NCBI GenBank assembly: GCA_020344055.1
Contig: CP070813.1
Coordinates: 230,358-294,357 of the forward strand
Reading direction: 5' to 3'
Length of the DNA: 64,000 bases
Source: Candidatus Zixiibacteriota bacterium
Lineage (GTDB): Bacteria > Zixibacteria > MSB-5A5 > UBA10806
The notes under the pieces were generated by a model. The model worked only from the letters and a program-made list of their open reading frames with translations, was not told where the DNA came from and did no database searches. Below, piece by piece: positions 1-64,000 of this stretch (within the stretch, counting starts at the first letter, position 1; each line of letters opens with the position of its first letter). The position numbers were made by a program, and so were the translations under genes.

Positions 1-318
1 GCAAATCTCAGATGCTGCCCTTTATCGTCACCGCTCTCCATAATAATAATCAATATCCCGATCGATGGCAATAGAAGATATAACAATTGAGAAATTTTTC
101 TGTGATGAATTGCAAAATATGGAGATGATTTTTCGCAAGACATTCATCGCTCATTAATATATTATTCGACTCTGAAAAATGAAATAATTTAAAAGGGAGA
201 TTAACTGGATCCAATTTACGGACAAACGGCGGCGATATTTACGGCATTATGCTGGGCGTTTACATCGACTTTTTTTGCCATAAGCGGCTCGATAATAGGA
301 TCGGTTAAAGTCAACCGA

Positions 319-1107
319 TTGCGGCTGGCCTTCGCGGCCGTGATGATGGCGGGTTCTCATTATATTCTGTTCGGAAGCTTTTTGCCGCTTGATGCCGGTT
401 TAGACCACTGGTTCTGGCTGGGGCTTTCAGGAATTGTAGGATTTGCTATCGGCGACGCCATGCTTTTCGAGGCGTTCGTAATTGTGGGCGCCAGGATCTC
501 GATGCTTCTTATGTCTCTGGTGCCGATAATGAGCGCCCTTTTCGCCTGGCTCGCGCTGGGAGAGATTCTTAACTCTCTCGAGGTGTTCGCCATCTGCCTG
601 ACTGTAGCTGGTATCGCCTGGGTGGTAAAAGACAAGAACAAAGACGCCAACTGGGTGAAGGGGAAAAAACTCGTTCTGGGAATCGCATTGGGAATAGGCG
701 GAGCACTGGGTCAGACCTTCGGCTTGATTCTCTCCAAGAAGGGCTTGGAAGGCGGTTTCCCGACACTATCCGGCAATCTCATCCGGATATTGTGCGCATT
801 GATCGTAATATGGCTTATCACACTTTTTAGAGGGAAGATATCGGCCACGGTCAAAAGCTTAAAAAATAAAAAAGCGTTATACGCTCTGCTGGCGGGGTCG
901 TTTTTCGGACCCTTTGTAGGCGTCTGGCTTTCGTTGATAGCTATTAAATATGCCCGGATCGGAATCGCCGCCACCCTGATGTCGACCACGCCGATAATCC
1001 TGATACCCATCTCGTACTGGATGTTCAAGGAGAAGATCACCATCCAGACCGTTCTGGGCACCGTGATAGCGATAACCGGGGTGGCGATACTTATTTTATC
1101 TCAATAG
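319..1107 (+). CDS. EamA/DMT-family drug/metabolite transporter (5' end uncertain)
   Basis: Multi-TM hydrophobic protein with duplicated EamA-like halves. The in-frame upstream stretch 205..318 encodes a TM-like segment (IYGQTAAIFTALCWAFTSTFFAISGSIIG) with no ATG/GTG/TTG start, so the true start is unclear. Confidence 0.55.
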   Translation: MRLAFAAVMMAGSHYILFGSFLPLDAGLDHWFWLGLSGIVGFAIGDAMLFEAFVIVGARISMLLMSLVPIMSALFAWLALGEILNSLEVFAICLTVAGIAWVVKDKNKDANWVKGKKLVLGIALGIGGALGQTFGLILSKKGLEGGFPTLSGNLIRILCALIVIWLITLFRGKISATVKSLKNKKALYALLAGSFFGPFVGVWLSLIAIKYARIGIAATLMSTTPIILIPISYWMFKEKITIQTVLGTVIAITGVAILILSQ

Positions 1108-1131
1108 TCCTTAAAAGAGAAAAATGGAGTC

Positions 1132-2400
1132 CTATTTCAAAAGGAGCATCTTTTTCGTTATGTTAAAGGACGTTCCTTTAACGGAATAGAGATAGATGCC
1201 CCCCGAATGGTCGTCCCCGTCCCACATAATATTGTGGTGCCCCTCCTCAAGATATGAATCATGCAGCGATCCGATACTGCGACCCAGTATATCGAAAATC
1301 TCAATGGAAACATCGCCCGCTTCGAATAGATAAAAGCTTACGACGGTTTGTGAATTGAACGGGTTCGGGTAATTTCTTACCAGCCCTATTTTCCCCGGCT
1401 TTTCCGGGGCTTCATCATCTGACGAGGAGAGCTCGAAGTCGCCGCCGCCGTATGCGCCCACGTCGCTGGATATCGTCCCCAATCCCCACAGGCTGTCCAG
1501 GACCAAATCGCGGATGTAGGGAGCGCCGACGTCGATGCAGGGAGAGTCATAGGGAAAGCCGTATTCAGTGGACATCAGATGGAAATCGCCCTGATTCCTG
1601 TCACGGAACTCGGGATTGGCGTTTATGTTGCCCTGACCCGGCCACCCGGCGTAAATATCGCTGTAGTTTACCTGAGGAATCGGAGTCCCCTCCTGATAAA
1701 TTTCGGAGCCTTCCGGCGCGCTGTTTCCCCAGAGGATGCAATTAGTAATATTCGGCGCGGAGAAATTTGAAAAAATCGCCCCGCCGTACCACATGGCGTT
1801 GTTACCGAATATGGTGTTATTGATCATATCCGGCGATGAATATTCGCAGAAAATTCCTCCGCCCCTGCCGCCGTCGGTACCGCTGGCGTTATTATTTATT
1901 ATCAGGTTGTTAATAATAGTAGCCTCGGAATTTTCGCAATATATCCCGGCGCCCTGCCCGTAGGGCCAGAAACCGGTATAGGTTGTATTGTCAACGATTT
2001 TATTGTGCGAGATAACCGGGCTCGAATTTTCGCAATAGATCCCACCGCCGTTATCCGAATATCCATTGGTAATTGTAAAACCGGTAATAACCGCCCGGCT
2101 ATCCTCACCGGTCTGAAATATCACCGCATGACCGGTTCCGCCGCCGTCTATCACGGTAGAATCAATATAGTCCTGGATTCCGGTCGTAATATACTTTGAG
2201 GCCAATACCAGATATTGACCGTTGAAATTAATATTCTCGTAATATATACCCGGGGCTACCAGAAGAGTATCGCCCCCCGAGCAATCATTGATGCCGTCCT
2301 GAATAGTCGGGTATTCACCCGGCACATGCCTTATCCGAGCCTCCGCAATGAAACAAAACAGGCCAACCAGGATCATTGCCAGCACAGAATTTTTCAGCAT
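1132..2400 (-). CDS. Secreted right-handed parallel beta-helix repeat protein with T9SS type-A C-terminal sorting domain
   Basis: N-terminal signal peptide (MLKNSVLAMILVGLFCFIAEA). Repeated N-x-T-I-x-G-N motifs typical of PbH1 beta-helix repeats. C-terminus NYPNPFNSQT...KKMLLLK matches T9SS CTD. Start moved to the internal Met preceding the signal peptide. Confidence 0.7.
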   Translation of the reverse strand: MLKNSVLAMILVGLFCFIAEARIRHVPGEYPTIQDGINDCSGGDTLLVAPGIYYENINFNGQYLVLASKYITTGIQDYIDSTVIDGGGTGHAVIFQTGEDSRAVITGFTITNGYSDNGGGIYCENSSPVISHNKIVDNTTYTGFWPYGQGAGIYCENSEATIINNLIINNNASGTDGGRGGGIFCEYSSPDMINNTIFGNNAMWYGGAIFSNFSAPNITNCILWGNSAPEGSEIYQEGTPIPQVNYSDIYAGWPGQGNINANPEFRDRNQGDFHLMSTEYGFPYDSPCIDVGAPYIRDLVLDSLWGLGTISSDVGAYGGGDFELSSSDDEAPEKPGKIGLVRNYPNPFNSQTVVSFYLFEAGDVSIEIFDILGRSIGSLHDSYLEEGHHNIMWDGDDHSGGIYLYSVKGTSFNITKKMLLLK

Positions 2401-2578
2401 TGCGACGACTCCGCCTAAAGTTTCCTTCTTAACAACACAACCAATTATATAACATAAATATACGCAAAAAATATCCTTAAACAAGATAAAAACGAGCTAC
2501 AGATACCGGAAAAATCCTCCCCGGCTTTTCATGACTAATTTATTGGTTATCAATCAGTTAAAACCAAAATGGTAATTT

Positions 2579-3691
2579 TCAGGCCGGTTTTACTTGCAGT
2601 AATTTCTGATAGACCTTTTCTATAACCTCAAGGGCGTACTCGGTCTCGTCTTCAGTACCGGAGTTTATTCGTATTCCGTTTGGAATACCAAAAGGCTTTA
2701 CATGTCTTAAGATCAGGCCTGAATTCAGGCATTCCTCGTTGAACGATTCGGCGAATTCCGCTGAGGGCATTAACAGGAGCAGGAAATTGGCATGGGTTTT
2801 AACGTATTCTATTCCGATTTTATTGAATCCGGCAATCATTTGCCTGAGAGATTTCTCATTAATCTCCAACGTCTTTTTAAGAAACTTATCATCGTCCAGG
2901 GCGGCCACCGCCGCTTTCTGGGCGGCGTGGTTCGGTTCGAACGGCAATTTCACTTTGTATAGTTCGCTTATAATCTCTTTGGGCCCCGCCGCAAATCCGA
3001 CCCGTAAACCTGCCAGGCCGTATGTCTTCGACAAGGTCCTGGTTACAATCAGGTTGTCGTATTCGTAATCGAGCCCATTGGGAAAATCGGGATCTCTTGA
3101 CACGAACTCCGTATAAGCCTCGTCAAGAATGACCAGGATATCCCGGGGCACCCGGGCGATGAATTCCTCAAACTGCCTTTTCGTAAATATGGTGCCGGTG
3201 GGATTGTTGGGATTTGCCAGGTAAATAATTTTTGTTTCAGGGGAAATCGAAGAACCGATAGCTTCCAGGTCGTAGGTATAATTTTTTAAAGGCACCAATG
3301 ACAACTTGCGGCCGAGTTTCCGCACATTAACATATATTCCAATAAAGGTACCGTTCGAAGTCAGAACCTCATCATTCTCCCTTGTGAACGCGCACAGAAT
3401 GTATCCCAATAGAGCATCCACTCCATGCCCGCAGATTACCTGATCGGGATTTTTGCCAAATTTCGCCGCTATTTTAGATACTAATTCCGGCGCCTCTCGA
3501 TCCACATAGCGATGGACCTCGGATAGATTTTCTATCACCGCCTTCATCGCCTGAGGCGAGGGGCCCAATGGATTCTCGTTTGAGGCAAGTTTGACGATTC
3601 TTTTTAGCGATTTTTCTCTGGCCAATTCGCTGATCGGTTTGCCGGGAATATACGGTTTTAGATTTATAATCCATTCCGGGATCTTTATCAT
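2579..3691 (-). CDS. hisC: Histidinol-phosphate aminotransferase
   Basis: N-terminus LKPYIPGKPISELAREKSL...LASNENPLGPSP and 370-aa length fit class-II aminotransferase HisC. Confidence 0.8.
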   Translation of the reverse strand: MIKIPEWIINLKPYIPGKPISELAREKSLKRIVKLASNENPLGPSPQAMKAVIENLSEVHRYVDREAPELVSKIAAKFGKNPDQVICGHGVDALLGYILCAFTRENDEVLTSNGTFIGIYVNVRKLGRKLSLVPLKNYTYDLEAIGSSISPETKIIYLANPNNPTGTIFTKRQFEEFIARVPRDILVILDEAYTEFVSRDPDFPNGLDYEYDNLIVTRTLSKTYGLAGLRVGFAAGPKEIISELYKVKLPFEPNHAAQKAAVAALDDDKFLKKTLEINEKSLRQMIAGFNKIGIEYVKTHANFLLLLMPSAEFAESFNEECLNSGLILRHVKPFGIPNGIRINSGTEDETEYALEVIEKVYQKLLQVKPA

Positions 3692-3800
3692 TTCCTCACA
3701 CCACCACTACTTTGCTAAATCCGGGAGGTTCCGTCATTTCAGGAGCCTCGGTTGCACACAATTGACCGCCAATAAAGCGATTTTCGTCGAAAATATCCAC

Positions 3801-4265
3801 CTATTCTTTGAGGGAATGGATTATTTTTATAGGATCTCCTTCACGCAATTGCCCGCCCGCCAGTGGCCTCGCGAAAACCCCCTCCAGGGGCATTATACAA
3901 TCCCCAACCGCCTGCTTTATAACGCAATCATTATGGCATTCTTTGCCGATCTGTATCACTTCCAGGACGACCGTGTCTCCCAGCGCGATTCGCGATCCAA
4001 CAACAAGTTTTGAAAAATCCAGATCTCTGGTAGTAATATTCTCCGCGAAATCGCCGGGATCGATCTGAATCTGACCTGCGTCCATTTTGGAGAAGCTTTC
4101 ATACGGCAGAAGGCTCACGGGCCTGTCGCTTCCGAAATGAGCGTCGCCCTCGATCCCCTTTCCGACAACAACTTTAACCGAGGGGACATTCTCTTTTTTC
4201 TCCCCTATGTGTGTGGAAATCGAAAGTCTATAAATGCAGGGTCTTGGCGGGATTTCGTTTTTCAT
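3801..4265 (-). CDS. MOSC-domain protein (Moco sulfurase C-terminal-like, YiiM-like)
   Basis: 154 aa with GKGIEGDAHFG...ENITT...GD..LE..Q...C..C motifs characteristic of MOSC beta-barrel proteins; last gene of the Moco operon. Confidence 0.6.
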   Translation of the reverse strand: MKNEIPPRPCIYRLSISTHIGEKKENVPSVKVVVGKGIEGDAHFGSDRPVSLLPYESFSKMDAGQIQIDPGDFAENITTRDLDFSKLVVGSRIALGDTVVLEVIQIGKECHNDCVIKQAVGDCIMPLEGVFARPLAGGQLREGDPIKIIHSLKE

Positions 4266-4309
4266 TCCATTAACAAAAGAGACTGAATGTCATTGTCAGC
4301 ATTTCAATA

Positions 4310-4798
4310 TCAATCGTCTTCCCGTTTCCAATCGCCGCTGCGACCGCCCGATTTCTCCAGCAGCTTTATATAATCGATTTTCATACCACGGTCTACGGCT
4401 TTACCCATATCGTACACGGTCAGGGCCGCCACGGCCGCCGCTGTTAAGGCCTCCATCTCGACCCCGGTTTTATAATGGGTCCCGGCTTCCGATCTTATCG
4501 TAACAGAGGGCGGTTTGTCCGAAAGCTCAAATTCCACAGATACGTAATCCAGAGGGAGTGTATGGCATAAGGGGATCAATTCCGCTGTTTTTTTGGCGGC
4601 CTGGATTCCCGCTATGCGGGCTGTCGAAAGTACGTCCCCCTTGGCAAGATTATTTTCTTTTATGGCCGAAAGCAGTTCCCGGGAAAACAAGATCCTCGCT
4701 TCCGCCACCGCGCGCCTGTCGCTTTCGGATTTTCCGCCGATATCGACCATCCGGGCCTCGCCCCTGCGGTTGACATGACTCAGATTCTTCTTTTTCAT
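4310..4798 (-). CDS. moaC: Cyclic pyranopterin monophosphate synthase accessory protein MoaC
   Basis: LSHVNRRGEARMVDIGGK...ELIPLCHTLPL match the MoaC signature; 4-nt ATGA overlap with upstream moaA. Confidence 0.9.
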   Translation of the reverse strand: MKKKNLSHVNRRGEARMVDIGGKSESDRRAVAEARILFSRELLSAIKENNLAKGDVLSTARIAGIQAAKKTAELIPLCHTLPLDYVSVEFELSDKPPSVTIRSEAGTHYKTGVEMEALTAAAVAALTVYDMGKAVDRGMKIDYIKLLEKSGGRSGDWKREDD

Positions 4799-5775
4799 CC
4801 GCCGATTTCCCGCATCGATGGTTTGAAACCGTTGATTATATTTATATCAGGCGATTTTCTATATAATTTTTCCCTAAAACTGTACTCAATCATCCTGGCC
4901 AGTTCATCAATCGATCCCGTCTCTTTAACAATTGGACCCAGTTCGATCGAACTGCCGTCATATAAGCATCCCAGCAGATCGCCCCGGGAGGTCAGCCTCA
5001 GCCTGTTGCATCTGGCGCAAAAACTCCTGCTGATCGCCGATACGAAACCGATCCGGCCGGGGTAATCGCCATGCTTATAGATCTTAGCCGGCCCTGCATT
5101 AAGATTGTTTATCAATAGCGGTTCCAGCTCTAAATCCATTTTCTGCCTGATCTCATCTTCTCCCACAAACAGCTCTTCTCCCCAACCGGGGCTATTTGAG
5201 GGCATAAACTCAACAAATCTTAAATCGATATTTCTGGGCAAAGCCCATTTGGCGAATAGGGGGATTTCATGATCATTTATGCCCCGCATTACGACCACGT
5301 TTATCTTAACATGCCCGAACGCCTGACTGCGTTCGGCAAGATCAATGGCCTCCAGGACATCCGCGAGCCGGTCTTTTCCGGTGATTTTTTTATATGTAGC
5401 CCTATCCAGAGAATCGAGGCTGATATTCAACCTGTTGAGCCCCGCCCTGACAAAGGCGTCCAGTCTCGGACCCAGCAGGGTGCCGTTGGTGGTCAAGCCA
5501 ATAATCTTTATCGATTCAATTTTCGACGTTTCCTTAATTATATCTTCGAGTTTTTCGCGAAGCAACGGCTCGCCACCGGTGTACCTGATTTTATCAATTC
5601 CCAAAAGGGAAAACGCCTTTATGAGCTTAAGGAGAGTATTATCGGATAGCCGCCTCTTGGGATCATCACCGTTTCGCGAACCGCCATAACAATAACCGCA
5701 ATCCAGGTTACATCTTTCGGTCAGCGAAACCCTGAGATATGAAATCGATCTTCCGTAAATATCCTTCAGTATCAT
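4795..5775 (-). CDS. moaA: GTP 3',8-cyclase MoaA (radical SAM)
   Basis: LTERCNLDCGYCY radical-SAM CxxxCxxC motif near the N-terminus, 326 aa; C-terminal CARCNRLRLTSRGDL second Fe-S motif. Confidence 0.9.
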   Translation of the reverse strand: MILKDIYGRSISYLRVSLTERCNLDCGYCYGGSRNGDDPKRRLSDNTLLKLIKAFSLLGIDKIRYTGGEPLLREKLEDIIKETSKIESIKIIGLTTNGTLLGPRLDAFVRAGLNRLNISLDSLDRATYKKITGKDRLADVLEAIDLAERSQAFGHVKINVVVMRGINDHEIPLFAKWALPRNIDLRFVEFMPSNSPGWGEELFVGEDEIRQKMDLELEPLLINNLNAGPAKIYKHGDYPGRIGFVSAISRSFCARCNRLRLTSRGDLLGCLYDGSSIELGPIVKETGSIDELARMIEYSFREKLYRKSPDINIINGFKPSMREIGG

Positions 5776-6278
5776 AGATCGGGCTTCTTTCCGTTTATCA
5801 GATCCAGGGCATGACGTAACGCCGGAACCACAACATTCAGATTTTCCAACGCGCCTTGCGGATTCCCCGGAAGATTAATTATTAAGATTCTATCGGCGAT
5901 GCCCGCGACCGACCTCGATAGCATCGAGTTCGGTGTAAATTTCGCCGATTCCCGTCTCATGGCCTCCTCGATTCCGGGAATTCGTTTTTCAATCACCTTC
6001 AATGTCGCCTCAGGTGTAACATCCGTCGGCGCTACACCGGTTCCCCCCGATGTTATAATAAGATCGACTGTTCCCGTTTCAATCCAGCTTTTCAAAACCT
6101 TGAGTATTTTTTTTTCACTATCAGGTACTACTTCGCGAAATATTATCTGAAAACCTAAATCCTTCAAATGATTTTCCAGCATAGGACCCGAGGAATCTTT
6201 CCTGCTCCCCTCATAGGCCCGGTCGCTGGAGATTAATATGGCGGCTTTATATTCACCCACGGCAGTATCCATTATCAA
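5772..6278 (-). CDS. moaB: Molybdopterin adenylyltransferase / Moco biosynthesis protein MoaB (MogA family)
   Basis: 168 aa, AILISSDRAYEGSRKDSSGP...ITSGGTGVAPTDVTPEAT...GNPQ motifs of the MoaB/MogA fold; overlaps neighbours by 4 nt. Confidence 0.8.
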   Translation of the reverse strand: MIMDTAVGEYKAAILISSDRAYEGSRKDSSGPMLENHLKDLGFQIIFREVVPDSEKKILKVLKSWIETGTVDLIITSGGTGVAPTDVTPEATLKVIEKRIPGIEEAMRRESAKFTPNSMLSRSVAGIADRILIINLPGNPQGALENLNVVVPALRHALDLINGKKPDL

Positions 6279-7093
6279 TAAATAACCTTTGATACTTTAT
6301 ATTGTTCCAGGGCTCTGACAACGCCGTCGGCGACGGCCCGGGCTTTATCCGATATCTTATAACAGAGCTCTTTGTCGCCGCGCGGATCTATATCGCCGAT
6401 CTTCTGGCCCTTCTCCACTTTTAATCCGTCCCGGCATATTCCCCTGAGCACGCCGTCCATTTCACTCCTGATTGCCATGCCGCCGATTTCCGCCACAACA
6501 TCGTTTTCCCTGATCAGGTCTCCAATCTCATATTTGGGGCTGATAACACCATCAACGGGAGATCTCAGCACCCGCTCGGTGGTAAAACCATTGACGGGCG
6601 CCGGGATGGCGGTATCCTCCCGGGGCGCTTCTGTTGATAAAACTCTTCCGAGATTCGGCCCGCGATTTGTTTCTATGGCCAGATGGCAATTATCCCCGGG
6701 ATAAAAACCGGGACCCAGGCCGATAACGAGTCCCGCCATATCTTTCGAAACATCGATATCCTTCTTCAACATGCGGCCGTCGATTAATATATCAGTTTTT
6801 AAATTTTCCAGGAGCCTTACCTCAGGATCTACCAGAATCGACACTATGCCCGATTCTGCCAACATTAATGCCTCATCCGGATCAGCGGCCGATCTCCCTT
6901 TTACTCCCTCAATTTCAATTTCGCCGGTATAAACAGCTTCGGCGAAACAAACATACCTTCTCACACAGCATGGCTCCGGCCGTTCGAGAGCGATTACGCT
7001 ATATCTTTTTTTAAATAATCTGAAAATAATCCCCGAGGCCAACTCCCCGGCCCCTCGGACAATAACTTGTTCCTTTCGATCACTGCGTTTCAT
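6275..7093 (-). CDS. Molybdenum hydroxylase maturation-associated protein (putative YqeB/EF2563-family, selenium-dependent Mo hydroxylase system)
   Basis: About 272 aa with Rossmann-like VRGAGELASGIIFRL N-terminus, sandwiched between XdhC and MoaB in a coupled operon that also has a YgfJ/MocA-like gene; the family assignment rests on this context and is not verified. Start taken at the internal Met that gives a 4-nt overlap with xdhC. Confidence 0.4.
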   Translation of the reverse strand: MKRSDRKEQVIVRGAGELASGIIFRLFKKRYSVIALERPEPCCVRRYVCFAEAVYTGEIEIEGVKGRSAADPDEALMLAESGIVSILVDPEVRLLENLKTDILIDGRMLKKDIDVSKDMAGLVIGLGPGFYPGDNCHLAIETNRGPNLGRVLSTEAPREDTAIPAPVNGFTTERVLRSPVDGVISPKYEIGDLIRENDVVAEIGGMAIRSEMDGVLRGICRDGLKVEKGQKIGDIDPRGDKELCYKISDKARAVADGVVRALEQYKVSKVIY

Positions 7094-7884
7094 TTGAATT
7101 TCGAGATCTTTCCTTTCCATGCCGCTATAAGCTCGGCCGCGATCGAGACAGCTATCTCATATGGCCCTTCGGCACCGATATCGAGCCCCACCGGCGCATG
7201 AACAACGGATAATTTCTTTTCACTTATACTGGCCTTTTTCAATAATTCGAATACCTTGGCGACCTTTTTTTGCGACCCGATCATGCCGACATACGCGCAC
7301 TCATAACCCAGGACTTTCTCCAGCACGTTCCTGTCGGAATTATGACTCCTGGTAACGATAACCACATAGCAGTTCTCATCCAGCGCCGGGATATGGGCCA
7401 GATATTCGTCGTCGGTGAGAACCGTTGTTATGCCGGTATCGTAACCTTTTAAGATATCTTCCCGGTCATCCACCACGGTTATGGAGAAATCGAGATTTTT
7501 AGCGACCTTCACCAGATCTCTCCCGACATGGCCACCCCCGAATATCACCAGCCTTTTCGGTTTTCCGAATTTCTCCATAAAAACCTTGGCCTCCCCGCCG
7601 CAGCTCATGCCGGTGGAATCGGAACCCTCTCCTGTGAATTTGTATTTCTTCAATTCCGTTTCCAGATCCCCCTGGAACAGGCTTACACAATCATCGATTA
7701 CCAGCTTTTCGAACTTCCCCCCTCCGATTGTCCCATAAATTGACCCATCCGGGTAAACCAGCATCCTGGCGCCGACCTGACGCGGGGCGGAACCGGCGGT
7801 CTGAACGATGGTTGCCAGCGCGAAAGGTCTCCCCTCCCCGATATTACGATTTATCTGGTTGAAAATATCGGCTGTCTCGGTCAT
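7090..7884 (-). CDS. xdhC: XdhC/CoxI-family molybdenum hydroxylase accessory (Moco insertion) protein
   Basis: N-terminal XdhC_CoxI domain (RPFALATIVQTAGSAPRQVGARMLV...DGSIYGTIGGG) followed by the Rossmann XdhC_C part (LVIFGGGHVG). Confidence 0.8.
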   Translation of the reverse strand: MTETADIFNQINRNIGEGRPFALATIVQTAGSAPRQVGARMLVYPDGSIYGTIGGGKFEKLVIDDCVSLFQGDLETELKKYKFTGEGSDSTGMSCGGEAKVFMEKFGKPKRLVIFGGGHVGRDLVKVAKNLDFSITVVDDREDILKGYDTGITTVLTDDEYLAHIPALDENCYVVIVTRSHNSDRNVLEKVLGYECAYVGMIGSQKKVAKVFELLKKASISEKKLSVVHAPVGLDIGAEGPYEIAVSIAAELIAAWKGKISKFK

Positions 7885-8477
7885 ATCACGGATTCGTTAA
7901 TTACATTGTTGTAGTCTTCGACGGTGTCTATATCGATCTGGGAGCTTCCGTCGTAAATAATTACGGCTTCATCCCGGTATTTTTCGAATATGGCGTTTCC
8001 CGCCGGCTCGCCTTCGAGCTTCATTAAATCGTCGAAAAGCGCTCTGGAAAAGATCACCGGATGGCCACGGCCGACAGGTGTTTGAATATACAGGATTAAG
8101 GGCGATTCGCTTTTGAACATGCTTATAGCTTTCTTTATAAGGTCGGATTTTACCGATGGTTTATCAGCCACCATAAACAGTGCAGCTTCCGATCTCTTGT
8201 CAATATTTCTCAAAGCGCATTTGATCGACTCAGCTCTACCTTTATTATATTTTTCATTAAAGACGATCTTTACATTACTCAAGGACTTACTCTCAATCAA
8301 GCGTTTCGCCTTCTCCCCCTGGTATCCCAGAACCACCATAATCTCGGCCAGCCCGGATTCAGCCAGTTGAAAAAGCGATTCCTCGATGACAGTATGCCTC
8401 CCGAAGGGCAAGAGCAGCTTGTTCTTACCCATCCTCTCCGATTTGCCCGCGGCCAAGAGAACGCCGGAAATTTTCAT
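7881..8477 (-). CDS. MobA/MocA-family molybdenum cofactor nucleotidyltransferase (YgfJ-like)
   Basis: ISGVLLAAGKSERMGKNKLLLPF N-terminal NTP_transf_3 motif, 198 aa; first gene of the coupled operon. GTP versus CTP specificity cannot be decided from sequence. Confidence 0.7.
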   Translation of the reverse strand: MKISGVLLAAGKSERMGKNKLLLPFGRHTVIEESLFQLAESGLAEIMVVLGYQGEKAKRLIESKSLSNVKIVFNEKYNKGRAESIKCALRNIDKRSEAALFMVADKPSVKSDLIKKAISMFKSESPLILYIQTPVGRGHPVIFSRALFDDLMKLEGEPAGNAIFEKYRDEAVIIYDGSSQIDIDTVEDYNNVINESVI

Positions 8478-8724
8478 CCTATCTCCACCTGCAAAACATA
8501 CCGGCGACCAGTTCCAATCCCGAACTTATCATGACGTCTCAAATTACAGGTAGTATGATCCTCAGTCAAGTCGATTCAAACCGGTATCCGGCAACATTGC
8601 CTTGTTTATCGATAAAAGATCGCGACGGAAAATGTTTTATTAGATGGAAAAAACCCGGATAATTTATTAAAATGAAAGGTCGACAAGTTTGGTAAGTTAA
8701 AAGAAATAAATCCGGAGCCGGATC

Positions 8725-10440
8725 TTGAATTCCAATAAAAAAGAAAAAAAGAATGCTGATATTGAGGTCGGATCGACCAAACCGACCAACTTCATCAAAG
8801 AGATCATAGAAGAGGATATCGAAAAGGGCAAGAACGACGGCCGGGTGCATACCCGTTTCCCGCCGGAGCCGAACGGTTATCTTCATATCGGCCACGCCAA
8901 GTCCATCTGCTTCAATTTCGGGGTCGCGCAGGAATACAACGGTCTTTGCAACCTCCGGTTCGACGATACCAATCCCACCAAGGAAGAAACCGAATATGTC
9001 GATTCCATCATGGCCGATATCCGCTGGCTGGGGTACGACTGGGAGAACCGGCTCTATTATGCCTCCGATTATTTCGGGACTCTTTACGAATACGCCGTCG
9101 ACCTCATCAAAAAAGGCAAAGCCTACGTCTGCGATCTGAGCGCCGACGAGATAAGGGAATACCGGGGCACTCTGACCGAGCCGGGAAAAGAGAGCCCCTA
9201 TCGCAGCAGATCCGTTGAGGAAAACCTCGATCTGCTTGAGCGGATGAAAAACGGCGAGTTCCCAAATGGAGCCCGGGTATTGCGGGCCAAAATCGATATG
9301 GCGGCGGGTAACCTCAACATGCGCGATCCGGTCATGTACCGGATATTGCACGCCGGCCATCACCGTACGAAAAACGAATGGTGCATATATCCCACCTACG
9401 ATTGGGCGCACGGGCAATCCGACTCCATCGAAGGGATAACGCACTCCCTCTGCGATATAGCCTTCGAGGATCACCGGCCCTTATATGACTGGTTTTTGAT
9501 ACAGCTCGGAGTTCACAAACCACAGCAGATCGAATTCGCCAGGCTGAACCTCACCTATACCATATTGAGCAAGAGATTTCTCCGACGGCTGGTGGAGGAA
9601 AGGTATGTCAACGGCTGGGACGATCCCCGTATGCCGACACTGAGCGGATTGCGCCGACGGGGCTATACCCCGGAATCGATCCGCAACTTCCAGGAACGGA
9701 TCGGGATGGCCAAACGGGCCAGCGTGGTCGATATCGCCCTCCTGGAACACACGCTCCGGGAGGATCTGAATGTCCGGGCCAACAGGGTCATGGCAGTGCT
9801 CAATCCCCTGAAGGTGGTCATCGAGAATTATCCCGAGGATAAGGTCGAGGAATTGAACGCCATCAACAATCCCGAAGATGAGAGCGCCGGAAGCCGCAAG
9901 ATACCGTTCTCAAGAGAAATATATATCGAGGCCGACGATTTCATGGAGAATCCGCCCAAGAAATTCTTCCGCCTTTCGCCCGGTAACGAGGTCAGGCTAA
10001 AGCACGCCTATTTCATCAAGTGCGAAAAGGTGATAAAGGACAAAAGCGGCAAAGTAATTGAGCTTCGCTGCAGTTACGATCCCGCCACTAAAAGCGGCGA
10101 GGCCACCGACGGCCGCAAGGTCAAGGGAACCCTGCACTGGGTATCGGCAGGACATGCCGTCGACGCCGAGGTGCGCCTTTACGATCATTTGTTCACCAAA
10201 GAAGATCCCAACGAGGTCGAGGAGGGCAAAGATTTCACCTCCAATATAAATACTGATTCACTTAAGGTGCTTTCCGGATGCAAAGTGGAGCCTTCCCTGG
10301 CCTCCGCCAAGCCGGGCGATCGTTTTCAGTTTCTACGCCACGGTTACTTCTGCATGGACCCTGATACAAAAAACGGCAAGCTCGTTTTCAACCGCACCGT
10401 CGGCCTGCGGGACACCTGGGCCAAGGTGAAGGGGAAATAG
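8725..10440 (+). CDS. glnS: Glutaminyl-tRNA synthetase
   Basis: [61 protein letters not shown] is almost residue-for-residue the E. coli GlnRS N-terminus with the HIGH motif; 571 aa. Confidence 0.9.
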
Positions 10441-10451
10441 GACATGAGTTA

Positions 10452-10523
10452 GTTGCCAAGCAGGCGCTTGGCAACCAAAGAAATAATCCCAAAATCCTGG
10501 TAACCAAGCGCTGCTTGGTTACC
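10452..10523. terminator. Two adjacent perfect palindromic hairpins between convergent glnS and the TonB receptor gene
   Basis: GTTGCCAAGCAGGCGCTTGGCAAC (10452..10475) and GGTAACCAAGCGCTGCTTGGTTACC (10499..10523); the second is an inverted variant of the first with compensatory stem changes. Confidence 0.6.
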
Positions 10524-10540
10524 AATAAAAAGTAATCACC

Positions 10541-12988
10541 CTAAAAATTAATATCATATGAAATACCGAACGACGGCATCCAGCCGAACCAGTTTTCTGA
10601 CTCTTTACTGAAATTAATACGACCGTCCCGCAAACGCAGGTAATAATTATATTTTCTTACATTTTTTTGATTATAGATATTTAGTATTTCGATAAAGGCC
10701 GTGATTCTTCCTTTCTTCAAGGGGAAATAGCGATTGATTCTCAAATCCAATCTATGATAGGGGCTGAATCGGGAACCCCATTGTTCGTCTGCCTGAAGCC
10801 AGTAAACAGTTCCCTGCGGAGTAGACTCGGATGCAAGAACGACACCGGTATACGGCCATCCCGAATGACACTGGAACGCGGTGCTCAACTGCCATCTGTT
10901 AGTGGGGCGATAATGCATATCCAGATAAAACGTGTGTCGCTGATCCTGGGGAGTGGGTATCGTTACATTGTAATATGCGGAGACATCTTCCGATGGGAAG
11001 TAAATGTGATCGACGTTCTCCTCGACCTTGGCGTAGGCATAACTCGACCACCAGGAAAATTTGCCCCCGGTATCTTTTTTAAGATAAAATTCAATTCCCC
11101 GGGAGCTGCGGTCTTTGAGGAAAATTATCGTACGATCGTTTTCCAGCTCGGGAAACATCTCTATGTCATCAAAAGAGTTACGGTAGGCCGGCCTCAGATT
11201 GGTGTACAGTTTGTCATATGCCTCGACCCGGAAACGGATACCGCTATCGAATTCGTGCTCGATTCCCGCCACCCTCAGCTCCGCTCTCTGCGACGGGTAA
11301 AAATCGAACTCCCCGTCACCCACCATAATCTCGTGTATTCCCTCGGACTGGTAATAATAACCCCAGCCGGCGCAAAGAGCGGTTTTTTCTCCAAGATTGT
11401 AAGCCAGGTTGATACGCGGCGAAAAATCGTCATCTCCCGAATAGGAGATATGGTCATACCGTAATCCTATTTCCGCCACCAGTGGCTCGGCGACGCGGAA
11501 ACGGCCAGCCAGGTAGCTGCCGAACCGGACGCCGGCTTCTTCAAGCGGTCTATAGACAGAGTCAATTCCCGTAAACTGAATATAAGAGCTGTCGGGAGTA
11601 CTGATGTAATCGTAAAGATAATCCCGGTTTAAATAATCATATGTCGCGTTTCTGCTCTGGATCTCGGATCCGAACTTCAGAACCAGAAGATCGGATTGCT
11701 CGTATTCCCAGTCGGTCTTCAATCCAACAAATCGAAAATCCTCGTTATCACGAGCGGTAAAGTCATCCAATAACTCGCCGAAAACTCCTACAGCACGCCC
11801 ATACCGATTGTGCTCGACTTTTCCTACCGAAACTACCGTCTGGGCTAATAGCCGCGGATGGAATTCCGACCACATTGTCATCCAGGCATAGGAGTTGCCG
11901 TAATCGGTAATAAGCGTATCTCCAATATCATCTTCGTCCCCTATTACCTTCATATCATCGTGGGCATGCAGGATGTCGACGGATAAGGAGTGTTTCTTGC
12001 CAAGTTGATATTGAACCTTTCCGAAAAAATCGTAATATGTCGGTTTAATATTATCGTCCGCACCTGCCAGTTTTAGCACATAATCGATATATCCCCTGCG
12101 GGCGGAAAACAGCCAAGACCCGCGGTTATTGTCGAATTTGCCCTCGGCGAAAGCATGGGTGTTGATAAGGCTTATCCCGACGGAAAACCGGTTCTGGTCG
12201 GGGGGCACCTGGCGGGATTTGATCTCAAACGCTCCCGACATCTTGTCGCCATACCGGGCCGGGAATCCTCCCGTCATGAGGTCTATGCTTTCTACGGCGG
12301 CCACGTCTATTACGCTTATGGCCCCGCCGTCTATGTCCTTGAGATGAAACGGCTCGTAAATCTGAAGGCCGTCCAGCATCACCAGTACCTCTTCATATTC
12401 CCCGCCGCGGACCGTGAACCTGGTGGAGAAATCGGTGCTGGACGTTCCCGGCAGGCGGGAGACCGCCCGGAAGAAATCGTTGGCCAGCTGCGGCATGGTG
12501 CGGATCTGCTGTTGTGTCAAGGTCTGTTTGGCGACCGCCTCCTCCCCCATAATGCTGAAACGACCCGGCGTCACTGTAATCGATTTCAGCGGAATGGCCT
12601 TGGGGATCATATTGATCGAAAGTTCTTTCGATGGATTTCCATCGACAATTACACTGTCCAGCCTTAATGTCTCGTAGCCGATGCTGCTGACCTGCAGGGA
12701 GTATCTTCCATCGGAAAGATTTTTCAGGGTAAACCTGCCGTCTACCCCGGATGATGTTCCTGCAAAACCGTTCAGCATCATTACGGTGACACCGGGTATC
12801 GGCTCGTTATTATCGGCGTCATAAATCACCCCCGTTATAAGGCCGGATCCGGGATCGGCCCATGAAATTGCCGGGACATATAATATTAATAGAAAAATAA
12901 TAATAGGCTTGAACTGATAACATTGCCGTCTGGCCGTTGAAGTCGCTTTCAATTTTTTTAGAAGCCCGATCATAATCGATTTCCCCAT
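10541..12988 (-). CDS. TonB-dependent outer-membrane receptor (carboxypeptidase-regulatory-like N-domain + plug + barrel)
   Basis: Signal peptide, N-terminal CarbopepD_reg-like segment (GVIYDADNNEPIPGVTVMMLNG...DGRFTL), 815 aa, C-terminal ...ISYDINF barrel terminus. Confidence 0.75.
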   Translation of the reverse strand: MGKSIMIGLLKKLKATSTARRQCYQFKPIIIFLLILYVPAISWADPGSGLITGVIYDADNNEPIPGVTVMMLNGFAGTSSGVDGRFTLKNLSDGRYSLQVSSIGYETLRLDSVIVDGNPSKELSINMIPKAIPLKSITVTPGRFSIMGEEAVAKQTLTQQQIRTMPQLANDFFRAVSRLPGTSSTDFSTRFTVRGGEYEEVLVMLDGLQIYEPFHLKDIDGGAISVIDVAAVESIDLMTGGFPARYGDKMSGAFEIKSRQVPPDQNRFSVGISLINTHAFAEGKFDNNRGSWLFSARRGYIDYVLKLAGADDNIKPTYYDFFGKVQYQLGKKHSLSVDILHAHDDMKVIGDEDDIGDTLITDYGNSYAWMTMWSEFHPRLLAQTVVSVGKVEHNRYGRAVGVFGELLDDFTARDNEDFRFVGLKTDWEYEQSDLLVLKFGSEIQSRNATYDYLNRDYLYDYISTPDSSYIQFTGIDSVYRPLEEAGVRFGSYLAGRFRVAEPLVAEIGLRYDHISYSGDDDFSPRINLAYNLGEKTALCAGWGYYYQSEGIHEIMVGDGEFDFYPSQRAELRVAGIEHEFDSGIRFRVEAYDKLYTNLRPAYRNSFDDIEMFPELENDRTIIFLKDRSSRGIEFYLKKDTGGKFSWWSSYAYAKVEENVDHIYFPSEDVSAYYNVTIPTPQDQRHTFYLDMHYRPTNRWQLSTAFQCHSGWPYTGVVLASESTPQGTVYWLQADEQWGSRFSPYHRLDLRINRYFPLKKGRITAFIEILNIYNQKNVRKYNYYLRLRDGRINFSKESENWFGWMPSFGISYDINF

Positions 12989-13370
12989 AAAAGGTTGCCT
13001 TCTTGAAATTTCATAAATCGCTTCTCGACTCAGCTCTTAGTAGGCTCATACGAGATCGGGTTTAAAAAGTTGCGGAGTCGTTGCCCGATAATCGTCACTT
13101 ACAGGGGATATCGCGGCGAAAATATCTATAAATACATCTGCCCCATACAACATTCGATTTTAATAAATGCCGGATCTTTTAAAAACCCCACCGCGAATTT
13201 CCCGCCTTGTCATTCCCGAATCGATTGAGAATTCAGAAGGGCACTAAGGCAACCGTTATAGTATTTATTATAGCAACCTCAAACCTGAAATTACGTATCA
13301 CCTACCGGAGCGGATATGTTTATATGCTTATCACCATTAATAATAATCATATCTAAAAAAGGATAAAGCT

Positions 13371-13805
13371 ATGACCAAAGCGGAGGCTATAAAGGCAGCC
13401 CTTGAACTGGCCGATAAGGCCGAGATCGTCATGCTGGGCACCAACGGCGACAACGGCTATCCCAATATCAAGGGGATGATAAAACGTGAGAACGAGGGGC
13501 TTAAAAAGGTTTGGTTCAGCACCAATACCTCATCGAAGAGGGTACCGAAGATTATGAAGGATCCAAAAACCTGCGTCTATTTTGTCGATTTCGAGCAGTG
13601 GAAAGGGCTGATGCTGGTGGGTACCATTGAGGTACTTCAGGACCCGGAATCGAAACAGCGTTTATGGGAGGAAACCGACATACGGTATTACCCCAAAGGC
13701 GTCACCGATCCCGACTACACCGTGATGAGGTTCATGACGGAGTGGTGCAACTATTACCACAAATTATCAAACGTAACATTTAATATTGAGGAAGTTGAGG
13801 AATAG
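13371..13805 (+). CDS. Pyridoxamine 5'-phosphate oxidase-like (FMN-binding split-barrel) family protein
   Basis: 144 aa; pattern EIVMLGTNGDNGYPNIKGM...VYFVDFEQWKGLMLVGTIEVLQD resembles PNPOx-like general-stress-protein-26 family. Confidence 0.5.
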   Translation: MTKAEAIKAALELADKAEIVMLGTNGDNGYPNIKGMIKRENEGLKKVWFSTNTSSKRVPKIMKDPKTCVYFVDFEQWKGLMLVGTIEVLQDPESKQRLWEETDIRYYPKGVTDPDYTVMRFMTEWCNYYHKLSNVTFNIEEVEE

Positions 13806-13807
13806 GA

Positions 13808-14824
13808 ATGGATAATAATCAGACCCGCAGGCAATTTATCAAGAAATGCTCGCAGGCGACCGCCTCTATCATGCTATTTGGCGCCTGCGCCAGGGGCGAC
13901 GAACCATCGGTCACCGAACCCGAAGTAATAATCAAAAATCCGCGCCAGCCTCTCCCCAATCCCTACGTAACCGGTGACGGCAAACCTATTCTGATATGCG
14001 TCGAGGGTAACGATTTTAATCAGATGCTGAATGCCGGCCTGGACGCCATGGGCGGCCTCAACCGGCTGGTAAACGACAACCAGGATGTTCTCATAAAACC
14101 CAATTGTAATTATGCTGATCCCTATCCCGGCGCGTCCAGTCCTGCTTCCGCGGCGGCGATAATTTCCGCCGTCAAACAGGTATCCACCGGCACCGTATCC
14201 GTAGGCGACCAGGGCTGGATGCCTTCGGACCAGGTCTACGGCTCTATCGGCCTCGATATGGCGGTCGAAGCGGCTGAGGGTGTTTTACTGACATTCACTG
14301 ATGACAATACATATCCTGTAAAAAACGACGACTGGACTGATATCGAAGGCAACATGGTAGTGTATGCGGAAGCCTATGACGCTCCGATTATCTTAAGTTT
14401 ATGCAGTTTAAAACGCCATCATACCGCCAGAATGACCTGCTCTTTGAAAAACAATGTGGGCGTGTTCAGGGGACCGGGAATGGTGTGGTCGCGATATTAT
14501 CTTCACAGCCAATCCCAGGACGGGTTTTTGACAACGGTGGCGGAGTTCGCCGGACTGATCAACCCGGAGCTGAACATAGTCGACGCCCGCACAATCCTTA
14601 CCCGCAACGGGCCGCTTTACGAGCAGGGAACGCCGGTATCAGCAAATAAACTTATAATCTGCGGCGACATGGCAGCGACCGACGCCTACTGCGCCGGGAT
14701 CATGGAGCAGCATGATCCCACCTTTTCACCCTCCATGATAGATCTCACCCTGGAAAGAGCGGAGCTGCGGGGACTGGGGACGGCCGATCTGGGTAATGTG
14801 GAGATAATCGAGATTTCAATTTGA
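13808..14824 (+). CDS. Tat-signal DUF362-like protein
   Basis: Twin-arginine motif TRRQFIKK plus hydrophobic stretch at the N-terminus; DVLIKPNCNYADPYPGASS resembles the DUF362 core. Confidence 0.45.
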   Translation: MDNNQTRRQFIKKCSQATASIMLFGACARGDEPSVTEPEVIIKNPRQPLPNPYVTGDGKPILICVEGNDFNQMLNAGLDAMGGLNRLVNDNQDVLIKPNCNYADPYPGASSPASAAAIISAVKQVSTGTVSVGDQGWMPSDQVYGSIGLDMAVEAAEGVLLTFTDDNTYPVKNDDWTDIEGNMVVYAEAYDAPIILSLCSLKRHHTARMTCSLKNNVGVFRGPGMVWSRYYLHSQSQDGFLTTVAEFAGLINPELNIVDARTILTRNGPLYEQGTPVSANKLIICGDMAATDAYCAGIMEQHDPTFSPSMIDLTLERAELRGLGTADLGNVEIIEISI

Positions 14825-14934
14825 TGTTTTAGCGTCGATATAAGGTTTGACTGCGCTAAAGAGCGTGGCGTAAATTATAAATAGCCGAACGTTTATAATT
14901 CGAACAAATTACGTAACGATACCGGGGAGGAAGT

Positions 14935-15708
14935 ATGAGATTCTTAACCATTGTTACGATCGGGGCCATGATAATCTCTTCTTCGATTGTATGCGCCCAA
15001 CAGAAAGGCGATAGAATGAAAGTCGATAAAGATATGGTTTTAATCCCTGCCGGGGAGTTCATGATGGGCGGCGACACCGAGGACGACCACATGCCGATGC
15101 ATAAAGTTTACGTCGATTCGTTCTATATGGATAAATACGAGGTTACCAACGCCCGGTATCAGAAATACTGCGAGGAAACCGGCGCCGAATATCCCGAGTA
15201 CTGGGGCATGGAGGAGTTCCATTGCGGCCCCGATTTCCCGGATCACCCGGTTGTGGGAGTCAGCTGGCGGGAGGCCAGCGATTACGCCGAATGGGCCGGT
15301 AAACGCCTCCCTACCGAGGCCGAATGGGAATACGCAGCCCGGGGAGGAATGACAGATTACATTTACTCCTATGGTATCGAGTCAGATACAACGAAAGCCA
15401 ACTACAATGTAAAAGGGATAAAGAGAAAAGGAAGCATGCCGGTGGGAAGCTACCCTCCCAACGGTTTCGGCCTTCATGATATGACCGGCAACGTGGTGGA
15501 GTGGGTCACGGATTATTATGATAAAGATTATTACAAAGACAGCCCCGAGAAAAATCCCACCGGCCCCGAGGACGGCAAATTCATGGTAATTCGTGGGGGC
15601 GGCTGGCATTCGGGGGCTTACTGCACCCGGGTCTATTTCCGTAACGCTTTGCGTAGTGGATGGCGGGATATCGCCGTCGGTTTTCGCTGCGTTAGAGATA
15701 TCGAATAA
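14935..15708 (+). CDS. Secreted formylglycine-generating-enzyme (SUMF1/FGE-sulfatase) family protein
   Basis: Signal peptide followed by the FGE-sulfatase domain (VLIPAGEFMMGG...YEVTNARY...HPVVGVSWREASDYAEWAGKRLPTEAEWEYAARGG...RGGGWHS...GFRCV). Confidence 0.7.
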   Translation: MRFLTIVTIGAMIISSSIVCAQQKGDRMKVDKDMVLIPAGEFMMGGDTEDDHMPMHKVYVDSFYMDKYEVTNARYQKYCEETGAEYPEYWGMEEFHCGPDFPDHPVVGVSWREASDYAEWAGKRLPTEAEWEYAARGGMTDYIYSYGIESDTTKANYNVKGIKRKGSMPVGSYPPNGFGLHDMTGNVVEWVTDYYDKDYYKDSPEKNPTGPEDGKFMVIRGGGWHSGAYCTRVYFRNALRSGWRDIAVGFRCVRDIE

Positions 15709-15723
15709 CTCTCACTTCCTCGC

Positions 15724-16773
15724 CTATCCCTGGTGAAGCTGCCAGGGCTTAATATTCTCATCGCTGATCTCGGTAGCGTTTTCCTCAATCATCTTCTTGG
15801 CTCGTCTTTCTCCCATCAGCCAGTATTTCCACATGGTCGCCGGCTCAAATTGAAGAGATGTCGCGAGATGGTCTTTGGGATATATAATGTGCAATATTGG
15901 CAGACTGAGACCAAACAGAAAATCTTTAACCTCGGGTTTATTCAGAAGCTGCGGGGCTTCTTTTTTCATGAGCTTAATTATCTTGGACCAATGGAAATAA
16001 GTCCAGGCGCGGTAATAATCACCTCTGACAACCTCGTCGGAAAAAGCGCCCACGGTCCACGCCAGGGCTTTCAGAAATGAAACATCCTCCGCCGCGGTAT
16101 TTCCCCCCCACTCGGTTATCTGGAACTCAAGAGGATGAGTCGAAACCGCCCAGATCTCCTCCGCCCCCAGAGATACCGCCTTTTCAATAGGCAGAAATTC
16201 CTTCACCCCTCCATCATAGAATAGATCCTTACAGTTTGGATGGTTTTCCTCTTTCTCGAAAATCTGTACCGGCTTGGTAAAAAACGGCTCGCTGCAGGAT
16301 GAGACAATTGCGCTTATAAAAGTATCCTCATCAATATCGCCGTTTTTTACCTGGTTGCTTGAAACAAATTGAATCTTTCCCGTCCGGACGTTGGCCACGC
16401 TGACCAGCATCTCCTTGCCGGAGTCAAGTAGCTGGTCGAGTTTTTCCTCGCCGTAATAATAATCCTCCAGAATTTTCCGCAACGGATCCAGCCGGGCGTC
16501 GATGGGACCGCTGATAAAATCAACAAAATGCGATATGGCAGTGGCGATTTTGCCGATAAGGGAGTTCTGAAATATATCTTTATCATTCACGCTGACGTAA
16601 ACGTCACGGCAGTAGGCATGATCGCCCAGAAGAGCGGGCCCCGCCACCAGGGATCCGGTAGACGTTCCCACGGCAACGTCAAACTCCATCTTTTTCTTTC
16701 TTATCAAATATCTCACTACACCGGCAGTGAAAGCTCCCTTGGAAGCCCCGCCCGATAGCACCAATGCTTTCAT
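15724..16773 (-). CDS. Patatin-like phospholipase
   Basis: MKALVLSGGASKGAFTAGVVRYL glycine-rich oxyanion motif and GTSTGS (GxSxG) nucleophile elbow. Confidence 0.75.
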   Translation of the reverse strand: MKALVLSGGASKGAFTAGVVRYLIRKKKMEFDVAVGTSTGSLVAGPALLGDHAYCRDVYVSVNDKDIFQNSLIGKIATAISHFVDFISGPIDARLDPLRKILEDYYYGEEKLDQLLDSGKEMLVSVANVRTGKIQFVSSNQVKNGDIDEDTFISAIVSSCSEPFFTKPVQIFEKEENHPNCKDLFYDGGVKEFLPIEKAVSLGAEEIWAVSTHPLEFQITEWGGNTAAEDVSFLKALAWTVGAFSDEVVRGDYYRAWTYFHWSKIIKLMKKEAPQLLNKPEVKDFLFGLSLPILHIIYPKDHLATSLQFEPATMWKYWLMGERRAKKMIEENATEISDENIKPWQLHQG

Positions 16774-16776
16774 CGG

Positions 16777-17250
16777 TTATCTTCCTTTCTTTATATTTTC
16801 CTTGGTTCTTTCCACGGCGTCCTGGAAGCCACAAAGGATCAGTTGAGCCTTTTTAAGATCTGTAAAAACAATTTCTCTTTCCGCCAGAGATTCCTCGGCG
16901 GCGCCATGTTCGTCCTCATAGTAAGTAACCATACCGGCCAGATCGGAATCGGCCCGGATCATCGCCTCAATGCACTCGGCGTCCTTGCAGGTATCCGCTT
17001 CCTGGTAGAAATCCTCAAGTTGCTCCAGTGTTTCATTCAAGGCACTGTCGGATTGCTCTTCGGCATCCAACAGGAAATTGCCCGCGACACCGCTGTGATC
17101 AAGACAGTAGGTCATCTCGGCCGAATTACGATCATACTCCAGACAACAGAATTCCGGCGGATTACATACGCAGACAAGAACTAAAGCGATTGCAATGAAT
17201 GACAGCAACGATAAAATCCGCTGTTGACTCCCTATTCTCGGCTTTTTCAT
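16777..17250 (-). CDS. Hypothetical secreted acidic Cys-containing protein (operon with patatin)
   Basis: Signal-anchor-like N-terminus, 157 aa, 4-nt gap to the downstream patatin gene; no recognisable domain. Confidence 0.35.
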   Translation of the reverse strand: MKKPRIGSQQRILSLLSFIAIALVLVCVCNPPEFCCLEYDRNSAEMTYCLDHSGVAGNFLLDAEEQSDSALNETLEQLEDFYQEADTCKDAECIEAMIRADSDLAGMVTYYEDEHGAAEESLAEREIVFTDLKKAQLILCGFQDAVERTKENIKKGR

Positions 17251-17565
17251 TAAAGCACCCTCCGCATTTACAGGTTATCTAAATGAACCATTTATGATTA
17301 AAAGATCTTTATTTTCGTTAGTATAATCCTTTGCCGATAACCGGTCAATACAAAATTAATACTTATCAAATATTGAAGCCTGTACACGCAGTAGGGTTGG
17401 CATAAACCGGAATCCAGCTAAAATGCGGGATAGATATAAGCGCCCCCAAAATATCGCATGTTGAATTGAAAAAAACCTTGCGTTTCTGCAACTTTCGAAA
17501 TAAATTATCGTAAATTAGTTTGTATTGCAAACCGATATGTAATACAGACGAAAAGGATTGGAAAG

Positions 17566-18216
17566 ATGAAAGAAAATTTGAATCTCAAAGAATTGGAGCG
17601 AAAAGCTTACCGCGCCACCTTCCAGGACGGCTTTCTGGATATCACTTTGGGGCTGTTTTTAATCGGATCGGCCATCGCCGGATTGTTTCAGGACAATAAG
17701 CCGGTCAGGCTGATAATCACCGTAATTATTATCCTGGTGCCTTTGGCGATATTCCTTTTGGGAAAGAAGAAAATTACCGTCCCGCGGATAGGCATGGTAA
17801 AATTCGGCGCCGAACGTAAAGCCAGAAAAAAGAAGGTGGCTGCCATAATACTGATGGCGGTGATAATTTCCTCATTGCTGGCTCTGATGGCAATGACTCA
17901 TAGCATGCCCATTTTCCTGGCGGAACTTCTCAAAGGTTTCGGCAGCGCGGTGGGGTTCGGCCTGCTGGCTTTTACCATGTTCATTTTCGGCGGTTACTAT
18001 AACGATATCCCCCGGCTGTATCTTTATGGATTGCTGTTTGGTGCCAGCCTTTTCCTGTCGGAATGTTATTATAACAAAGTCGGGATTGAAGTTCACAGCT
18101 CCGTATGGTTTGGGGCTTCCGGTCTGATAATGCTTTCAATCGGCATAAGCCTGCTGATAAGATTTATACGGCTATATCCCGTTCCATCTGAGGAGAGGAC
18201 AGTTGAAGGAGAATAA
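17566..18216 (+). CDS. Hypothetical polytopic membrane protein
   Basis: 216 aa with about 6 hydrophobic helices; overlaps the downstream wHTH regulator gene by 14 nt. Confidence 0.45.
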   Translation: MKENLNLKELERKAYRATFQDGFLDITLGLFLIGSAIAGLFQDNKPVRLIITVIIILVPLAIFLLGKKKITVPRIGMVKFGAERKARKKKVAAIILMAVIISSLLALMAMTHSMPIFLAELLKGFGSAVGFGLLAFTMFIFGGYYNDIPRLYLYGLLFGASLFLSECYYNKVGIEVHSSVWFGASGLIMLSIGISLLIRFIRLYPVPSEERTVEGE

Positions 18217-18529
18217 AGACGGCGAAAAAATAAGATCGTTATCGGAAATCGACCGGGTCATTCACGAGCCGGCGCGGCTTCTGATAATGGCTTATCTATT
18301 CGTAGTCGAATCGGCTGATTTCCTTTTCCTCGAGAGGCAGACCGGCCTCACCCGCGGCAACCTGTCATCCCACCTGAGCAAACTTGAGGATGCCGGTTAC
18401 GTGGAGATAAAAAAGGAGTTTGTCGATAAAATCCCCCGCACTCTTCTCAGTCTCACCGTCTCCGGCCGCGAAGCCTTCAAGGCTTATCGAGATAATATGA
18501 AACATGTGCTGGATGAGTTGCCGGGGTGA
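18203..18529 (+). CDS. Winged-helix transcriptional regulator
   Basis: 108 aa; LTRGNLSSHLSKLEDAGYVEIKKEF is a typical wHTH recognition-helix and wing pattern. Confidence 0.5.
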   Translation: MKENKDGEKIRSLSEIDRVIHEPARLLIMAYLFVVESADFLFLERQTGLTRGNLSSHLSKLEDAGYVEIKKEFVDKIPRTLLSLTVSGREAFKAYRDNMKHVLDELPG

Positions 18530-18661
18530 AATAAGCATAGTCATTCCTTCAAAGATATATCACCCTGATGTGCAATAATATCAGTACGATTATATCCTTG
18601 ACAATAAAGTCCTCTATTTTATATTGATAACCGAGCAGAATTTATTATCTCTGGGGGCGTA

Positions 18662-20752
18662 ATGAAACGATTTTTTGTCCTTCATTTATTAATTTACTTG
18701 CTTACATTTTCTTCAAATGCTCAAAATATTGAATATGTTAATTCTATCCTGTGGGCGAACGCATTTGATGTCAAAACTGTGAATAACTATGCTTATTGCG
18801 TATATACAAATGGCCTTGTGATTTTCGACATATCCAATCCAGCGCAACCCGAATACTTATCAAATCTCTTTCTACAAGGTGAAGGTGGCAAAATTGAAAT
18901 TTCAGGAAATTATGCATACCTTGCTGACGGTACAAATGGCCTTCAAATTATGGATATAGCTAATCCGGCATCCCCGATTTTGACCGGGAATTACAGTAAT
19001 TCAAGCGATGTCATCGACGTATGCGTTGCAGGATCCTATGCATATATTGCCTGCAGCGATTCGGGACTCCAAATCATAGATATATCCGATCCGGCCAATC
19101 CTCTATGTGTTGGGCAATATACTCTCGGGAATGTAATGGGGCTGCATGTTTCCGGAAATTATGCCTTTATTCCCGTACATGGACTTCTTCTTTACATTAT
19201 AAATATATCCAATCCCTTTAATCCAACATATACAGGCACGTTTTTTACACCAAGCAGACCCCGAGATGTATATGTCGTGGGAGATTACGCCTATTTGGCA
19301 ACAGGCACGTCGGAGTACGGTTCCGGCGGTTTGAAGATCATTAACGTATCCAGTCCGACAAATCCCACTCTGGTAGGAAGTTACGATATGATTTACACAT
19401 ACAGTATTTATGTTTCAGGCGATTATGCATATATTAATGATGGTTCCCTTAAAATAATCGACGTTTCAAATCCGTCTATGCCGACGTTAACTGGTTCATA
19501 TTATACGCCATATTCAGTAAACAATGTTTACGAATCCAACGGTCTTGCTTTTGTTGCCGCTGGGACCTTTGAAATCGTCGACGTATCTGATCCGTATAAT
19601 CCAACGCATTACGGAAGCTACGATTCCCTTGGTGGCGCAAACGATGTTTATGTAGTTGACGAATACACTTATGTGGTAGGCCGATTTTTACAAATTTTAA
19701 ATATGTTCAATCTCGGCAATCCTATATTCTTGGGAAATTACATTACGCAAAATTACGTGCGGGTCGTGACTATTGCAGGGTCATACGCTTACATATTCGA
19801 GCAATATGCTGGAATGCTAATTCTAGATATTTCCGATCCTATGAATCCGGTTGTTGTGGGAAGTTATCCCCTATATGCTCACGACATAGAAATATCGGGC
19901 GAATATGCATATATCGGGGGCGGGCCGAATGGGCTCTTGATTATTGATGTTTCCGATCCTACAACTCCCAATTTGGCGGGAAGTTACTCCTCCCACTATA
20001 TTTACGGCGTTTTTGTTTCCGGAGGTTATGTTTACGCCACTTCCGGATTTAATGGACTTTTAATAATAGACGTGTCTGATCCCATAAATCCATTTCTAAC
20101 CGGAAACTATAATACTTCACATGTTGCATTAGATGTATATGTTAAGGACGAATATGCTTACGTGGCCGATAGAAATTCAGGTCTTCAGATTATTGATGTA
20201 TCCGACCCGTTAAACCCGATTTTTGCGGCAAATTACGACACACCCGGACAAGCTTACGATGTTTTTGTATCGGACCATCATGCTTATGTCGCAGATGGAT
20301 ATCAGGGCCTTCAGATAATAAATATCACAAATCCTTCTATACCCCTATTTGTTGGGGGTTACGATACGCCGGGAAAGTCTGAGAATATTCATGTAAGCGG
20401 CAATTATATCTATTTAGCTGATCTATATTCCCTAATAATACTTCATTTTGACTCTCAAACATATATAAAAGAAGTTAATGACTTACCTTATCAATACTCC
20501 TTTAAACAAAATTATCCCAATCCCTTCAACAATTCTACGATCATTGATTATAAACTCAGGCAATCCGAAATGGTGACTATTGACATTTATGATCTTTTGG
20601 GAAGAAAAATCGAGTCACTCGTTAATAAAATTCAACAGCCGGGCGAATATTCCATTACCTGGGAAGCCCGCGAATTATCCTCAGGACTATATTTCTACAC
20701 TATAAAAGCCGGTGAATTTGCCGAAACCAAGAAGATGATGCTTTTAAAATAG
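18662..20752 (+). CDS. LVIVD-repeat beta-propeller protein with T9SS C-terminal sorting domain
   Basis: More than 10 repeats of the G.Y..xxxGLQIIDVSDPxNP LVIVD motif; signal peptide; C-terminus NYPNPFNNST...KKMMLLK. Gene is markedly AT-rich relative to its neighbours. Confidence 0.8.
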   Translation: MKRFFVLHLLIYLLTFSSNAQNIEYVNSILWANAFDVKTVNNYAYCVYTNGLVIFDISNPAQPEYLSNLFLQGEGGKIEISGNYAYLADGTNGLQIMDIANPASPILTGNYSNSSDVIDVCVAGSYAYIACSDSGLQIIDISDPANPLCVGQYTLGNVMGLHVSGNYAFIPVHGLLLYIINISNPFNPTYTGTFFTPSRPRDVYVVGDYAYLATGTSEYGSGGLKIINVSSPTNPTLVGSYDMIYTYSIYVSGDYAYINDGSLKIIDVSNPSMPTLTGSYYTPYSVNNVYESNGLAFVAAGTFEIVDVSDPYNPTHYGSYDSLGGANDVYVVDEYTYVVGRFLQILNMFNLGNPIFLGNYITQNYVRVVTIAGSYAYIFEQYAGMLILDISDPMNPVVVGSYPLYAHDIEISGEYAYIGGGPNGLLIIDVSDPTTPNLAGSYSSHYIYGVFVSGGYVYATSGFNGLLIIDVSDPINPFLTGNYNTSHVALDVYVKDEYAYVADRNSGLQIIDVSDPLNPIFAANYDTPGQAYDVFVSDHHAYVADGYQGLQIINITNPSIPLFVGGYDTPGKSENIHVSGNYIYLADLYSLIILHFDSQTYIKEVNDLPYQYSFKQNYPNPFNNSTIIDYKLRQSEMVTIDIYDLLGRKIESLVNKIQQPGEYSITWEARELSSGLYFYTIKAGEFAETKKMMLLK

Positions 20753-20810
20753 TAATTTAAATCAATTGAACTTTATACGAAATACATGTAATTCCGGCGG
20801 TTCCAAGTAT

Positions 20811-21188
20811 TTACTTGCCGTAAAATATCGCCATCGCCACGGCCGCCAGCACCCCCAGCGCCGCCACCCCCACGGCTACCACCATTACGTGGTTGATCCC
20901 CAGACCTACGCTGGTCCGGTAGGGATCGATCTTGAGAAACTGGTCGTTGGGGCGATTATCGACACGCCGTTTGAACCGGATCCGGTAGTCGTCGAACTTC
21001 TCCAGCATCTCCCAGCCGGCTCTGGCCTCCACCTGGCACAGTTGCTGGACGAATTTGTTATCCTTGAACTTGCCGGTGTAGCTTCTCATTATCTTGAATT
21101 CCCAGCCCTCGAGATCATCTTTCTTATACGCGGTCATAAGCTCTTCCTCGTCTCTGAGTATCTTCGCCCCCCGCGGCCGAGGCGGCAT
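20811..21188 (-). CDS. Hypothetical protein with C-terminal transmembrane anchor
   Basis: 125 aa, charged N-terminal part, single C-terminal hydrophobic helix; lies directly downstream of acs. The antisense ORF 20766..21242 looks low-complexity and is judged spurious. Confidence 0.35.
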   Translation of the reverse strand: MPPRPRGAKILRDEEELMTAYKKDDLEGWEFKIMRSYTGKFKDNKFVQQLCQVEARAGWEMLEKFDDYRIRFKRRVDNRPNDQFLKIDPYRTSVGLGINHVMVVAVGVAALGVLAAVAMAIFYGK

Positions 21189-21302
21189 TTGAACCTGTGG
21201 CTACCGGAATATATGCCATACACCCTCCTCATATATCTATAACAGTATCGGCAGGAAAAAATACGTCAATAAATACATTTATAATTATGTTGGTTTTTAT
21301 TT

Positions 21303-23261
21303 CTATTTGCGGAGTTTAACGATCTCCTCCACCGATTCCGGATTGGCCAGGCTGGTGATATCGCCGAAATCCTCGCCCAGAAACGCCTTTTTTATCACCC
21401 GGCGCATGATCTTGCCGTTTCTGGTCTTGGGAAGATCGCTTACGAAAATAATCTCTTTTGGTTTTAACGGCTTCCCCATCTCATCGGCGACCCGTGATCT
21501 CAATTGTTCTTTAAGATCATCAGGATTGATATCGGACTTATTCAGCACGCAGAAACAGACCACCTCGCTCCCCTTGACTTCATGCGGCACCCCGATGGCG
21601 GCCGCCTCGCTTACCGACGGATGTCCCACCAGCACCGATTCCACTTCGGCGGGCCCGACCCTTTTACCAGCAACCTTAATGGTATCGTCGGATCGGCCCA
21701 GGATATACCACAGGCCGTCATCATCGATTGCCGCCCAATCCCCGTGAACCCAGACATTCTCCCAGCGCGACCAATAGGTATCGAGATATCGTTTATCATC
21801 TTTCCAGAATCCTCGGGTCATGCCGATCCAGGGCGAACGGATTATAAGCTCCCCGACCTTATTTCTCACCGGCTTGCAGTTTTCGTCCACCACGTCGGCG
21901 TCGATACCGGGGCATGCGCCTGAAAATGCCGTCGGCTTGAGCGGCAATAGCGGGTTTCCCATAACAATCCCGCCGCTTATCTCGGTCCCGCCGGAATAAT
22001 TTATGATGGGGCGTTTCCTCTCCCCCACGTTATCGAAAAGCCACATCCAGGGATCGGGATTCCAGGGCTCGCTGGTGGAGGCGAAAAACCTCAGCGATGA
22101 TAAATCGTGCTTTTTTACCGGCTCCTCGCCGAACGGAATAAGGGCTCGGATCAACGTTGGCGTTACTCCCAGCGTATTGATCTTATGCTTTTCTACCATG
22201 GACCATAGCCTGTCCGGCCCAGGATAATCGGGAGCTCCGTCATAGAGGAAACATGCCGCTCCCAAAATGGTAGAGCCGAAAATCAGCCAGGGCCCCATCA
22301 TCCAGCCCAGATCGGTTATCCAATAGATGATATCGCCTTCATGAACATCCGTCCCGAAGGCCATATCCTGCGCCGATTTCACCGGGAAGCCGCAATGGGT
22401 ATGCACGGTGCCTTTCGGTTTGCCCGATGTGCCGGAGGTGTAAATTATCATCAGAACATCTTCGGCCGAGGTTTGCTCAAGTTTCGCTTCCGCGGACTGC
22501 CTGGAAACTATATCGTGCCACCAGATATCGCGGCCCGGTTTCATCTGTATTTTGTTTTCTGCTCGGCGTAACACTATTACATGCTTTATTGATTCTACCT
22601 CAGCCACCGCCCGGTCGGCGGGGTCTTTCAACGAAACGACTTTGCCTCTTCGGAAAAAACCGTCGGCGGTGAAAAGTCCTTTTGCCCCTGCATCGTTCAA
22701 TCGCTCGGCTACCGCCTGCGGTCCGTATCCTGAAAAAAGCGGGAGGATAATGGCGCCGATTTTTGCTATGGCGAATAAGGCAACGACAATCTCCGGGGTC
22801 ATGGGCATATAGATACCTATGGCATCGCCCTTTTTGAAACCGAGCTCCCCTAATGCGTTGGCGCAACGATTCACTTCATCATTTAGCTCACTGTAACTAA
22901 GTGTACGGGTTTCCCCCTCCTCGTCTTCCCAGATTACGGCCGGATTATCTCTGGTATCCGGGTTTTCGGCCCACTTTTCGACGCAGTTGTAGACTATATT
23001 CAGATCGCCGTCGACACACCAGCGGGGAAATTGAATTCCGCTGGATAAATCCACTACTTTCGAATAAGGTTTTTGAAATTTTATGTCCAGGAACTTTAAA
23101 ACAGTTTCAGTGAACCATGCTATCTCTGATGTCGATTTTTCCATAAGTTCATCGAAAGAGCCGATTCCATGCAAATCCATAAACTTCTTCAGATTGCTTC
23201 GCTCGATATAATCCTTTGATGGTTTCCAGACGATATTTCCGCCAAACGTGAATTTATCCAT
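21303..23261 (-). CDS. acs: AMP-forming acetyl/acyl-CoA synthetase
   Basis: 652 aa, AMP-binding signature IYTSGTSGKPKG; N-terminal W..P....NL...C..RH-like Acs pattern. Confidence 0.7.
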   Translation of the reverse strand: MDKFTFGGNIVWKPSKDYIERSNLKKFMDLHGIGSFDELMEKSTSEIAWFTETVLKFLDIKFQKPYSKVVDLSSGIQFPRWCVDGDLNIVYNCVEKWAENPDTRDNPAVIWEDEEGETRTLSYSELNDEVNRCANALGELGFKKGDAIGIYMPMTPEIVVALFAIAKIGAIILPLFSGYGPQAVAERLNDAGAKGLFTADGFFRRGKVVSLKDPADRAVAEVESIKHVIVLRRAENKIQMKPGRDIWWHDIVSRQSAEAKLEQTSAEDVLMIIYTSGTSGKPKGTVHTHCGFPVKSAQDMAFGTDVHEGDIIYWITDLGWMMGPWLIFGSTILGAACFLYDGAPDYPGPDRLWSMVEKHKINTLGVTPTLIRALIPFGEEPVKKHDLSSLRFFASTSEPWNPDPWMWLFDNVGERKRPIINYSGGTEISGGIVMGNPLLPLKPTAFSGACPGIDADVVDENCKPVRNKVGELIIRSPWIGMTRGFWKDDKRYLDTYWSRWENVWVHGDWAAIDDDGLWYILGRSDDTIKVAGKRVGPAEVESVLVGHPSVSEAAAIGVPHEVKGSEVVCFCVLNKSDINPDDLKEQLRSRVADEMGKPLKPKEIIFVSDLPKTRNGKIMRRVIKKAFLGEDFGDITSLANPESVEEIVKLRK

Positions 23262-23516
23262 GCAATATCATATCCTGTTCAGCATTTTCAGATTTCAATA
23301 AAAATCGATTAATAATACACGCCCGGATCATCGGCTGTCAAACATAATTCCACAAATTCCTTGCAATGATATTCGGGATACATTACAATTTGAATGTCGA
23401 TTAAATAACGGTCCGAATTTAATCCAGGGGTTTTGTTTTGAATATAAATAAAATTCGCGTATTCTTTCGAGTCACCAAAATTCGGTCGCTTAGACCGCGC
23501 CGATAATCCCCTTGTC

Positions 23517-24299
23517 ATGATCGCGCTTGAAAAAGTATCGAAATCCTTCGATAACGGACTTACCTACGCTGTCAGGGAGATCGATCTGGACGTCCGGCCC
23601 GGTGAGCTTCTGGTTCTTCTGGGGGAATCGGGTTGCGGCAAAACCACAACGCTGAAAACCATAAACAGGCTTATTGAACCGACTTCGGGACAGGTAATTA
23701 TCAATGGAGAAGATACAGCGCGAATCGATCCGGTGAAACTCCGGCGGAGCATCGGGTACGTATTTCAGGAGATAGGGCTGTTTCCGCATATAAATATCGC
23801 CGGGAATATCGGTATGGTGCCGAGGCTTCTCGGTTGGCCCGATGAAAAAATCAGGTACAGGACTATTGAACTTCTGATCCTTGTCGGCCTTAAACCTGAC
23901 GAATTCAAAAACAGGATGCCGGAAGAGCTATCGGGCGGTCAGAAACAGAGAATCGGGGTGGCGAGGGCGCTGGCCGCGGGAGCGAAAATTATGCTTATGG
24001 ACGAGCCGTTCGGCGCCCTGGATCCCATAACCAGAACAAACCTGATCGAGGAGTTCGCGAAAATTCAAAAAGAGCTGGAGTTGACCGTGGTAATGGTCAC
24101 CCACGACGTTCTGGAGGCGTTGATCCTGGCCGATAGAATCGCCGTAATGAGATCGGGCGAAATATTGGCGCTGGGAAAACCGGCGGAACTCGTTTCCAAT
24201 CCTCCTCATCCTTACGTTTCAGAACTGCTGAATACGCCGCGCCGTCAGACGGAAAAAGTGAATCGCATAATAAGAGGCGAAAACAGAAGTGACTTATAG
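23517..24299 (+). CDS. ABC transporter ATP-binding protein, OpuC/ProV (osmoprotectant/quaternary-amine) type
   Basis: Walker A GESGCGKTT, ABC signature LSGGQKQR, Walker B IMLMDEPFGALD; 260 aa without CBS tail. Confidence 0.8.
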   Translation: MIALEKVSKSFDNGLTYAVREIDLDVRPGELLVLLGESGCGKTTTLKTINRLIEPTSGQVIINGEDTARIDPVKLRRSIGYVFQEIGLFPHINIAGNIGMVPRLLGWPDEKIRYRTIELLILVGLKPDEFKNRMPEELSGGQKQRIGVARALAAGAKIMLMDEPFGALDPITRTNLIEEFAKIQKELELTVVMVTHDVLEALILADRIAVMRSGEILALGKPAELVSNPPHPYVSELLNTPRRQTEKVNRIIRGENRSDL

Positions 24300-25812
24300 T
24301 TCTATATCGGAACAGCTCGGTCTTTTGCCCGGTTACCTGGGCAATCATCTGCTTTTGACTCTAATCGCCTTAATAGCGGGAATAGTAATCTGTGTTCCCT
24401 GCGGCGTGATGGTAACACGGATTAAATCTTTGCAATGGCCGACTCTAACAATAGCAGGAATTTTACAGACCATCCCCGGTATCGCCCTTCTGGCCATAAT
24501 GGTTCCTCTTCTGGGACGGATCGGTTTTCTGCCCGCGCTGATCGCTCTAATCGTTTACAGCGTTCTTCCAATTCTTCGTAACACCGTAACCGGTATACTG
24601 GGGGTGGAGAAATCGGTTTTGGAGGCGGCCAGGGGAATCGGTATGACCGATATGCAGTCGCTTTTTAAGGTCGAGCTTCCCCTTTCGTTGCCCGTTATTG
24701 TCGCCGGTATCAGGACCGCGGCGGTATGGGTGGTGGGTACGGCCACGCTGGCCACCCCGGTGGGCGCTACCAGCCTGGGAAATTACGTTTTCAGCGGTCT
24801 GCAGACACAGAATATTTCGGCCATTATAGTGGGATGCGTGGCGGCCGCGCTGCTGGCAATCGTACTGGATCAAACCATCAGGTTAACTGAAAAAACCGTC
24901 TCCCGAAGAAACTTCAAATTGGCCGCTCTTACAGCCACCATATTACTGATCCTATTTGCTATCGGGCTGGCTCCCCTCGCCCGTCATCGGGGTATCGGTG
25001 AAACCGGCAAAACGATCGCCATCGGCTCTAAACCTTTCACGGAGCAATATATTCTGGCCAGGCTCATAGCTGATAATCTTTCCAGAAACGGTTTCAATAC
25101 CGATATCCGTTCGGGAATGGGCTCCATTATCCTGTTCGAGGCGTTAGCCAATAATGAGGTCGATTGTTATGTCGATTACACCGGCACTATCTGGACAAAT
25201 GTCATGAAAAAAGACCATCTACCTCCTCGTAGCCGGATATTAATGGAGATGACTGCATGGTTAAAAAAAGAATGCGAAATACTTTGCCCCGGCGCCCTGG
25301 GATTTGAAAATACTTATGCCCTGGCTGTGCGCAAAGAAACCGCTGACCGGTATAACTTGAATACCATCGATGATCTTTCGCGCTTATCTAATGAATTCTC
25401 CATGGGTAGCGACTATGAATTCTTTTCGCGACCCGAATGGAAGGAACTTAAAGACAAATATAATCTGAATTTCAAGGAACTGATAACTCTCGATCCGACC
25501 CTGATGTATAGCGCCATCGCACAAAAACAGGTTGATGTTATCTCCGCATATTCTACCGACGGACGGATTTTAGACTTCGATCTGATGGTGCTGGACGATA
25601 CGAAGCAGGCTCTTCCTCCTTACGACGCGGTTCTGCTGTTATCTGAACGGGCTTCGAAAAATTCAAGTCTGGTCCGAATTCTGAACGATCTGGTTGGAGG
25701 GATAGACGATGATGCCATGCGCAACGCCAACAAGATTGTCGATGTCGACGGCCAATCTGTCGACAGCGCCGCGATCTACCTCAAAAGCCTGATCGATAGT
25801 TCGGGAGATTAA
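24289..25812 (+). CDS. ABC permease fused to a C-terminal glycine-betaine/quaternary-amine-type substrate-binding domain (OpuCB-OpuCC-like fusion)
   Basis: N-terminal half with 5-6 TM helices and the permease EAA-like region (EAARGIGMTD); C-terminal approx 270 aa soluble domain (AIGSKPFTEQYILARLIADNL...DCYVDYTGT) of OpuAC/ProX-like binding-protein type. Confidence 0.7.
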   Translation: MTYSSISEQLGLLPGYLGNHLLLTLIALIAGIVICVPCGVMVTRIKSLQWPTLTIAGILQTIPGIALLAIMVPLLGRIGFLPALIALIVYSVLPILRNTVTGILGVEKSVLEAARGIGMTDMQSLFKVELPLSLPVIVAGIRTAAVWVVGTATLATPVGATSLGNYVFSGLQTQNISAIIVGCVAAALLAIVLDQTIRLTEKTVSRRNFKLAALTATILLILFAIGLAPLARHRGIGETGKTIAIGSKPFTEQYILARLIADNLSRNGFNTDIRSGMGSIILFEALANNEVDCYVDYTGTIWTNVMKKDHLPPRSRILMEMTAWLKKECEILCPGALGFENTYALAVRKETADRYNLNTIDDLSRLSNEFSMGSDYEFFSRPEWKELKDKYNLNFKELITLDPTLMYSAIAQKQVDVISAYSTDGRILDFDLMVLDDTKQALPPYDAVLLLSERASKNSSLVRILNDLVGGIDDDAMRNANKIVDVDGQSVDSAAIYLKSLIDSSGD

Positions 25813-25906
25813 GTAGGTGTGGTGAAAAACCTCGTCAGGAATATTGTTTTTTACCGGAAGGTTAATTAAGAAAATGATTCTTAAATATTATTCCAGAGGA
25901 TAAGTC

Positions 25907-26917
25907 ATGACACAGTCAATATTAAAACTTGATTCGGTCGATGTATCCGCATTGGAAAGCTATCGCGAGAAATTCGCCCTGGATGTATTAACCGGATTAT
26001 CGGAACCGCGAAAATCCATTCCCTCAATATATCATTACGATGCCGAGGGAAGCAGGTTATTCACTAAAATTACCGAGCTGCCGGAATATTATCCGACCAG
26101 ATGCGAGGTGGAGACACTTAAAAGAAACATAGGTCGATTCGCCGGTTATATGGAATCGGAAACCATAAACTTGATCGAATTCGGCCCCGGCGACGGCAGC
26201 AAGACCAGGATACTGGTGGAGTACTTCCTGAACAAAGGGCTGGCGTTCCAGTACATTCCCATTGATATATCCTTTTCAGCCCTCGACGATCTGCATCGGG
26301 CGTTTAAAAAATCCTATCCCAAACTGGAGCTCAAAGGGCTGGTGGCCGATTATTTCTCCGGAATAAAGTGGCTTAATAACGAGTATAACCGAAAAAACAT
26401 AGTCCTATTCCTCGGTTCGAACATAGGTAATTTCAATCAGGCAAAATCGAAACTGTTTTTGCGTAATTTATGGAATCACCTCAACGACGGCGATATCGTT
26501 ATAATAGGATTTGATCTCAAAAAGGATATCGATCTATTACTGAGAGCCTACAACGATTCCCAGGGTGTAACGGCTGAATTCAATCTCAACCTGTTACGCA
26601 GAATAAATCGGGAATTGGCCGGTGAATTCGACGTATCGAAATTCAGGTTTTTCGCCACCTACGACGTTTTCAGCGGCGCCATGGAGAGTTACCTGGTCAG
26701 TCTCGAAAAACAGGAAGTGATCATTGGCGAAATAGGAAGATCTTTTCATTTCGATCCCTGGGAGCCTATTCATACTGAGTATTCATACAAATACCTGGAA
26801 TCCGATATTCTCAACCTGGCGAAAAATACAGGTTTTATATTAAAAGAAAATCTTTATGACGAGAAAAAGTACTTTGTAAACTCTGTATGGGAAGTGTACA
26901 AGCCGCACGCCAGTTAA
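25907..26917 (+). CDS. egtD: EgtD-like L-histidine N-alpha-methyltransferase
   Basis: YHYDAEGSRLFTKITELPEYYPTRCE closely matches the EgtD hallmark (Y.YD..GS.LFE.I.ELPEYYPTR.E); SAM-binding EFGPGDGSKT; 336 aa. Confidence 0.8.
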   Translation: MTQSILKLDSVDVSALESYREKFALDVLTGLSEPRKSIPSIYHYDAEGSRLFTKITELPEYYPTRCEVETLKRNIGRFAGYMESETINLIEFGPGDGSKTRILVEYFLNKGLAFQYIPIDISFSALDDLHRAFKKSYPKLELKGLVADYFSGIKWLNNEYNRKNIVLFLGSNIGNFNQAKSKLFLRNLWNHLNDGDIVIIGFDLKKDIDLLLRAYNDSQGVTAEFNLNLLRRINRELAGEFDVSKFRFFATYDVFSGAMESYLVSLEKQEVIIGEIGRSFHFDPWEPIHTEYSYKYLESDILNLAKNTGFILKENLYDEKKYFVNSVWEVYKPHAS

Positions 26918-26924
26918 AGTAATA

Positions 26925-29900
26925 ATGAGCATCGCCGAAAAATACGCCGGAAAAGAGCGCAGAGCCCTCTGCGGAATCTGTCCCGCAGGTTGCTGGGTGA
27001 AGGTCAAATACGATAAGGATGGGAAATTATCGGAGGTTCGCGCCGACGATAGCTCCGAGCTGGGAATGATCTGCAAGCTGGGCGAGCATTCCGCCGATAT
27101 CGTATATTCGGAACACCGCCTGAAATATCCCCTGAAAAGAAAAAGCCCTAAGGGCACCTATGAATTCGAACGGATTTCCTGGGATGAGGCCTATGATATA
27201 ATAGTCGAAAAATTGAATGCGCTTAAATCTCAATTCGGCCCCGAATCAACATGTATATACACCGGCAGGGGAAGTTTCGAGCTTGCCTTATGCGATATCT
27301 TTCAGCCGGCCGGTGTAGCCGTTTCCTCGGCCTCCAGCGTACTGTTTCCCTTCGGATCGCCTAACACCATGGGCGTGGGAGCGCTCTGTTACGTGGCCTT
27401 TGCCATGATCGCCCCGCACGTAACAATGGGGGGTATGCTGATCGATATGTACTCCGATATTGAAAACAGCGATCTAATCGTGGCTTGGGGCGCCAACCCC
27501 GCCACCGACTGCCCGCCGCTGGATCTCAAGAGAATCCTGGCAGCCCGCGATCGGGGAGCTGAGGTGGTAGTGATAGACCCCCGCAGAACCAGAACGGCTA
27601 AAATGACCGACGCCGAATGGGTTCCTGTCCGCCCGGGTACTGACGGCGCTCTAGCCCTGGGAATGTGCAACGTGCTTATAGAAGAAGAGCTTTACGACGA
27701 CGATTTCGCCGGGAACTGGACCGTCGGTTTCGATGATTTCGTAAGATACGTTCAGCATTATCGCCCGGAAGTGGTGGAAAAGACTACCGGTGTGCCAGCG
27801 GATACGGTTGTAAAGCTCGCCAGGAGAATCGCCGGTTCCAACGGCGCCTCTCCCGTTATGTACAGCGGCCTCGAATACAGCGACAGCGGGGTGCAGGCTA
27901 TCCGTGCCACCATGGTGCTGTGGGCGTTAGCGGGACAGCTTGACGTCCCCGGCGGGCGTTGCTTCAGTATGAGGCAAAATCAATTTCCTCTTAACAAAAG
28001 CGGGCATATACCGAATCCTGATCTTAAAAAAGCGCTGGGCAGAGATAAATTCCCGGTTTACAGTTCCTATCGCGGCGAATCGCATGCCATAGTCCTTCCC
28101 GATTCGGTGATACATGGAAAACCTTATAAGATCAGATCGCTAATTATGCATGGCGCTTCCATTACTACTTCCTGGCCGGAACCGCACATCTGGAAAGAAA
28201 CTTTAAACGCCCTCGATTTCCTGGTCTGCATCGACCGGCAACTTACCGCCGACGCCACTTACGCCGACATCGTTCTGCCCGCCACCACCATGTACGAGAT
28301 CGAATCGTACATGACCTACGGCCCGATTTTCAGAATAAGAGAAAAGGTGATCGAGCCGGTCGGCGAGGCAAGAAACGATTTCGTCATAATGGCCGAACTT
28401 GCAAAACATCTCGGCTACGGCCACCTATATCCCCAAAATGAAGAAGAATTATTGAATAAGGTATTGGAAAATTCCGGTTTTACTCTGGAACAGGTACGAG
28501 AAGCCGGTGGCGAAGTACAAGCCCCTACCGTTATGAACCAGTATAAAAAGTGGGAGAAGGGACAACTAAGACCGGATGGTAAGCCAGGATTTGATACACC
28601 TACTGGCAAATTCGAAATAGCCTCGACGATACTGGAAGAACATGGTTATGAGCCCTTGCCGGTATACACTGAACCTGCCGAAAGCCCGCAATCGCGGCCC
28701 GATATGACCGGGAAATATCCACTGGTTTTCAACTCCGGTTCCAGGGTAACGACCGACTTCCGCACCCAGCATCACGGGATACCGTCGTTATACAAACAGC
28801 GGCCCGAACCGACCGTTACCATAAATACACAGGATGCTAAAGAAAGAGATATCAAAACCGGCGATCTCGTTACAATCAAGACCGCCCGCGGACAGGTCGA
28901 TTTGAGAGCGTATGTAACGGATGATATTGTAATGGGCGCCATCGACGCCAACATGGGCGGTGGCGGTCCCGTGGGCCCGGAGGCCTGGCAGAAATGTAAC
29001 ATAAACAATCTCACCGATCTTCAGAGATATGACCCCATATCCGGCTTCCCGGTTTACAAGGCATTGTTATGCGACGTGGTAAAGGCCGGGGTTGCATCCA
29101 ATAAAGTGGTTATCGATTCGGGAGAGGATGGCACGGTAAAAGAATCCAAAAGGATGAAAAAAGAAATGCCCTTGCGCCGCGTCTATCTCGATCATAACGC
29201 CACCACCTATCTCGATCCCGAAGTGCTCAAGGTGATGACCGAATTTATGGAAAATGGTTTCGGTAATCCCTCCTCTATTTACCAGGAGGGACGCAAAGCC
29301 AGGGATGCCCTTGAAGCGGCCCGGCGGAGTATGGCCCAGCTTCTCAATTGCACCGCCCGGCGAATCATCTTCACCGGCGGCGGTTCCGAGGCTAACAACC
29401 TCGCCATCAAGGGAGCGGCATTTGCCAATTGGAATGCCAATAGACATATTATAACATCTGCCATCGAGCATCCTGCGGTGCTCAACGCCTGCAAATGGCT
29501 GGAGAAATTCGGCTTCGAGGTAACATATCTTTCGGTAGATAATACCGGTTTGATAAGCCCGGAGGATTTCGAGAAGGCTATCAAACCCAACACCGTCCTC
29601 GCCACCATCATGCTGGCCAATAACGAGACCGGCACCATCCAGCCTATAAAGGAGCTGGCGAAAATCGCCCATGAAAAATCGATCCTGTTTCATACCGACG
29701 CTACCCAGGGTATCGGGAAGATTCCTGTCGATGTAACAGATCTGGATGTCGATATGCTCTCCATGTCGGGGCACAAGCTTTACGGGCCGAAAGGTGTCGG
29801 CGTATTTTATATAAAATCCGGTCTCGAAATCGATCCCCTCATTCACGGCGGCAAGCAGGAACGGGGCCAGCGCGCCGGTACCGAAAACATGGTAAATATA

Positions 29901-30332
29901 GTGGGGATGGGAAAAGCGGCCGAGATAGCGGTGCAGAAGCTTCCGGAGATGGATAAGCTGCGAAAGATGAGGGATAAGCTGGAACAGGGTATAAGAAAAC
30001 TAGTACCCGACGTCAGGCTCAACGGCCACGAAACTGAAAGATTACCAAACACCTTGAATCTCACCCTCCCCGGCATGCGGGGCGAATCGGTTACCCTAGC
30101 TCTCGATCAAAGAGGCATTTCCATATCGTCCGGTTCCGCCTGCAGATCCGGCTCGCCTAAACCGTCTCACGCTCTGCTCGCCATGGGCCTGAGCGAGGAC
30201 GACGCCCACTGCGCTATAAGATTATCACTGGGCCTTAAAAACACCGAGGACGATATCGATTACGCTCTCAGGCAGTTCGGGGCGGTCATCAAAGACGATA
30301 AAAGCTCGGTGCGGTTTATACCGTGCAGGTAG
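26925..30332 (+). CDS. Metallopterin-dependent ergothioneine synthase-like fusion: Mo/W-bisPGD oxidoreductase module (aa 1 to approx 740) + NifS-like cysteine desulfurase module (aa approx 748-1135)
   Basis: Single uninterrupted 1135-codon ORF. N-terminus has the CGICPAGC Fe-S cysteine motif and molybdopterin-oxidoreductase and molybdopterin-dinucleotide-binding-like regions. From nt approx 29166 the sequence is a class-V aminotransferase (YLDHNATTYLDPEV, PLP-lysine SGHKLYGPKG, active-site SSGSACRSG). Starts 7 nt after egtD. Confidence 0.75.
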   Translation: MSIAEKYAGKERRALCGICPAGCWVKVKYDKDGKLSEVRADDSSELGMICKLGEHSADIVYSEHRLKYPLKRKSPKGTYEFERISWDEAYDIIVEKLNALKSQFGPESTCIYTGRGSFELALCDIFQPAGVAVSSASSVLFPFGSPNTMGVGALCYVAFAMIAPHVTMGGMLIDMYSDIENSDLIVAWGANPATDCPPLDLKRILAARDRGAEVVVIDPRRTRTAKMTDAEWVPVRPGTDGALALGMCNVLIEEELYDDDFAGNWTVGFDDFVRYVQHYRPEVVEKTTGVPADTVVKLARRIAGSNGASPVMYSGLEYSDSGVQAIRATMVLWALAGQLDVPGGRCFSMRQNQFPLNKSGHIPNPDLKKALGRDKFPVYSSYRGESHAIVLPDSVIHGKPYKIRSLIMHGASITTSWPEPHIWKETLNALDFLVCIDRQLTADATYADIVLPATTMYEIESYMTYGPIFRIREKVIEPVGEARNDFVIMAELAKHLGYGHLYPQNEEELLNKVLENSGFTLEQVREAGGEVQAPTVMNQYKKWEKGQLRPDGKPGFDTPTGKFEIASTILEEHGYEPLPVYTEPAESPQSRPDMTGKYPLVFNSGSRVTTDFRTQHHGIPSLYKQRPEPTVTINTQDAKERDIKTGDLVTIKTARGQVDLRAYVTDDIVMGAIDANMGGGGPVGPEAWQKCNINNLTDLQRYDPISGFPVYKALLCDVVKAGVASNKVVIDSGEDGTVKESKRMKKEMPLRRVYLDHNATTYLDPEVLKVMTEFMENGFGNPSSIYQEGRKARDALEAARRSMAQLLNCTARRIIFTGGGSEANNLAIKGAAFANWNANRHIITSAIEHPAVLNACKWLEKFGFEVTYLSVDNTGLISPEDFEKAIKPNTVLATIMLANNETGTIQPIKELAKIAHEKSILFHTDATQGIGKIPVDVTDLDVDMLSMSGHKLYGPKGVGVFYIKSGLEIDPLIHGGKQERGQRAGTENMVNIVGMGKAAEIAVQKLPEMDKLRKMRDKLEQGIRKLVPDVRLNGHETERLPNTLNLTLPGMRGESVTLALDQRGISISSGSACRSGSPKPSHALLAMGLSEDDAHCAIRLSLGLKNTEDDIDYALRQFGAVIKDDKSSVRFIPCR

Positions 30333-30414
30333 AAATTTAAATATTCTTTGACATCTTATTAAATCAACATTTATTCATATCGTAAGAAGCTTAATCATTG
30401 ATAAGGAGGGAATT

Positions 30415-31524
30415 ATGGTTAAATTCCTATTATCCATCTCCTTGATTCTAATATCAGCGAGTTTATATATTAGTTATGCGCAGGATGATCCAAGCAGTTT
30501 GTTTCCAATAGAAGTCGATGGAAAGTATGGATTCATTGATGATAAAGGAAATATAATTGTCGAGCCGCAATATGATCGAACATTTGAAATTGATGTGAGA
30601 GTATCTTTTATTTTATTTTTTACATACAAAGGATCTAACGCTCCATATCTCATTAATAAAGACGGGAAATGGGGTTATATCGATATCAATGGAGATATAT
30701 TAATTGAGCCTAAATATGATTGGGCCGGCTCATTTGATGGGGATTTGGCACCTGTTAGAATTGGGGATCAATATTGCTATATCGATAATTCGGGAAACTG
30801 TATTCTTAAGGGAGACTGGGTGGGTGTTGGAGGATTTTATGAAGGGCTTGGAAACATCGAAGTAGTTGATAGCAGTACGGGTAATGATAGTCTCTGGCGC
30901 TGTATTAATAAGGACGGTCAAATGATAATTGAGCCACAATTTAAGGGGGCTACCCCATTTTTTGACGGAAGAGCGGCATTTTGGGAGAAAAATGATCTGG
31001 GCCAAATTAAATGGGGATACATCAACAAAAACGGTGAAGTAGTGATAAATCCTATTTATGACTATGAAAAGAATTTCTCAGAAAATGTCGCTAATGTCCT
31101 TGTCGGTGCGGAAATAAAAGGTGTTTTGGAGTTTGAGGGCGGTAAATGGGGATATATCGACACTTCAGGTAATTTTATAATCAATCCACAATTTGACGAT
31201 GCTGGGCCCTTTTCCGAAAATTTAGCTGCGGTTGAAATAGACGGAAAATGGGGATTCATTAATAAAAGCGGAAAATTCGTTATAGAGCCGAAATATAATT
31301 GGGCTTCGAGATTTTTCGAAGGACTGGCGTTAGTCGATTCTGAAGGGAAATACGGATACATTGATAAAGACGGTGATTATATTATAAAACCAAAATTTAT
31401 AGATGCGGGCAATTTTTATAACGGATTGGCCAGAGTTAATTTCGGAGATAAATGGGGTTACATAAATAAAAAGGGCGAAAATATATTTAAAGATGATTAC
31501 AAAAAACCATTTTTCGCTCGATAA
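30415..31524 (+). CDS. WG-repeat (KWGYI-type) secreted protein
   Basis: Signal peptide plus about 10 repeats of DGKWGYIDxxGxxxIxPxYD; strongly AT-rich gene. Confidence 0.7.
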   Translation: MVKFLLSISLILISASLYISYAQDDPSSLFPIEVDGKYGFIDDKGNIIVEPQYDRTFEIDVRVSFILFFTYKGSNAPYLINKDGKWGYIDINGDILIEPKYDWAGSFDGDLAPVRIGDQYCYIDNSGNCILKGDWVGVGGFYEGLGNIEVVDSSTGNDSLWRCINKDGQMIIEPQFKGATPFFDGRAAFWEKNDLGQIKWGYINKNGEVVINPIYDYEKNFSENVANVLVGAEIKGVLEFEGGKWGYIDTSGNFIINPQFDDAGPFSENLAAVEIDGKWGFINKSGKFVIEPKYNWASRFFEGLALVDSEGKYGYIDKDGDYIIKPKFIDAGNFYNGLARVNFGDKWGYINKKGENIFKDDYKKPFFAR

Positions 31525-31695
31525 TCCGAAATATTAGTTAAGATATGATAGAACTATTCTATTTATATTTTTAAACTTTCAATATTAACCGAATAAATCG
31601 CCCCAAAAACCGATTGCCAAGCCCTTCATATTTCCTTAGATTGCAACATTTATAATGAAAATAATGGTGAACTTTTGATACGGGAGATTTGAGCA

Positions 31696-32898
31696 ATGTA
31701 CGGGAAGATCAAAGAAGACCTCCAGAGAGAACTCCAGGCCACGCGCGACGCCGGCCTTTATAAAGAGGAACGGGTAATCATGACCCCGCAGGGAGCCGAG
31801 ATAAAGGTCAAGACCGGGCAGACGGTCCTTAACTTCTGCGCTAACAACTACTTAGGGCTATCATCGCACCCCAGACTGATCGAAGCCGCCCACAAAACGC
31901 TGGACGAGTGGGGTTACGGGCTGTCGTCGGTGCGGTTTATATGCGGTACCCAGGATATTCACAAACAGCTCGAGGCCAAGGTCTCGGAGTTTCTGGGCAC
32001 CGACGATACCATCCTCTACGCCGCCTGTTTCGATGCCAACGGCGGGGTATTCGAACCGTTTTTCGACGCTGAATGCGCCATCATCTCTGATGCCCTCAAC
32101 CACGCTTCCATCATCGACGGGGTCAGGCTATGTAAAGCCCAGCGGTTCCGTTACGCCAACAACGATATGAACGAGCTCGAGGATTGCCTGAAAAAAGCCA
32201 AGGATCTCAAGTACCGTATCGTCTGCACCGATGGGGTCTTCTCCATGGACGGCAACATCGCCAACCTGAAAGGTATTTGCGACCTGGCCGAAAAATATGA
32301 CGCCATGGTCCTGGTGGACGACTCCCATGCTACCGGTTTCATGGGCAAGACCGGCCGCGGCACCCACGAATACAACGGCGTCATGGGGCGGGTCGATATC
32401 ATAACTACCACCTTCGGTAAGGCGCTCGGCGGCGCGTCAGGAGGATGCACATCCGGTCATAAGGAGATAATCGAGTGGCTTCGTCAGAAATCGCGGCCGT
32501 ACCTGTTCAGCAATACTCTCGCTCCTTCGGTTACCGGCGCCACATTGGAGATGTTCAACATCCTGATGGCCACCACCGAGCTTCGCGACAAGCTGGAAAG
32601 CAACCAGCGCTATTTCCGCAAGGCCATGACCGAAGCCGACTTCGATATCAAGCCCGGCGATCATCCCATCGTTCCCATCATGTTCGGCAAGTTCGAAAAC
32701 GACGCCAAGCTGGCGCAGGATTTCGCCAAAGACATGCTGGCCGAGGGGATTTACGTTATCGGATTCTCCTACCCCGTGGTCCCTAAGGGCCAGGCCCGTA
32801 TCCGTGTGCAGCTCTCCGCCGCCCACAATAAAGAGCACATCGACAAGGCCATCGAGGCGTTCATCAAGATCGGCAAAAAGCATAAGGTGATAGAGTAA
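31696..32898 (+). CDS. kbl: Glycine C-acetyltransferase (2-amino-3-ketobutyrate CoA ligase)
   Basis: Near-colinear match to E. coli Kbl ([15 protein letters not shown]...[16 protein letters not shown]...[31 protein letters not shown]); 400 aa. Confidence 0.9.
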
Positions 32899-32906
32899 AC
32901 AATTTC

Positions 32907-33003
32907 GTGGTGTCGGCTCGCCTGAGCCGACACCAAAAATGAGGTCGGCAGTTTATCTGCCGACGCGCTGTTATAGGGACAGATCATCGGTCTGTCCTTT
33001 TTA
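32907..33003 (+). terminator. Three consecutive hairpins after kbl, the last a GC stem + T-run intrinsic terminator
   Basis: GTGTCGGCTCGCCTGAGCCGACAC, GTCGGCAGTTTATCTGCCGAC, then GGGACAGATCATCGGTCTGTCCTTTTT. Confidence 0.6.
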
Positions 33004-33080
33004 TATAATTTCCATTTTTATTATATTTATTTGAGATCTTTTCTGGACTAGGACTGTAAAACCATTTATAACATACATTC
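32967..33080 (+). repeat. Intergenic cassette copy A (terminator hairpin + conserved leader/promoter-like block) upstream of paralog 1
   Basis: GCTGTTATAGGGACAGATCATCGGTCTGTCC ... GAGATCTTTTCTGGACTAGGACTGTAAAACCATTTATAACATAC; compare copies at 34258..34372 and 35531..35565. Confidence 0.6.
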
Positions 33081-33099
33081 CTTAACAAGGAGAAAATTA

Positions 33100-34182
33100 A
33101 TGAGCGTATTTTCCTCATGCAGGTTACTTATAATATCAAGCTTTACTATTTTGGCATCAATTTTACTATTCCCTTCAACGGGTGAATGCCAGGTAATTTC
33201 CGGTCATTCGCGATTTTTACTGGTGGCCCCCGACGCTCGCGGCAAAAGCCTGGCCGACGGCGGTAGCGTATTCTCAAAGAGCGCGGCCTCGGTATATTAC
33301 AACCCGGCGCTCCTTGTAACCGGCTATCAGTTTTCGGCGGAGGTAAATTACTGTAAGCATTTGCCGCTTCTTTCAGATGTTTCAATTAGTAATTATTTCA
33401 TTTCAAAAAGCCTTAATGACTGGGGCTATTTTGGTATAGGATATTCAAGGCATGATTATGGAGGTGGAGAACGACTGGACGAATATTATCGAACGATTAA
33501 ACCTTACGCATATTCCCTGGGTATCTGGTATGCGATTTCATTCGATCCTTATAATTCGTGTGGAATAGGCGTCAAGTTTATAAAGATCCATGCGGGGCGA
33601 TACAGAATAGATTCTTCGACGCTCGAGGCCTCGTCAATGGCAATTGATTTCGGGATGCTATCAAGAAATCACCTCCCGCAGGCGACCTGGCAAAATGACG
33701 AGATATTTTACCCCCATATTAACAGGCTTTTTAAGGTAGAGAGGGATAAGGGATTTTCCTTCGGGATTTCGTTCTCAAATCTTGGGAGGGATCTTGAATA
33801 TGAACATTATCCTTATTCCGAATCCATTCCGAAACGGCTTCGCGTCGCCGCCGGATACCAGGCGGTGGATTCGGAGCCGGTGGGATTGCGTTTGACGGTT
33901 GACGCCACCAGAGTGCTGATCGATATGGATGATTCGTTCAGAGAAGAATGGAGTGAGGTTGCCTGGTCATACGGATTGGAATCGACTTTCTATTATATCG
34001 TTCATTTCCGCTTCGGCAGGTTATTGGATCGGGGCGATCACCAGCGATACAATACCATCGGATTCGGTGTCGGACCGGAGTGGCTGAGCTTGGATTATTC
34101 GTATGTGTTAGACAGCGATGATCGATGGAATCGAAGCGGCGAAGAATATTCGTTTTCCCTTAGATGTAATATTTCACCATAA
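33100..34182 (+). CDS. Signal-peptide protein, paralog 1 of a tandem triplicated family (predicted outer-membrane beta-barrel-like; possibly PorV/PorQ-type T9SS-associated, unverified)
   Basis: 360 aa; shares with paralogs 2 and 3 the blocks PDARGKSL..GGSVFS, YYNPALLVT, LGIWAA.SFDP.NS.G.GIK, FDFG.LSRNHLP, ERD.GFSFG.S, AGYQA.DSEPVGLRL.VDAT, WSYGLE.TFYY, RFNT.GFG.GPEW.SLDYS, EEYS.S.RCNISP. Confidence 0.5.
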   Translation: MSVFSSCRLLIISSFTILASILLFPSTGECQVISGHSRFLLVAPDARGKSLADGGSVFSKSAASVYYNPALLVTGYQFSAEVNYCKHLPLLSDVSISNYFISKSLNDWGYFGIGYSRHDYGGGERLDEYYRTIKPYAYSLGIWYAISFDPYNSCGIGVKFIKIHAGRYRIDSSTLEASSMAIDFGMLSRNHLPQATWQNDEIFYPHINRLFKVERDKGFSFGISFSNLGRDLEYEHYPYSESIPKRLRVAAGYQAVDSEPVGLRLTVDATRVLIDMDDSFREEWSEVAWSYGLESTFYYIVHFRFGRLLDRGDHQRYNTIGFGVGPEWLSLDYSYVLDSDDRWNRSGEEYSFSLRCNISP

Positions 34183-34257
34183 GTCATGTAGCTCGGTAGC
34201 TTGCTACCGCCATCGGTATGGTTCCCAAGCGGCGCTTGGGAACCAGGAATATATAAT

Positions 34258-34372
34258 TTGTAGGGACAGATCACCGATCTGTCCTTATTTAAATTAAAAT
34301 ACACCTACTCAAAATATAAATGGGATCTTTTCTGGATTATAACTATAAAACCATTTATAATATAATTTCCTG
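34258..34372 (+). repeat. Intergenic cassette copy B upstream of paralog 2
   Basis: TGTAGGGACAGATCACCGATCTGTCC ... GGGATCTTTTCTGGATTATAACTATAAAACCATTTATAATATAA; near-identical to copy A in both sub-blocks. Confidence 0.6.
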
Positions 34373-34388
34373 AGCAAAGGAGAATCAG

Positions 34389-35498
34389 ATGGGTGTATCT
34401 TTTCCAGGCCGGCGTTACCTAATAGCAGGTTTTACTATTTTTGCGTCAATCACGCTATTGCCGGCATACGGGCAAAGCCAGGACGGCCATATTGAGGCTC
34501 GATTTCTCTTAATACCTCCCGACGCCCGCGGCAGAGCTCTCGGCGAGGGCGGCAGCGTCTTCTCCAAAGGGGCGATTTCCGCCTATTATAACCCCGCACT
34601 TCTGGTTACCAGCGAGCTGTTTTCCGGTGAGTTCAATTACAGCGATTACGCGCCCGATTTCGTTGACGGCATGTCCACCAAAAATATCTTCATATCAAAT
34701 AATATAGATGATATGGTTTTTTGCGCCCTGGGATATACTAGATTTGACTTTTCCAATGGTTTAGATATACCCGAGTATGAGTCTGAATCTTATGACTATT
34801 CGCTGGGTATCTGGGCAGCGGTTTCATTTGACCCTCATAATTCATTGGGGGCGGGAATCAAATATATTAAAAGGTATCACCAATCATCTTATATGGGATC
34901 GGATTATGTATCATCGCGTGAAGGATCCTCCTACGCGTTCGATTTCGGCCTGCTATCCCGGAATCACCTGCCGGTTACCACCTTATACAACGATACGATT
35001 TATTACCCTGTCTTACACAAGCTGTTTAAAGTCGAGAGAGACAGGGGATTTTCATTCGGTATCTCCCTGGCTAATGTCGGTAAGGCAATGACATTCTTCG
35101 AAAAAGATAGAGCCGATCCAATTCCCAGAAATTTCCGATTCGCCGCTGGATATCAGGCGATCGACACCGAACCTGTAGGCCTGCGATTGACCCTCGACGC
35201 CACCAAACTGCTTATCGACGTTGATGATTCCTTTAAAGAGGAATGGAACGAAATCGTCTGGTCGTACGGCCTTGAAGCTACGTTTTATTATATTTTACAT
35301 TTTCGCCTTGGACGGCTATTTGACCGCGATAGCTACCAACGGTTCAATACCGTCGGATTCGGTATCGGCCCGGAGTGGCTCAGCCTGGATTATTCCACGA
35401 TTCTGGGAGATACCGATGATTGGCGCTGGAACAGAAGAGCTGAAGAATATTCGATCTCAATTAGATGTAATATTTCGCCGAATGATTTAAACTTGTAG
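34389..35498 (+). CDS. Signal-peptide protein, paralog 2 of the tandem family
   Basis: 369 aa; same conserved blocks as paralog 1 (about 50% identity by eye), preceded by the same intergenic cassette. Confidence 0.5.
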   Translation: MGVSFPGRRYLIAGFTIFASITLLPAYGQSQDGHIEARFLLIPPDARGRALGEGGSVFSKGAISAYYNPALLVTSELFSGEFNYSDYAPDFVDGMSTKNIFISNNIDDMVFCALGYTRFDFSNGLDIPEYESESYDYSLGIWAAVSFDPHNSLGAGIKYIKRYHQSSYMGSDYVSSREGSSYAFDFGLLSRNHLPVTTLYNDTIYYPVLHKLFKVERDRGFSFGISLANVGKAMTFFEKDRADPIPRNFRFAAGYQAIDTEPVGLRLTLDATKLLIDVDDSFKEEWNEIVWSYGLEATFYYILHFRLGRLFDRDSYQRFNTVGFGIGPEWLSLDYSTILGDTDDWRWNRRAEEYSISIRCNISPNDLNL

Positions 35499-35530
35499 GT
35501 CGGCCCCGCGGAACGCGGGGCTGCCGACAC

Positions 35531-35565
35531 GCTGTTATTGGGACAGATCATCGACCCGTCCTTTA
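35531..35565 (+). repeat. Intergenic cassette copy C (terminator part only) upstream of paralog 3
   Basis: GCTGTTATTGGGACAGATCATCGACCCGTCC, nearly identical to the copy-A hairpin; the leader block has diverged. Confidence 0.5.
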
Positions 35566-35674
35566 TTTGTATCCATATAAATAATAATCGCTTGCAATAT
35601 ACAATCATAAACTCTATTATGGTTTAGAATTGAAAATACAATGCAAGCATCATCCGCACCGAAGGGGAAAGGCC

Positions 35675-36799
35675 ATGAAAGTATTATCGAGCTATCTCAA
35701 AAGCAAATATGTTAGAGCCGGTATAATCGTTATTGCATCAGTCGCATTATTGCCTTCGATTGGGCAGTGTCAGGCACGGTATACAAATCCGCAATTCTTA
35801 TTGATAGCCCCGGACGCCCGGGGCAAAAGCCTGGGCGGAGGCGGAAGCGTGTTTTCCATAGGCGCCATTTCCGCATATTATAATCCCGCGCTTCTTGTGA
35901 CCAGCGAGGAGTTTTCGGGAGAGTATAATTATTGCGGTTATATGCCGAAAATCGCTGACGATTTATTCCCGAAAAATATCTACCTTTCTTCCAATTACAG
36001 GGATTTGCTCTATTTTGGAATGGGCTATTCCAAATTTAGTTACGGGGAACAGGAACGGATGGACGAATTGGGAAATCTGTTGGGTAGATTCGAATCATAT
36101 GAATCTGCTCTGGGTTTCTGGGCCGCCATTACCTTTGATCCGGACAACTCATTTGGAGCCGGAATTAAATACATTGAAAGCCATCTGGCGGAAGTCGGGG
36201 CCGGGTCGGAAAGAGGTAGAGGCGATGCCTCGACCGTTGCTTTTGATTTCGGCATATTGTCTCGAAACCATCTTCCCGAAGCAACCTGGCAGAATGAAAA
36301 GATATTTTATCCTGATCTCCGCAGGCTTTTCGGGGTGGAAAGAGATTTGGGATTTTCATTCGGTGTGTCGATCGCGAACCTGGGCGAAGGTCTGGAATAT
36401 ATCGATGAGGACCAGTCCTATCCTCTCCCAAAACGACTTCGTTTAGGCCTCGGATACCAGGCTATCGATTCGGAGCCGGTCGGATTACGATTGGCCGTCG
36501 ACGCCACCAAAATATTGGTTTATATGAATGACCCCTTCGAAAGAGAATGGTACGAAATCGTCTGGTCGTACGGCTTGGAATCTACCTTCTATTATCTGTT
36601 TAGTATCCGATTCGGGCGTATGTTAGACCGCGATGGCCATCAGAGATTTAATACTATCGGATTCGGTATAGGGCCGGAATGGTTCAGTCTGGATTATTCC
36701 CGCGTTCTGGATAGCGATATCGACTGGAATCGAAGAGGCGATGAATATTCAATTTCGATCAGATGCAATATCTCCCCGAAGACTTTTAAGAACTTTTAA
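35675..36799 (+). CDS. Signal-peptide protein, paralog 3 of the tandem family
   Basis: Start placed at MKVLSSY (signal peptide) inside ORF 35630..36799; same conserved blocks; ends in ...KTFKNF (aromatic C-terminus, as expected for barrel OMPs). Confidence 0.5.
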   Translation: MKVLSSYLKSKYVRAGIIVIASVALLPSIGQCQARYTNPQFLLIAPDARGKSLGGGGSVFSIGAISAYYNPALLVTSEEFSGEYNYCGYMPKIADDLFPKNIYLSSNYRDLLYFGMGYSKFSYGEQERMDELGNLLGRFESYESALGFWAAITFDPDNSFGAGIKYIESHLAEVGAGSERGRGDASTVAFDFGILSRNHLPEATWQNEKIFYPDLRRLFGVERDLGFSFGVSIANLGEGLEYIDEDQSYPLPKRLRLGLGYQAIDSEPVGLRLAVDATKILVYMNDPFEREWYEIVWSYGLESTFYYLFSIRFGRMLDRDGHQRFNTIGFGIGPEWFSLDYSRVLDSDIDWNRRGDEYSISIRCNISPKTFKNF

Positions 36800-36856
36800 T
36801 AACAGAAATCTGCAGGGTACAGCTAGCCAAGGCCAAGCGGTATCATTAGAAAAATA

Positions 36857-37362
36857 TTATTTCCCCGGCGGCGTATATACTACCCCGTGCTCGAGATAAA
36901 ACTTGAGCAGGGTCAGCGCCTCACCCCAGCAGCAGGCGCACTCCAGGATCATGGCGCGGGCCTCGGAGGTATCAGGATAACCGGATTCGGTCAATGTAAC
37001 AACCGTGCCGCCGTGTTTCCCCTCCAGCGCCAATTCCACCGTCGTGAAATAACTTTCCCCACCGGGTACCATTCGAACGCGAAACTATTCGGCCTCTCGG
37101 CTTTGACGACCCTGCATTCGGTCTCAGCGCTGTAGAAATCCTGTCCCCAATCCTTCCAGCGGAACCACATCCTCCCGTCCGGTCTTGGATCAATCTCGGT
37201 GGCATGGGTGAAAAACGTGTTCCAGTCATCGCCGGATGTAATAGTATAGAAAACCTTCTCCGGCGGCGCAGCGATAAATACTCTATGCTTGATATCTTTT
37301 CCGAATTGTCCTGACATATCTTCCTCCATAAATCTGTGAATAGGCGAATCTAATTGAAACAT
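36857..37362 (-). pseudogene. SRPBCC (AHSA1/polyketide-cyclase-like) gene interrupted by a frameshift near 37060..37080
   Basis: ORF 36991..37362 encodes an SRPBCC N-terminal approx 100 aa (RVFIAAPPEKVFYTITSGDDWNTFF...AFEW); the C-terminal beta-strands and helix continue in another frame as ORF 36857..37072 (ESYFTTVELALEGKHGGTVVTL...WGEALTLLKFYLEHG). Confidence 0.5.
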
Positions 37363-37491
37363 AAATCGATATCAATATGTAATGTTAATATGGAGATAGA
37401 AAGAAACAATAGGATTGACTATTTCAAAAAACCATTTATCTTAAAATAAGCAAATTAAACTTATCTTCAACGCCTTTACAAGAGGTCCAAA

Positions 37492-39186
37492 ATGAGAAAA
37501 ATCTACTATCCTAAAACGTTCTTTACGGCTATCATCTTTTTGCTCGTGGCGATAACGGCTTTTGCCCAGTGGCCGGTTAGCTCCGACAGTAACATGATCA
37601 TATGCGATCGGTTCGGCGACCAGTGCATACCGAAAATCGCCGCCGCATCCGATGGCGGCTGCTATGTCAGCTGGTTCGATCATTCCTCCGGTAATTACGA
37701 TGTTTACATGCAGCGGTTGAACGGCAACGGCGTGATTCAATGGGATTCAGGTGGAATGTTGATAAGCAACGAAACGCAGGAAACCTGGCTCACCGATTAC
37801 GATATGACGGTCGATGGTGACGATCATGCCATAGTGGTGTTCAACGATACCAGGGCTGGCGGCGACTGGGATATCTACGCCTATCGAATTAGCCCGAATG
37901 GAGATTTTATCTGGGGTACGAGCGGCCTGACACTTTCCGATAATGTCAACTTCGAGGCCAATGCGGTGGTTACTGTAACATCATCCGGTAATTTCGTCTT
38001 CGCCTGGCAGGATGAAATCTCGGTCTATCTTCGAAAAGTCGATCCCCAGGGGACCGACATGTGGTCGCCGCATACGATCAATATCACATCAACATATGGT
38101 ACGGTGAAGCCTCGAATCGTCTCGGCCGAGAGCGACGACGTTATCGTGGCGGTAATGCAGGCCAGCGGCCCGAACTACTGGGACCCTCAACATCTATATG
38201 CTCATAAGTTCGATTCTCTTGGCGTTGAACAATGGGGAAGCGGAGGAGTAGCTATCAGCACCGCCGGGGGAATCGCTCCTTATATGGATTATGATCTTAC
38301 TTCTGACGGTGACGGGGGAGCATATTCTTTCTGGTATGATGACAGAGATATGAGTCTCAATGCATACGTCCAGCATATTCTTTCCGACGGCGCGATGGCC
38401 TGGACGGCCAACGGCGTTCAGGTTTCACTTGCCGCCGGAGAACTGCAGATGTACCCCTCCCTGGTCCGCTTCTCATCCTCCAGCGAAGTGCTGGTATTCT
38501 ACCTGGCAACCGATATAAACCAGAACCTGAATGGCGTCCACGGGCAGAAACTCGACTCTCTGGGCACCCGGCAATGGGGCTCGAACGGAATCGTTTTCGT
38601 ACCTATGACTAACCAGACCAGAAGCCATATTTCCGCCCAACCTCAACCCGAAGGAGCCGTCATAGTCTATAAAGAATACCCGCCCGGCAGCGCTATTCAA
38701 AGCTATATAAAAGCCACCAGGGTCGATATGGACGGCAATCAGGTATGGAGTACATCGCCGGTCGATATGTGCTCGAACCTGAGTGAAAAGATACGTGTCC
38801 CGACGACAGTTAATGATTCAGGCATGGTGATTGCCGCCTGGGATGATGGAAGGTTAGATCCCAACGGCGACATCTATCTGCAGAATATCAATGCCGACGG
38901 TTCCCTGGGACCGCCATCAGGTTCCTCCGGATGCGAATATGTGGTAGGCGATGTTAACAACAGCGGCGCCTATAACGGCCTCGACATAACTTATGGTGTG
39001 GCGTTTTTCAAAGGAGGCGCCGCCCCTCCTTACCAATGCGAATGTACGCCGGGCAACTTCTGGTATGTCGCGGGTGACGTCAATAACAGCTGCTCGTTTA
39101 ACGGGTTGGATATTACCTACGGCGTGGCGTACTTCAAGGGCGGCGCCGACCCGATACCATGTGATGATTGCCCGCCGGTAGAATAA
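37492..39186 (+). CDS. Secreted protein with C-terminal tandem dockerin-like Ca-binding repeats
   Basis: Signal peptide; C-terminus has two copies of GDVNNSGxxNGLDITYGVAxFKGGA (dockerin type-I-like). No T9SS CTD. Confidence 0.5.
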   Translation: MRKIYYPKTFFTAIIFLLVAITAFAQWPVSSDSNMIICDRFGDQCIPKIAAASDGGCYVSWFDHSSGNYDVYMQRLNGNGVIQWDSGGMLISNETQETWLTDYDMTVDGDDHAIVVFNDTRAGGDWDIYAYRISPNGDFIWGTSGLTLSDNVNFEANAVVTVTSSGNFVFAWQDEISVYLRKVDPQGTDMWSPHTINITSTYGTVKPRIVSAESDDVIVAVMQASGPNYWDPQHLYAHKFDSLGVEQWGSGGVAISTAGGIAPYMDYDLTSDGDGGAYSFWYDDRDMSLNAYVQHILSDGAMAWTANGVQVSLAAGELQMYPSLVRFSSSSEVLVFYLATDINQNLNGVHGQKLDSLGTRQWGSNGIVFVPMTNQTRSHISAQPQPEGAVIVYKEYPPGSAIQSYIKATRVDMDGNQVWSTSPVDMCSNLSEKIRVPTTVNDSGMVIAAWDDGRLDPNGDIYLQNINADGSLGPPSGSSGCEYVVGDVNNSGAYNGLDITYGVAFFKGGAAPPYQCECTPGNFWYVAGDVNNSCSFNGLDITYGVAYFKGGADPIPCDDCPPVE

Positions 39187-39298
39187 GCACATCTCGTTCC
39201 CAGGCGCCGCCTGGAAACGAGTAAAAACCAATTGCTATTACAAAGATAGTATAGGGGTTCAAAATTGGAGCCCCTGCTGTAATTTGTTCAATTAAATC

Positions 39299-40096
39299 CT
39301 ATCCCAGCGTTACATCCAGATAAAGCATCACCACAATGCCCACCATGGTGCCGATTGTCGCCAGCCTCTCGTGGCCTTTGCGGTGCGTTTCCGGCACGAT
39401 CTCATCGCTGATGACATAAAGCATGGCGCCCGCGGCAAATCCCATGGCATAGGGGAGTATCGGCGCCGCTATTGTCACCGCCCAGGCGCCGAACAGAGCC
39501 AGCGGTATCTCAACCAAACCGGCCCGGATTCCCACCAGGCTGGCGTAAAAATATGTGCCCATTCCAACGCCAAGAGCGGCTACCGCCACCGCAAGACCCT
39601 CGGGTATATTCTGAATTCCGATCGCCAGCATCAATTTTAGCGCATTATCAATATCCCCGGACCCGAATCCCACGCCCACCGCCAATCCTTCAGGCGCATT
39701 ATGAAGTGTGATGGCGATAATAAAAAGCCATACCGCCCTTATTCTCTTTGTCTTAATGCCTTCAGGTCCCTTAACCGCGTGCTGATGCGGGAAGATGTGA
39801 TCGGATAGATCCAGAAGGATCACACCCAGCGCTACCCCGATTATAACGGGCCATATACCGCCGTAGTCAATACCCGGCAGGATAAGACTGGTGAAACTGG
39901 CGGTGAGCATTATACCGGCCGCAAATCCCAATGAAACATCAAGAAATTTCTCCGATGGTCTTCTCCAGAGCAATACTATCAACGCACCGATAGCGTTAGT
40001 CAGGGTAATAAATAAACCACCGATCAAGCCCTGCCAGATCGGGTTCGATCCGGCAATCGCCCTGAAAGCATTTTCAATCCAGCCTGTCTCCATCAT
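39299..40096 (-). CDS. zupT: ZIP-family divalent metal transporter (ZupT-like)
   Basis: 265 aa, 8 TM; HNAPEGLAVGV and HNIPEGLAVAV motifs diagnostic of ZIP/ZupT. Confidence 0.8.
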   Translation of the reverse strand: MMETGWIENAFRAIAGSNPIWQGLIGGLFITLTNAIGALIVLLWRRPSEKFLDVSLGFAAGIMLTASFTSLILPGIDYGGIWPVIIGVALGVILLDLSDHIFPHQHAVKGPEGIKTKRIRAVWLFIIAITLHNAPEGLAVGVGFGSGDIDNALKLMLAIGIQNIPEGLAVAVAALGVGMGTYFYASLVGIRAGLVEIPLALFGAWAVTIAAPILPYAMGFAAGAMLYVISDEIVPETHRKGHERLATIGTMVGIVVMLYLDVTLG

Positions 40097-40190
40097 CTAC
40101 CCCTTCAAAATCGTTTAATCTCGTTTGTTATGTGAATATGATTCTCATTATCATATTCAATATAATCCAAGGTCTTAACCCTCTCAACAA

Positions 40191-41456
40191 CTATTTTGTT
40201 CCGGATGCGCTTTCCTTCTGGCGGGCCTTCGGCCCCCCGTAAAGGCCGATATCCGAACGAGTCCCATCGGAGTCCGTCAAAAGCGGGTTGCCGGTTTCTT
40301 TAAGCGGCGAATCGGGCAAAAGGCGGAAATCCTCCGTATCAGCAAATCCGGGATCTACGCTGATATTTCCTTTTTTATCTGTATAATCCGGCATATCTCC
40401 GTATTCGCCGTCTTTATTGCTCCAAACGTCGTTATAAGAGATATCAAAATTATATAGCGTTCCGTAATTCCAGATTCCCACGCAGGGACATACCCACTGA
40501 TCCCTCCAACCGTTATTCACGACAATATTATTCGAAAATCTTCCCGTGCATTCATCCGACCAGATGGCCATCCCGCAGTTGCCGTTGTTGTAGACAATGT
40601 TATTAGTGGCGTCCATATATGATGTCCCCGTGGCGATAATGCCCCAGCCGAGGTTATCCCGGACAATATTATTGGAGCATACCACCCGGCTGTCTCCGAA
40701 GGAACCTATCCCCTTCCAATAATTGGATATCCGGTTACGCACAATGACCGCATTGGCATCCCAGGTTATGCCGATTCCCGCCCCCCGCCCACCGTTGATG
40801 ATATTGTCAGCTATATAAGCCGTGGCTCCTCTATATAGCGCGATCCCGTCCCAGGTGTTATTTTTGATACGGTTGTTGATTATAAACAGCTCCGCTCCCT
40901 CTCTACCCATAATACCGCCGATACCCACCACCACCGATTCAGGGCGATCGCTGTTGTCGGCGATAAGGCAGTTCTCGATCGTGACTCTGCCCCATTTCAC
41001 CACCACCGCGGCATCGGTCGCCATACCGTCCAGATCCCTCTTCCCCCCGGTTATCTGCAGGTTCGATATATATGAACCGTAACTTCGTAAAAACAAAACT
41101 CCGTAGCCGGCGCCGGTTACCAGGACGGTCGAATCCACGCCCGAACCAATTATGGTGAGACCTTTATTTTCGACTAAAAAACCGCGGCTGGCTTTTACCG
41201 GCGTAACATGATCTTCGCAATTACCGCAGAGGCTCTCCGGATAGGCGTATGACTGCGATACATATTTTCCCGGCCCGATAATCACCGTATCGCCGTGGGA
41301 GCAGCGGTCCAGAGCGGCCTGGAGATTCCTGAACGGTTTTGTTACGGATCCATCGCCTCTAACGTTATCCCCCAGATCATCGACGTGAAAAGTCCCGGCC
41401 GGTACCGCCGTGGATGATACCAACAACGCGGATATTATTAAGAAGCCTCTCAGCAT
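40191..41456 (-). CDS. Secreted right-handed parallel beta-helix (pectin-lyase-fold) repeat protein
   Basis: Signal peptide; repeated I-x-N-N / G-x-G-I beta-helix rungs (NNIVRDNLGWGIIATG...NNIVYNNGNCGMAIW...NNIVVNNGW). Confidence 0.6.
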   Translation of the reverse strand: MLRGFLIISALLVSSTAVPAGTFHVDDLGDNVRGDGSVTKPFRNLQAALDRCSHGDTVIIGPGKYVSQSYAYPESLCGNCEDHVTPVKASRGFLVENKGLTIIGSGVDSTVLVTGAGYGVLFLRSYGSYISNLQITGGKRDLDGMATDAAVVVKWGRVTIENCLIADNSDRPESVVVGIGGIMGREGAELFIINNRIKNNTWDGIALYRGATAYIADNIINGGRGAGIGITWDANAVIVRNRISNYWKGIGSFGDSRVVCSNNIVRDNLGWGIIATGTSYMDATNNIVYNNGNCGMAIWSDECTGRFSNNIVVNNGWRDQWVCPCVGIWNYGTLYNFDISYNDVWSNKDGEYGDMPDYTDKKGNISVDPGFADTEDFRLLPDSPLKETGNPLLTDSDGTRSDIGLYGGPKARQKESASGTK

Positions 41457-41750
41457 ATCGTTTTATTAGGAGCGATTTCGCCCCCAGTCAAGATTTTATA
41501 ATACCGACCCCTCCAAAAATGGCGATGAAAATGCAATTTTATCAGATATAATTATCAAAAGACCGGGAACGCCGGCCCAGGTATAGCACCTTCACCATAT
41601 TTTTCCCGTGCCTGTCGCGGAATTATTTTGCCGCCGATACGCAACCAATTGCGATTCAACGTGATACAATGTCGTAGCATTTTGAAACAATCTCGCTTAT
41701 CGGGAGCCGATTTTGCGGATAATTCCCTTAAACGTCACAGGGGAGGCACC

Positions 41751-42512
41751 GTGATTTACAGTTCTCATACAAATTCGCTCCGCCACATTACCGACTTGAT
41801 CAAAGCCAAACTTGAGCTGGGAAAATCCTTTGAAAAACTCTCTTCGGGGATGAAAATCAACAGGGCTTCCGACGATCCTGCCGGCCTGGTAATATCGGAA
41901 CAAATGCGGGCAAGGATAGGGGAAATATCGCAGCTAATTAGAAACATCGAATATCAAAACAATAAATACACCGTCGCTGAGAGCGGCCTCGCCGCCATGC
42001 AGGTCAATCTGCAGGAGATAAGAAACGTGGCTCTGGCGGCGTCCGACGAGGGGGCGGTAACGGACGATATGCGCACCGCCTATCAAACCGTCGTGAATAG
42101 AAATATCGAGGGTTTTAATAACATTATTAAAAATACAAGCTTCGGTACCCAGGCCCTTTTAGATGGCTCCGAGGGTTCCGTGGCGGATATAAAAGAGCTG
42201 GATAATCTCGATATCACCGACCCTGAACAGGCCCGTCTGGCGGTGGGTATTATAGATGAGAAAATTAACGAGATTCTTAATCTCAGGGGAGAAATAGGCG
42301 CCAAACAGAAATACCAGTTCGGATCGCAAAAATCGAACCTTCAAACGGAATTAATCAATCTAACGGCTGCGGAATCGAGCATTCGCGATACTGATATGGC
42401 TCGAGAATATGCAAATATGGTGTCATACGAAATCAAGTTGAAAGCCGGGATGTCTCTTCTGGCTCACAGACACCTGTTATCCGGATTTTTAGTCAACATA
42501 ATCGCCAGATAA
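41751..42512 (+). CDS. Short flagellin-domain protein (N- and C-terminal flagellin helices, approx 253 aa)
   Basis: LSSGMKINRASDDPAGLVISEQMRARI matches the flagellin N-domain signature and ESSIRDTDMAREYANMVSYEIKLKAGMSLLAH the C-domain signature. Start proposed at GTG 41751, preceded by GGGGAGG RBS; the longer ORF from 41628 lacks an RBS. Confidence 0.6.
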   Translation: MIYSSHTNSLRHITDLIKAKLELGKSFEKLSSGMKINRASDDPAGLVISEQMRARIGEISQLIRNIEYQNNKYTVAESGLAAMQVNLQEIRNVALAASDEGAVTDDMRTAYQTVVNRNIEGFNNIIKNTSFGTQALLDGSEGSVADIKELDNLDITDPEQARLAVGIIDEKINEILNLRGEIGAKQKYQFGSQKSNLQTELINLTAAESSIRDTDMAREYANMVSYEIKLKAGMSLLAHRHLLSGFLVNIIAR

Positions 42513-42544
42513 TCGTTTTTTATTATACAATATAACCGCAGATC

Positions 42545-43552
42545 CTACTTTCGGCGGTCTTTGAAGTGATCATATCCGTTAGGCTCGATTTCAGCAATCG
42601 CTCCGTCTCTTCCCTGTAGTTTGATTCCAGTCTCCTCTTTCGTTCTGCCTATGGGGTAAACGGAACATCCTCCGGAATTCATCGAATCCCTCAATTTATA
42701 ATATAAATGTTCCGGTACCGTTCCCATCAATACATAATCCTCGCCGCCGTAAAGGGCGAAGTCTGTCGCGTCCGGACCATTGATATGGCAATATTGCCTG
42801 CACTCTTCGGAAATCGGTAAATCGCTTTCCCTGACAAGCGCCCCCACCTTCGATTCCCTGCAGATATTACCCAGGTCGGCCATAACCCCGTCGGATATGT
42901 CAATTAACGAGGTCGCGAAACCCGACGATGATATAATCTCTCCCTCCTTTAGATGGGGATGCGGCGAGACATGCGCCCCGGTAAGAGAGCCGTACTTTTT
43001 TATACTTAACGCCCGCTTCAAAATATCAAGTCCCGCGGCCGATGATCCGACCTCGCCGGTCACGAAAATCACCTGATCCACTCCCGCCCCCGATCGATAC
43101 AGAACCTTATCTTTTGAAGATTCGCCCACCAGAAATATGTTAATAAACAACAATTCGGGCGACAGCGATGTATCCCCTCCAATCAGATCGATTTTATATT
43201 CAGCCGCCAGGGACGACATCCCCGATACCAGCTTATCAAGGTAATCGATTTCGGTGGATTCCGGAGCTCCCAGGGAAAGCAGGGCGTACAACGGTTTCCC
43301 TCCCATGGCGGCGATATCCGATATATTGACCGCCAGCGCTTTTCGGCCGAGATTTTCGGGACTCATAAATCCTTTCGTAAAGTGTACCCCTTCGACAAGA
43401 ACGTCGGTCGTAAGCAACATCACCTTGTCGTTGGACGATTCCACTACCGCGCAATCGTCTCCGATACCTTTTATAACGTTTTCTCCGGCCGGCCCGACTA
43501 TACCTCTTATCATTTCGATTAATCCGAATTCGCCTAAATCGTTCAGTTTCAT
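42545..43552 (-). CDS. thiL: Thiamine-monophosphate kinase
   Basis: LGEFGLIEMIRGIVGPAGENVIKGIGDDCAVVE...LLTTDVLVEGVHF: AIR-synthase-related fold with ThiL N-terminal pattern; 335 aa. Confidence 0.8.
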   Translation of the reverse strand: MKLNDLGEFGLIEMIRGIVGPAGENVIKGIGDDCAVVESSNDKVMLLTTDVLVEGVHFTKGFMSPENLGRKALAVNISDIAAMGGKPLYALLSLGAPESTEIDYLDKLVSGMSSLAAEYKIDLIGGDTSLSPELLFINIFLVGESSKDKVLYRSGAGVDQVIFVTGEVGSSAAGLDILKRALSIKKYGSLTGAHVSPHPHLKEGEIISSSGFATSLIDISDGVMADLGNICRESKVGALVRESDLPISEECRQYCHINGPDATDFALYGGEDYVLMGTVPEHLYYKLRDSMNSGGCSVYPIGRTKEETGIKLQGRDGAIAEIEPNGYDHFKDRRK

Positions 43553-43565
43553 TTGAGTCTAAATA

Positions 43566-43612
43566 TACAATAAAAAAACCGCCCGACCCAAAAAATCCGG
43601 CGGCGGTTTTTC
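43566..43612. terminator. GC hairpin flanked by A/T runs downstream of the DUF4340 gene
   Basis: AAAAAAACCGCCCGACCC...CCGGCGGCGGTTTTTCAG. Confidence 0.5.
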
Positions 43613-43625
43613 AGAAAAATCCGGC

Positions 43626-44624
43626 TTATTTATCCGGTTTTTTGAACTGATCCTCAAAGATCCTTTCGAATGTATTTTTGGGAACGACGTAAACGGCATT
43701 TTTCCCGTCTACAACGGCGTATCTCTGCTCCTCATCGTCGACGGGCTTGCTGAATTTTACCAAATTACTTTTGCCGGCGTTATCCATGGCCAGAAAAGTA
43801 TAATCCGGATTTTCAAGTCCGAATTTATCCATATTTTCCGGATCGGTGATCCCCGATGCCCTTATGCTGGAGAGGGTGGAGTGCAGTCTTTTTATCTTGC
43901 TCTCCTCGAGCCTCAGCCCTTTTTCGGGGGAAATCTGTGTCCAGATCTCCTCCGGCGGAGCCAGGGTATCCTCCGACGGTTCCTGTAAGAGCGCAAACTC
44001 AAATTCGGTTTTGCCCCTTTTTATTTTATAGGACTTTATCTGATCCCTGGGGATATCGATTAGGGCCAGTTCCACCCATCGGTCGGTGGGTAGTTTTTTC
44101 TCCGGGGGCGCGTTCCAGGCCGCGAACCGCGAGATAAAATTATCATCCGCCAGGTATACTATCGGCGATCCTGCCAGCCGCATGAAACAACCGCGGCCGC
44201 CGCTACCTTTTCCGATATAGGCGTGGAGGAGTTTCGATCCCTCCTCATCGAAAATTTCGATCTGCAGCGCCCGCTCATCGGTAATATCGAAATCTTCATA
44301 TAGCTCGGCGGACTCCCCCCTGATCTGCCCGCTGACATCGTTTAAGTTCGTAAATAGATTATCGATATCGGTTTTCTTGGCGGGAGCGTTGTAGGCGTTG
44401 GTCACCACCCACCCGGTATCGATTCTGGCGAAATGCAATCCTGAATCGGGGTAATCGCGTTTGTAAATATCCACCCTGGCCGCCATTTCAGAATCGAATT
44501 CGATATCAAGGGCCCCCAGGCTTTCCGGCGCGCTGGTAGGGGAATCGACATTTCTCAACACCACCCATAAAATCAACAACGCGCCCAGTACAATCAGCAT
44601 CGAGTAAATAATTCTCTTGTTCAT
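43626..44624 (-). CDS. DUF4340-like protein (GldG-associated)
   Basis: N-terminal TM anchor, 332 aa, immediately downstream (1-nt gap) of the GldF/GldG-like fusion, the usual position of DUF4340 genes. Confidence 0.5.
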   Translation of the reverse strand: MNKRIIYSMLIVLGALLILWVVLRNVDSPTSAPESLGALDIEFDSEMAARVDIYKRDYPDSGLHFARIDTGWVVTNAYNAPAKKTDIDNLFTNLNDVSGQIRGESAELYEDFDITDERALQIEIFDEEGSKLLHAYIGKGSGGRGCFMRLAGSPIVYLADDNFISRFAAWNAPPEKKLPTDRWVELALIDIPRDQIKSYKIKRGKTEFEFALLQEPSEDTLAPPEEIWTQISPEKGLRLEESKIKRLHSTLSSIRASGITDPENMDKFGLENPDYTFLAMDNAGKSNLVKFSKPVDDEEQRYAVVDGKNAVYVVPKNTFERIFEDQFKKPDK

Positions 44625-47111
44625 TTATCTCACACCTCCGGCAGCCTGTTCAAGAAGTCTCCTGTACGCCAATCGTTTATCGCGCCTGACGATCATCCTG
44701 AAAACGCCAAACGCTACTATAACCGCCGGCGCCAGCAGAATGGTAAAAATCCTCCAGAGTATCTTTGAAAGCGGAGAGGTCTCCTTCAGGAAACGAACTT
44801 GAATAATCTTGCTCCTGATATGAAGCAGATCCTCGCTCAAGGCGAATCCCTCAATGGCCTTTAACAACAGATCTTCATGAGACGGTTTCTGACCCCGGAA
44901 CCCGGCCTCCGGTATGAATTGATCGGAAAAAATCTCGTTGTTGCCTATAAACATTAATCTGCCCGGAGCCGGAGTCACGGATTCAACGTCAGAGAGAGCT
45001 TCGACTGAATCGGGTAGATCCTGCCATTTCGGCGGAGGCTGATTCTCGTATGGATCCGGGAACTGCCCCTCCAGGATCACCGCCAGAGGCTGACGCCCGA
45101 TTTTCTCCTGGTAGTCGGGATTGGCAACATCGCCCGCCAACGGCAATCCTGAAAATTCGGCCTCCCAGGTATCGGAGCTGGAGGTCATCAATACCGAAAG
45201 CTTGAGTCCGAGCTCGTCGACTTTCGTAGAATCGATCTTTATGGGGGAACCCCAGAGATAAACCATGGGGCCCAGATTGGCGGTAAACGCGTAATCCTGG
45301 TTGATATTTTCCGGGGAGATCCGGATCTGCACCGGCGATTGAACGTCAAGGTTCACCGGAACCGTAAGAAAACCGAACGACTGCTGGGCTTGGACTCCGA
45401 CCACCTGATTCTGCGCGTCCATCATGATTTTGTCACCCAGCGAGATACCGTAGTTCGAAATCAATCCGTTGATTCCGGGATCGGCCTTGGCCGGCATAAT
45501 CATGACGTCTCCGCCCCGACCGGGACTGTAATTAAACCTGTACGCCTGTGACGCGATTATCACGTCCTTGCCGGCGTAAAGCTGTCTGGCGATCTCATAC
45601 TTTTGCCTGTCCGAAAGGCTTTTGGGTTCCACCACCAGTATCGCCTTGACGTCATCCGGCAGAGTCTCTTTCGAGGACAGCTCTATCCGGCTTAAATTGT
45701 AGCCGAGCTGCCTGTAAGTATTCGCGAGGTTTTGATACCTGTCGTTCTTTTCGGGTATCTGCTGTCCCATCGTTTGCATAAACTGGCGCATTCTGGGATC
45801 GTTATATCTGGGATCCATCGGCTCATAGGGAGCCACAAGGGCGATAACCGGGGGAGCTTCCTGGGTCATCTTGAATATTATCGAACAGATATCGTATTCG
45901 AGACTGGGCAAACTCGAGGGCATAACCTGGGGAATGACTTCGTCCGGCTTATCCAGATAAGATATCGATATCGATGAAAAGACTTTTTTAATGCCGACGG
46001 CGTCCCGTTCAGTGGTTCGCAGAGTAAAAGGGGCAATGCCCTTTTCCGTCAAGCTCTGGGCAAGTTCCTCGTTTCCGGTCGGATCGATGACCTCGTATTT
46101 TATTTTGCCGGAGATCTTTTTGAATTCCTCGAGCTTGTCGGTGATATTCCTCTCGATATCCTTCATGCCGGGCGGCATTTTCTCTTCCGGCGTAACATAA
46201 TACCTGATGGTCACGGTGGTCTTGAGGTCCTCGATTATATTTTTCGCGGAATCGCTTATGGTATAGATCTTGCCTTCGGTAGCATCCCACCGTCCCAGCG
46301 GCAGCTGATAGACTATTATATTGAACATAGCCGCCACGGCGAGCATAACCACGGCCGCGCCGGTAAACGTAAGATCGGCCTGCCGTCTCATCCTCTGCTC
46401 CACCGTCAGGGCGTTCAGAACCAGGAATACCGCCGTGAAGGACAAAAAGTACACGATATCGTTGATGCTTATCACGCCCTTATACATGGTCTCGAAATGC
46501 CCCAGCGACCCGACGGACCTCTGAAGAAAGGTGCCCAGTCCGCCGATCCACGAATCCAGCTGCGCCGCGATGGGAAGCCAGCCCAGAAGGTGCAGCAACA
46601 TCGCTCCTATCACAGCCATCACCCAAGCCGTTATCTGGTCTTTAAAAAGCCCCGAAAAAAACAGCCCAAGTGAGGTATACAAACCTCCCAGAAACAGCAA
46701 TCCGAGATATCCGCCGAATATGGGGCCGCCGTCGGGATCTCCCAGGATTATAATCGCTATCATAATCGGTAACGTACCCAGCAGGTACAATACGTAGAAT
46801 CCCAGGCCCGCGAAAAACTTGCCTAAAACCAGATGCATCGATTTTACCGGAAGCGATTGCAATAGGGCAATCGAACCCGATTTCTGCTCCTCCGCCCAGA
46901 GCCTCATGGTGATAGCGGGAAGGAAAAACAGCATCAACCACGAATTTATGGAGAAAAAGTCCCTCATCTCGGCAACGCCGGCGGCAAAGAAGAAAAAGAA
47001 ACTGTACAATCCGGAGCAAACCGCCAGTATCGCGACTATGAATACATAAGCGATGGGGGAATTGAAATAGGATGAAAATTCTCTTCTAAAAATAGTCATT
47101 ACGTTTTTCAT
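44625..47111 (-). CDS. Fusion of ABC-2-type permease (GldF-like) and GldG-like gliding-associated ABC auxiliary component
   Basis: 828 aa: N-terminal approx 240 aa with 6 TM helices (ABC-2 permease), then a large periplasmic region and a C-terminal TM helix, as in GldG. Confidence 0.6.
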   Translation of the reverse strand: MKNVMTIFRREFSSYFNSPIAYVFIVAILAVCSGLYSFFFFFAAGVAEMRDFFSINSWLMLFFLPAITMRLWAEEQKSGSIALLQSLPVKSMHLVLGKFFAGLGFYVLYLLGTLPIMIAIIILGDPDGGPIFGGYLGLLFLGGLYTSLGLFFSGLFKDQITAWVMAVIGAMLLHLLGWLPIAAQLDSWIGGLGTFLQRSVGSLGHFETMYKGVISINDIVYFLSFTAVFLVLNALTVEQRMRRQADLTFTGAAVVMLAVAAMFNIIVYQLPLGRWDATEGKIYTISDSAKNIIEDLKTTVTIRYYVTPEEKMPPGMKDIERNITDKLEEFKKISGKIKYEVIDPTGNEELAQSLTEKGIAPFTLRTTERDAVGIKKVFSSISISYLDKPDEVIPQVMPSSLPSLEYDICSIIFKMTQEAPPVIALVAPYEPMDPRYNDPRMRQFMQTMGQQIPEKNDRYQNLANTYRQLGYNLSRIELSSKETLPDDVKAILVVEPKSLSDRQKYEIARQLYAGKDVIIASQAYRFNYSPGRGGDVMIMPAKADPGINGLISNYGISLGDKIMMDAQNQVVGVQAQQSFGFLTVPVNLDVQSPVQIRISPENINQDYAFTANLGPMVYLWGSPIKIDSTKVDELGLKLSVLMTSSSDTWEAEFSGLPLAGDVANPDYQEKIGRQPLAVILEGQFPDPYENQPPPKWQDLPDSVEALSDVESVTPAPGRLMFIGNNEIFSDQFIPEAGFRGQKPSHEDLLLKAIEGFALSEDLLHIRSKIIQVRFLKETSPLSKILWRIFTILLAPAVIVAFGVFRMIVRRDKRLAYRRLLEQAAGGVR

Positions 47112-47113
47112 AG

Positions 47114-48085
47114 CTATTTCTCCACTTTCTCGCCGGATAATTTCTTCTCCGAACCAACCTTGACGTAATAACGGAAGGCTTCCTCCATGGAGGATTTATC
47201 CCGTTTAAATTCCCTGATCAGCCAGCCATTGCTGTTCAGCTTTTCGGCCAGCTTAATCCAGGCGTTCCCGTTGGAGGACGATTCGACCCTTGCCGTCGAG
47301 AATCCTTCTTTCTCGACTATATTATAATCCAGCTGCAACTCTTCCTTGAGGCCGTCGAGCATGACCGCAAGATCTCCCCTGGAAACTTTCACGCTAAGCG
47401 TAAACCTCACCGCCTGCGACACTTTTGACTGCAGTTCCTCCAGGGTCCCGTCGGCCACTATGAATCCGTCGGTAATAATAACTACCCTATCGGCGATGGC
47501 CTCGACTTCCTGCAATATATGGGTCGAGAAGATAATGGTTTTATCGTGTGCCAGCGACCTTATAAGATCACGTATTCCGATAATTTGCATCGGATCCAAT
47601 CCCGACGTCGGTTCGTCGAGAATGAGCACCTCGGGATCGTGGATCAGCGCCTGGGCCAGCCCCGCCCGCTGAATGTAACCCCGAGACAAGGTGCCCACGG
47701 TGGTCTTGAAAACCTCCCGTAAACCGCAGGCGTTAACGACGTACTCGATTCGTTCCCTTAGCCTGGAATCGGACAATCCCCTGGCTTTGCCCACAAAATC
47801 GAGGTATTCCGAAACCTCCATCTCACCATACAGAGGAGGCGTTTCGGGCAGATAGCCTACCCTACGACGAACCTCGATCGGTTCTTTAAGGATATCGTAT
47901 CCGGCAACCTTCCCGCCGCCCGAGGTGGGGACGATCTGAGTGGTAAGAATCTTCATCGTGGTCGTCTTCCCCGCTCCGTTGGGTCCCAGAAGACCCATGA
48001 CCTCTCCTTTATTGGCCTTCAAGGAAGCGTCGGAAACGGCCACGACGGAACCGTAATTCATACTTAAACCGTTAGCTTCAACCAT
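47114..48085 (-). CDS. ABC transporter ATP-binding protein (GldA-like)
   Basis: Walker A GPNGAGKTT, signature LSRGYIQR, Walker B LILDEPTSGLD, plus approx 90 aa C-terminal extension. Confidence 0.8.
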   Translation of the reverse strand: MVEANGLSMNYGSVVAVSDASLKANKGEVMGLLGPNGAGKTTTMKILTTQIVPTSGGGKVAGYDILKEPIEVRRRVGYLPETPPLYGEMEVSEYLDFVGKARGLSDSRLRERIEYVVNACGLREVFKTTVGTLSRGYIQRAGLAQALIHDPEVLILDEPTSGLDPMQIIGIRDLIRSLAHDKTIIFSTHILQEVEAIADRVVIITDGFIVADGTLEELQSKVSQAVRFTLSVKVSRGDLAVMLDGLKEELQLDYNIVEKEGFSTARVESSSNGNAWIKLAEKLNSNGWLIREFKRDKSSMEEAFRYYVKVGSEKKLSGEKVEK

Positions 48086-48364
48086 TTCAAATACCCTTTA
48101 TCTGTTTGTCCTAAGCCTCTCAATTTCACAGCCGGTAAATTAATATTATACTCCGGCGAATTTTCAAGGTTCGCATAATACAAAAAAAAATTCCAATTTT
48201 CCATATTTTTAATGCAGATATTTCAAATATTCCCTTTCGGGCCGTCAAATCCAGTTATTTCACTTATTTTAATTTGCCCCCGATATTAACAACAATTATA
48301 TTGAATCCACCCTCATTTTCGAGGCTTTGGGTGAATGTGATTTTGTGAGTGAGTAAAAAGCGAG

Positions 48365-49651
48365 GTGAATATGCACGGCGGTAATGAGAAATTCTCCTGG
48401 AAAAACGTACTTCCCAACTGCAAACCGATAACAAGGGTGCTCTCCGCGGGATACGACCCGGCGTTTTCCGAGATGTCGGCGAAAACCCCTATTTTCCCCA
48501 CGTCGACTTTTCTTTTCAAATCCGCCGAACATGGAGAGAGATTTTTTTACCTGATGAGTCACCCCGAGGAAAGAGGGCAGGACGAAGATCCCGGGCTGAT
48601 TTATTCCAGGATGAACAATCCCAACATGGAAATAGCTGAGGATAAGATGCTGGTTCTGGAGCCCGGCGCCGAGGACGCCGCGGTCCTGCCATCGGGGATG
48701 TCCGCCATTTCCACTATGTGCCTGGCGCTTCTCAAACCCGGCGATATAATTTTATATTCGGCGCCCGTCTATGGAGGGACCGAGCACCTTTTCGAAATGG
48801 TTTTCCCCAAATTCGGGATCGAAACCAAACCGGTTTACTCCCCGGAGGCAAGCGAGTATCGGGGCAACCTCGATAAATACAAAGACCGGATCGCCATGAT
48901 ATTCATCGAGACTCCCACCAATCCCACAATCGTCCATACCGATATTCAGGAAATCGCAGGGTTGGCAGGGGAATATAGATCGGCCGAAAACGGGATTAAG
49001 GTGGCTGTCGATAATACCTTCATGGGGCCGGTCTTCCAGAATCCCATCCCGCTGGGCGCGGATCTGGTGATATACTCCGCCACAAAATTCATCGGCGGGC
49101 ACTCCGACCTGATCGGCGGTTTCGTGCTCGGGAAAAAAGGCGATATCCGGCTGATAAAATCCTATCGTTCCGTTCTGGGAGCGACCACCGATCCTTTTTG
49201 CTGCTGGATGATATCACGGTCCCTCGAAACAATCGATCTCAGGGTGAAAAAATGCTCCGAAAACGCCGCCAAAATCGCCGCTTTCCTGGCCGATCACCGC
49301 AAAATAAAAAAAGTGGTTTATCCCACCGTTCTGGATAAGGAAAGCTCACAATATCAGATCTATAAAAAGCAGTGCCGGGGCCCGGGGGCTCTGATCTCCT
49401 TTTATATCAACGGAGGGAAAAAAGAAGCCTTCTCCCTATTGGACAATGTGGAGGTCTGCAAGCTCGCCGTCAGCCTGGGAGGGACCGAAACCTTGATACA
49501 GCATCCCAGACGGATGACCCATGCTGACGTATCCGACGATATGTGCGAAAAAGTTGGACTGACTGACTCCATGATCCGACTCTCGGTCGGCATCGAGGAC
49601 CCGGACGACATAATTGACGATCTGAAAAAAGCGCTGGGAAAAGTCGGTTAA
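48365..49651 (+). CDS. PLP-dependent Cys/Met-metabolism enzyme (methionine gamma-lyase / cystathionine gamma-synthase family)
   Basis: Cys_Met_Meta_PP family blocks (NPN..IAEDKMLVLEPGAEDAAVLPSGMSAI..., YSATKFIGGHSDLIGG with the PLP-lysine). Confidence 0.7.
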   Translation: MNMHGGNEKFSWKNVLPNCKPITRVLSAGYDPAFSEMSAKTPIFPTSTFLFKSAEHGERFFYLMSHPEERGQDEDPGLIYSRMNNPNMEIAEDKMLVLEPGAEDAAVLPSGMSAISTMCLALLKPGDIILYSAPVYGGTEHLFEMVFPKFGIETKPVYSPEASEYRGNLDKYKDRIAMIFIETPTNPTIVHTDIQEIAGLAGEYRSAENGIKVAVDNTFMGPVFQNPIPLGADLVIYSATKFIGGHSDLIGGFVLGKKGDIRLIKSYRSVLGATTDPFCCWMISRSLETIDLRVKKCSENAAKIAAFLADHRKIKKVVYPTVLDKESSQYQIYKKQCRGPGALISFYINGGKKEAFSLLDNVEVCKLAVSLGGTETLIQHPRRMTHADVSDDMCEKVGLTDSMIRLSVGIEDPDDIIDDLKKALGKVG

Positions 49652-49778
49652 CAAATATCGTTCCGTAAATTTATATTTGTTTCTTTTCTAAACGTTTCAT
49701 TCTTTTTATGAATCGCCTTTTATTTTCCCGGTGGGCGTCTAATTATTATTTTTCGATAGAAAAGGGGGGCGATCTGCC

Positions 49779-50237
49779 ATGTTACCGGACAAGAAGACCA
49801 TGCTTAAAAAAATGCTTGAAGCCAACCTGCTTGACCGCAAACAGGTTAGCGAGGCTATTGCGTACTGCAAAAAACAGAACGAGGACCTGTACCATTACCT
49901 CACAACACGTCTGGATAAATCATCCGCAAAAATCAATCGATTCTTTATCGATAACTTCGATTGCCACCCGATTATTCTCAACGACATCGTATTAAATCCC
50001 GACGTCCTAAATATGGTGCCCACCAGTTTAATGGTAAATCATCTGATCGTACCGGCTTTTCAAATCAGACAGAGAGTCTATCTGGCCGTCTCCGATCCAC
50101 TGGATATAGACGGCCTTAGGGCTGTTATGAAATATACGGGCGAAAGAAGCGGCATTTTGCTGTCATCGAAGGATCATATAATCAAGGCCTTAGCCGAATA
50201 TTTATTTAAACCAAAAATCGCCTCGATTATGAAATGA
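49779..50237 (+). CDS. Standalone T2SS-E N-terminal (MshEN-like) domain protein
   Basis: 152 aa; pattern LL..KQVSEAI...KKQNEDLYHYL......S...I..F......P.I.L.D....P.VL..VP.....NHLIVPAF......YLAVSDPLDIDGLRAVMKYTGERSGILLSSKDHIIKALAEYL mirrors GspE/PilB N-terminal domains. Confidence 0.45.
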   Translation: MLPDKKTMLKKMLEANLLDRKQVSEAIAYCKKQNEDLYHYLTTRLDKSSAKINRFFIDNFDCHPIILNDIVLNPDVLNMVPTSLMVNHLIVPAFQIRQRVYLAVSDPLDIDGLRAVMKYTGERSGILLSSKDHIIKALAEYLFKPKIASIMK

Positions 50238-50318
50238 TATCTCTAATCTATTATAATCAAACGTGTTCGGCTTGATTCATCGGGCCGGTTGCCTGTGACA
50301 GCAATTACAGGCGACAAT

Positions 50319-51191
50319 TTACTTTTTCAGAATCCCCGTTACCACCCTCTCTATACCGCCAAGATCATTATGTGAACGTAGATCCATGAAAAGAGGAAAC
50401 ATAATCTTTTTTACCGTCTCGGCTTGACCCAGACCGACTTCAAAGGCCATAAGCCCGCCCGGCTTTAAGATTCTCGGCGCCCTCCTGCTTATCACCTTGA
50501 AAAATCTCAAAGGATCCTCCGGGCTGAAAAGCGCCGTTCGGGGCTCATGCTCTATAACCTCGGGCTGGAGCCTCTCTTTCTCGTATTCCGCTACGTAAGG
50601 AGGATTCGATACGACGCAATCGAAGACATCCAGACCCTCGATAAATTTTCTATCAAGAATATCGCCCGCCATAAATTTCGTATACTCTTGAACATTATTC
50701 AGGGCGGCGTTCTCTCTGGCTAGATCCAGGGCATCCGCGCTGATATCCACGCCAACGATATAAGTATCTGCAATGTTTTTGGCGAGAGCTATGGCGATAT
50801 TCCCTGAGCCGGTCCCGATATCGAGGATTTTCGGCGATTCGAAATCCTTAAGCACTTCAATAACAACTTCAACCAGAATTTCCGTTTCAGGGCGGGGAAT
50901 CAGAGCCCGCGGGTCGCATCTTATTCTTGCGTTATAAAACTCGACGTAACCTACCAGGTATTGCAGGGGTACTCGCTCCGCGCGCCTGTAAATCAGTTTT
51001 ATATATTTGTCAATTTTATCCGGATCTACTGTTCTTCGCGGATTTAAAAGAAGTTCGGGCCGCCTCATATCCAATACATGTCTCAAAAGGATTTCAGCCG
51101 AAACATCGAAATCTTCTATGCCGGTTTTTTTAAGCTGTTTTTTGCCCCAGTCAAGCAGAGAACCTGTATCCCAGCTACGCCCAGCCGTCAA
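50319..51191 (-). CDS. prmC: Release-factor glutamine N5-methyltransferase
   Basis: VSNPPY catalytic motif, SAM-binding ILDIGTGSGNIAIALA, 290 aa. Confidence 0.85.
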   Translation of the reverse strand: MTAGRSWDTGSLLDWGKKQLKKTGIEDFDVSAEILLRHVLDMRRPELLLNPRRTVDPDKIDKYIKLIYRRAERVPLQYLVGYVEFYNARIRCDPRALIPRPETEILVEVVIEVLKDFESPKILDIGTGSGNIAIALAKNIADTYIVGVDISADALDLARENAALNNVQEYTKFMAGDILDRKFIEGLDVFDCVVSNPPYVAEYEKERLQPEVIEHEPRTALFSPEDPLRFFKVISRRAPRILKPGGLMAFEVGLGQAETVKKIMFPLFMDLRSHNDLGGIERVVTGILKK

Positions 51192-51399
51192 TAATTTCCC
51201 TTTCGAAAAAAGCGGGAATGGAATCGTTCATCGTCCTGAAGTCCCGGCAACCGCCATGCATACGGAGCCGGCGGGCGTGATCTGGATAATTGTTGTCGTC
51301 TTGAAGGGAGAGCCGATTTCTAAGTTCTGTAAAACTCCCCATCATAATGGCGGCGGACGCGAAAGCCGATACTTCGAGAAAATCCCTTCTTTTCATATC

Positions 51400-52011
51400 C
51401 TAGTTCTCCGTTGTTTTCTTTTCGGCAAAGAAACCGTACCCTAACGCCAGCCTCAGGGACGATCCCGTAAACTCGAACGTTTTCTCGACCGGCTCTCCTA
51501 CGAGGTTAAATTCCTGCCATTTCATCCGGTAATCGAATTCAAAGAAATACCGGGAACTGAAAAAATAACGGATTCCCCCGAAAACGGCGGCCCAGTAGGA
51601 ATCATCGGTCCGTTTCGAAAAAATGTTTGAATCCTTGAACCTGCTGAAACCGGTATCCATGCCAAATACCAGCCTGGTGCCTCCGGATTCGGTTATCTCG
51701 TATTCATAATCTCCCAGAAATCCCACGCCCCAGGAGGAGATATCCGACGTACTGTTGCCGGGATTTATATTTTTGCTGAAAAATGATACGATTGCCCCGG
51801 TCCTGAATCCTTCGTCGAAACAGTAATACAATCCCGATTCCACCGACATATTGTCGTAAATCTCATAGCTGTTTCTGTCGGAACTGCCGAATTCGACCTT
51901 GCTCAATGGAAGATATTCCGTGCCGAGGCTTATTGAAATCCCTTCCGATGCCGGGACTCCGCTGGAAATAAACGGGATAACAAATAGCGCCGCTATAACC
52001 TTCCTGTACAT
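51400..52011 (-). CDS. Small outer-membrane beta-barrel protein (OmpW/OMP_b-brl-like)
   Basis: Signal peptide, 203 aa, alternating hydrophobic beta-strand pattern. Confidence 0.4.
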   Translation of the reverse strand: MYRKVIAALFVIPFISSGVPASEGISISLGTEYLPLSKVEFGSSDRNSYEIYDNMSVESGLYYCFDEGFRTGAIVSFFSKNINPGNSTSDISSWGVGFLGDYEYEITESGGTRLVFGMDTGFSRFKDSNIFSKRTDDSYWAAVFGGIRYFFSSRYFFEFDYRMKWQEFNLVGEPVEKTFEFTGSSLRLALGYGFFAEKKTTEN

Positions 52012-53339
52012 CAGGCCGCCGTTAAATTGAAATTGTTGATTTTCATAAACGGTACCAGCATGAGCGCCCCGTACTGAGGGATAAGTCTTTGCTGCGCGGA
52101 AAGCATCTCAACGTTGGAGAAGGCCTCCAGCATGGACTGCTGGACTCTCATATCAACTACAGGCTTAGTAATCTTTCCGCTTTCGATAAGAAAGGTGCCG
52201 TCCCGCGTATACCCTGTCACCAGTGTCCTCATGGGATTGAGGAAATTCAGATACCAGAACCGGGTTATATAAATTCCATGCTCGGTCGAGCCTATCATCT
52301 CATCCACGCTGTAATTGCCGGGATTGATAACCATGGCCTTGGGATACGGCCCGTACGAATTATCGGGCGGGAGAGCATGTCCGGTAGATTGCGTACCGGC
52401 AAGATTAGCGTAATAGCTGTTGTAGACCCCGGCTCTCGCAATACCGTTTTCTATTATGGTAACCTTACGCTTGGGGGCTCCCTCATAATCGAACGGCAGA
52501 TACTCTATCTGCGGATGGAACGGATCTTCGGTGATGGTTATGTTTTCGCCCATAATCCGCTCACCGAATTTACCGCTCATAAAGCTCCTGTTCTGATGAA
52601 GCAGTTTACCGCCGAAACCGAGGAACGCCAGAAACAGAAGGAAATTGGCGACCGCGTCGGGCTCCAGAATCACCGTGTAGTTTCCGGGTTCCAGTTGAAC
52701 GGGGTCGGTCTTATATGACGCCTTATCGAGCGCTCTTTGAGATACCGCTTTAAAATCGAACTTCTCGATATCTCTTCCCGCGGCCTGAGCCCAGCCAGCG
52801 AGCCCGTTTTCCGCCGTCGCCGTAAGGGTGAAACGGTATTCGGTATTGCTGGCAAAACTCTCGGTGCCCAGGGAGTTAGCCACGGCCAGCGAGGTTCCGG
52901 AGTTCTGCAAAGTGCCGGCGCAGGAAAGCGAATCCGATTTCGCTCTTTTGACGATATCGGCAACCGCATCAGCTCTGCCGCTCGCGGAATGGTCGAATGT
53001 CTTTTTATAAAAGCCGTCCGTTTTCATTATACTCTGCGAATCCGGCAGCGAATTGAAATCGGGATCGTCCTTCTGGTTTCGAGCTATCTCCTCCGCGTTC
53101 TGGATCAACCTTATCAGGCTGTCCGGAGTGATATCATTGGAGCGAGAGACGCCTATTTTCTTGCCGAATATCGCCCGGCACCAGATGGTGGAATCGGAAC
53201 GTCCCATATTCTGATGAATAAGGTTTTCCGCGAAACGGGTAAGGTAGAACTCCTCCGATTCACAGACCAACTCGGTCTGATCGGCCCTGGAGCTTTTCAG
53301 CGCCTTTTTGAAATCGCCGAGAATATTCTCATTTATCAT
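52011..53339 (-). CDS. pmbA: TldD/PmbA-family metalloprotease (PmbA/TldE-like)
   Basis: PmbA_TldD fold; paired immediately downstream of tldD; start chosen at MINENILGD inside ORF 52011..53426. Confidence 0.7.
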   Translation of the reverse strand: MINENILGDFKKALKSSRADQTELVCESEEFYLTRFAENLIHQNMGRSDSTIWCRAIFGKKIGVSRSNDITPDSLIRLIQNAEEIARNQKDDPDFNSLPDSQSIMKTDGFYKKTFDHSASGRADAVADIVKRAKSDSLSCAGTLQNSGTSLAVANSLGTESFASNTEYRFTLTATAENGLAGWAQAAGRDIEKFDFKAVSQRALDKASYKTDPVQLEPGNYTVILEPDAVANFLLFLAFLGFGGKLLHQNRSFMSGKFGERIMGENITITEDPFHPQIEYLPFDYEGAPKRKVTIIENGIARAGVYNSYYANLAGTQSTGHALPPDNSYGPYPKAMVINPGNYSVDEMIGSTEHGIYITRFWYLNFLNPMRTLVTGYTRDGTFLIESGKITKPVVDMRVQQSMLEAFSNVEMLSAQQRLIPQYGALMLVPFMKINNFNLTAA

Positions 53340-54784
53340 CAAGCACCAACCTTCACGTCGGATACCAGTATGGGCGACGCTCCCTGGGCGGTCCTGGCGT
53401 TCTGCCCCGGCTGTCCCTTCCCGCAATTCGGCGTCCCCCAGACTTTCCAGGAGGACTCATCGGCTACGCCTTTGACCGAACTCCAGAAATCTATGGTTTT
53501 GCCGGAAAAGGTCGGATTTTTGAATACCCGGCCCAACTTCCCGCCTTTGATTTCCCGGGCTATTTCGCATCCGAACTCAAATGAGGATCTGTCATCCGAC
53601 GGCGACCACGACGATATCGTCGACATGTAGATACCGTCGTCCACCGAGGATATAATATCATCGAATGTCATATCTCCGGGGGCAAGACTGACATTTGTTA
53701 TTCTGATTATCGGCATATTCCCCCAACTGTCGGCCCTCATGGCGCCCGTAGAACGGGCGGAAATCATTGCGGCCGTTTCCCGCGATGATAGATATCCGAC
53801 CAGAATGCCGTTTCTTATCAAATCCGCCTTGTGGGCTTTCACTCCTTCGTCATCATAACCATACGAAGCCAGACCATGGGGATGAGTGGGATCGGAGAAA
53901 ACGTTGATAATAGGAGAACCGTACCGCAGTTTTCCCAGCCTATCGACGGTGGCGAAACTCGTGCCCGAAAAGTTACGCTCCGATCCGAATACCCTGTCGA
54001 GTTCGAGAGGATGTCCTATCAGCTCGTGTATTAAAAGGCTTACGACAGAACCCTCAAACACCGCGTCGATTGTTTTCGAGGGACAAGCCTCGGCTGCAAG
54101 CAACGCCTGAACCTCCTCTGCAAGACGGGGGATTTCCGATTTAAAATCATACTCCGAAAGGAGCTCATATCCCTTACATTCATATTGCCCGCCGTTTTTC
54201 GGGAAACTGCGGGTGGCCCTTTCCCTGTGAGACCTGCTTATGCCGAGCTCCAACCCGACTCCGGAATGAATTATCTTCTGGTTAACGCGGGTGCCCTCGG
54301 ATGAGGCGAAAAATGCAACCGTCTTCCGGAAATCGATATGAGAATTTCGGGTATTTAGTTCCTCCCGGGCGGCCATCATGCCGTCCAGTTCCGAGAGGTA
54401 TTCAAGTTTTTCCTTTAGCGCAATCTCAAAAGGATCTATTTCGAAATTGGAGATATAATCATCTTTAAATGATTCCGTATCGGCCAGCTTGACCGGCTTG
54501 TCGTTTAACGTAGCCGAAGCCCTGCCGATATCGACAGCGTATTTTACCGCCCGCGAAATCTCCTTTTCGTTAATAACGGAGGTGCCGAAAAAACCCCATG
54601 CCCCTTCCACAAGAACCCTGATCCCCATGCCTCTGTCGACCGAGCGGTTTACCGACTCCGGGGAGCCATCCGAAAATGAAAGGGATTCATCCTCTATCTC
54701 GATATAACGGCCGTCGGCATATGAAGCTCCCAGCGATCGAGCCCTTTCCACCGCGTCAATGGCAAGTTTTTCTATTTGAGCCAT
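53339..54784 (-). CDS. tldD: TldD-family metalloprotease
   Basis: 481 aa; N-terminal IDAVERARSLGASYADGRYIEIEDESL... and GIRVLVEGAWGF motifs typical of TldD. Confidence 0.8.
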   Translation of the reverse strand: MAQIEKLAIDAVERARSLGASYADGRYIEIEDESLSFSDGSPESVNRSVDRGMGIRVLVEGAWGFFGTSVINEKEISRAVKYAVDIGRASATLNDKPVKLADTESFKDDYISNFEIDPFEIALKEKLEYLSELDGMMAAREELNTRNSHIDFRKTVAFFASSEGTRVNQKIIHSGVGLELGISRSHRERATRSFPKNGGQYECKGYELLSEYDFKSEIPRLAEEVQALLAAEACPSKTIDAVFEGSVVSLLIHELIGHPLELDRVFGSERNFSGTSFATVDRLGKLRYGSPIINVFSDPTHPHGLASYGYDDEGVKAHKADLIRNGILVGYLSSRETAAMISARSTGAMRADSWGNMPIIRITNVSLAPGDMTFDDIISSVDDGIYMSTISSWSPSDDRSSFEFGCEIAREIKGGKLGRVFKNPTFSGKTIDFWSSVKGVADESSWKVWGTPNCGKGQPGQNARTAQGASPILVSDVKVGA

Positions 54785-54833
54785 CTTGATCAGAAAATTA
54801 AAATCGTTTTGGGGCGACTCCCGGGGACCTTTT

Positions 54834-55913
54834 TCAGTTTTTGGCGTTCAATGGTTCCCGGTGCACCGTTTTTTTCGCTTCCAAAATCAACGCGCTTATG
54901 TCGCCGTTTATTATGTTTTCGAGATCGTAGAGAGTCAAGCCGAATCTGTGATCGGTCACCCTGTTCTGAGGAAAATTATAGGTGCGGATCTTTTCCGAGC
55001 GATCACCCGTTCCCACCTGTGTTTTTCTCCGACGGGCCTGCTCGCTGTTCTGTTCCCTGACGGCCTTATCGAGAAGACGCGCTCTCAAGACCTTCATAGC
55101 CTTATTCTTATTTTTCAGCTGAGATTTCTCGTCCTGGCAGGTGACCACCATGCCGGAAGGGATATGAGTTATCCGAACGGCGGAATCGGTGGTGTTCACC
55201 GACTGACCGCCCGGCCCCGACGATCTGAAGACATCTATCTTCAAGTCATTGGGATCGATCCTGATATCCACCTCGCGGGCTTCGGGCAGCACCGCCACGC
55301 TGGCCGCCGAGGTGTGGATTCTTCCCGAGGCCTCGGTCTGGGGAACCCTCTGGACCCTGTGAACGCCCGATTCATACTTCAAATCCCCGAAAACACCCTT
55401 GCCTTCCACCAGAAATATAATCTCCTTCAAACCTCCGATTCCGGTGGCGCTGGTATTCATAACGTCCATCTTCCATTCTTTATTTTCTATATAGCGACTG
55501 TACATCCTGTAGAGGTCGGCGGCAAACAGGGCCGCTTCCTCGCCGCCGGTTCCGGCCCTGATCTCCACAATGGCGTTTTTATCGTCGTCGGGATCCCTGG
55601 GTATCAAAAGCATTTCGAGTTCCGCTCTCACTTTTTCATAGTGATCTTCCAGTTCCTCCAGATCGGACTCCGCGAGCTCCAGCAGCTCTTTATCATCTGA
55701 TGTTTTCAGGATTTCCCGGTTGTCGTCTATATCCTTTATAATCTTCCTGAATTGCCGCCCCTTGATTAAGATCTCTTCCAGATCGGCATGCTCTTTGGAA
55801 AGCTCCCGGTATTTATTGTGATTGTTTATAACACCGGGATCGGCCAGAAGCTCGGTAAGCTCCCCGAAACGTTTCTCTAAAGGCTCCAATGCTTTTAACA
55901 AATCAACAGACAT
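54834..55913 (-). CDS. prfA: Peptide chain release factor 1
   Basis: GGQ motif [23 protein letters not shown]; 359 aa. Confidence 0.9.
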
Positions 55914-55936
55914 AATATTTATTACGGTTGTGGAAG

Positions 55937-56941
55937 TTAAGCGGGCTCGGGATCGAGGTATGTACCCGCGATGGATTCTTTCAACGCCGTTAAAGCCACC
56001 TCGACCTGATCATCGGACGGTTCCCTGGTGGTGATCCTCTGTATCCAGAGACCGGGGGCTATTAAAAACCTGGTTACCGGATGCGACCGCGTTTTCCCCG
56101 ATAGCTTCAATAGCTCAAACGACAATCCCGCCACCATCGGGAGGAATAAAAGGTGAGTTGAAAATCGTTCAAACAATCCCGGAGGATGACCGATAACTAC
56201 CGCGAAAACCGTATCGGATACCGAATAGGTCAGAATCGCGAGTAAAGCGACGATCAGAATAAAGCTGGTGCCGCATCTGGGGTGATGGGTTGTAAACCCC
56301 CGCGTGGATTCAACTTTTAACGGCAGATCGGACTCAAACGCGAAAATCGATTTGTGTTCCGCACCATGATACTGAAAAATCCTCCTGAAGCTTTCAAATC
56401 GGGAGAGCGACCAGATATAGAAAAGAAAGATAAGCATCCGAACCGCGCCCGCCACAAGATTGAATCCGACCGCGTCCCTGGGTATGGCCAGCAATTGAGT
56501 TATTAATATGGGTAAAAAGAAAAATATCGCCAATCCCATGCTTATGGAAAAAATAACCGTCAGCGCTACAGCCAGGTCCAGTTTTCCCGATTGCCTGTCG
56601 GCAATAACAGGTTCCTTATTCTCCGAGTCCCTGGCGGCTATCTCCGCGGAATAATTCAAGGTCTTGATTCCCAGAACCAGCATCTCCACAAACGAAATCA
56701 CTCCGCGGATAATAGGTTTATTCAGTATCTTCTTCTTTTTAGTAATGGACACAAAAGGCTCGGTTTTGGTATGAATGCTCCCGTCGGAAAGCCGCAAAGA
56801 CGTCGATACCTTCTCCGGCGACCTGATCATCACACCCTCGATAACGGCTTGCCCGCCGACGTTTTTATCCACCGAACGCAAAGCCGCCAATGGAATCGAA
56901 AGGCTGGCTACGAGAGACTTTTTTAACAGGGGTCCGCCCAT
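55937..56941 (-). CDS. DUF1385-family membrane protein (conserved rpmE-prfA neighbour)
   Basis: [16 protein letters not shown] matches the DUF1385 hallmark; start moved to internal Met (MGGPLLKK) to avoid overlap with rpmE. Confidence 0.6.
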
Positions 56942-56969
56942 AAATAATCCGCCGGGGAGATGGAATACG

Positions 56970-57197
56970 TTACTTCTTTTCCTTATTGTTTTGTGTCGAC
57001 GTATCGCCATATTTGCGCCGGAATCTCTCGACTCTTCCAGCGGTATCGACAAGTTTCTGTTTACCGGTAAAAAACGGGTGGCAGCTGGAGCAAATTTCCA
57101 CCGCGATATCCTTAACCGTAGACCTGGTCTTGAAACTGTTCCCGCAAGCGCATTTTATGGTGGCCTCCATGTACTTCGGATGAATTTTCGATTTCAA
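56970..57197 (-). CDS. rpmE: 50S ribosomal protein L31
   Basis: [27 protein letters not shown]...[13 protein letters not shown]: Zn-ribbon type L31, 75 aa. Confidence 0.9.
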
Positions 57198-57300
57198 TTT
57201 ATCCTCCTGATCCGATTATCTTCAAAATACTACAAACCTTAAATATAATATACGATTCCCGCTACGCAAATACTATTTAATCTCCTTAAGCCCATATTTT

Positions 57301-58623
57301 TTACCGCATTAGTGTCGTTTTCAATGTTTTTAACCGATCCGATTTGTTTGTATTGCCTTCTGCCCCCATTATCTTCACGAAATAAATCCCGCTTGCGCAT
57401 CCACTATTACCATTGTCGGTTCCATCCCAATAAACTTCGCCATAACCGTCTAAGGTTTCAATATATAACGCCTTTATCAACCGCCCCGAAATATCAAAAA
57501 TGCCGATATCCCTTTCTCTTGGTCCAGAATCATAGCTATGGAGCTTAATCACCGTACCGGCATTGAAGGGGTTAGGATAACTCTTTATCAAATAAGCGGT
57601 TTCCGGTAACATCTCCGATCTCTCTTCTTCGATACCGATCGCCGTATCATCGATAATCGTAATCGACAACGGACCGTCGCCGAGGCCGTATGATCCAATC
57701 ACGTTGCCCGAAAAATCTATCTTACTGACCGTATCATCGCCAAAATTGCAGGAATACACATATCCCAGGGAGTCCGCGGCTATGGAGGACGCTCCCAGGC
57801 CAACCATTATGGGATTTGAGGGGCCACGAATTATATCGCCGCTGAATATATCGTAGGAATAGACATAGCCATTCGCGGACCACCCTCCTGCCGACAGGTA
57901 ACCGATCCCGGTCGGGGAGATCGCCAGCCGGGAGGGTTGCCCGCCTATGAGTACGGAATCGATGGCAACTCCCGACCCGGGATCGAAAATATAAACCGAA
58001 CCCTCCACGTCGTCATAATTCCCGGTGCAGACTATATGAAGCATGCCGTCGGGCGCGCGGCTTATCCATTGCGGATTTTTGCCCACGTTATGGTCCGACA
58101 CGAAGGAGAAACCGCTTAATTCAATTCGGGCGACTTTACCCTGGCCGTAGCTGAAATTATTCGGATCGAAATATGTCTGGGTTACATAAAGATAATTATC
58201 CCGGCATAACAATCCCTCCGGATATCCTCCGATCTCGAGATCGCCGTCTATGGTATTTGTCACCAGGTTCAATCTGTACACTTTTCCCGATACCCAGCCG
58301 GTGACATAGGCGTAATTTCCGTAAAAGGCTATATTGTAAGGATTCGATCCTACAGGGAGAAGGTAAGTAAATTCAATTTGATGACTCGAGGAATTTATCT
58401 TCATGACGTCGGCTGAGATGGAATTGACGACATAAAGATAATTATCATAAAACGCCACCTGGTTGGGCGTCTCCCCCAGAATGGCGATATGATTGGCAAC
58501 AAGCCCGCTTTCCAGATCGATCAGCGACAACGTCTCCGCCAGGCCGTTCACCACATACGCTTCACGCTGCGCGTTCGGGGATGAACATAGTAACAAAATT
58601 AAAAAAAACGTTAACTTTCTCAT
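57301..58623 (-). CDS. YVTN/YncE-type beta-propeller protein with T9SS-like C-terminal domain; candidate surface cobalamin-binding BtuG analogue
   Basis: Signal peptide; repeated NP..IA......YV blades; C-terminal YPNPFNAGTVIKL...GIYFVKI CTD; 4-nt overlap with the upstream BtuB-like gene, which sits behind a cobalamin riboswitch. Confidence 0.5.
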   Translation of the reverse strand: MRKLTFFLILLLCSSPNAQREAYVVNGLAETLSLIDLESGLVANHIAILGETPNQVAFYDNYLYVVNSISADVMKINSSSHQIEFTYLLPVGSNPYNIAFYGNYAYVTGWVSGKVYRLNLVTNTIDGDLEIGGYPEGLLCRDNYLYVTQTYFDPNNFSYGQGKVARIELSGFSFVSDHNVGKNPQWISRAPDGMLHIVCTGNYDDVEGSVYIFDPGSGVAIDSVLIGGQPSRLAISPTGIGYLSAGGWSANGYVYSYDIFSGDIIRGPSNPIMVGLGASSIAADSLGYVYSCNFGDDTVSKIDFSGNVIGSYGLGDGPLSITIIDDTAIGIEEERSEMLPETAYLIKSYPNPFNAGTVIKLHSYDSGPRERDIGIFDISGRLIKALYIETLDGYGEVYWDGTDNGNSGCASGIYFVKIMGAEGNTNKSDRLKTLKTTLMR

Positions 58624-60836
58624 AGTAACCCTCCAGAATTCTCCAGTTTCAGGTTGAATCTATATTCCCGGGGCCTTTCCGGCTGACGATCCAGAATCTC
58701 ATACTGTACGTCGCCCATATTCAAAATGTCGATCCCGGCCGAGATACGGACCTTTCCAAAAGCCTTAGTATAACCCATACGTAAATCCAGCAGGTCTACC
58801 GGCGGCAGAGATTTCGTATTTTCCTCCGTCTGGTAACGTCTACCCAGATGACGCCCTGTTAGTTTTATGTCAATTCCGTATTTTCTAAATTGAATTCCCG
58901 CAGTCTGGGCCCCGATCGGCCGAAACGTCAGGAATTTGCTATAATGGTTAATTTCAGTCTCTTTGTTTAAAGGCTTTGTATATGACGCCGACCAGAAAAC
59001 CGTTACCGGTCCGGAAAAAGGGGCGCTCTCAAATGATAACTCCCATCCGCTGATCTCCGCTTTCGATAGATTAACCGGCTTAAATTTATTTCCGGCCCAG
59101 CGCCGCCAGATAATCAGATCATCATATTCCCGGAAGTGCCGGGCAATTCTGAATTTCGCCGGCACCGCGCTCTCGATATCGACATCGAAACCGATCTCGT
59201 ATCCCTCCGATACCTCCGATTTCAGGGCGGGGTTGGGTTCGGCGAAAACATCCTCCTTCCAGAAAAGGTCGGTCATATCCGGGAGACGCCTGGACCGCGA
59301 AAATGAAATATCGAATCCGGGATTGGCGAAAAGATCAAAACCGGTTCTCAATGTTGCGGAGGGAGCGTCGAAATCTCCCCCATCTCCCCCTTCCCTCCTG
59401 TACCCGACAGAAATTGCCGAAAAGTTCTTGATTTTGCGAAATCGCGGCAACGGGTAAGTAATACCGCTTTGAATTGAGTTCGTGGTCCGTGAATGAAATC
59501 CGAAACTCGCCTCCGGCCTGATATGGTCCTCGCCGTCAAGCGATTCGTACCGCAACTCCCCGGAAAGATCAAAATCGAAATCCCCCTTATACCGGTATGC
59601 CGCCTTAAGATCCCTTCCGGACTCTTTGAACGTGGAGTTATAGGCAATAAAATTATAGACGGATCTGGGGGAATCGTACTGTATCTCGCGATTCGTCATT
59701 CCGCCCGTAAATATTATGCCGGAATTAGGATCGAAATCCCTCGAAAATTTTAAAACCAGTTCCCTTTCGAAAATATCGGAGCGGGCATCGGGAGTAACCT
59801 GGAATATCGGCCCGGGGGAGCCGGCGTTTCTTTTGAAAAGCCTGGTAGTAAACTCCAGCGACGTATGATCGTATTCGTGTTTGATAACCCCGAAAAATTT
59901 CCTGTCATGGTAATAGTTGTTCTCACGGTTTTGAATCGAATCCCGGGGATCGGTAAACGTAAAATCGCCCCGGTCGAATATATCCTCATAATCGATACTG
60001 AACTCCGTTTTAAGAAAAATGGGCCCCGACAGTCGAGCCGTATATCCCTCACGGTCGAAGCCACCCCGTTCGGCGCCGGTTTCGATCTTCAGGTCATCAT
60101 CCGGATCGGCCGTGATGAAATTCACGCTTCCCGCCAGCCCTTTGCTGTCGTAACCGCCGCCCTTGACTATCTCGATTTTCGATACCGATCCCAAGGGAAT
60201 GGATGAGATATCCCCTCTTGACGATAAGACGGAGTTTATTCTTCTGCCGTTTAGTTTTATCTCGGTGCTATTCAGATCGGAGCCGCGCATACGCAGGAAT
60301 TTCTGGGCGCCGTATTCCACAAACTCTATCTCGGGAAGCCGCGATTGCAACTCGTCGATTGAAAACACCCCGCCATTGCCAATTTCAACAATCGTCACAT
60401 TGCCCTGACGGGTTATCAGTACCGGCCCGGTCCTGGACGCGGAAACGACCTGCCCTTTCACCTCTACGGGAAATGGCGTTAGCTCTATGACTAGAGACGT
60501 CGTGGAATATGATTCCACGGAGATCTCTATTTTTTCGGACGGTTTATATCCGATTCTTCCGGCGCTCAGGGAATATTCTCCGGACGGTATGTCGTTGAAA
60601 CGAAACGATCCATCGAAATCGGAGATGGAGGTTTTACCGTAATCCTCTATTGTAACCGTAACCCCCGAAATCGGGGCGCCCGAAACGCTGTCAATGACTT
60701 TCCCGGAGATCTTGACCTCGGATTGGGCATAGAGAATACCGGAAAAAAATATGAATGCCGCGATTACTGAAAATAAATACCGGCAAAGGGCTTTTGCTGA
60801 TAATTGCCGCCTCGCCGACGAACTTTTCGATGTCAT
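58620..60836 (-). CDS. btuB: TonB-dependent receptor, BtuB-like (cobalamin riboswitch-controlled)
   Basis: Signal peptide, CarbopepD_reg-like N-domain, plug and 22-strand barrel length (738 aa), C-terminal aromatic terminus region; cobalamin riboswitch in its leader. Confidence 0.65.
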   Translation of the reverse strand: MTSKSSSARRQLSAKALCRYLFSVIAAFIFFSGILYAQSEVKISGKVIDSVSGAPISGVTVTIEDYGKTSISDFDGSFRFNDIPSGEYSLSAGRIGYKPSEKIEISVESYSTTSLVIELTPFPVEVKGQVVSASRTGPVLITRQGNVTIVEIGNGGVFSIDELQSRLPEIEFVEYGAQKFLRMRGSDLNSTEIKLNGRRINSVLSSRGDISSIPLGSVSKIEIVKGGGYDSKGLAGSVNFITADPDDDLKIETGAERGGFDREGYTARLSGPIFLKTEFSIDYEDIFDRGDFTFTDPRDSIQNRENNYYHDRKFFGVIKHEYDHTSLEFTTRLFKRNAGSPGPIFQVTPDARSDIFERELVLKFSRDFDPNSGIIFTGGMTNREIQYDSPRSVYNFIAYNSTFKESGRDLKAAYRYKGDFDFDLSGELRYESLDGEDHIRPEASFGFHSRTTNSIQSGITYPLPRFRKIKNFSAISVGYRREGGDGGDFDAPSATLRTGFDLFANPGFDISFSRSRRLPDMTDLFWKEDVFAEPNPALKSEVSEGYEIGFDVDIESAVPAKFRIARHFREYDDLIIWRRWAGNKFKPVNLSKAEISGWELSFESAPFSGPVTVFWSASYTKPLNKETEINHYSKFLTFRPIGAQTAGIQFRKYGIDIKLTGRHLGRRYQTEENTKSLPPVDLLDLRMGYTKAFGKVRISAGIDILNMGDVQYEILDRQPERPREYRFNLKLENSGGLL

Positions 60837-60869
60837 TCCGAACCTCGCCCTCGAAGGTTGAAGGAACTA

Positions 60870-61020
60870 TTTACGATGGTATCCTGACTTACGGACCCTT
60901 TGCGGGCGGCCGCGCCTTCCCCTCTTGCGAGTGTGGCTCTTCGCGGCGCTTACCCGATCACAGTAGCGGGGCTGTGACGGTATCTCACCGTCTTCCCATC
61001 GGGGCTTTCACCCTGTTTAT
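60870..61020 (-). promoter_or_regulatory. Cobalamin (B12) riboswitch in the leader of the BtuB-like gene
   Basis: mRNA-sense sequence GGUGAAAGCC..GGGAAGACGGUGAGAUACCGUCACAGCCCCGCUACUGUGA...GAGCCACACUCGCAAGAGGGGAAGGCG...GUAAGUCAGGAUACCAUCG contains the conserved GGUG..A..CC / CCCGC.ACUGU / GGGAAGG / AGUCAGGA.ACC (B12-box) blocks in the canonical order, ending about 45 nt before the ATG. Confidence 0.7.
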
Positions 61021-61059
61021 CTACAATAAATTTTAATTCACTTGTCCCCGGTTGTCAAG

Positions 61060-61096
61060 CTTGAATGTAAAAAAGTAGGGGTCAGGCATGCCTGAC
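61060..61096 (-). terminator. Hairpin downstream of T9SS cargo gene 61124..62122
   Basis: AGGGGTCAGGCATGCCTGACCCCT perfect palindrome. Confidence 0.5.
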
Positions 61097-61123
61097 CCCT
61101 ACAAGTAACCATCTTACATCATA

Positions 61124-62122
61124 TTACTTCAGCAGCGTCATCCGCCTGGTATAAGAACCCTCCGCCGTCTCCAAACGGTAGAAATAGATGCCGCTGGGAT
61201 GACCTGATCCATCCCAGGTTATTTCATGATGGCCCGTTGACATCGGCGCCGAAATCGGGTGGTCAATTTCACGCCCCAGCAGATCATAGATTATAAGCTT
61301 GATAGGCGAATCATTTAGAAGTTCGAATTCGATTACGGTTGAGGCGTTGAACGGATTGGGATAATTCGATAGATAAATATCGGGCAATTCGGGGATTTCA
61401 ACTTCGTTCATGCCCGTAGTCACAACGTGAATTATCCCATCTACCAGAACCGGCGGAATAAAATAGGTAGGTATCGAATAATTGCCGAATCCGGAGGGAT
61501 AATACCAGCCTCCAATTAGATCTAAATCAATATCTGTTCCGGGTAAAACGTCCGGGGATACTGCCATAATAATTTGCCCGACCGGATTATGACCGGGCGA
61601 TACCGGGTCTAAACTAGCAAGTTGAAAACTGATTACTCCGTCTTCGTATTCATAATAGTTTTCGGTGGAAAAGAATTGGCCATATTCGATATTCAAGAAC
61701 TCGACCTGCAGATCATTGAATGCAAAATGGAGGTTTATGCCCGTTAACATCTCGGGGGTAATAGCATAAAACGGTATGCCTACAGTATCTCCGGGAGAAG
61801 CGTATACTTCTTGAATGATAAGAGTATCGAGTTCATTGGGTAGAGGAGGGTTGTTGCCGATAGTCAAATAAAAGAACAAAATATTCCACCAATCGGCTAC
61901 GGTGTGAAATAAACTGTCGCCGTTCATATCGCCCCCTAACCATGAACAACTCGACGTATCAATCCAGCTTGACTGATAAGCCCCTCCCAAATACCATGAC
62001 AAGTATATAATATCCAGACCGTTAAAGGTCCCGTCACAGGTCATATCCCCCGGAACCTGGGCATATGAATATAACGGCAATAAAGCCATAATAACCAGCG
62101 AGATCATAATTGATTTAGCCAT
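61124..62122 (-). CDS. Secreted protein with N-terminal dockerin-like motifs and T9SS type-A C-terminal domain
   Basis: Signal peptide; GDMTCDGTFNGLDIIYL and GGDMNGDS Ca-binding dockerin-like motifs; C-terminus NYPNPFNAST...GIYFYRLETAEGSYTRRMTLLK. Confidence 0.6.
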   Translation of the reverse strand: MAKSIMISLVIMALLPLYSYAQVPGDMTCDGTFNGLDIIYLSWYLGGAYQSSWIDTSSCSWLGGDMNGDSLFHTVADWWNILFFYLTIGNNPPLPNELDTLIIQEVYASPGDTVGIPFYAITPEMLTGINLHFAFNDLQVEFLNIEYGQFFSTENYYEYEDGVISFQLASLDPVSPGHNPVGQIIMAVSPDVLPGTDIDLDLIGGWYYPSGFGNYSIPTYFIPPVLVDGIIHVVTTGMNEVEIPELPDIYLSNYPNPFNASTVIEFELLNDSPIKLIIYDLLGREIDHPISAPMSTGHHEITWDGSGHPSGIYFYRLETAEGSYTRRMTLLK

Positions 62123-62273
62123 ATCTTCCCCCGGAATATCGGTTTTCCTTTTGATGTAAAATAGATTATGTAATCCCCGTTGTCAATAAAAATCGTGTTC
62201 CATTGAGGCGTCAGGAATCCTTTCCTGACGCTTTAAACCGGAAGGAAGGGATTCCTTCCGGCGCAGAAACCTA

Positions 62274-63734
62274 TCACTTCAACAGCGTCATCCGCCTGGT
62301 GTATGAGCCCTCCGCCGTCTCCAGGCGGTAGAAATAGATGCCGCTGGGATAATTGTCAGCGTTCCACGTAATAAAATGATCCCCGGCTTCTTTGAATTCG
62401 CTGAGCGGGATATCTACAACGCGCCCGAGAAGATCGTAGATAACTATTTTAACATCGCCGGCTTGCGGAATACTGAAGGATATATTAGTGGAGGCGTTGA
62501 AAGGATTGGGGTAATTATCCAAGAAGAGAAAATTGTCGGGAGCGGAACTTGAGACCTCATCAATGCCGGTGGCGCCGACGTTTTCCCACCAGGTGATTCT
62601 ATTGCCGAATTGAGCCGCCCCGAGCACATCGGTATCGCCGTCGAGGTCGAAGTCTTTGGCATCGATGCCGGTGGCGCCGTCAAAATTGTCTGAAATCGTA
62701 TGTTCCAACCAATCCAAGGGATCGCCGGTATTCTCCCACCAGGCTATTTTATCGCTATTTATGGCCGCCCCCAGTATGTCTACATCCCCATCATTGTCAA
62801 AATCCGCCGTGCGAACGGAGTGCGGTCTGCTGAACCCGTATGCGATCGTATACTGATCGAATCCCTGAGATCCGTTATTCTCGAACAATAGAACCTGGTT
62901 GATTACGCAGACCGTTGCCAGTATATCGATATCACCATCCGAATCGACATCATCGGGATAGGCACAGCTGGGGCGTGCCGTGGTGGACAGAATAATGTGT
63001 TTCGTAAAATTCTGGTTGCCGTCGTTCTCGAACCACGCGATCTCCCCGGCCTGGCTGGCCGTTCCGATCAAATCCACGTCCAGATCGGAATCGAGATCGG
63101 CCGCCGCCACGCTGTTGGCGTTATCCCAATTGTCTATAACAATATGGTCAGTGAAAACCAGGTTACCCTCATTTTCAATCCAGCCCATCCTGTTGATGCC
63201 GCCTTCGCAGCAGCATACGAGCACGTCCGGATCGAGATCGGAATCGACGTCCGCCACGGTGAGGAAGCTGGCGTACGGCCAACTGCCGATGATATGCCGC
63301 GTGAAGCTCTGCGAACCCTGGTTCTCCCATAGCTCGACCCCGTTGGTCTGGGAGGCGCACAGTATGTCGATATCATCATCGTTATCCATATCGACCGCGT
63401 AAACCGCCATAGCGTAATACGAACTATCGGAGATATTATGCTGTTGAAAATTCAAATTATCAAGGTTCTCCCACCAGGTTACGCAGTGCCCGAGGCGGCC
63501 CGAGGCGACTACATCGGTATCGCTGTCGTCGTCCATATCTATGCCGAAAACGCTCCAGGGATTATTGTAATATTGCGCAACGGGGTGTTCGACAAATCCG
63601 ATCTGGGTAAAACCTGTAGCTGCAAAAGCAAGCGACAGGACCAATCCTGCCATAAAATAATATAAATACGCGATCATAAATATCCTCCCCGTTCTGTTTT
63701 TTAGGCGATAATTTCGGCATCCAGTGCTAACCAC
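62274..63734 (-). CDS. FG-GAP/VCBS-repeat beta-propeller protein with T9SS type-A C-terminal domain
   Basis: Repeated D.D.DGD.D Ca-binding loops followed by W.EN (FG-GAP-like blades); C-terminus identical in its last 17 aa to that of 61124..62122. Confidence 0.65.
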   Translation of the reverse strand: MVSTGCRNYRLKNRTGRIFMIAYLYYFMAGLVLSLAFAATGFTQIGFVEHPVAQYYNNPWSVFGIDMDDDSDTDVVASGRLGHCVTWWENLDNLNFQQHNISDSSYYAMAVYAVDMDNDDDIDILCASQTNGVELWENQGSQSFTRHIIGSWPYASFLTVADVDSDLDPDVLVCCCEGGINRMGWIENEGNLVFTDHIVIDNWDNANSVAAADLDSDLDVDLIGTASQAGEIAWFENDGNQNFTKHIILSTTARPSCAYPDDVDSDGDIDILATVCVINQVLLFENNGSQGFDQYTIAYGFSRPHSVRTADFDNDGDVDILGAAINSDKIAWWENTGDPLDWLEHTISDNFDGATGIDAKDFDLDGDTDVLGAAQFGNRITWWENVGATGIDEVSSSAPDNFLFLDNYPNPFNASTNISFSIPQAGDVKIVIYDLLGRVVDIPLSEFKEAGDHFITWNADNYPSGIYFYRLETAEGSYTRRMTLLK

Positions 63735-63852
63735 ACATCAACTATATATACAATTTTATCTACGAAATATTCCCACAAAGGTTATAATTATAAAAACGTA
63801 GGAGCGAGATTACCTCGCCCCTACGGAAGTTTAATATCTTCAATTAATTATC

Positions 63853-64000
63853 ATTTCAACAGCGTCATCCGCCTGGTGTAAGAGTCATCCGCCGTCTCCA
63901 GGCGATAGAAATAGATGCCGCTGGTGTAATTATCACCGTTCCAGGTAACAGAATGATTGCCAGCTTCTTTGAATTCATTCAGCGGAACATCCACTACGCG
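63853..64000 (-). CDS. 3' end (partial, runs off window) of a third T9SS type-A CTD cargo gene
   Basis: DNA from 63853 is about 85-90% identical to the 3' ends of the two preceding genes (TCATTTCAACAGCGTCATCCGCCTGGTGTAAGAG...); encodes ...RRMTLLK-type CTD. Confidence 0.55.

Follow-up and report, generated by a model that had tools for sequence, protein, structure and literature searches.

A candidate B12-uptake locus of Zixibacteria pairing a BtuB-like transporter with a BtuG-related propeller that carries a putative T9SS sorting domain

Vitamin B12 ranks as a keystone among shared nutrients, and its very tight binding by BtuG is thought to favour Bacteroides in competition. BtuG has been treated as a Bacteroidota lipoprotein both in the founding paper and in a review of September 2026, and a lipobox Cys is present in nearly all of 114 BtuG homologues (Wexler et al. 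2018). [quoted passage not shown] The locus described here lies within a 64-kb stretch of DNA (64,000 nucleotides, referred to below as the window) of Candidatus Zixiibacteriota (Zixibacteria), which belongs to the FCB group. It raises the question of whether a BtuG-type protein, exported by T9SS instead of being lipidated, may serve a BtuB-type transporter in this lineage.

The region upstream of the two genes of interest contains the following elements:

61075..61102, minus strand: intrinsic terminator of the upstream gene, which encodes a protein with a T9SS C-terminal sorting domain (CTD); 12-bp stem with 8 GC pairs, then TTTTTT
61030..61058, minus strand: putative sigma-70-like promoter, TTGACA-17 nt-TAAAAT (11/12 consensus matches), directly upstream of the aptamer
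60861..61036, minus strand: cobalamin riboswitch aptamer (RF00174), with a covariance-model score above the gathering score
60837..60866, minus strand: probable expression platform, a short hairpin just before the transporter AUG

The RF00174 aptamer was the sole Rfam match in the entire window. It covers the full model (1-189) with a score of 73.1 bits (gathering score 31.5, E 4e-16), and the covariance scan of the reverse strand thus strongly confirmed the cobalamin aptamer that the initial annotation had placed in the leader of 58620..60836. All four elements of the locus were found where they had originally been placed, to within a few bases, but the regulatory unit runs past 61020: the 5′ end of the aptamer is at 61036 and the promoter-like site occupies 61058..61030. 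The latter was recognized by its consensus match alone, and its function as a promoter is therefore presumed. As judged from the sequence, the B12 unit is delimited on its 5′ side by the terminator at 61075..61102.

The start codon of the transporter gene is located 24 nt past the aptamer, with no terminator between them. Within the predicted hairpin, an anti-Shine-Dalgarno (SD) segment CCUU(C) would pair with the SD sequence GAGG, and UUCC with GGAA, shortly 5′ of the AUG. This element, ACCUUCG(A)GGGCGAGG, is almost unchanged in five loci (L001, L002, L005, L007 and L010); since it displays no covariation, the hairpin is proposed as a putative structure. Such an arrangement suggests that the riboswitch would control the transporter operon at the level of translation, by SD occlusion.

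The first gene of the operon encodes a protein with the domain organization of a TonB-dependent transporter:

58620..60836, minus strand: BtuB-like TonB-dependent transporter, 738 aa, with CarboxypepD_reg, Plug and TonB_dep_Rec_b-barrel domains
aa 1-37 of this protein, minus strand: signal peptide, cleavage between …LYA and QSE
60456..60710, minus strand: N-terminal CarboxypepD_reg domain (aa 43-127)
60153..60386, minus strand: plug (aa 151-228)
58728..60002, minus strand: barrel (aa 279-703)

When the transporter family profile was compared with the PDB, the ten best matches were all BtuB proteins. The top match was BtuB1 of B. thetaiotaomicron, the partner of BtuG1 (1.4e-69, full length), and it was followed by BtuB2 (1.2e-63), E. 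coli BtuB (1.7e-62), BtuB3 (1e-60) and then Cir (3.8e-56). The single sequence retrieved nothing from the PDB at 1e-5 with phmmer, and it did not pass the NCBIfam BtuB equivalogs TIGR01779 and NF007926 (57 and 53 bits versus cut-offs of 599.7 and 836). By its plug and barrel domains and its family profile, the transporter is a divergent relative of BtuB, in agreement with its initial description as a BtuB-like TonB receptor.

The propeller gene follows as the second gene of this two-gene operon downstream of the riboswitch. The stop codon of the transporter gene and the start codon of the propeller gene share 4 nt (ATGA, in the context cTATGAg), as had been noted for the receptor and the 440-aa propeller, with GGAGGG placed 8 nt upstream; this arrangement points to translational coupling and hence to joint production of transporter and propeller. 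No intrinsic terminator was detected 3′ of the propeller gene, and btuFCD genes are absent from this locus.

The conservation of this layout was assessed in 41 loci chosen by propeller similarity alone (with a propeller-only peptide pattern). A same-strand RF00174 element was present upstream in 31 of the 34 loci with enough upstream DNA, and two WOR-3 loci gave AdoCbl-II matches at the same position (34.7 and 32.1 bits, just under the gathering score of 36.5). In nearly all loci the gene immediately 5′ of the propeller gene encodes a transporter homologue, and some operons include a further gene, either for a binding protein of BtuF type (PF01497, 2e-45) or for a membrane protein with DUF6580. 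The linkage of riboswitch, transporter and propeller is therefore kept across phyla of the FCB group.

The product of the second gene, annotated only as a "T9SS type A sorting domain-containing protein", "YVTN family beta-propeller protein" or "YncE" in this and related clusters, is composed of the following parts:

57301..58623, minus strand: open reading frame of the propeller-CTD protein UCC80012.1, 440 aa
58570..58623, minus strand: signal peptide of signal peptidase I type (aa 1-18, MRKLTFFLILLLCSSPNA, cleaved before QRE)
57646..58569, minus strand: seven-bladed YVTN beta-propeller (aa 19-326), from BtuG homology and an AlphaFold2 model
57592..57645, minus strand: low-confidence linker between propeller and CTD (aa 327-344; pLDDT <50 at residues 329-342)
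57301..57591, minus strand: T9SS type-A C-terminal sorting domain (aa 345-440 and stop), with motifs SYPNPFN, IFDISGR and SGIYF and a KTTLMR end

The signal peptide was called by inspection and by comparison of 78 family members, whose consensus at the cleavage region is …(V/A)FA followed, after the cleavage site, by QR(E/Q)AY. The same comparison revealed no lipobox in the window propeller: Cys13 is neither conserved nor part of a lipobox. The N-termini of signal peptidase I type, devoid of a conserved Cys, bear out the earlier claim that the protein has no lipid anchor. In the AlphaFold2 model seven blades (pLDDT about 95-98 at residues 20-325) precede a C-terminal domain that forms a beta-sandwich of its own; the C-terminal strand 318-324 closes the blade to which N-terminal strands 21-48 belong, and the linker is probably a tether. 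The protein also matches the YVTN repeat model TIGR02276 (41.2 bits, cut-off 27.85), and this match, the model and the TIGR04183 match described below all agree with the proposed T9SS-CTD beta-propeller of 440 aa.

Comparison with BtuG and YncE, at the level of both profiles and structures, upheld the suggested analogy with BtuG. The propeller family profile matched BtuG1 (8PTD) at 7.7e-23, BtuG2 and BtuG3 at about 1e-13, and YncE (3VGZ) at 7.6e-5; on the first and last of these values, membership in the YncE family was rejected. An hhalign comparison with the BtuG1-family alignment gave a probability of 99.8% (E 5e-28) over 303 columns (aa 20-330). Foldseek ranks 2-17 were occupied throughout by BtuG1, BtuG2 and BtuG3 (target-normalised TM 0.73-0.80, rmsd 3.1-4.5 A; E from 1e-17 to 1e-19, versus 4e-11 for YncE). 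By these measures the family is homologous to BtuG and far nearer to it than to E. coli YncE. The Pfam model of the BtuG1 family (PF16819, DUF5074) did not match the window propeller even at E<=10, and it is matched by only seven of the 78 family members.

The positions aligned with the donors of hydrogen bonds to the corrin amides in BtuG are near-invariant Asn residues in the family: N54 (78/78), N94 (77/78) and N183 (77/78), corresponding to N95, Q139 and N227 of BtuG1, a conservation to be read with the caveat that N26 and N67 are the Asn of the generic YVTN motif. Polar contacts of BtuG also map to N67/S68, and aromatic residues are kept at positions 96 (Y/W, 73/78) and 248 (W/F/Y, 72/78). 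Charged and stacking contacts are lost: BtuG1 R141 (BtuG2 R133) is replaced by Tyr or Trp, BtuG1 R244 by Thr, and the SEGLF loop, which carries the DMB-stacking Phe, by NGLAE, so that this Phe is apparently absent. With no lipobox, no DUF5074 match, the Arg contacts replaced and the DMB-stacking Phe apparently missing, the window propeller is, on its sequence, a non-canonical BtuG.

These losses, together with the lack of a DUF5074 match, could also be expected of a YVTN surface protein of generic type, devoid of corrinoid binding, that is co-transcribed with the transporter and has a structural or protective role beside it; alternatively, another B12-related compound might be imported by the transporter. 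The best single PDB match by summed score, the archaeal YVTN S-layer protein 1L0Q, points in the same direction; however, that match consists of repeated overlapping blade matches, and authentic BtuG1 also matches 1L0Q at 2e-20. The collinear full-length homology to BtuG1, the series of BtuG structures in the Foldseek ranking, the association, in almost every locus and across phyla, with cobalamin riboswitches and BtuB-like transporters, and the invariant polar residues at positions aligned to corrin contacts make this explanation improbable.

The C-terminal domain passes TIGR04183 (27.5 bits, cut-off 23) and stays below the threshold of PF18962 (23.4 bits versus 27), while PF13860 (FlgD_ig) matches the same region; the family profile matches the CTD of PorU (6ZA2) at 2.9e-7. 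The window encodes five type-A CTD proteins, the propeller included, all of which share the NPFN, IxDxxGR and GxYF motifs and a basic end. An NCBIfam scan of ten ORFs of the window detected no gene for T9SS machinery (PorU, PorV, Sov/SprA, PorKLMN). A GldF/GldG-like ABC fusion is present among these ten ORFs.

Across the propeller family the anchors differ: a T9SS CTD occurs in ~45% of members, a lipobox in ~30-35% and a dockerin in ~12%, and an IPTL/PEP-CTERM-like tail is a further variant in the same riboswitch/transporter context. This interchangeability goes beyond the initial annotation, which had considered T9SS alone. That dockerin and lipobox variants accompany the same riboswitch and transporter is an argument for selection acting on display at the surface.

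The PF18962 and FlgD_ig results would also fit a C-terminal domain that is an Ig-like (FlgD_ig-like) module with no working T9SS signal, in which case a periplasmic corrinoid-binding propeller might replace the BtuF missing from the locus. T9SS is poorly documented outside the Bacteroidota and, in the literature examined, undocumented in Zixibacteria, which is in line with this reading. We nevertheless consider it very unlikely, marginally more so than the generic YVTN protein: the TIGR04183 cut-off is passed, the motifs and basic end recur in the other four CTD proteins encoded in the window, PF18962 is passed by long family members (33.3 bits) whose operons also encode a separate BtuF-type protein, and the variants with a dockerin or a lipobox speak for a location at the cell surface.

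A different fate after export would be removal of the CTD and release of the propeller as a soluble "cobalaminophore", scavenging at a distance and docking transiently on the transporter in the manner of a hemophore. Soluble secretion is common for type-A CTD cargos of non-Porphyromonas species. The first strand of the window propeller begins 2-3 residues past the predicted cleavage site, leaving the mature N-terminus devoid of a tether, and no evidence of A-LPS or PorU was found within the window. On the other hand, related proteins encoded in this context carry a cell-retaining lipobox, dockerin or IPTL/PEP-CTERM-like tail, the ATGA coupling suggests a stoichiometric partner, and the complexes between BtuG and BtuB are stable (PMC10404256). 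Release in soluble form thus seems unlikely, though less so than the two preceding explanations.

We therefore favour, with moderate confidence, a two-gene, B12-repressed corrinoid-uptake module in which an exported BtuG-like propeller serves a BtuB-type transporter. When cobalamin is scarce, the riboswitch would leave the SD sequence free and the transporter would be made, together with the translationally coupled propeller. The latter would (i) cross the inner membrane via Sec and signal peptidase I, (ii) be exported by T9SS and tethered at the surface, (iii) capture corrinoids on one of its faces, and (iv) pass them to the transporter in a presumed complex, as BtuG does to BtuB in Bacteroides.

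The presence of a riboswitch-controlled, BtuG-related partner with a T9SS tail in Zixibacteria suggests for the BtuB-BtuG system a greater age, a wider distribution and a higher modularity than have been described. In a broader reading, which we hold to be an even proposition, BtuG is one branch of a wider family of BtuB-paired, B12-riboswitch corrinoid-capture propellers in FCB candidate phyla (Zixibacteria, WOR-3, KSB1, Cloacimonadota, Zhuqueibacterota and Eisenbacteria, as well as Spirochaete-labelled MAGs). The surface anchor of these propellers would be swappable (T9SS CTD, dockerin, lipobox or exosortase-type tail), and T9SS would deliver an accessory "lid" to a TonB-dependent transporter. 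Because the N- and C-termini exit the propeller at the same point, anchor swaps would be geometrically easy.

If correct, these proposals would date the lidded BtuBG transporter to the common ancestor of the FCB group or even earlier, and would implicate T9SS and dockerins in the uptake of micronutrients. They would also define a functional class that is new among T9SS cargos, as well as a new assembly of a B12-scavenging outer-membrane complex, and would amount to a natural anchor-swapping experiment in which the selected property is display beside the transporter. The family members come from uncultured sediment and groundwater phyla, and better labels would improve the prediction of B12 auxotrophy and scavenging in MAGs.

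Among known systems, the closest is the BtuG1 (BT1490)/BtuB1 (BT1489) locus 1 of B. thetaiotaomicron (8PTD, 8PTF, 8BLW). It shares with the window a whole-length homologous seven-bladed propeller (identity about 16-23%), an (S/C)(R/T)GNY motif, and a propeller gene directly 3′ of that of a BtuB-type transporter in a cobalamin-riboswitch operon. It differs in its host (Bacteroidota, not Zixibacteria) and in having a C-terminal BtuH domain where the window propeller has a T9SS CTD; the latter protein also lacks a lipid anchor or N-terminal tether and has not kept R141, R244 and the DMB-stacking F60. The extra N-terminal CarboxypepD_reg domain of the window transporter is missing from BtuB1-3 in the alignment. 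BtuG2 and BtuG3 (BT1954, BT2095; 3DSM, 8BAI, 8BMX, 8PUJ, 8OKV) resemble the window propeller in fold (TM 0.73-0.80, rmsd 3.1-4.0 A) and genomic logic, but their sequence relation is weaker, and their residues W194, W272 and Y316, which make the upper-ligand cavity narrower, have no clear equivalents. E. coli YncE and archaeal 1L0Q belong to the same YVTN-type seven-bladed superfamily; YncE is a far weaker match with no B12 context, and 1L0Q displays generic repeat similarity (three overlapping blade matches, rmsd 16 A). Finally, T9SS type-A cargo (gingipains and the CTDs of PorU/PorZ) has the same N-terminal Sec signal and ~95-aa C-terminal sorting domain with the usual motifs, whereas the window cargo is a riboswitch-controlled partner of a TonB-dependent transporter, outside the Bacteroidota.

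A gathering-threshold Rfam scan of the 64-kb window returned a single match, a cobalamin riboswitch aptamer, which confirmed the riboswitch that the initial annotation had placed ahead of the transporter gene. The aptamer and the features around it are as follows.

Features of the B12 unit (window coordinates)
61102..61075, minus strand: strong intrinsic terminator ending the upstream gene
61058..61030, minus strand: promoter-like site, TTGACA-17-TAAAAT
60861..61036, minus strand: cobalamin aptamer RF00174, match over the entire model, 73.1 bits (gathering score 31.5), E 4e-16
58620..60836, minus strand: transporter ORF, 738 aa
57301..58623, minus strand: propeller ORF, 440 aa
56970..57197, minus strand: ribosomal protein L31 gene (rpmE), previously unlisted, TTG start, between the propeller and DUF1385 genes

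The reported 4-nt overlap of the receptor gene with the 440-aa propeller gene could be read at the junction as ATGA (...GGG TTA CTA TGA against ATG AGA AAG), with GGAGGG located 8 nt upstream of the propeller start. No intrinsic terminator was detected 3′ of the propeller gene, where the genes of ribosomal protein L31 (about 57197..56970), DUF1385, prfA and TldD/PmbA follow; since these are housekeeping genes, the B12 unit is a two-gene operon. The mechanically called DUF1385 ORF (55937..57052, TTG start) is too long at its 5′ end and overlaps rpmE. Elsewhere in the window (25907..30332, plus strand), a gene for an EgtD-type histidine N-alpha-methyltransferase (299 bits, cut-off 290.9) precedes a 1135-aa ORF composed of a molybdopterin oxidoreductase (formate-dehydrogenase/PhsA-like, aa 10-715) and a NifS-type cysteine desulfurase (aa 753-1126), an unusual fusion that is possibly linked to ergothioneine-type sulfur transfer.

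The transporter ATG lies 24 nt past the aptamer (19-24 nt in five relatives), and ACCUUCG(A)GGGCGAGG, the element in between, is nearly invariant, including at a locus whose propeller shows 38% identity. RNAalifold paired CCUU(C) with GAGG, and UUCC with GGAA right before the AUG. Since the element is invariant, covariation was lacking in this alignment fold, and the single-sequence fold was not better than those of shuffled sequences (z-score -0.89), which therefore gives no thermodynamic support to any particular expression-platform fold. For these two reasons we only infer that the Shine-Dalgarno sequence is sequestered, i.e. that B12 represses translation.

A peptide pattern taken from the propeller alone, applied to one genome per GTDB species, fetched 41 loci from MAGs labeled Zixibacteria, WOR-3, KSB1, Cloacimonadota, Zhuqueibacterota, Eisenbacteria, Gemmatimonadota and Spirochaetes, among others (the labels are those of the submitters, and some may not be reliable). 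In 31 loci RF00174 was found upstream of the propeller on the same strand (Rfam, gathering threshold). Seven loci had too little upstream DNA, and only three of the 34 assessable ones (L011, L014 and L037) were without a gathering-level riboswitch match. Two of these, the WOR-3 loci L011 (L011:4512-4587) and L037 (L037:4516-4594), carry matches to RF01689 (AdoCbl-II, of the same clan as RF00174) at the same position, just upstream of the transporter; with 34.7 and 32.1 bits they fall just short of the gathering score (36.5) and are likely true divergent cobalamin riboswitches missed by that threshold. L014 is thus the sole assessable locus without any B12 riboswitch signal.

A transporter homologue is located immediately 5′ of the propeller in nearly all fetched loci. 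The flanking genes vary by clade, and the conserved core therefore consists of the riboswitch, the transporter and the propeller. Between the last two, some operons also encode a periplasmic binding protein of the BtuF type (PF01497, 2.2e-45); in others the riboswitch is followed by a DUF6580 membrane protein. In L016 and L017 a riboswitch is separated from the transporter by the gene of this DUF6580 protein, a candidate inner-membrane corrinoid transporter. L013 (L013:415-877) and L017 (L017:3610-4668) each have two RF00174 aptamers; in L013 both precede the transporter as a tandem, with 140 nt between them. In L018 and L020 there is a propeller on each side of the transporter.

The initial annotation had also described the propeller as ending in a T9SS C-terminal sorting domain (CTD), which held, and had proposed T9SS in place of lipidation for its export or anchoring. 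The protein, which is 100% identical to UCC80012.1 (labeled by NCBI 'T9SS type A sorting domain-containing protein [Candidatus Zixiibacteriota bacterium]'), scored 27.5 bits against TIGR04183, the T9SS type-A sorting domain (cut-off 23), and 23.4 bits against Pfam PF18962, below the cut-off of 27. The N-termini of the propeller family are of the SPase-I type (predicted cleavage region ...FA|QRE... in most relatives), without a conserved Cys. Gln was observed at position +1 of the predicted cleavage site in the transporter (...LYA|QSE, 60726), the propeller (...PNA|QRE, 58570) and the product of 61124..62122 (...SYA|QVP, about 62060); according to PMC5837995 this 'Q-rule' typifies Bacteroidetes rather than the FCB group as a whole, of which the Zixibacteria are members. 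In the AlphaFold2 model (propeller pLDDT about 95-98) the first beta-strand begins at residue 21, two residues past the predicted cleavage site, and the propeller is therefore without an N-terminal tether. The last strand (318-324) closes the ring with the N-terminal strands, so that both termini exit the propeller at one point; after it come a linker modelled with low confidence (329-342) and the CTD. Judging from this model, a C-terminal tether would be geometrically able to replace the N-terminal tether of BtuG.

Including the propeller, the window encodes five proteins with a type-A CTD; the propeller shares the motifs NPFN, IxDxxGR and GxYF and a basic end with the other four (61124..62122, 62274..63734, 1132..2484 and 18662..20752). 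The adjacent proteins 61124..62122 and 62274..63734 (both minus strand), one of which has FG-GAP repeats, differ in their bodies and are identical in their last 24 residues (PSGIYFYRLETAEGSYTRRMTLLK), which suggests that the CTD was recently duplicated or underwent gene conversion. No T9SS machinery was found among the ten large window ORFs scanned. At 44625..47111 (minus strand) there is an 828-aa fusion of a GldF-like ABC permease and a GldG-like protein, below the cut-offs of these gliding-motility-associated ABC transporter families. Opinions on the occurrence of T9SS outside Bacteroidetes are divided, and our searches found no literature on Zixibacteria together with T9SS.

Analysis of the fetched loci and database homologues revealed that a single propeller type, in the same riboswitch and transporter context, is combined with different attachment devices: (i) a T9SS CTD, (ii) two dockerin repeats (PF00404), which exceed the Pfam cut-off in the propeller of RBG-1 Zixibacteria, or (iii) a lipobox without a C-terminal module. 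Propellers of about 400 aa with two dockerin-type repeats in place of the CTD occur in ten loci (L015, L016, L017, L021, L025, L027, L030, L031, L033 and L034). No cohesin partner was identified for them; a gene cluster beside several of these propellers (c7), considered as a cohesin-like anchor, was rejected, as it holds generic histidine kinases only. Both lipobox members that were looked up lie downstream of RF00174 and a transporter, one of them also near genes for TonB, ExbBD and a BtuF-type protein. In some Cloacimonadota-type loci one operon encodes two or three paralogues that differ in anchor: in L012 (Cloacimonadota MAG, L012:4747-8314) and L014 (unclassified 'bacterium' MAG, L014:4582-8284) the transporter is followed directly by three genes, for a protein with a CTD, a propeller that has a lipobox or no anchor, and a propeller with a CTD. 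When 1.84 billion representatives were searched exhaustively by phmmer, with only the propeller as query, 143 clusters were obtained at E<=1e-30.

Anchor classes assigned by local HMMs among the best 150 matches (138 full length)
SPase-I signal and T9SS CTD: 59 (plus 3 with a lipobox-like regex match)
Lipobox, without C-terminal module: 42 (about 5 further with atypical lipoboxes)
Dockerin: 16
IPTL/PEP-CTERM-like tail: 1-2

The C-terminal sequences of the last class (P0067, ...IPTLSEWGMILLALLILAIG...RRRK; P0288, ...IPLLGRESMIILMLMLALAGSFLLKRRG) suggest a fourth, exosortase-type route of anchoring.

The relationship of the propeller to BtuG, proposed initially, was borne out by sequence profiles and by structure. 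Against TIGR02276, the model of the YVTN repeat, the protein scored 41.2 bits (cut-off 27.85), and its single sequence detected BtuG1 in the PDB at 6e-7 (8PTF/8PTD, as well as chain 8BLW_B of the BtuB1G1 complex; entries identified from bioRxiv 10.1101/2024.02.16.580637 and PMC10404256). A profile of 78 family members matched BtuG1 at 7.7e-23, collinearly (48-354 against 87-406), and BtuG2/BtuG3 at about 1e-13. When aligned by hhalign with 18 authentic BtuG1 relatives, retrieved as carriers of Pfam PF16819/DUF5074, it gave 99.8% probability (E 5e-28, 303 columns, residues 20-330). In the Foldseek search of the PDB, ranks 2-17 were BtuG1, BtuG2 or BtuG3 throughout (target-normalised TM 0.73-0.80, rmsd 3.1-4.5 A). 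Rank 1 in both sequence and fold searches was the archaeal YVTN S-layer protein 1L0Q; this is generic repeat similarity, composed of three overlapping blade matches to one query region with an rmsd of 16 A, and authentic BtuG1 also matches 1L0Q (2e-20). Several family clusters are labeled YncE by JGI and NCBI, which would make the protein a DNA-binding propeller like that of E. coli. This was rejected on the profile score of YncE (7.6e-5), its Foldseek rank (after BtuG, with Lp49, hydrazine synthase beta and NirF) and the genomic context.

Family members of 634-640 aa contain, between propeller and CTD, a strongly conserved middle domain of about 220 aa (...SDPWADAVVSFTPG...NVLGPPD...GVDFTVFEN...GDFDLDAVVAV; carriers L022:7946-8650, L023, L024, L026, L028, L032, P0095 and P0096). 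A 634-aa KSB1-type member exceeds the cut-offs of both DUF5074 (27.9 against 27.2) and PF18962 (33.3). The architecture with the middle domain resembles the BtuG1-BtuH fusion; however, BLAST against a BtuG1-BtuH protein returned propeller similarity only, with no detectable similarity of the middle domain to BtuH or BtuJ. The domain gave no Pfam match, nor any match in a profile search of the PDB, and its AlphaFold2 pLDDT was 25-50.

The transporter has CarboxypepD_reg, Plug and TonB-dependent barrel domains. Its single sequence is too divergent to reach the NCBIfam BtuB equivalog cut-off (57 bits against 599.7), and PDB phmmer with it found nothing at 1e-5. Its reported BtuB-like nature was revealed only by a profile built on the orthologues in related loci (22 sequences), whose top ten PDB matches were all BtuB, with B. 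thetaiotaomicron BtuB1, the partner of BtuG1, ranking first.

PDB matches of the transporter family profile
B. thetaiotaomicron BtuB1 (full length): E 1.4e-69
BtuB2: E 1.2e-63
E. coli BtuB: E 1.7e-62
BtuB3: E 1e-60
Cir: E 3.8e-56
FepA: E about 1e-33

The alignment of Bacteroides BtuB begins only at profile position 119, which shows that this family has the N-terminal CarboxypepD_reg domain in addition. A second TonB-dependent transporter in the window (815 aa, 10541..12988, minus strand) has a SusC-like N-terminal CarboxypepD_reg domain and no riboswitch. In one Zixibacteria MAG (L008:4670-7001) the transporter gene consists of two overlapping ORFs (459 and 375 aa), so that it is a pseudogene unless a frameshift or an assembly error accounts for the split.

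The ligand contacts of BtuG were compared using chains 8BLW_B and 8BMX_D, whose numbering is the native numbering of the papers. The positions in register were R141, R244, E249 and Y290 of BtuG1, and C32, E55, G56, F58, Q93, N107, S131, W149, W194, S195 and Q219 of BtuG2.

BtuG contacts and their counterparts in the propeller family
BtuG2 Q93 / BtuG1 N95: N54, 78/78 members
N107 / N109: N67 / S68, 72/78 and 78/78
S131 / Q139: N94, 77/78
Q219 / N227: N183, 77/78
W149 / Y155: position 110, W/F in 59/78
BtuG1 Y290: W248, aromatic in 72/78

N67, like N26, is the Asn of the YVTN motif, and CTGNY is the counterpart of the BtuG1-family motif SRGNY. In contrast, the S-P-R Arg (BtuG2 R133 / BtuG1 R141) is replaced by Tyr or Trp, BtuG1 R244 by Thr, and the SEGLF loop (E55, G56 and the DMB-stacking Phe) apparently by NGLAE or a 5-residue deletion. 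These results are consistent with a ligand face whose polar and aromatic character is conserved; they do not amount to proof of corrinoid binding, and the differences, as read from the alignments, hint that the lower ligand may be handled differently.

All computational tests available support the initial interpretation as well as confirming the underlying observation. We are highly confident that the transporter and the propeller form a B12-regulon pair, BtuB-like and BtuG-like; the full mechanism, comprising the presumed corrinoid binding, T9SS export, tethering and complex formation, is moderately probable. In the literature searched, BtuG is described solely as a Bacteroidota lipoprotein: Wexler et al. 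found the lipobox Cys in nearly all of 114 BtuG homologues, and BlastP gave them no homologue outside Bacteroidetes (PMC6143338). A review from September 2026 treats occurrence outside Bacteroidota for BtuH and BtuJ only and never mentions T9SS, and the one paper found with both 'BtuG' and 'T9SS' concerns the BAM complex. Unlike published BtuG, the Zixibacteria propeller is not a lipoprotein and does not belong to DUF5074; because these two defining features are missing, we class it as a BtuG-like homologue, not as BtuG. By analogy with BtuB-BtuG, with which it shares gene order, regulation, fold and partner, the Zixibacteria system would work in the same way.
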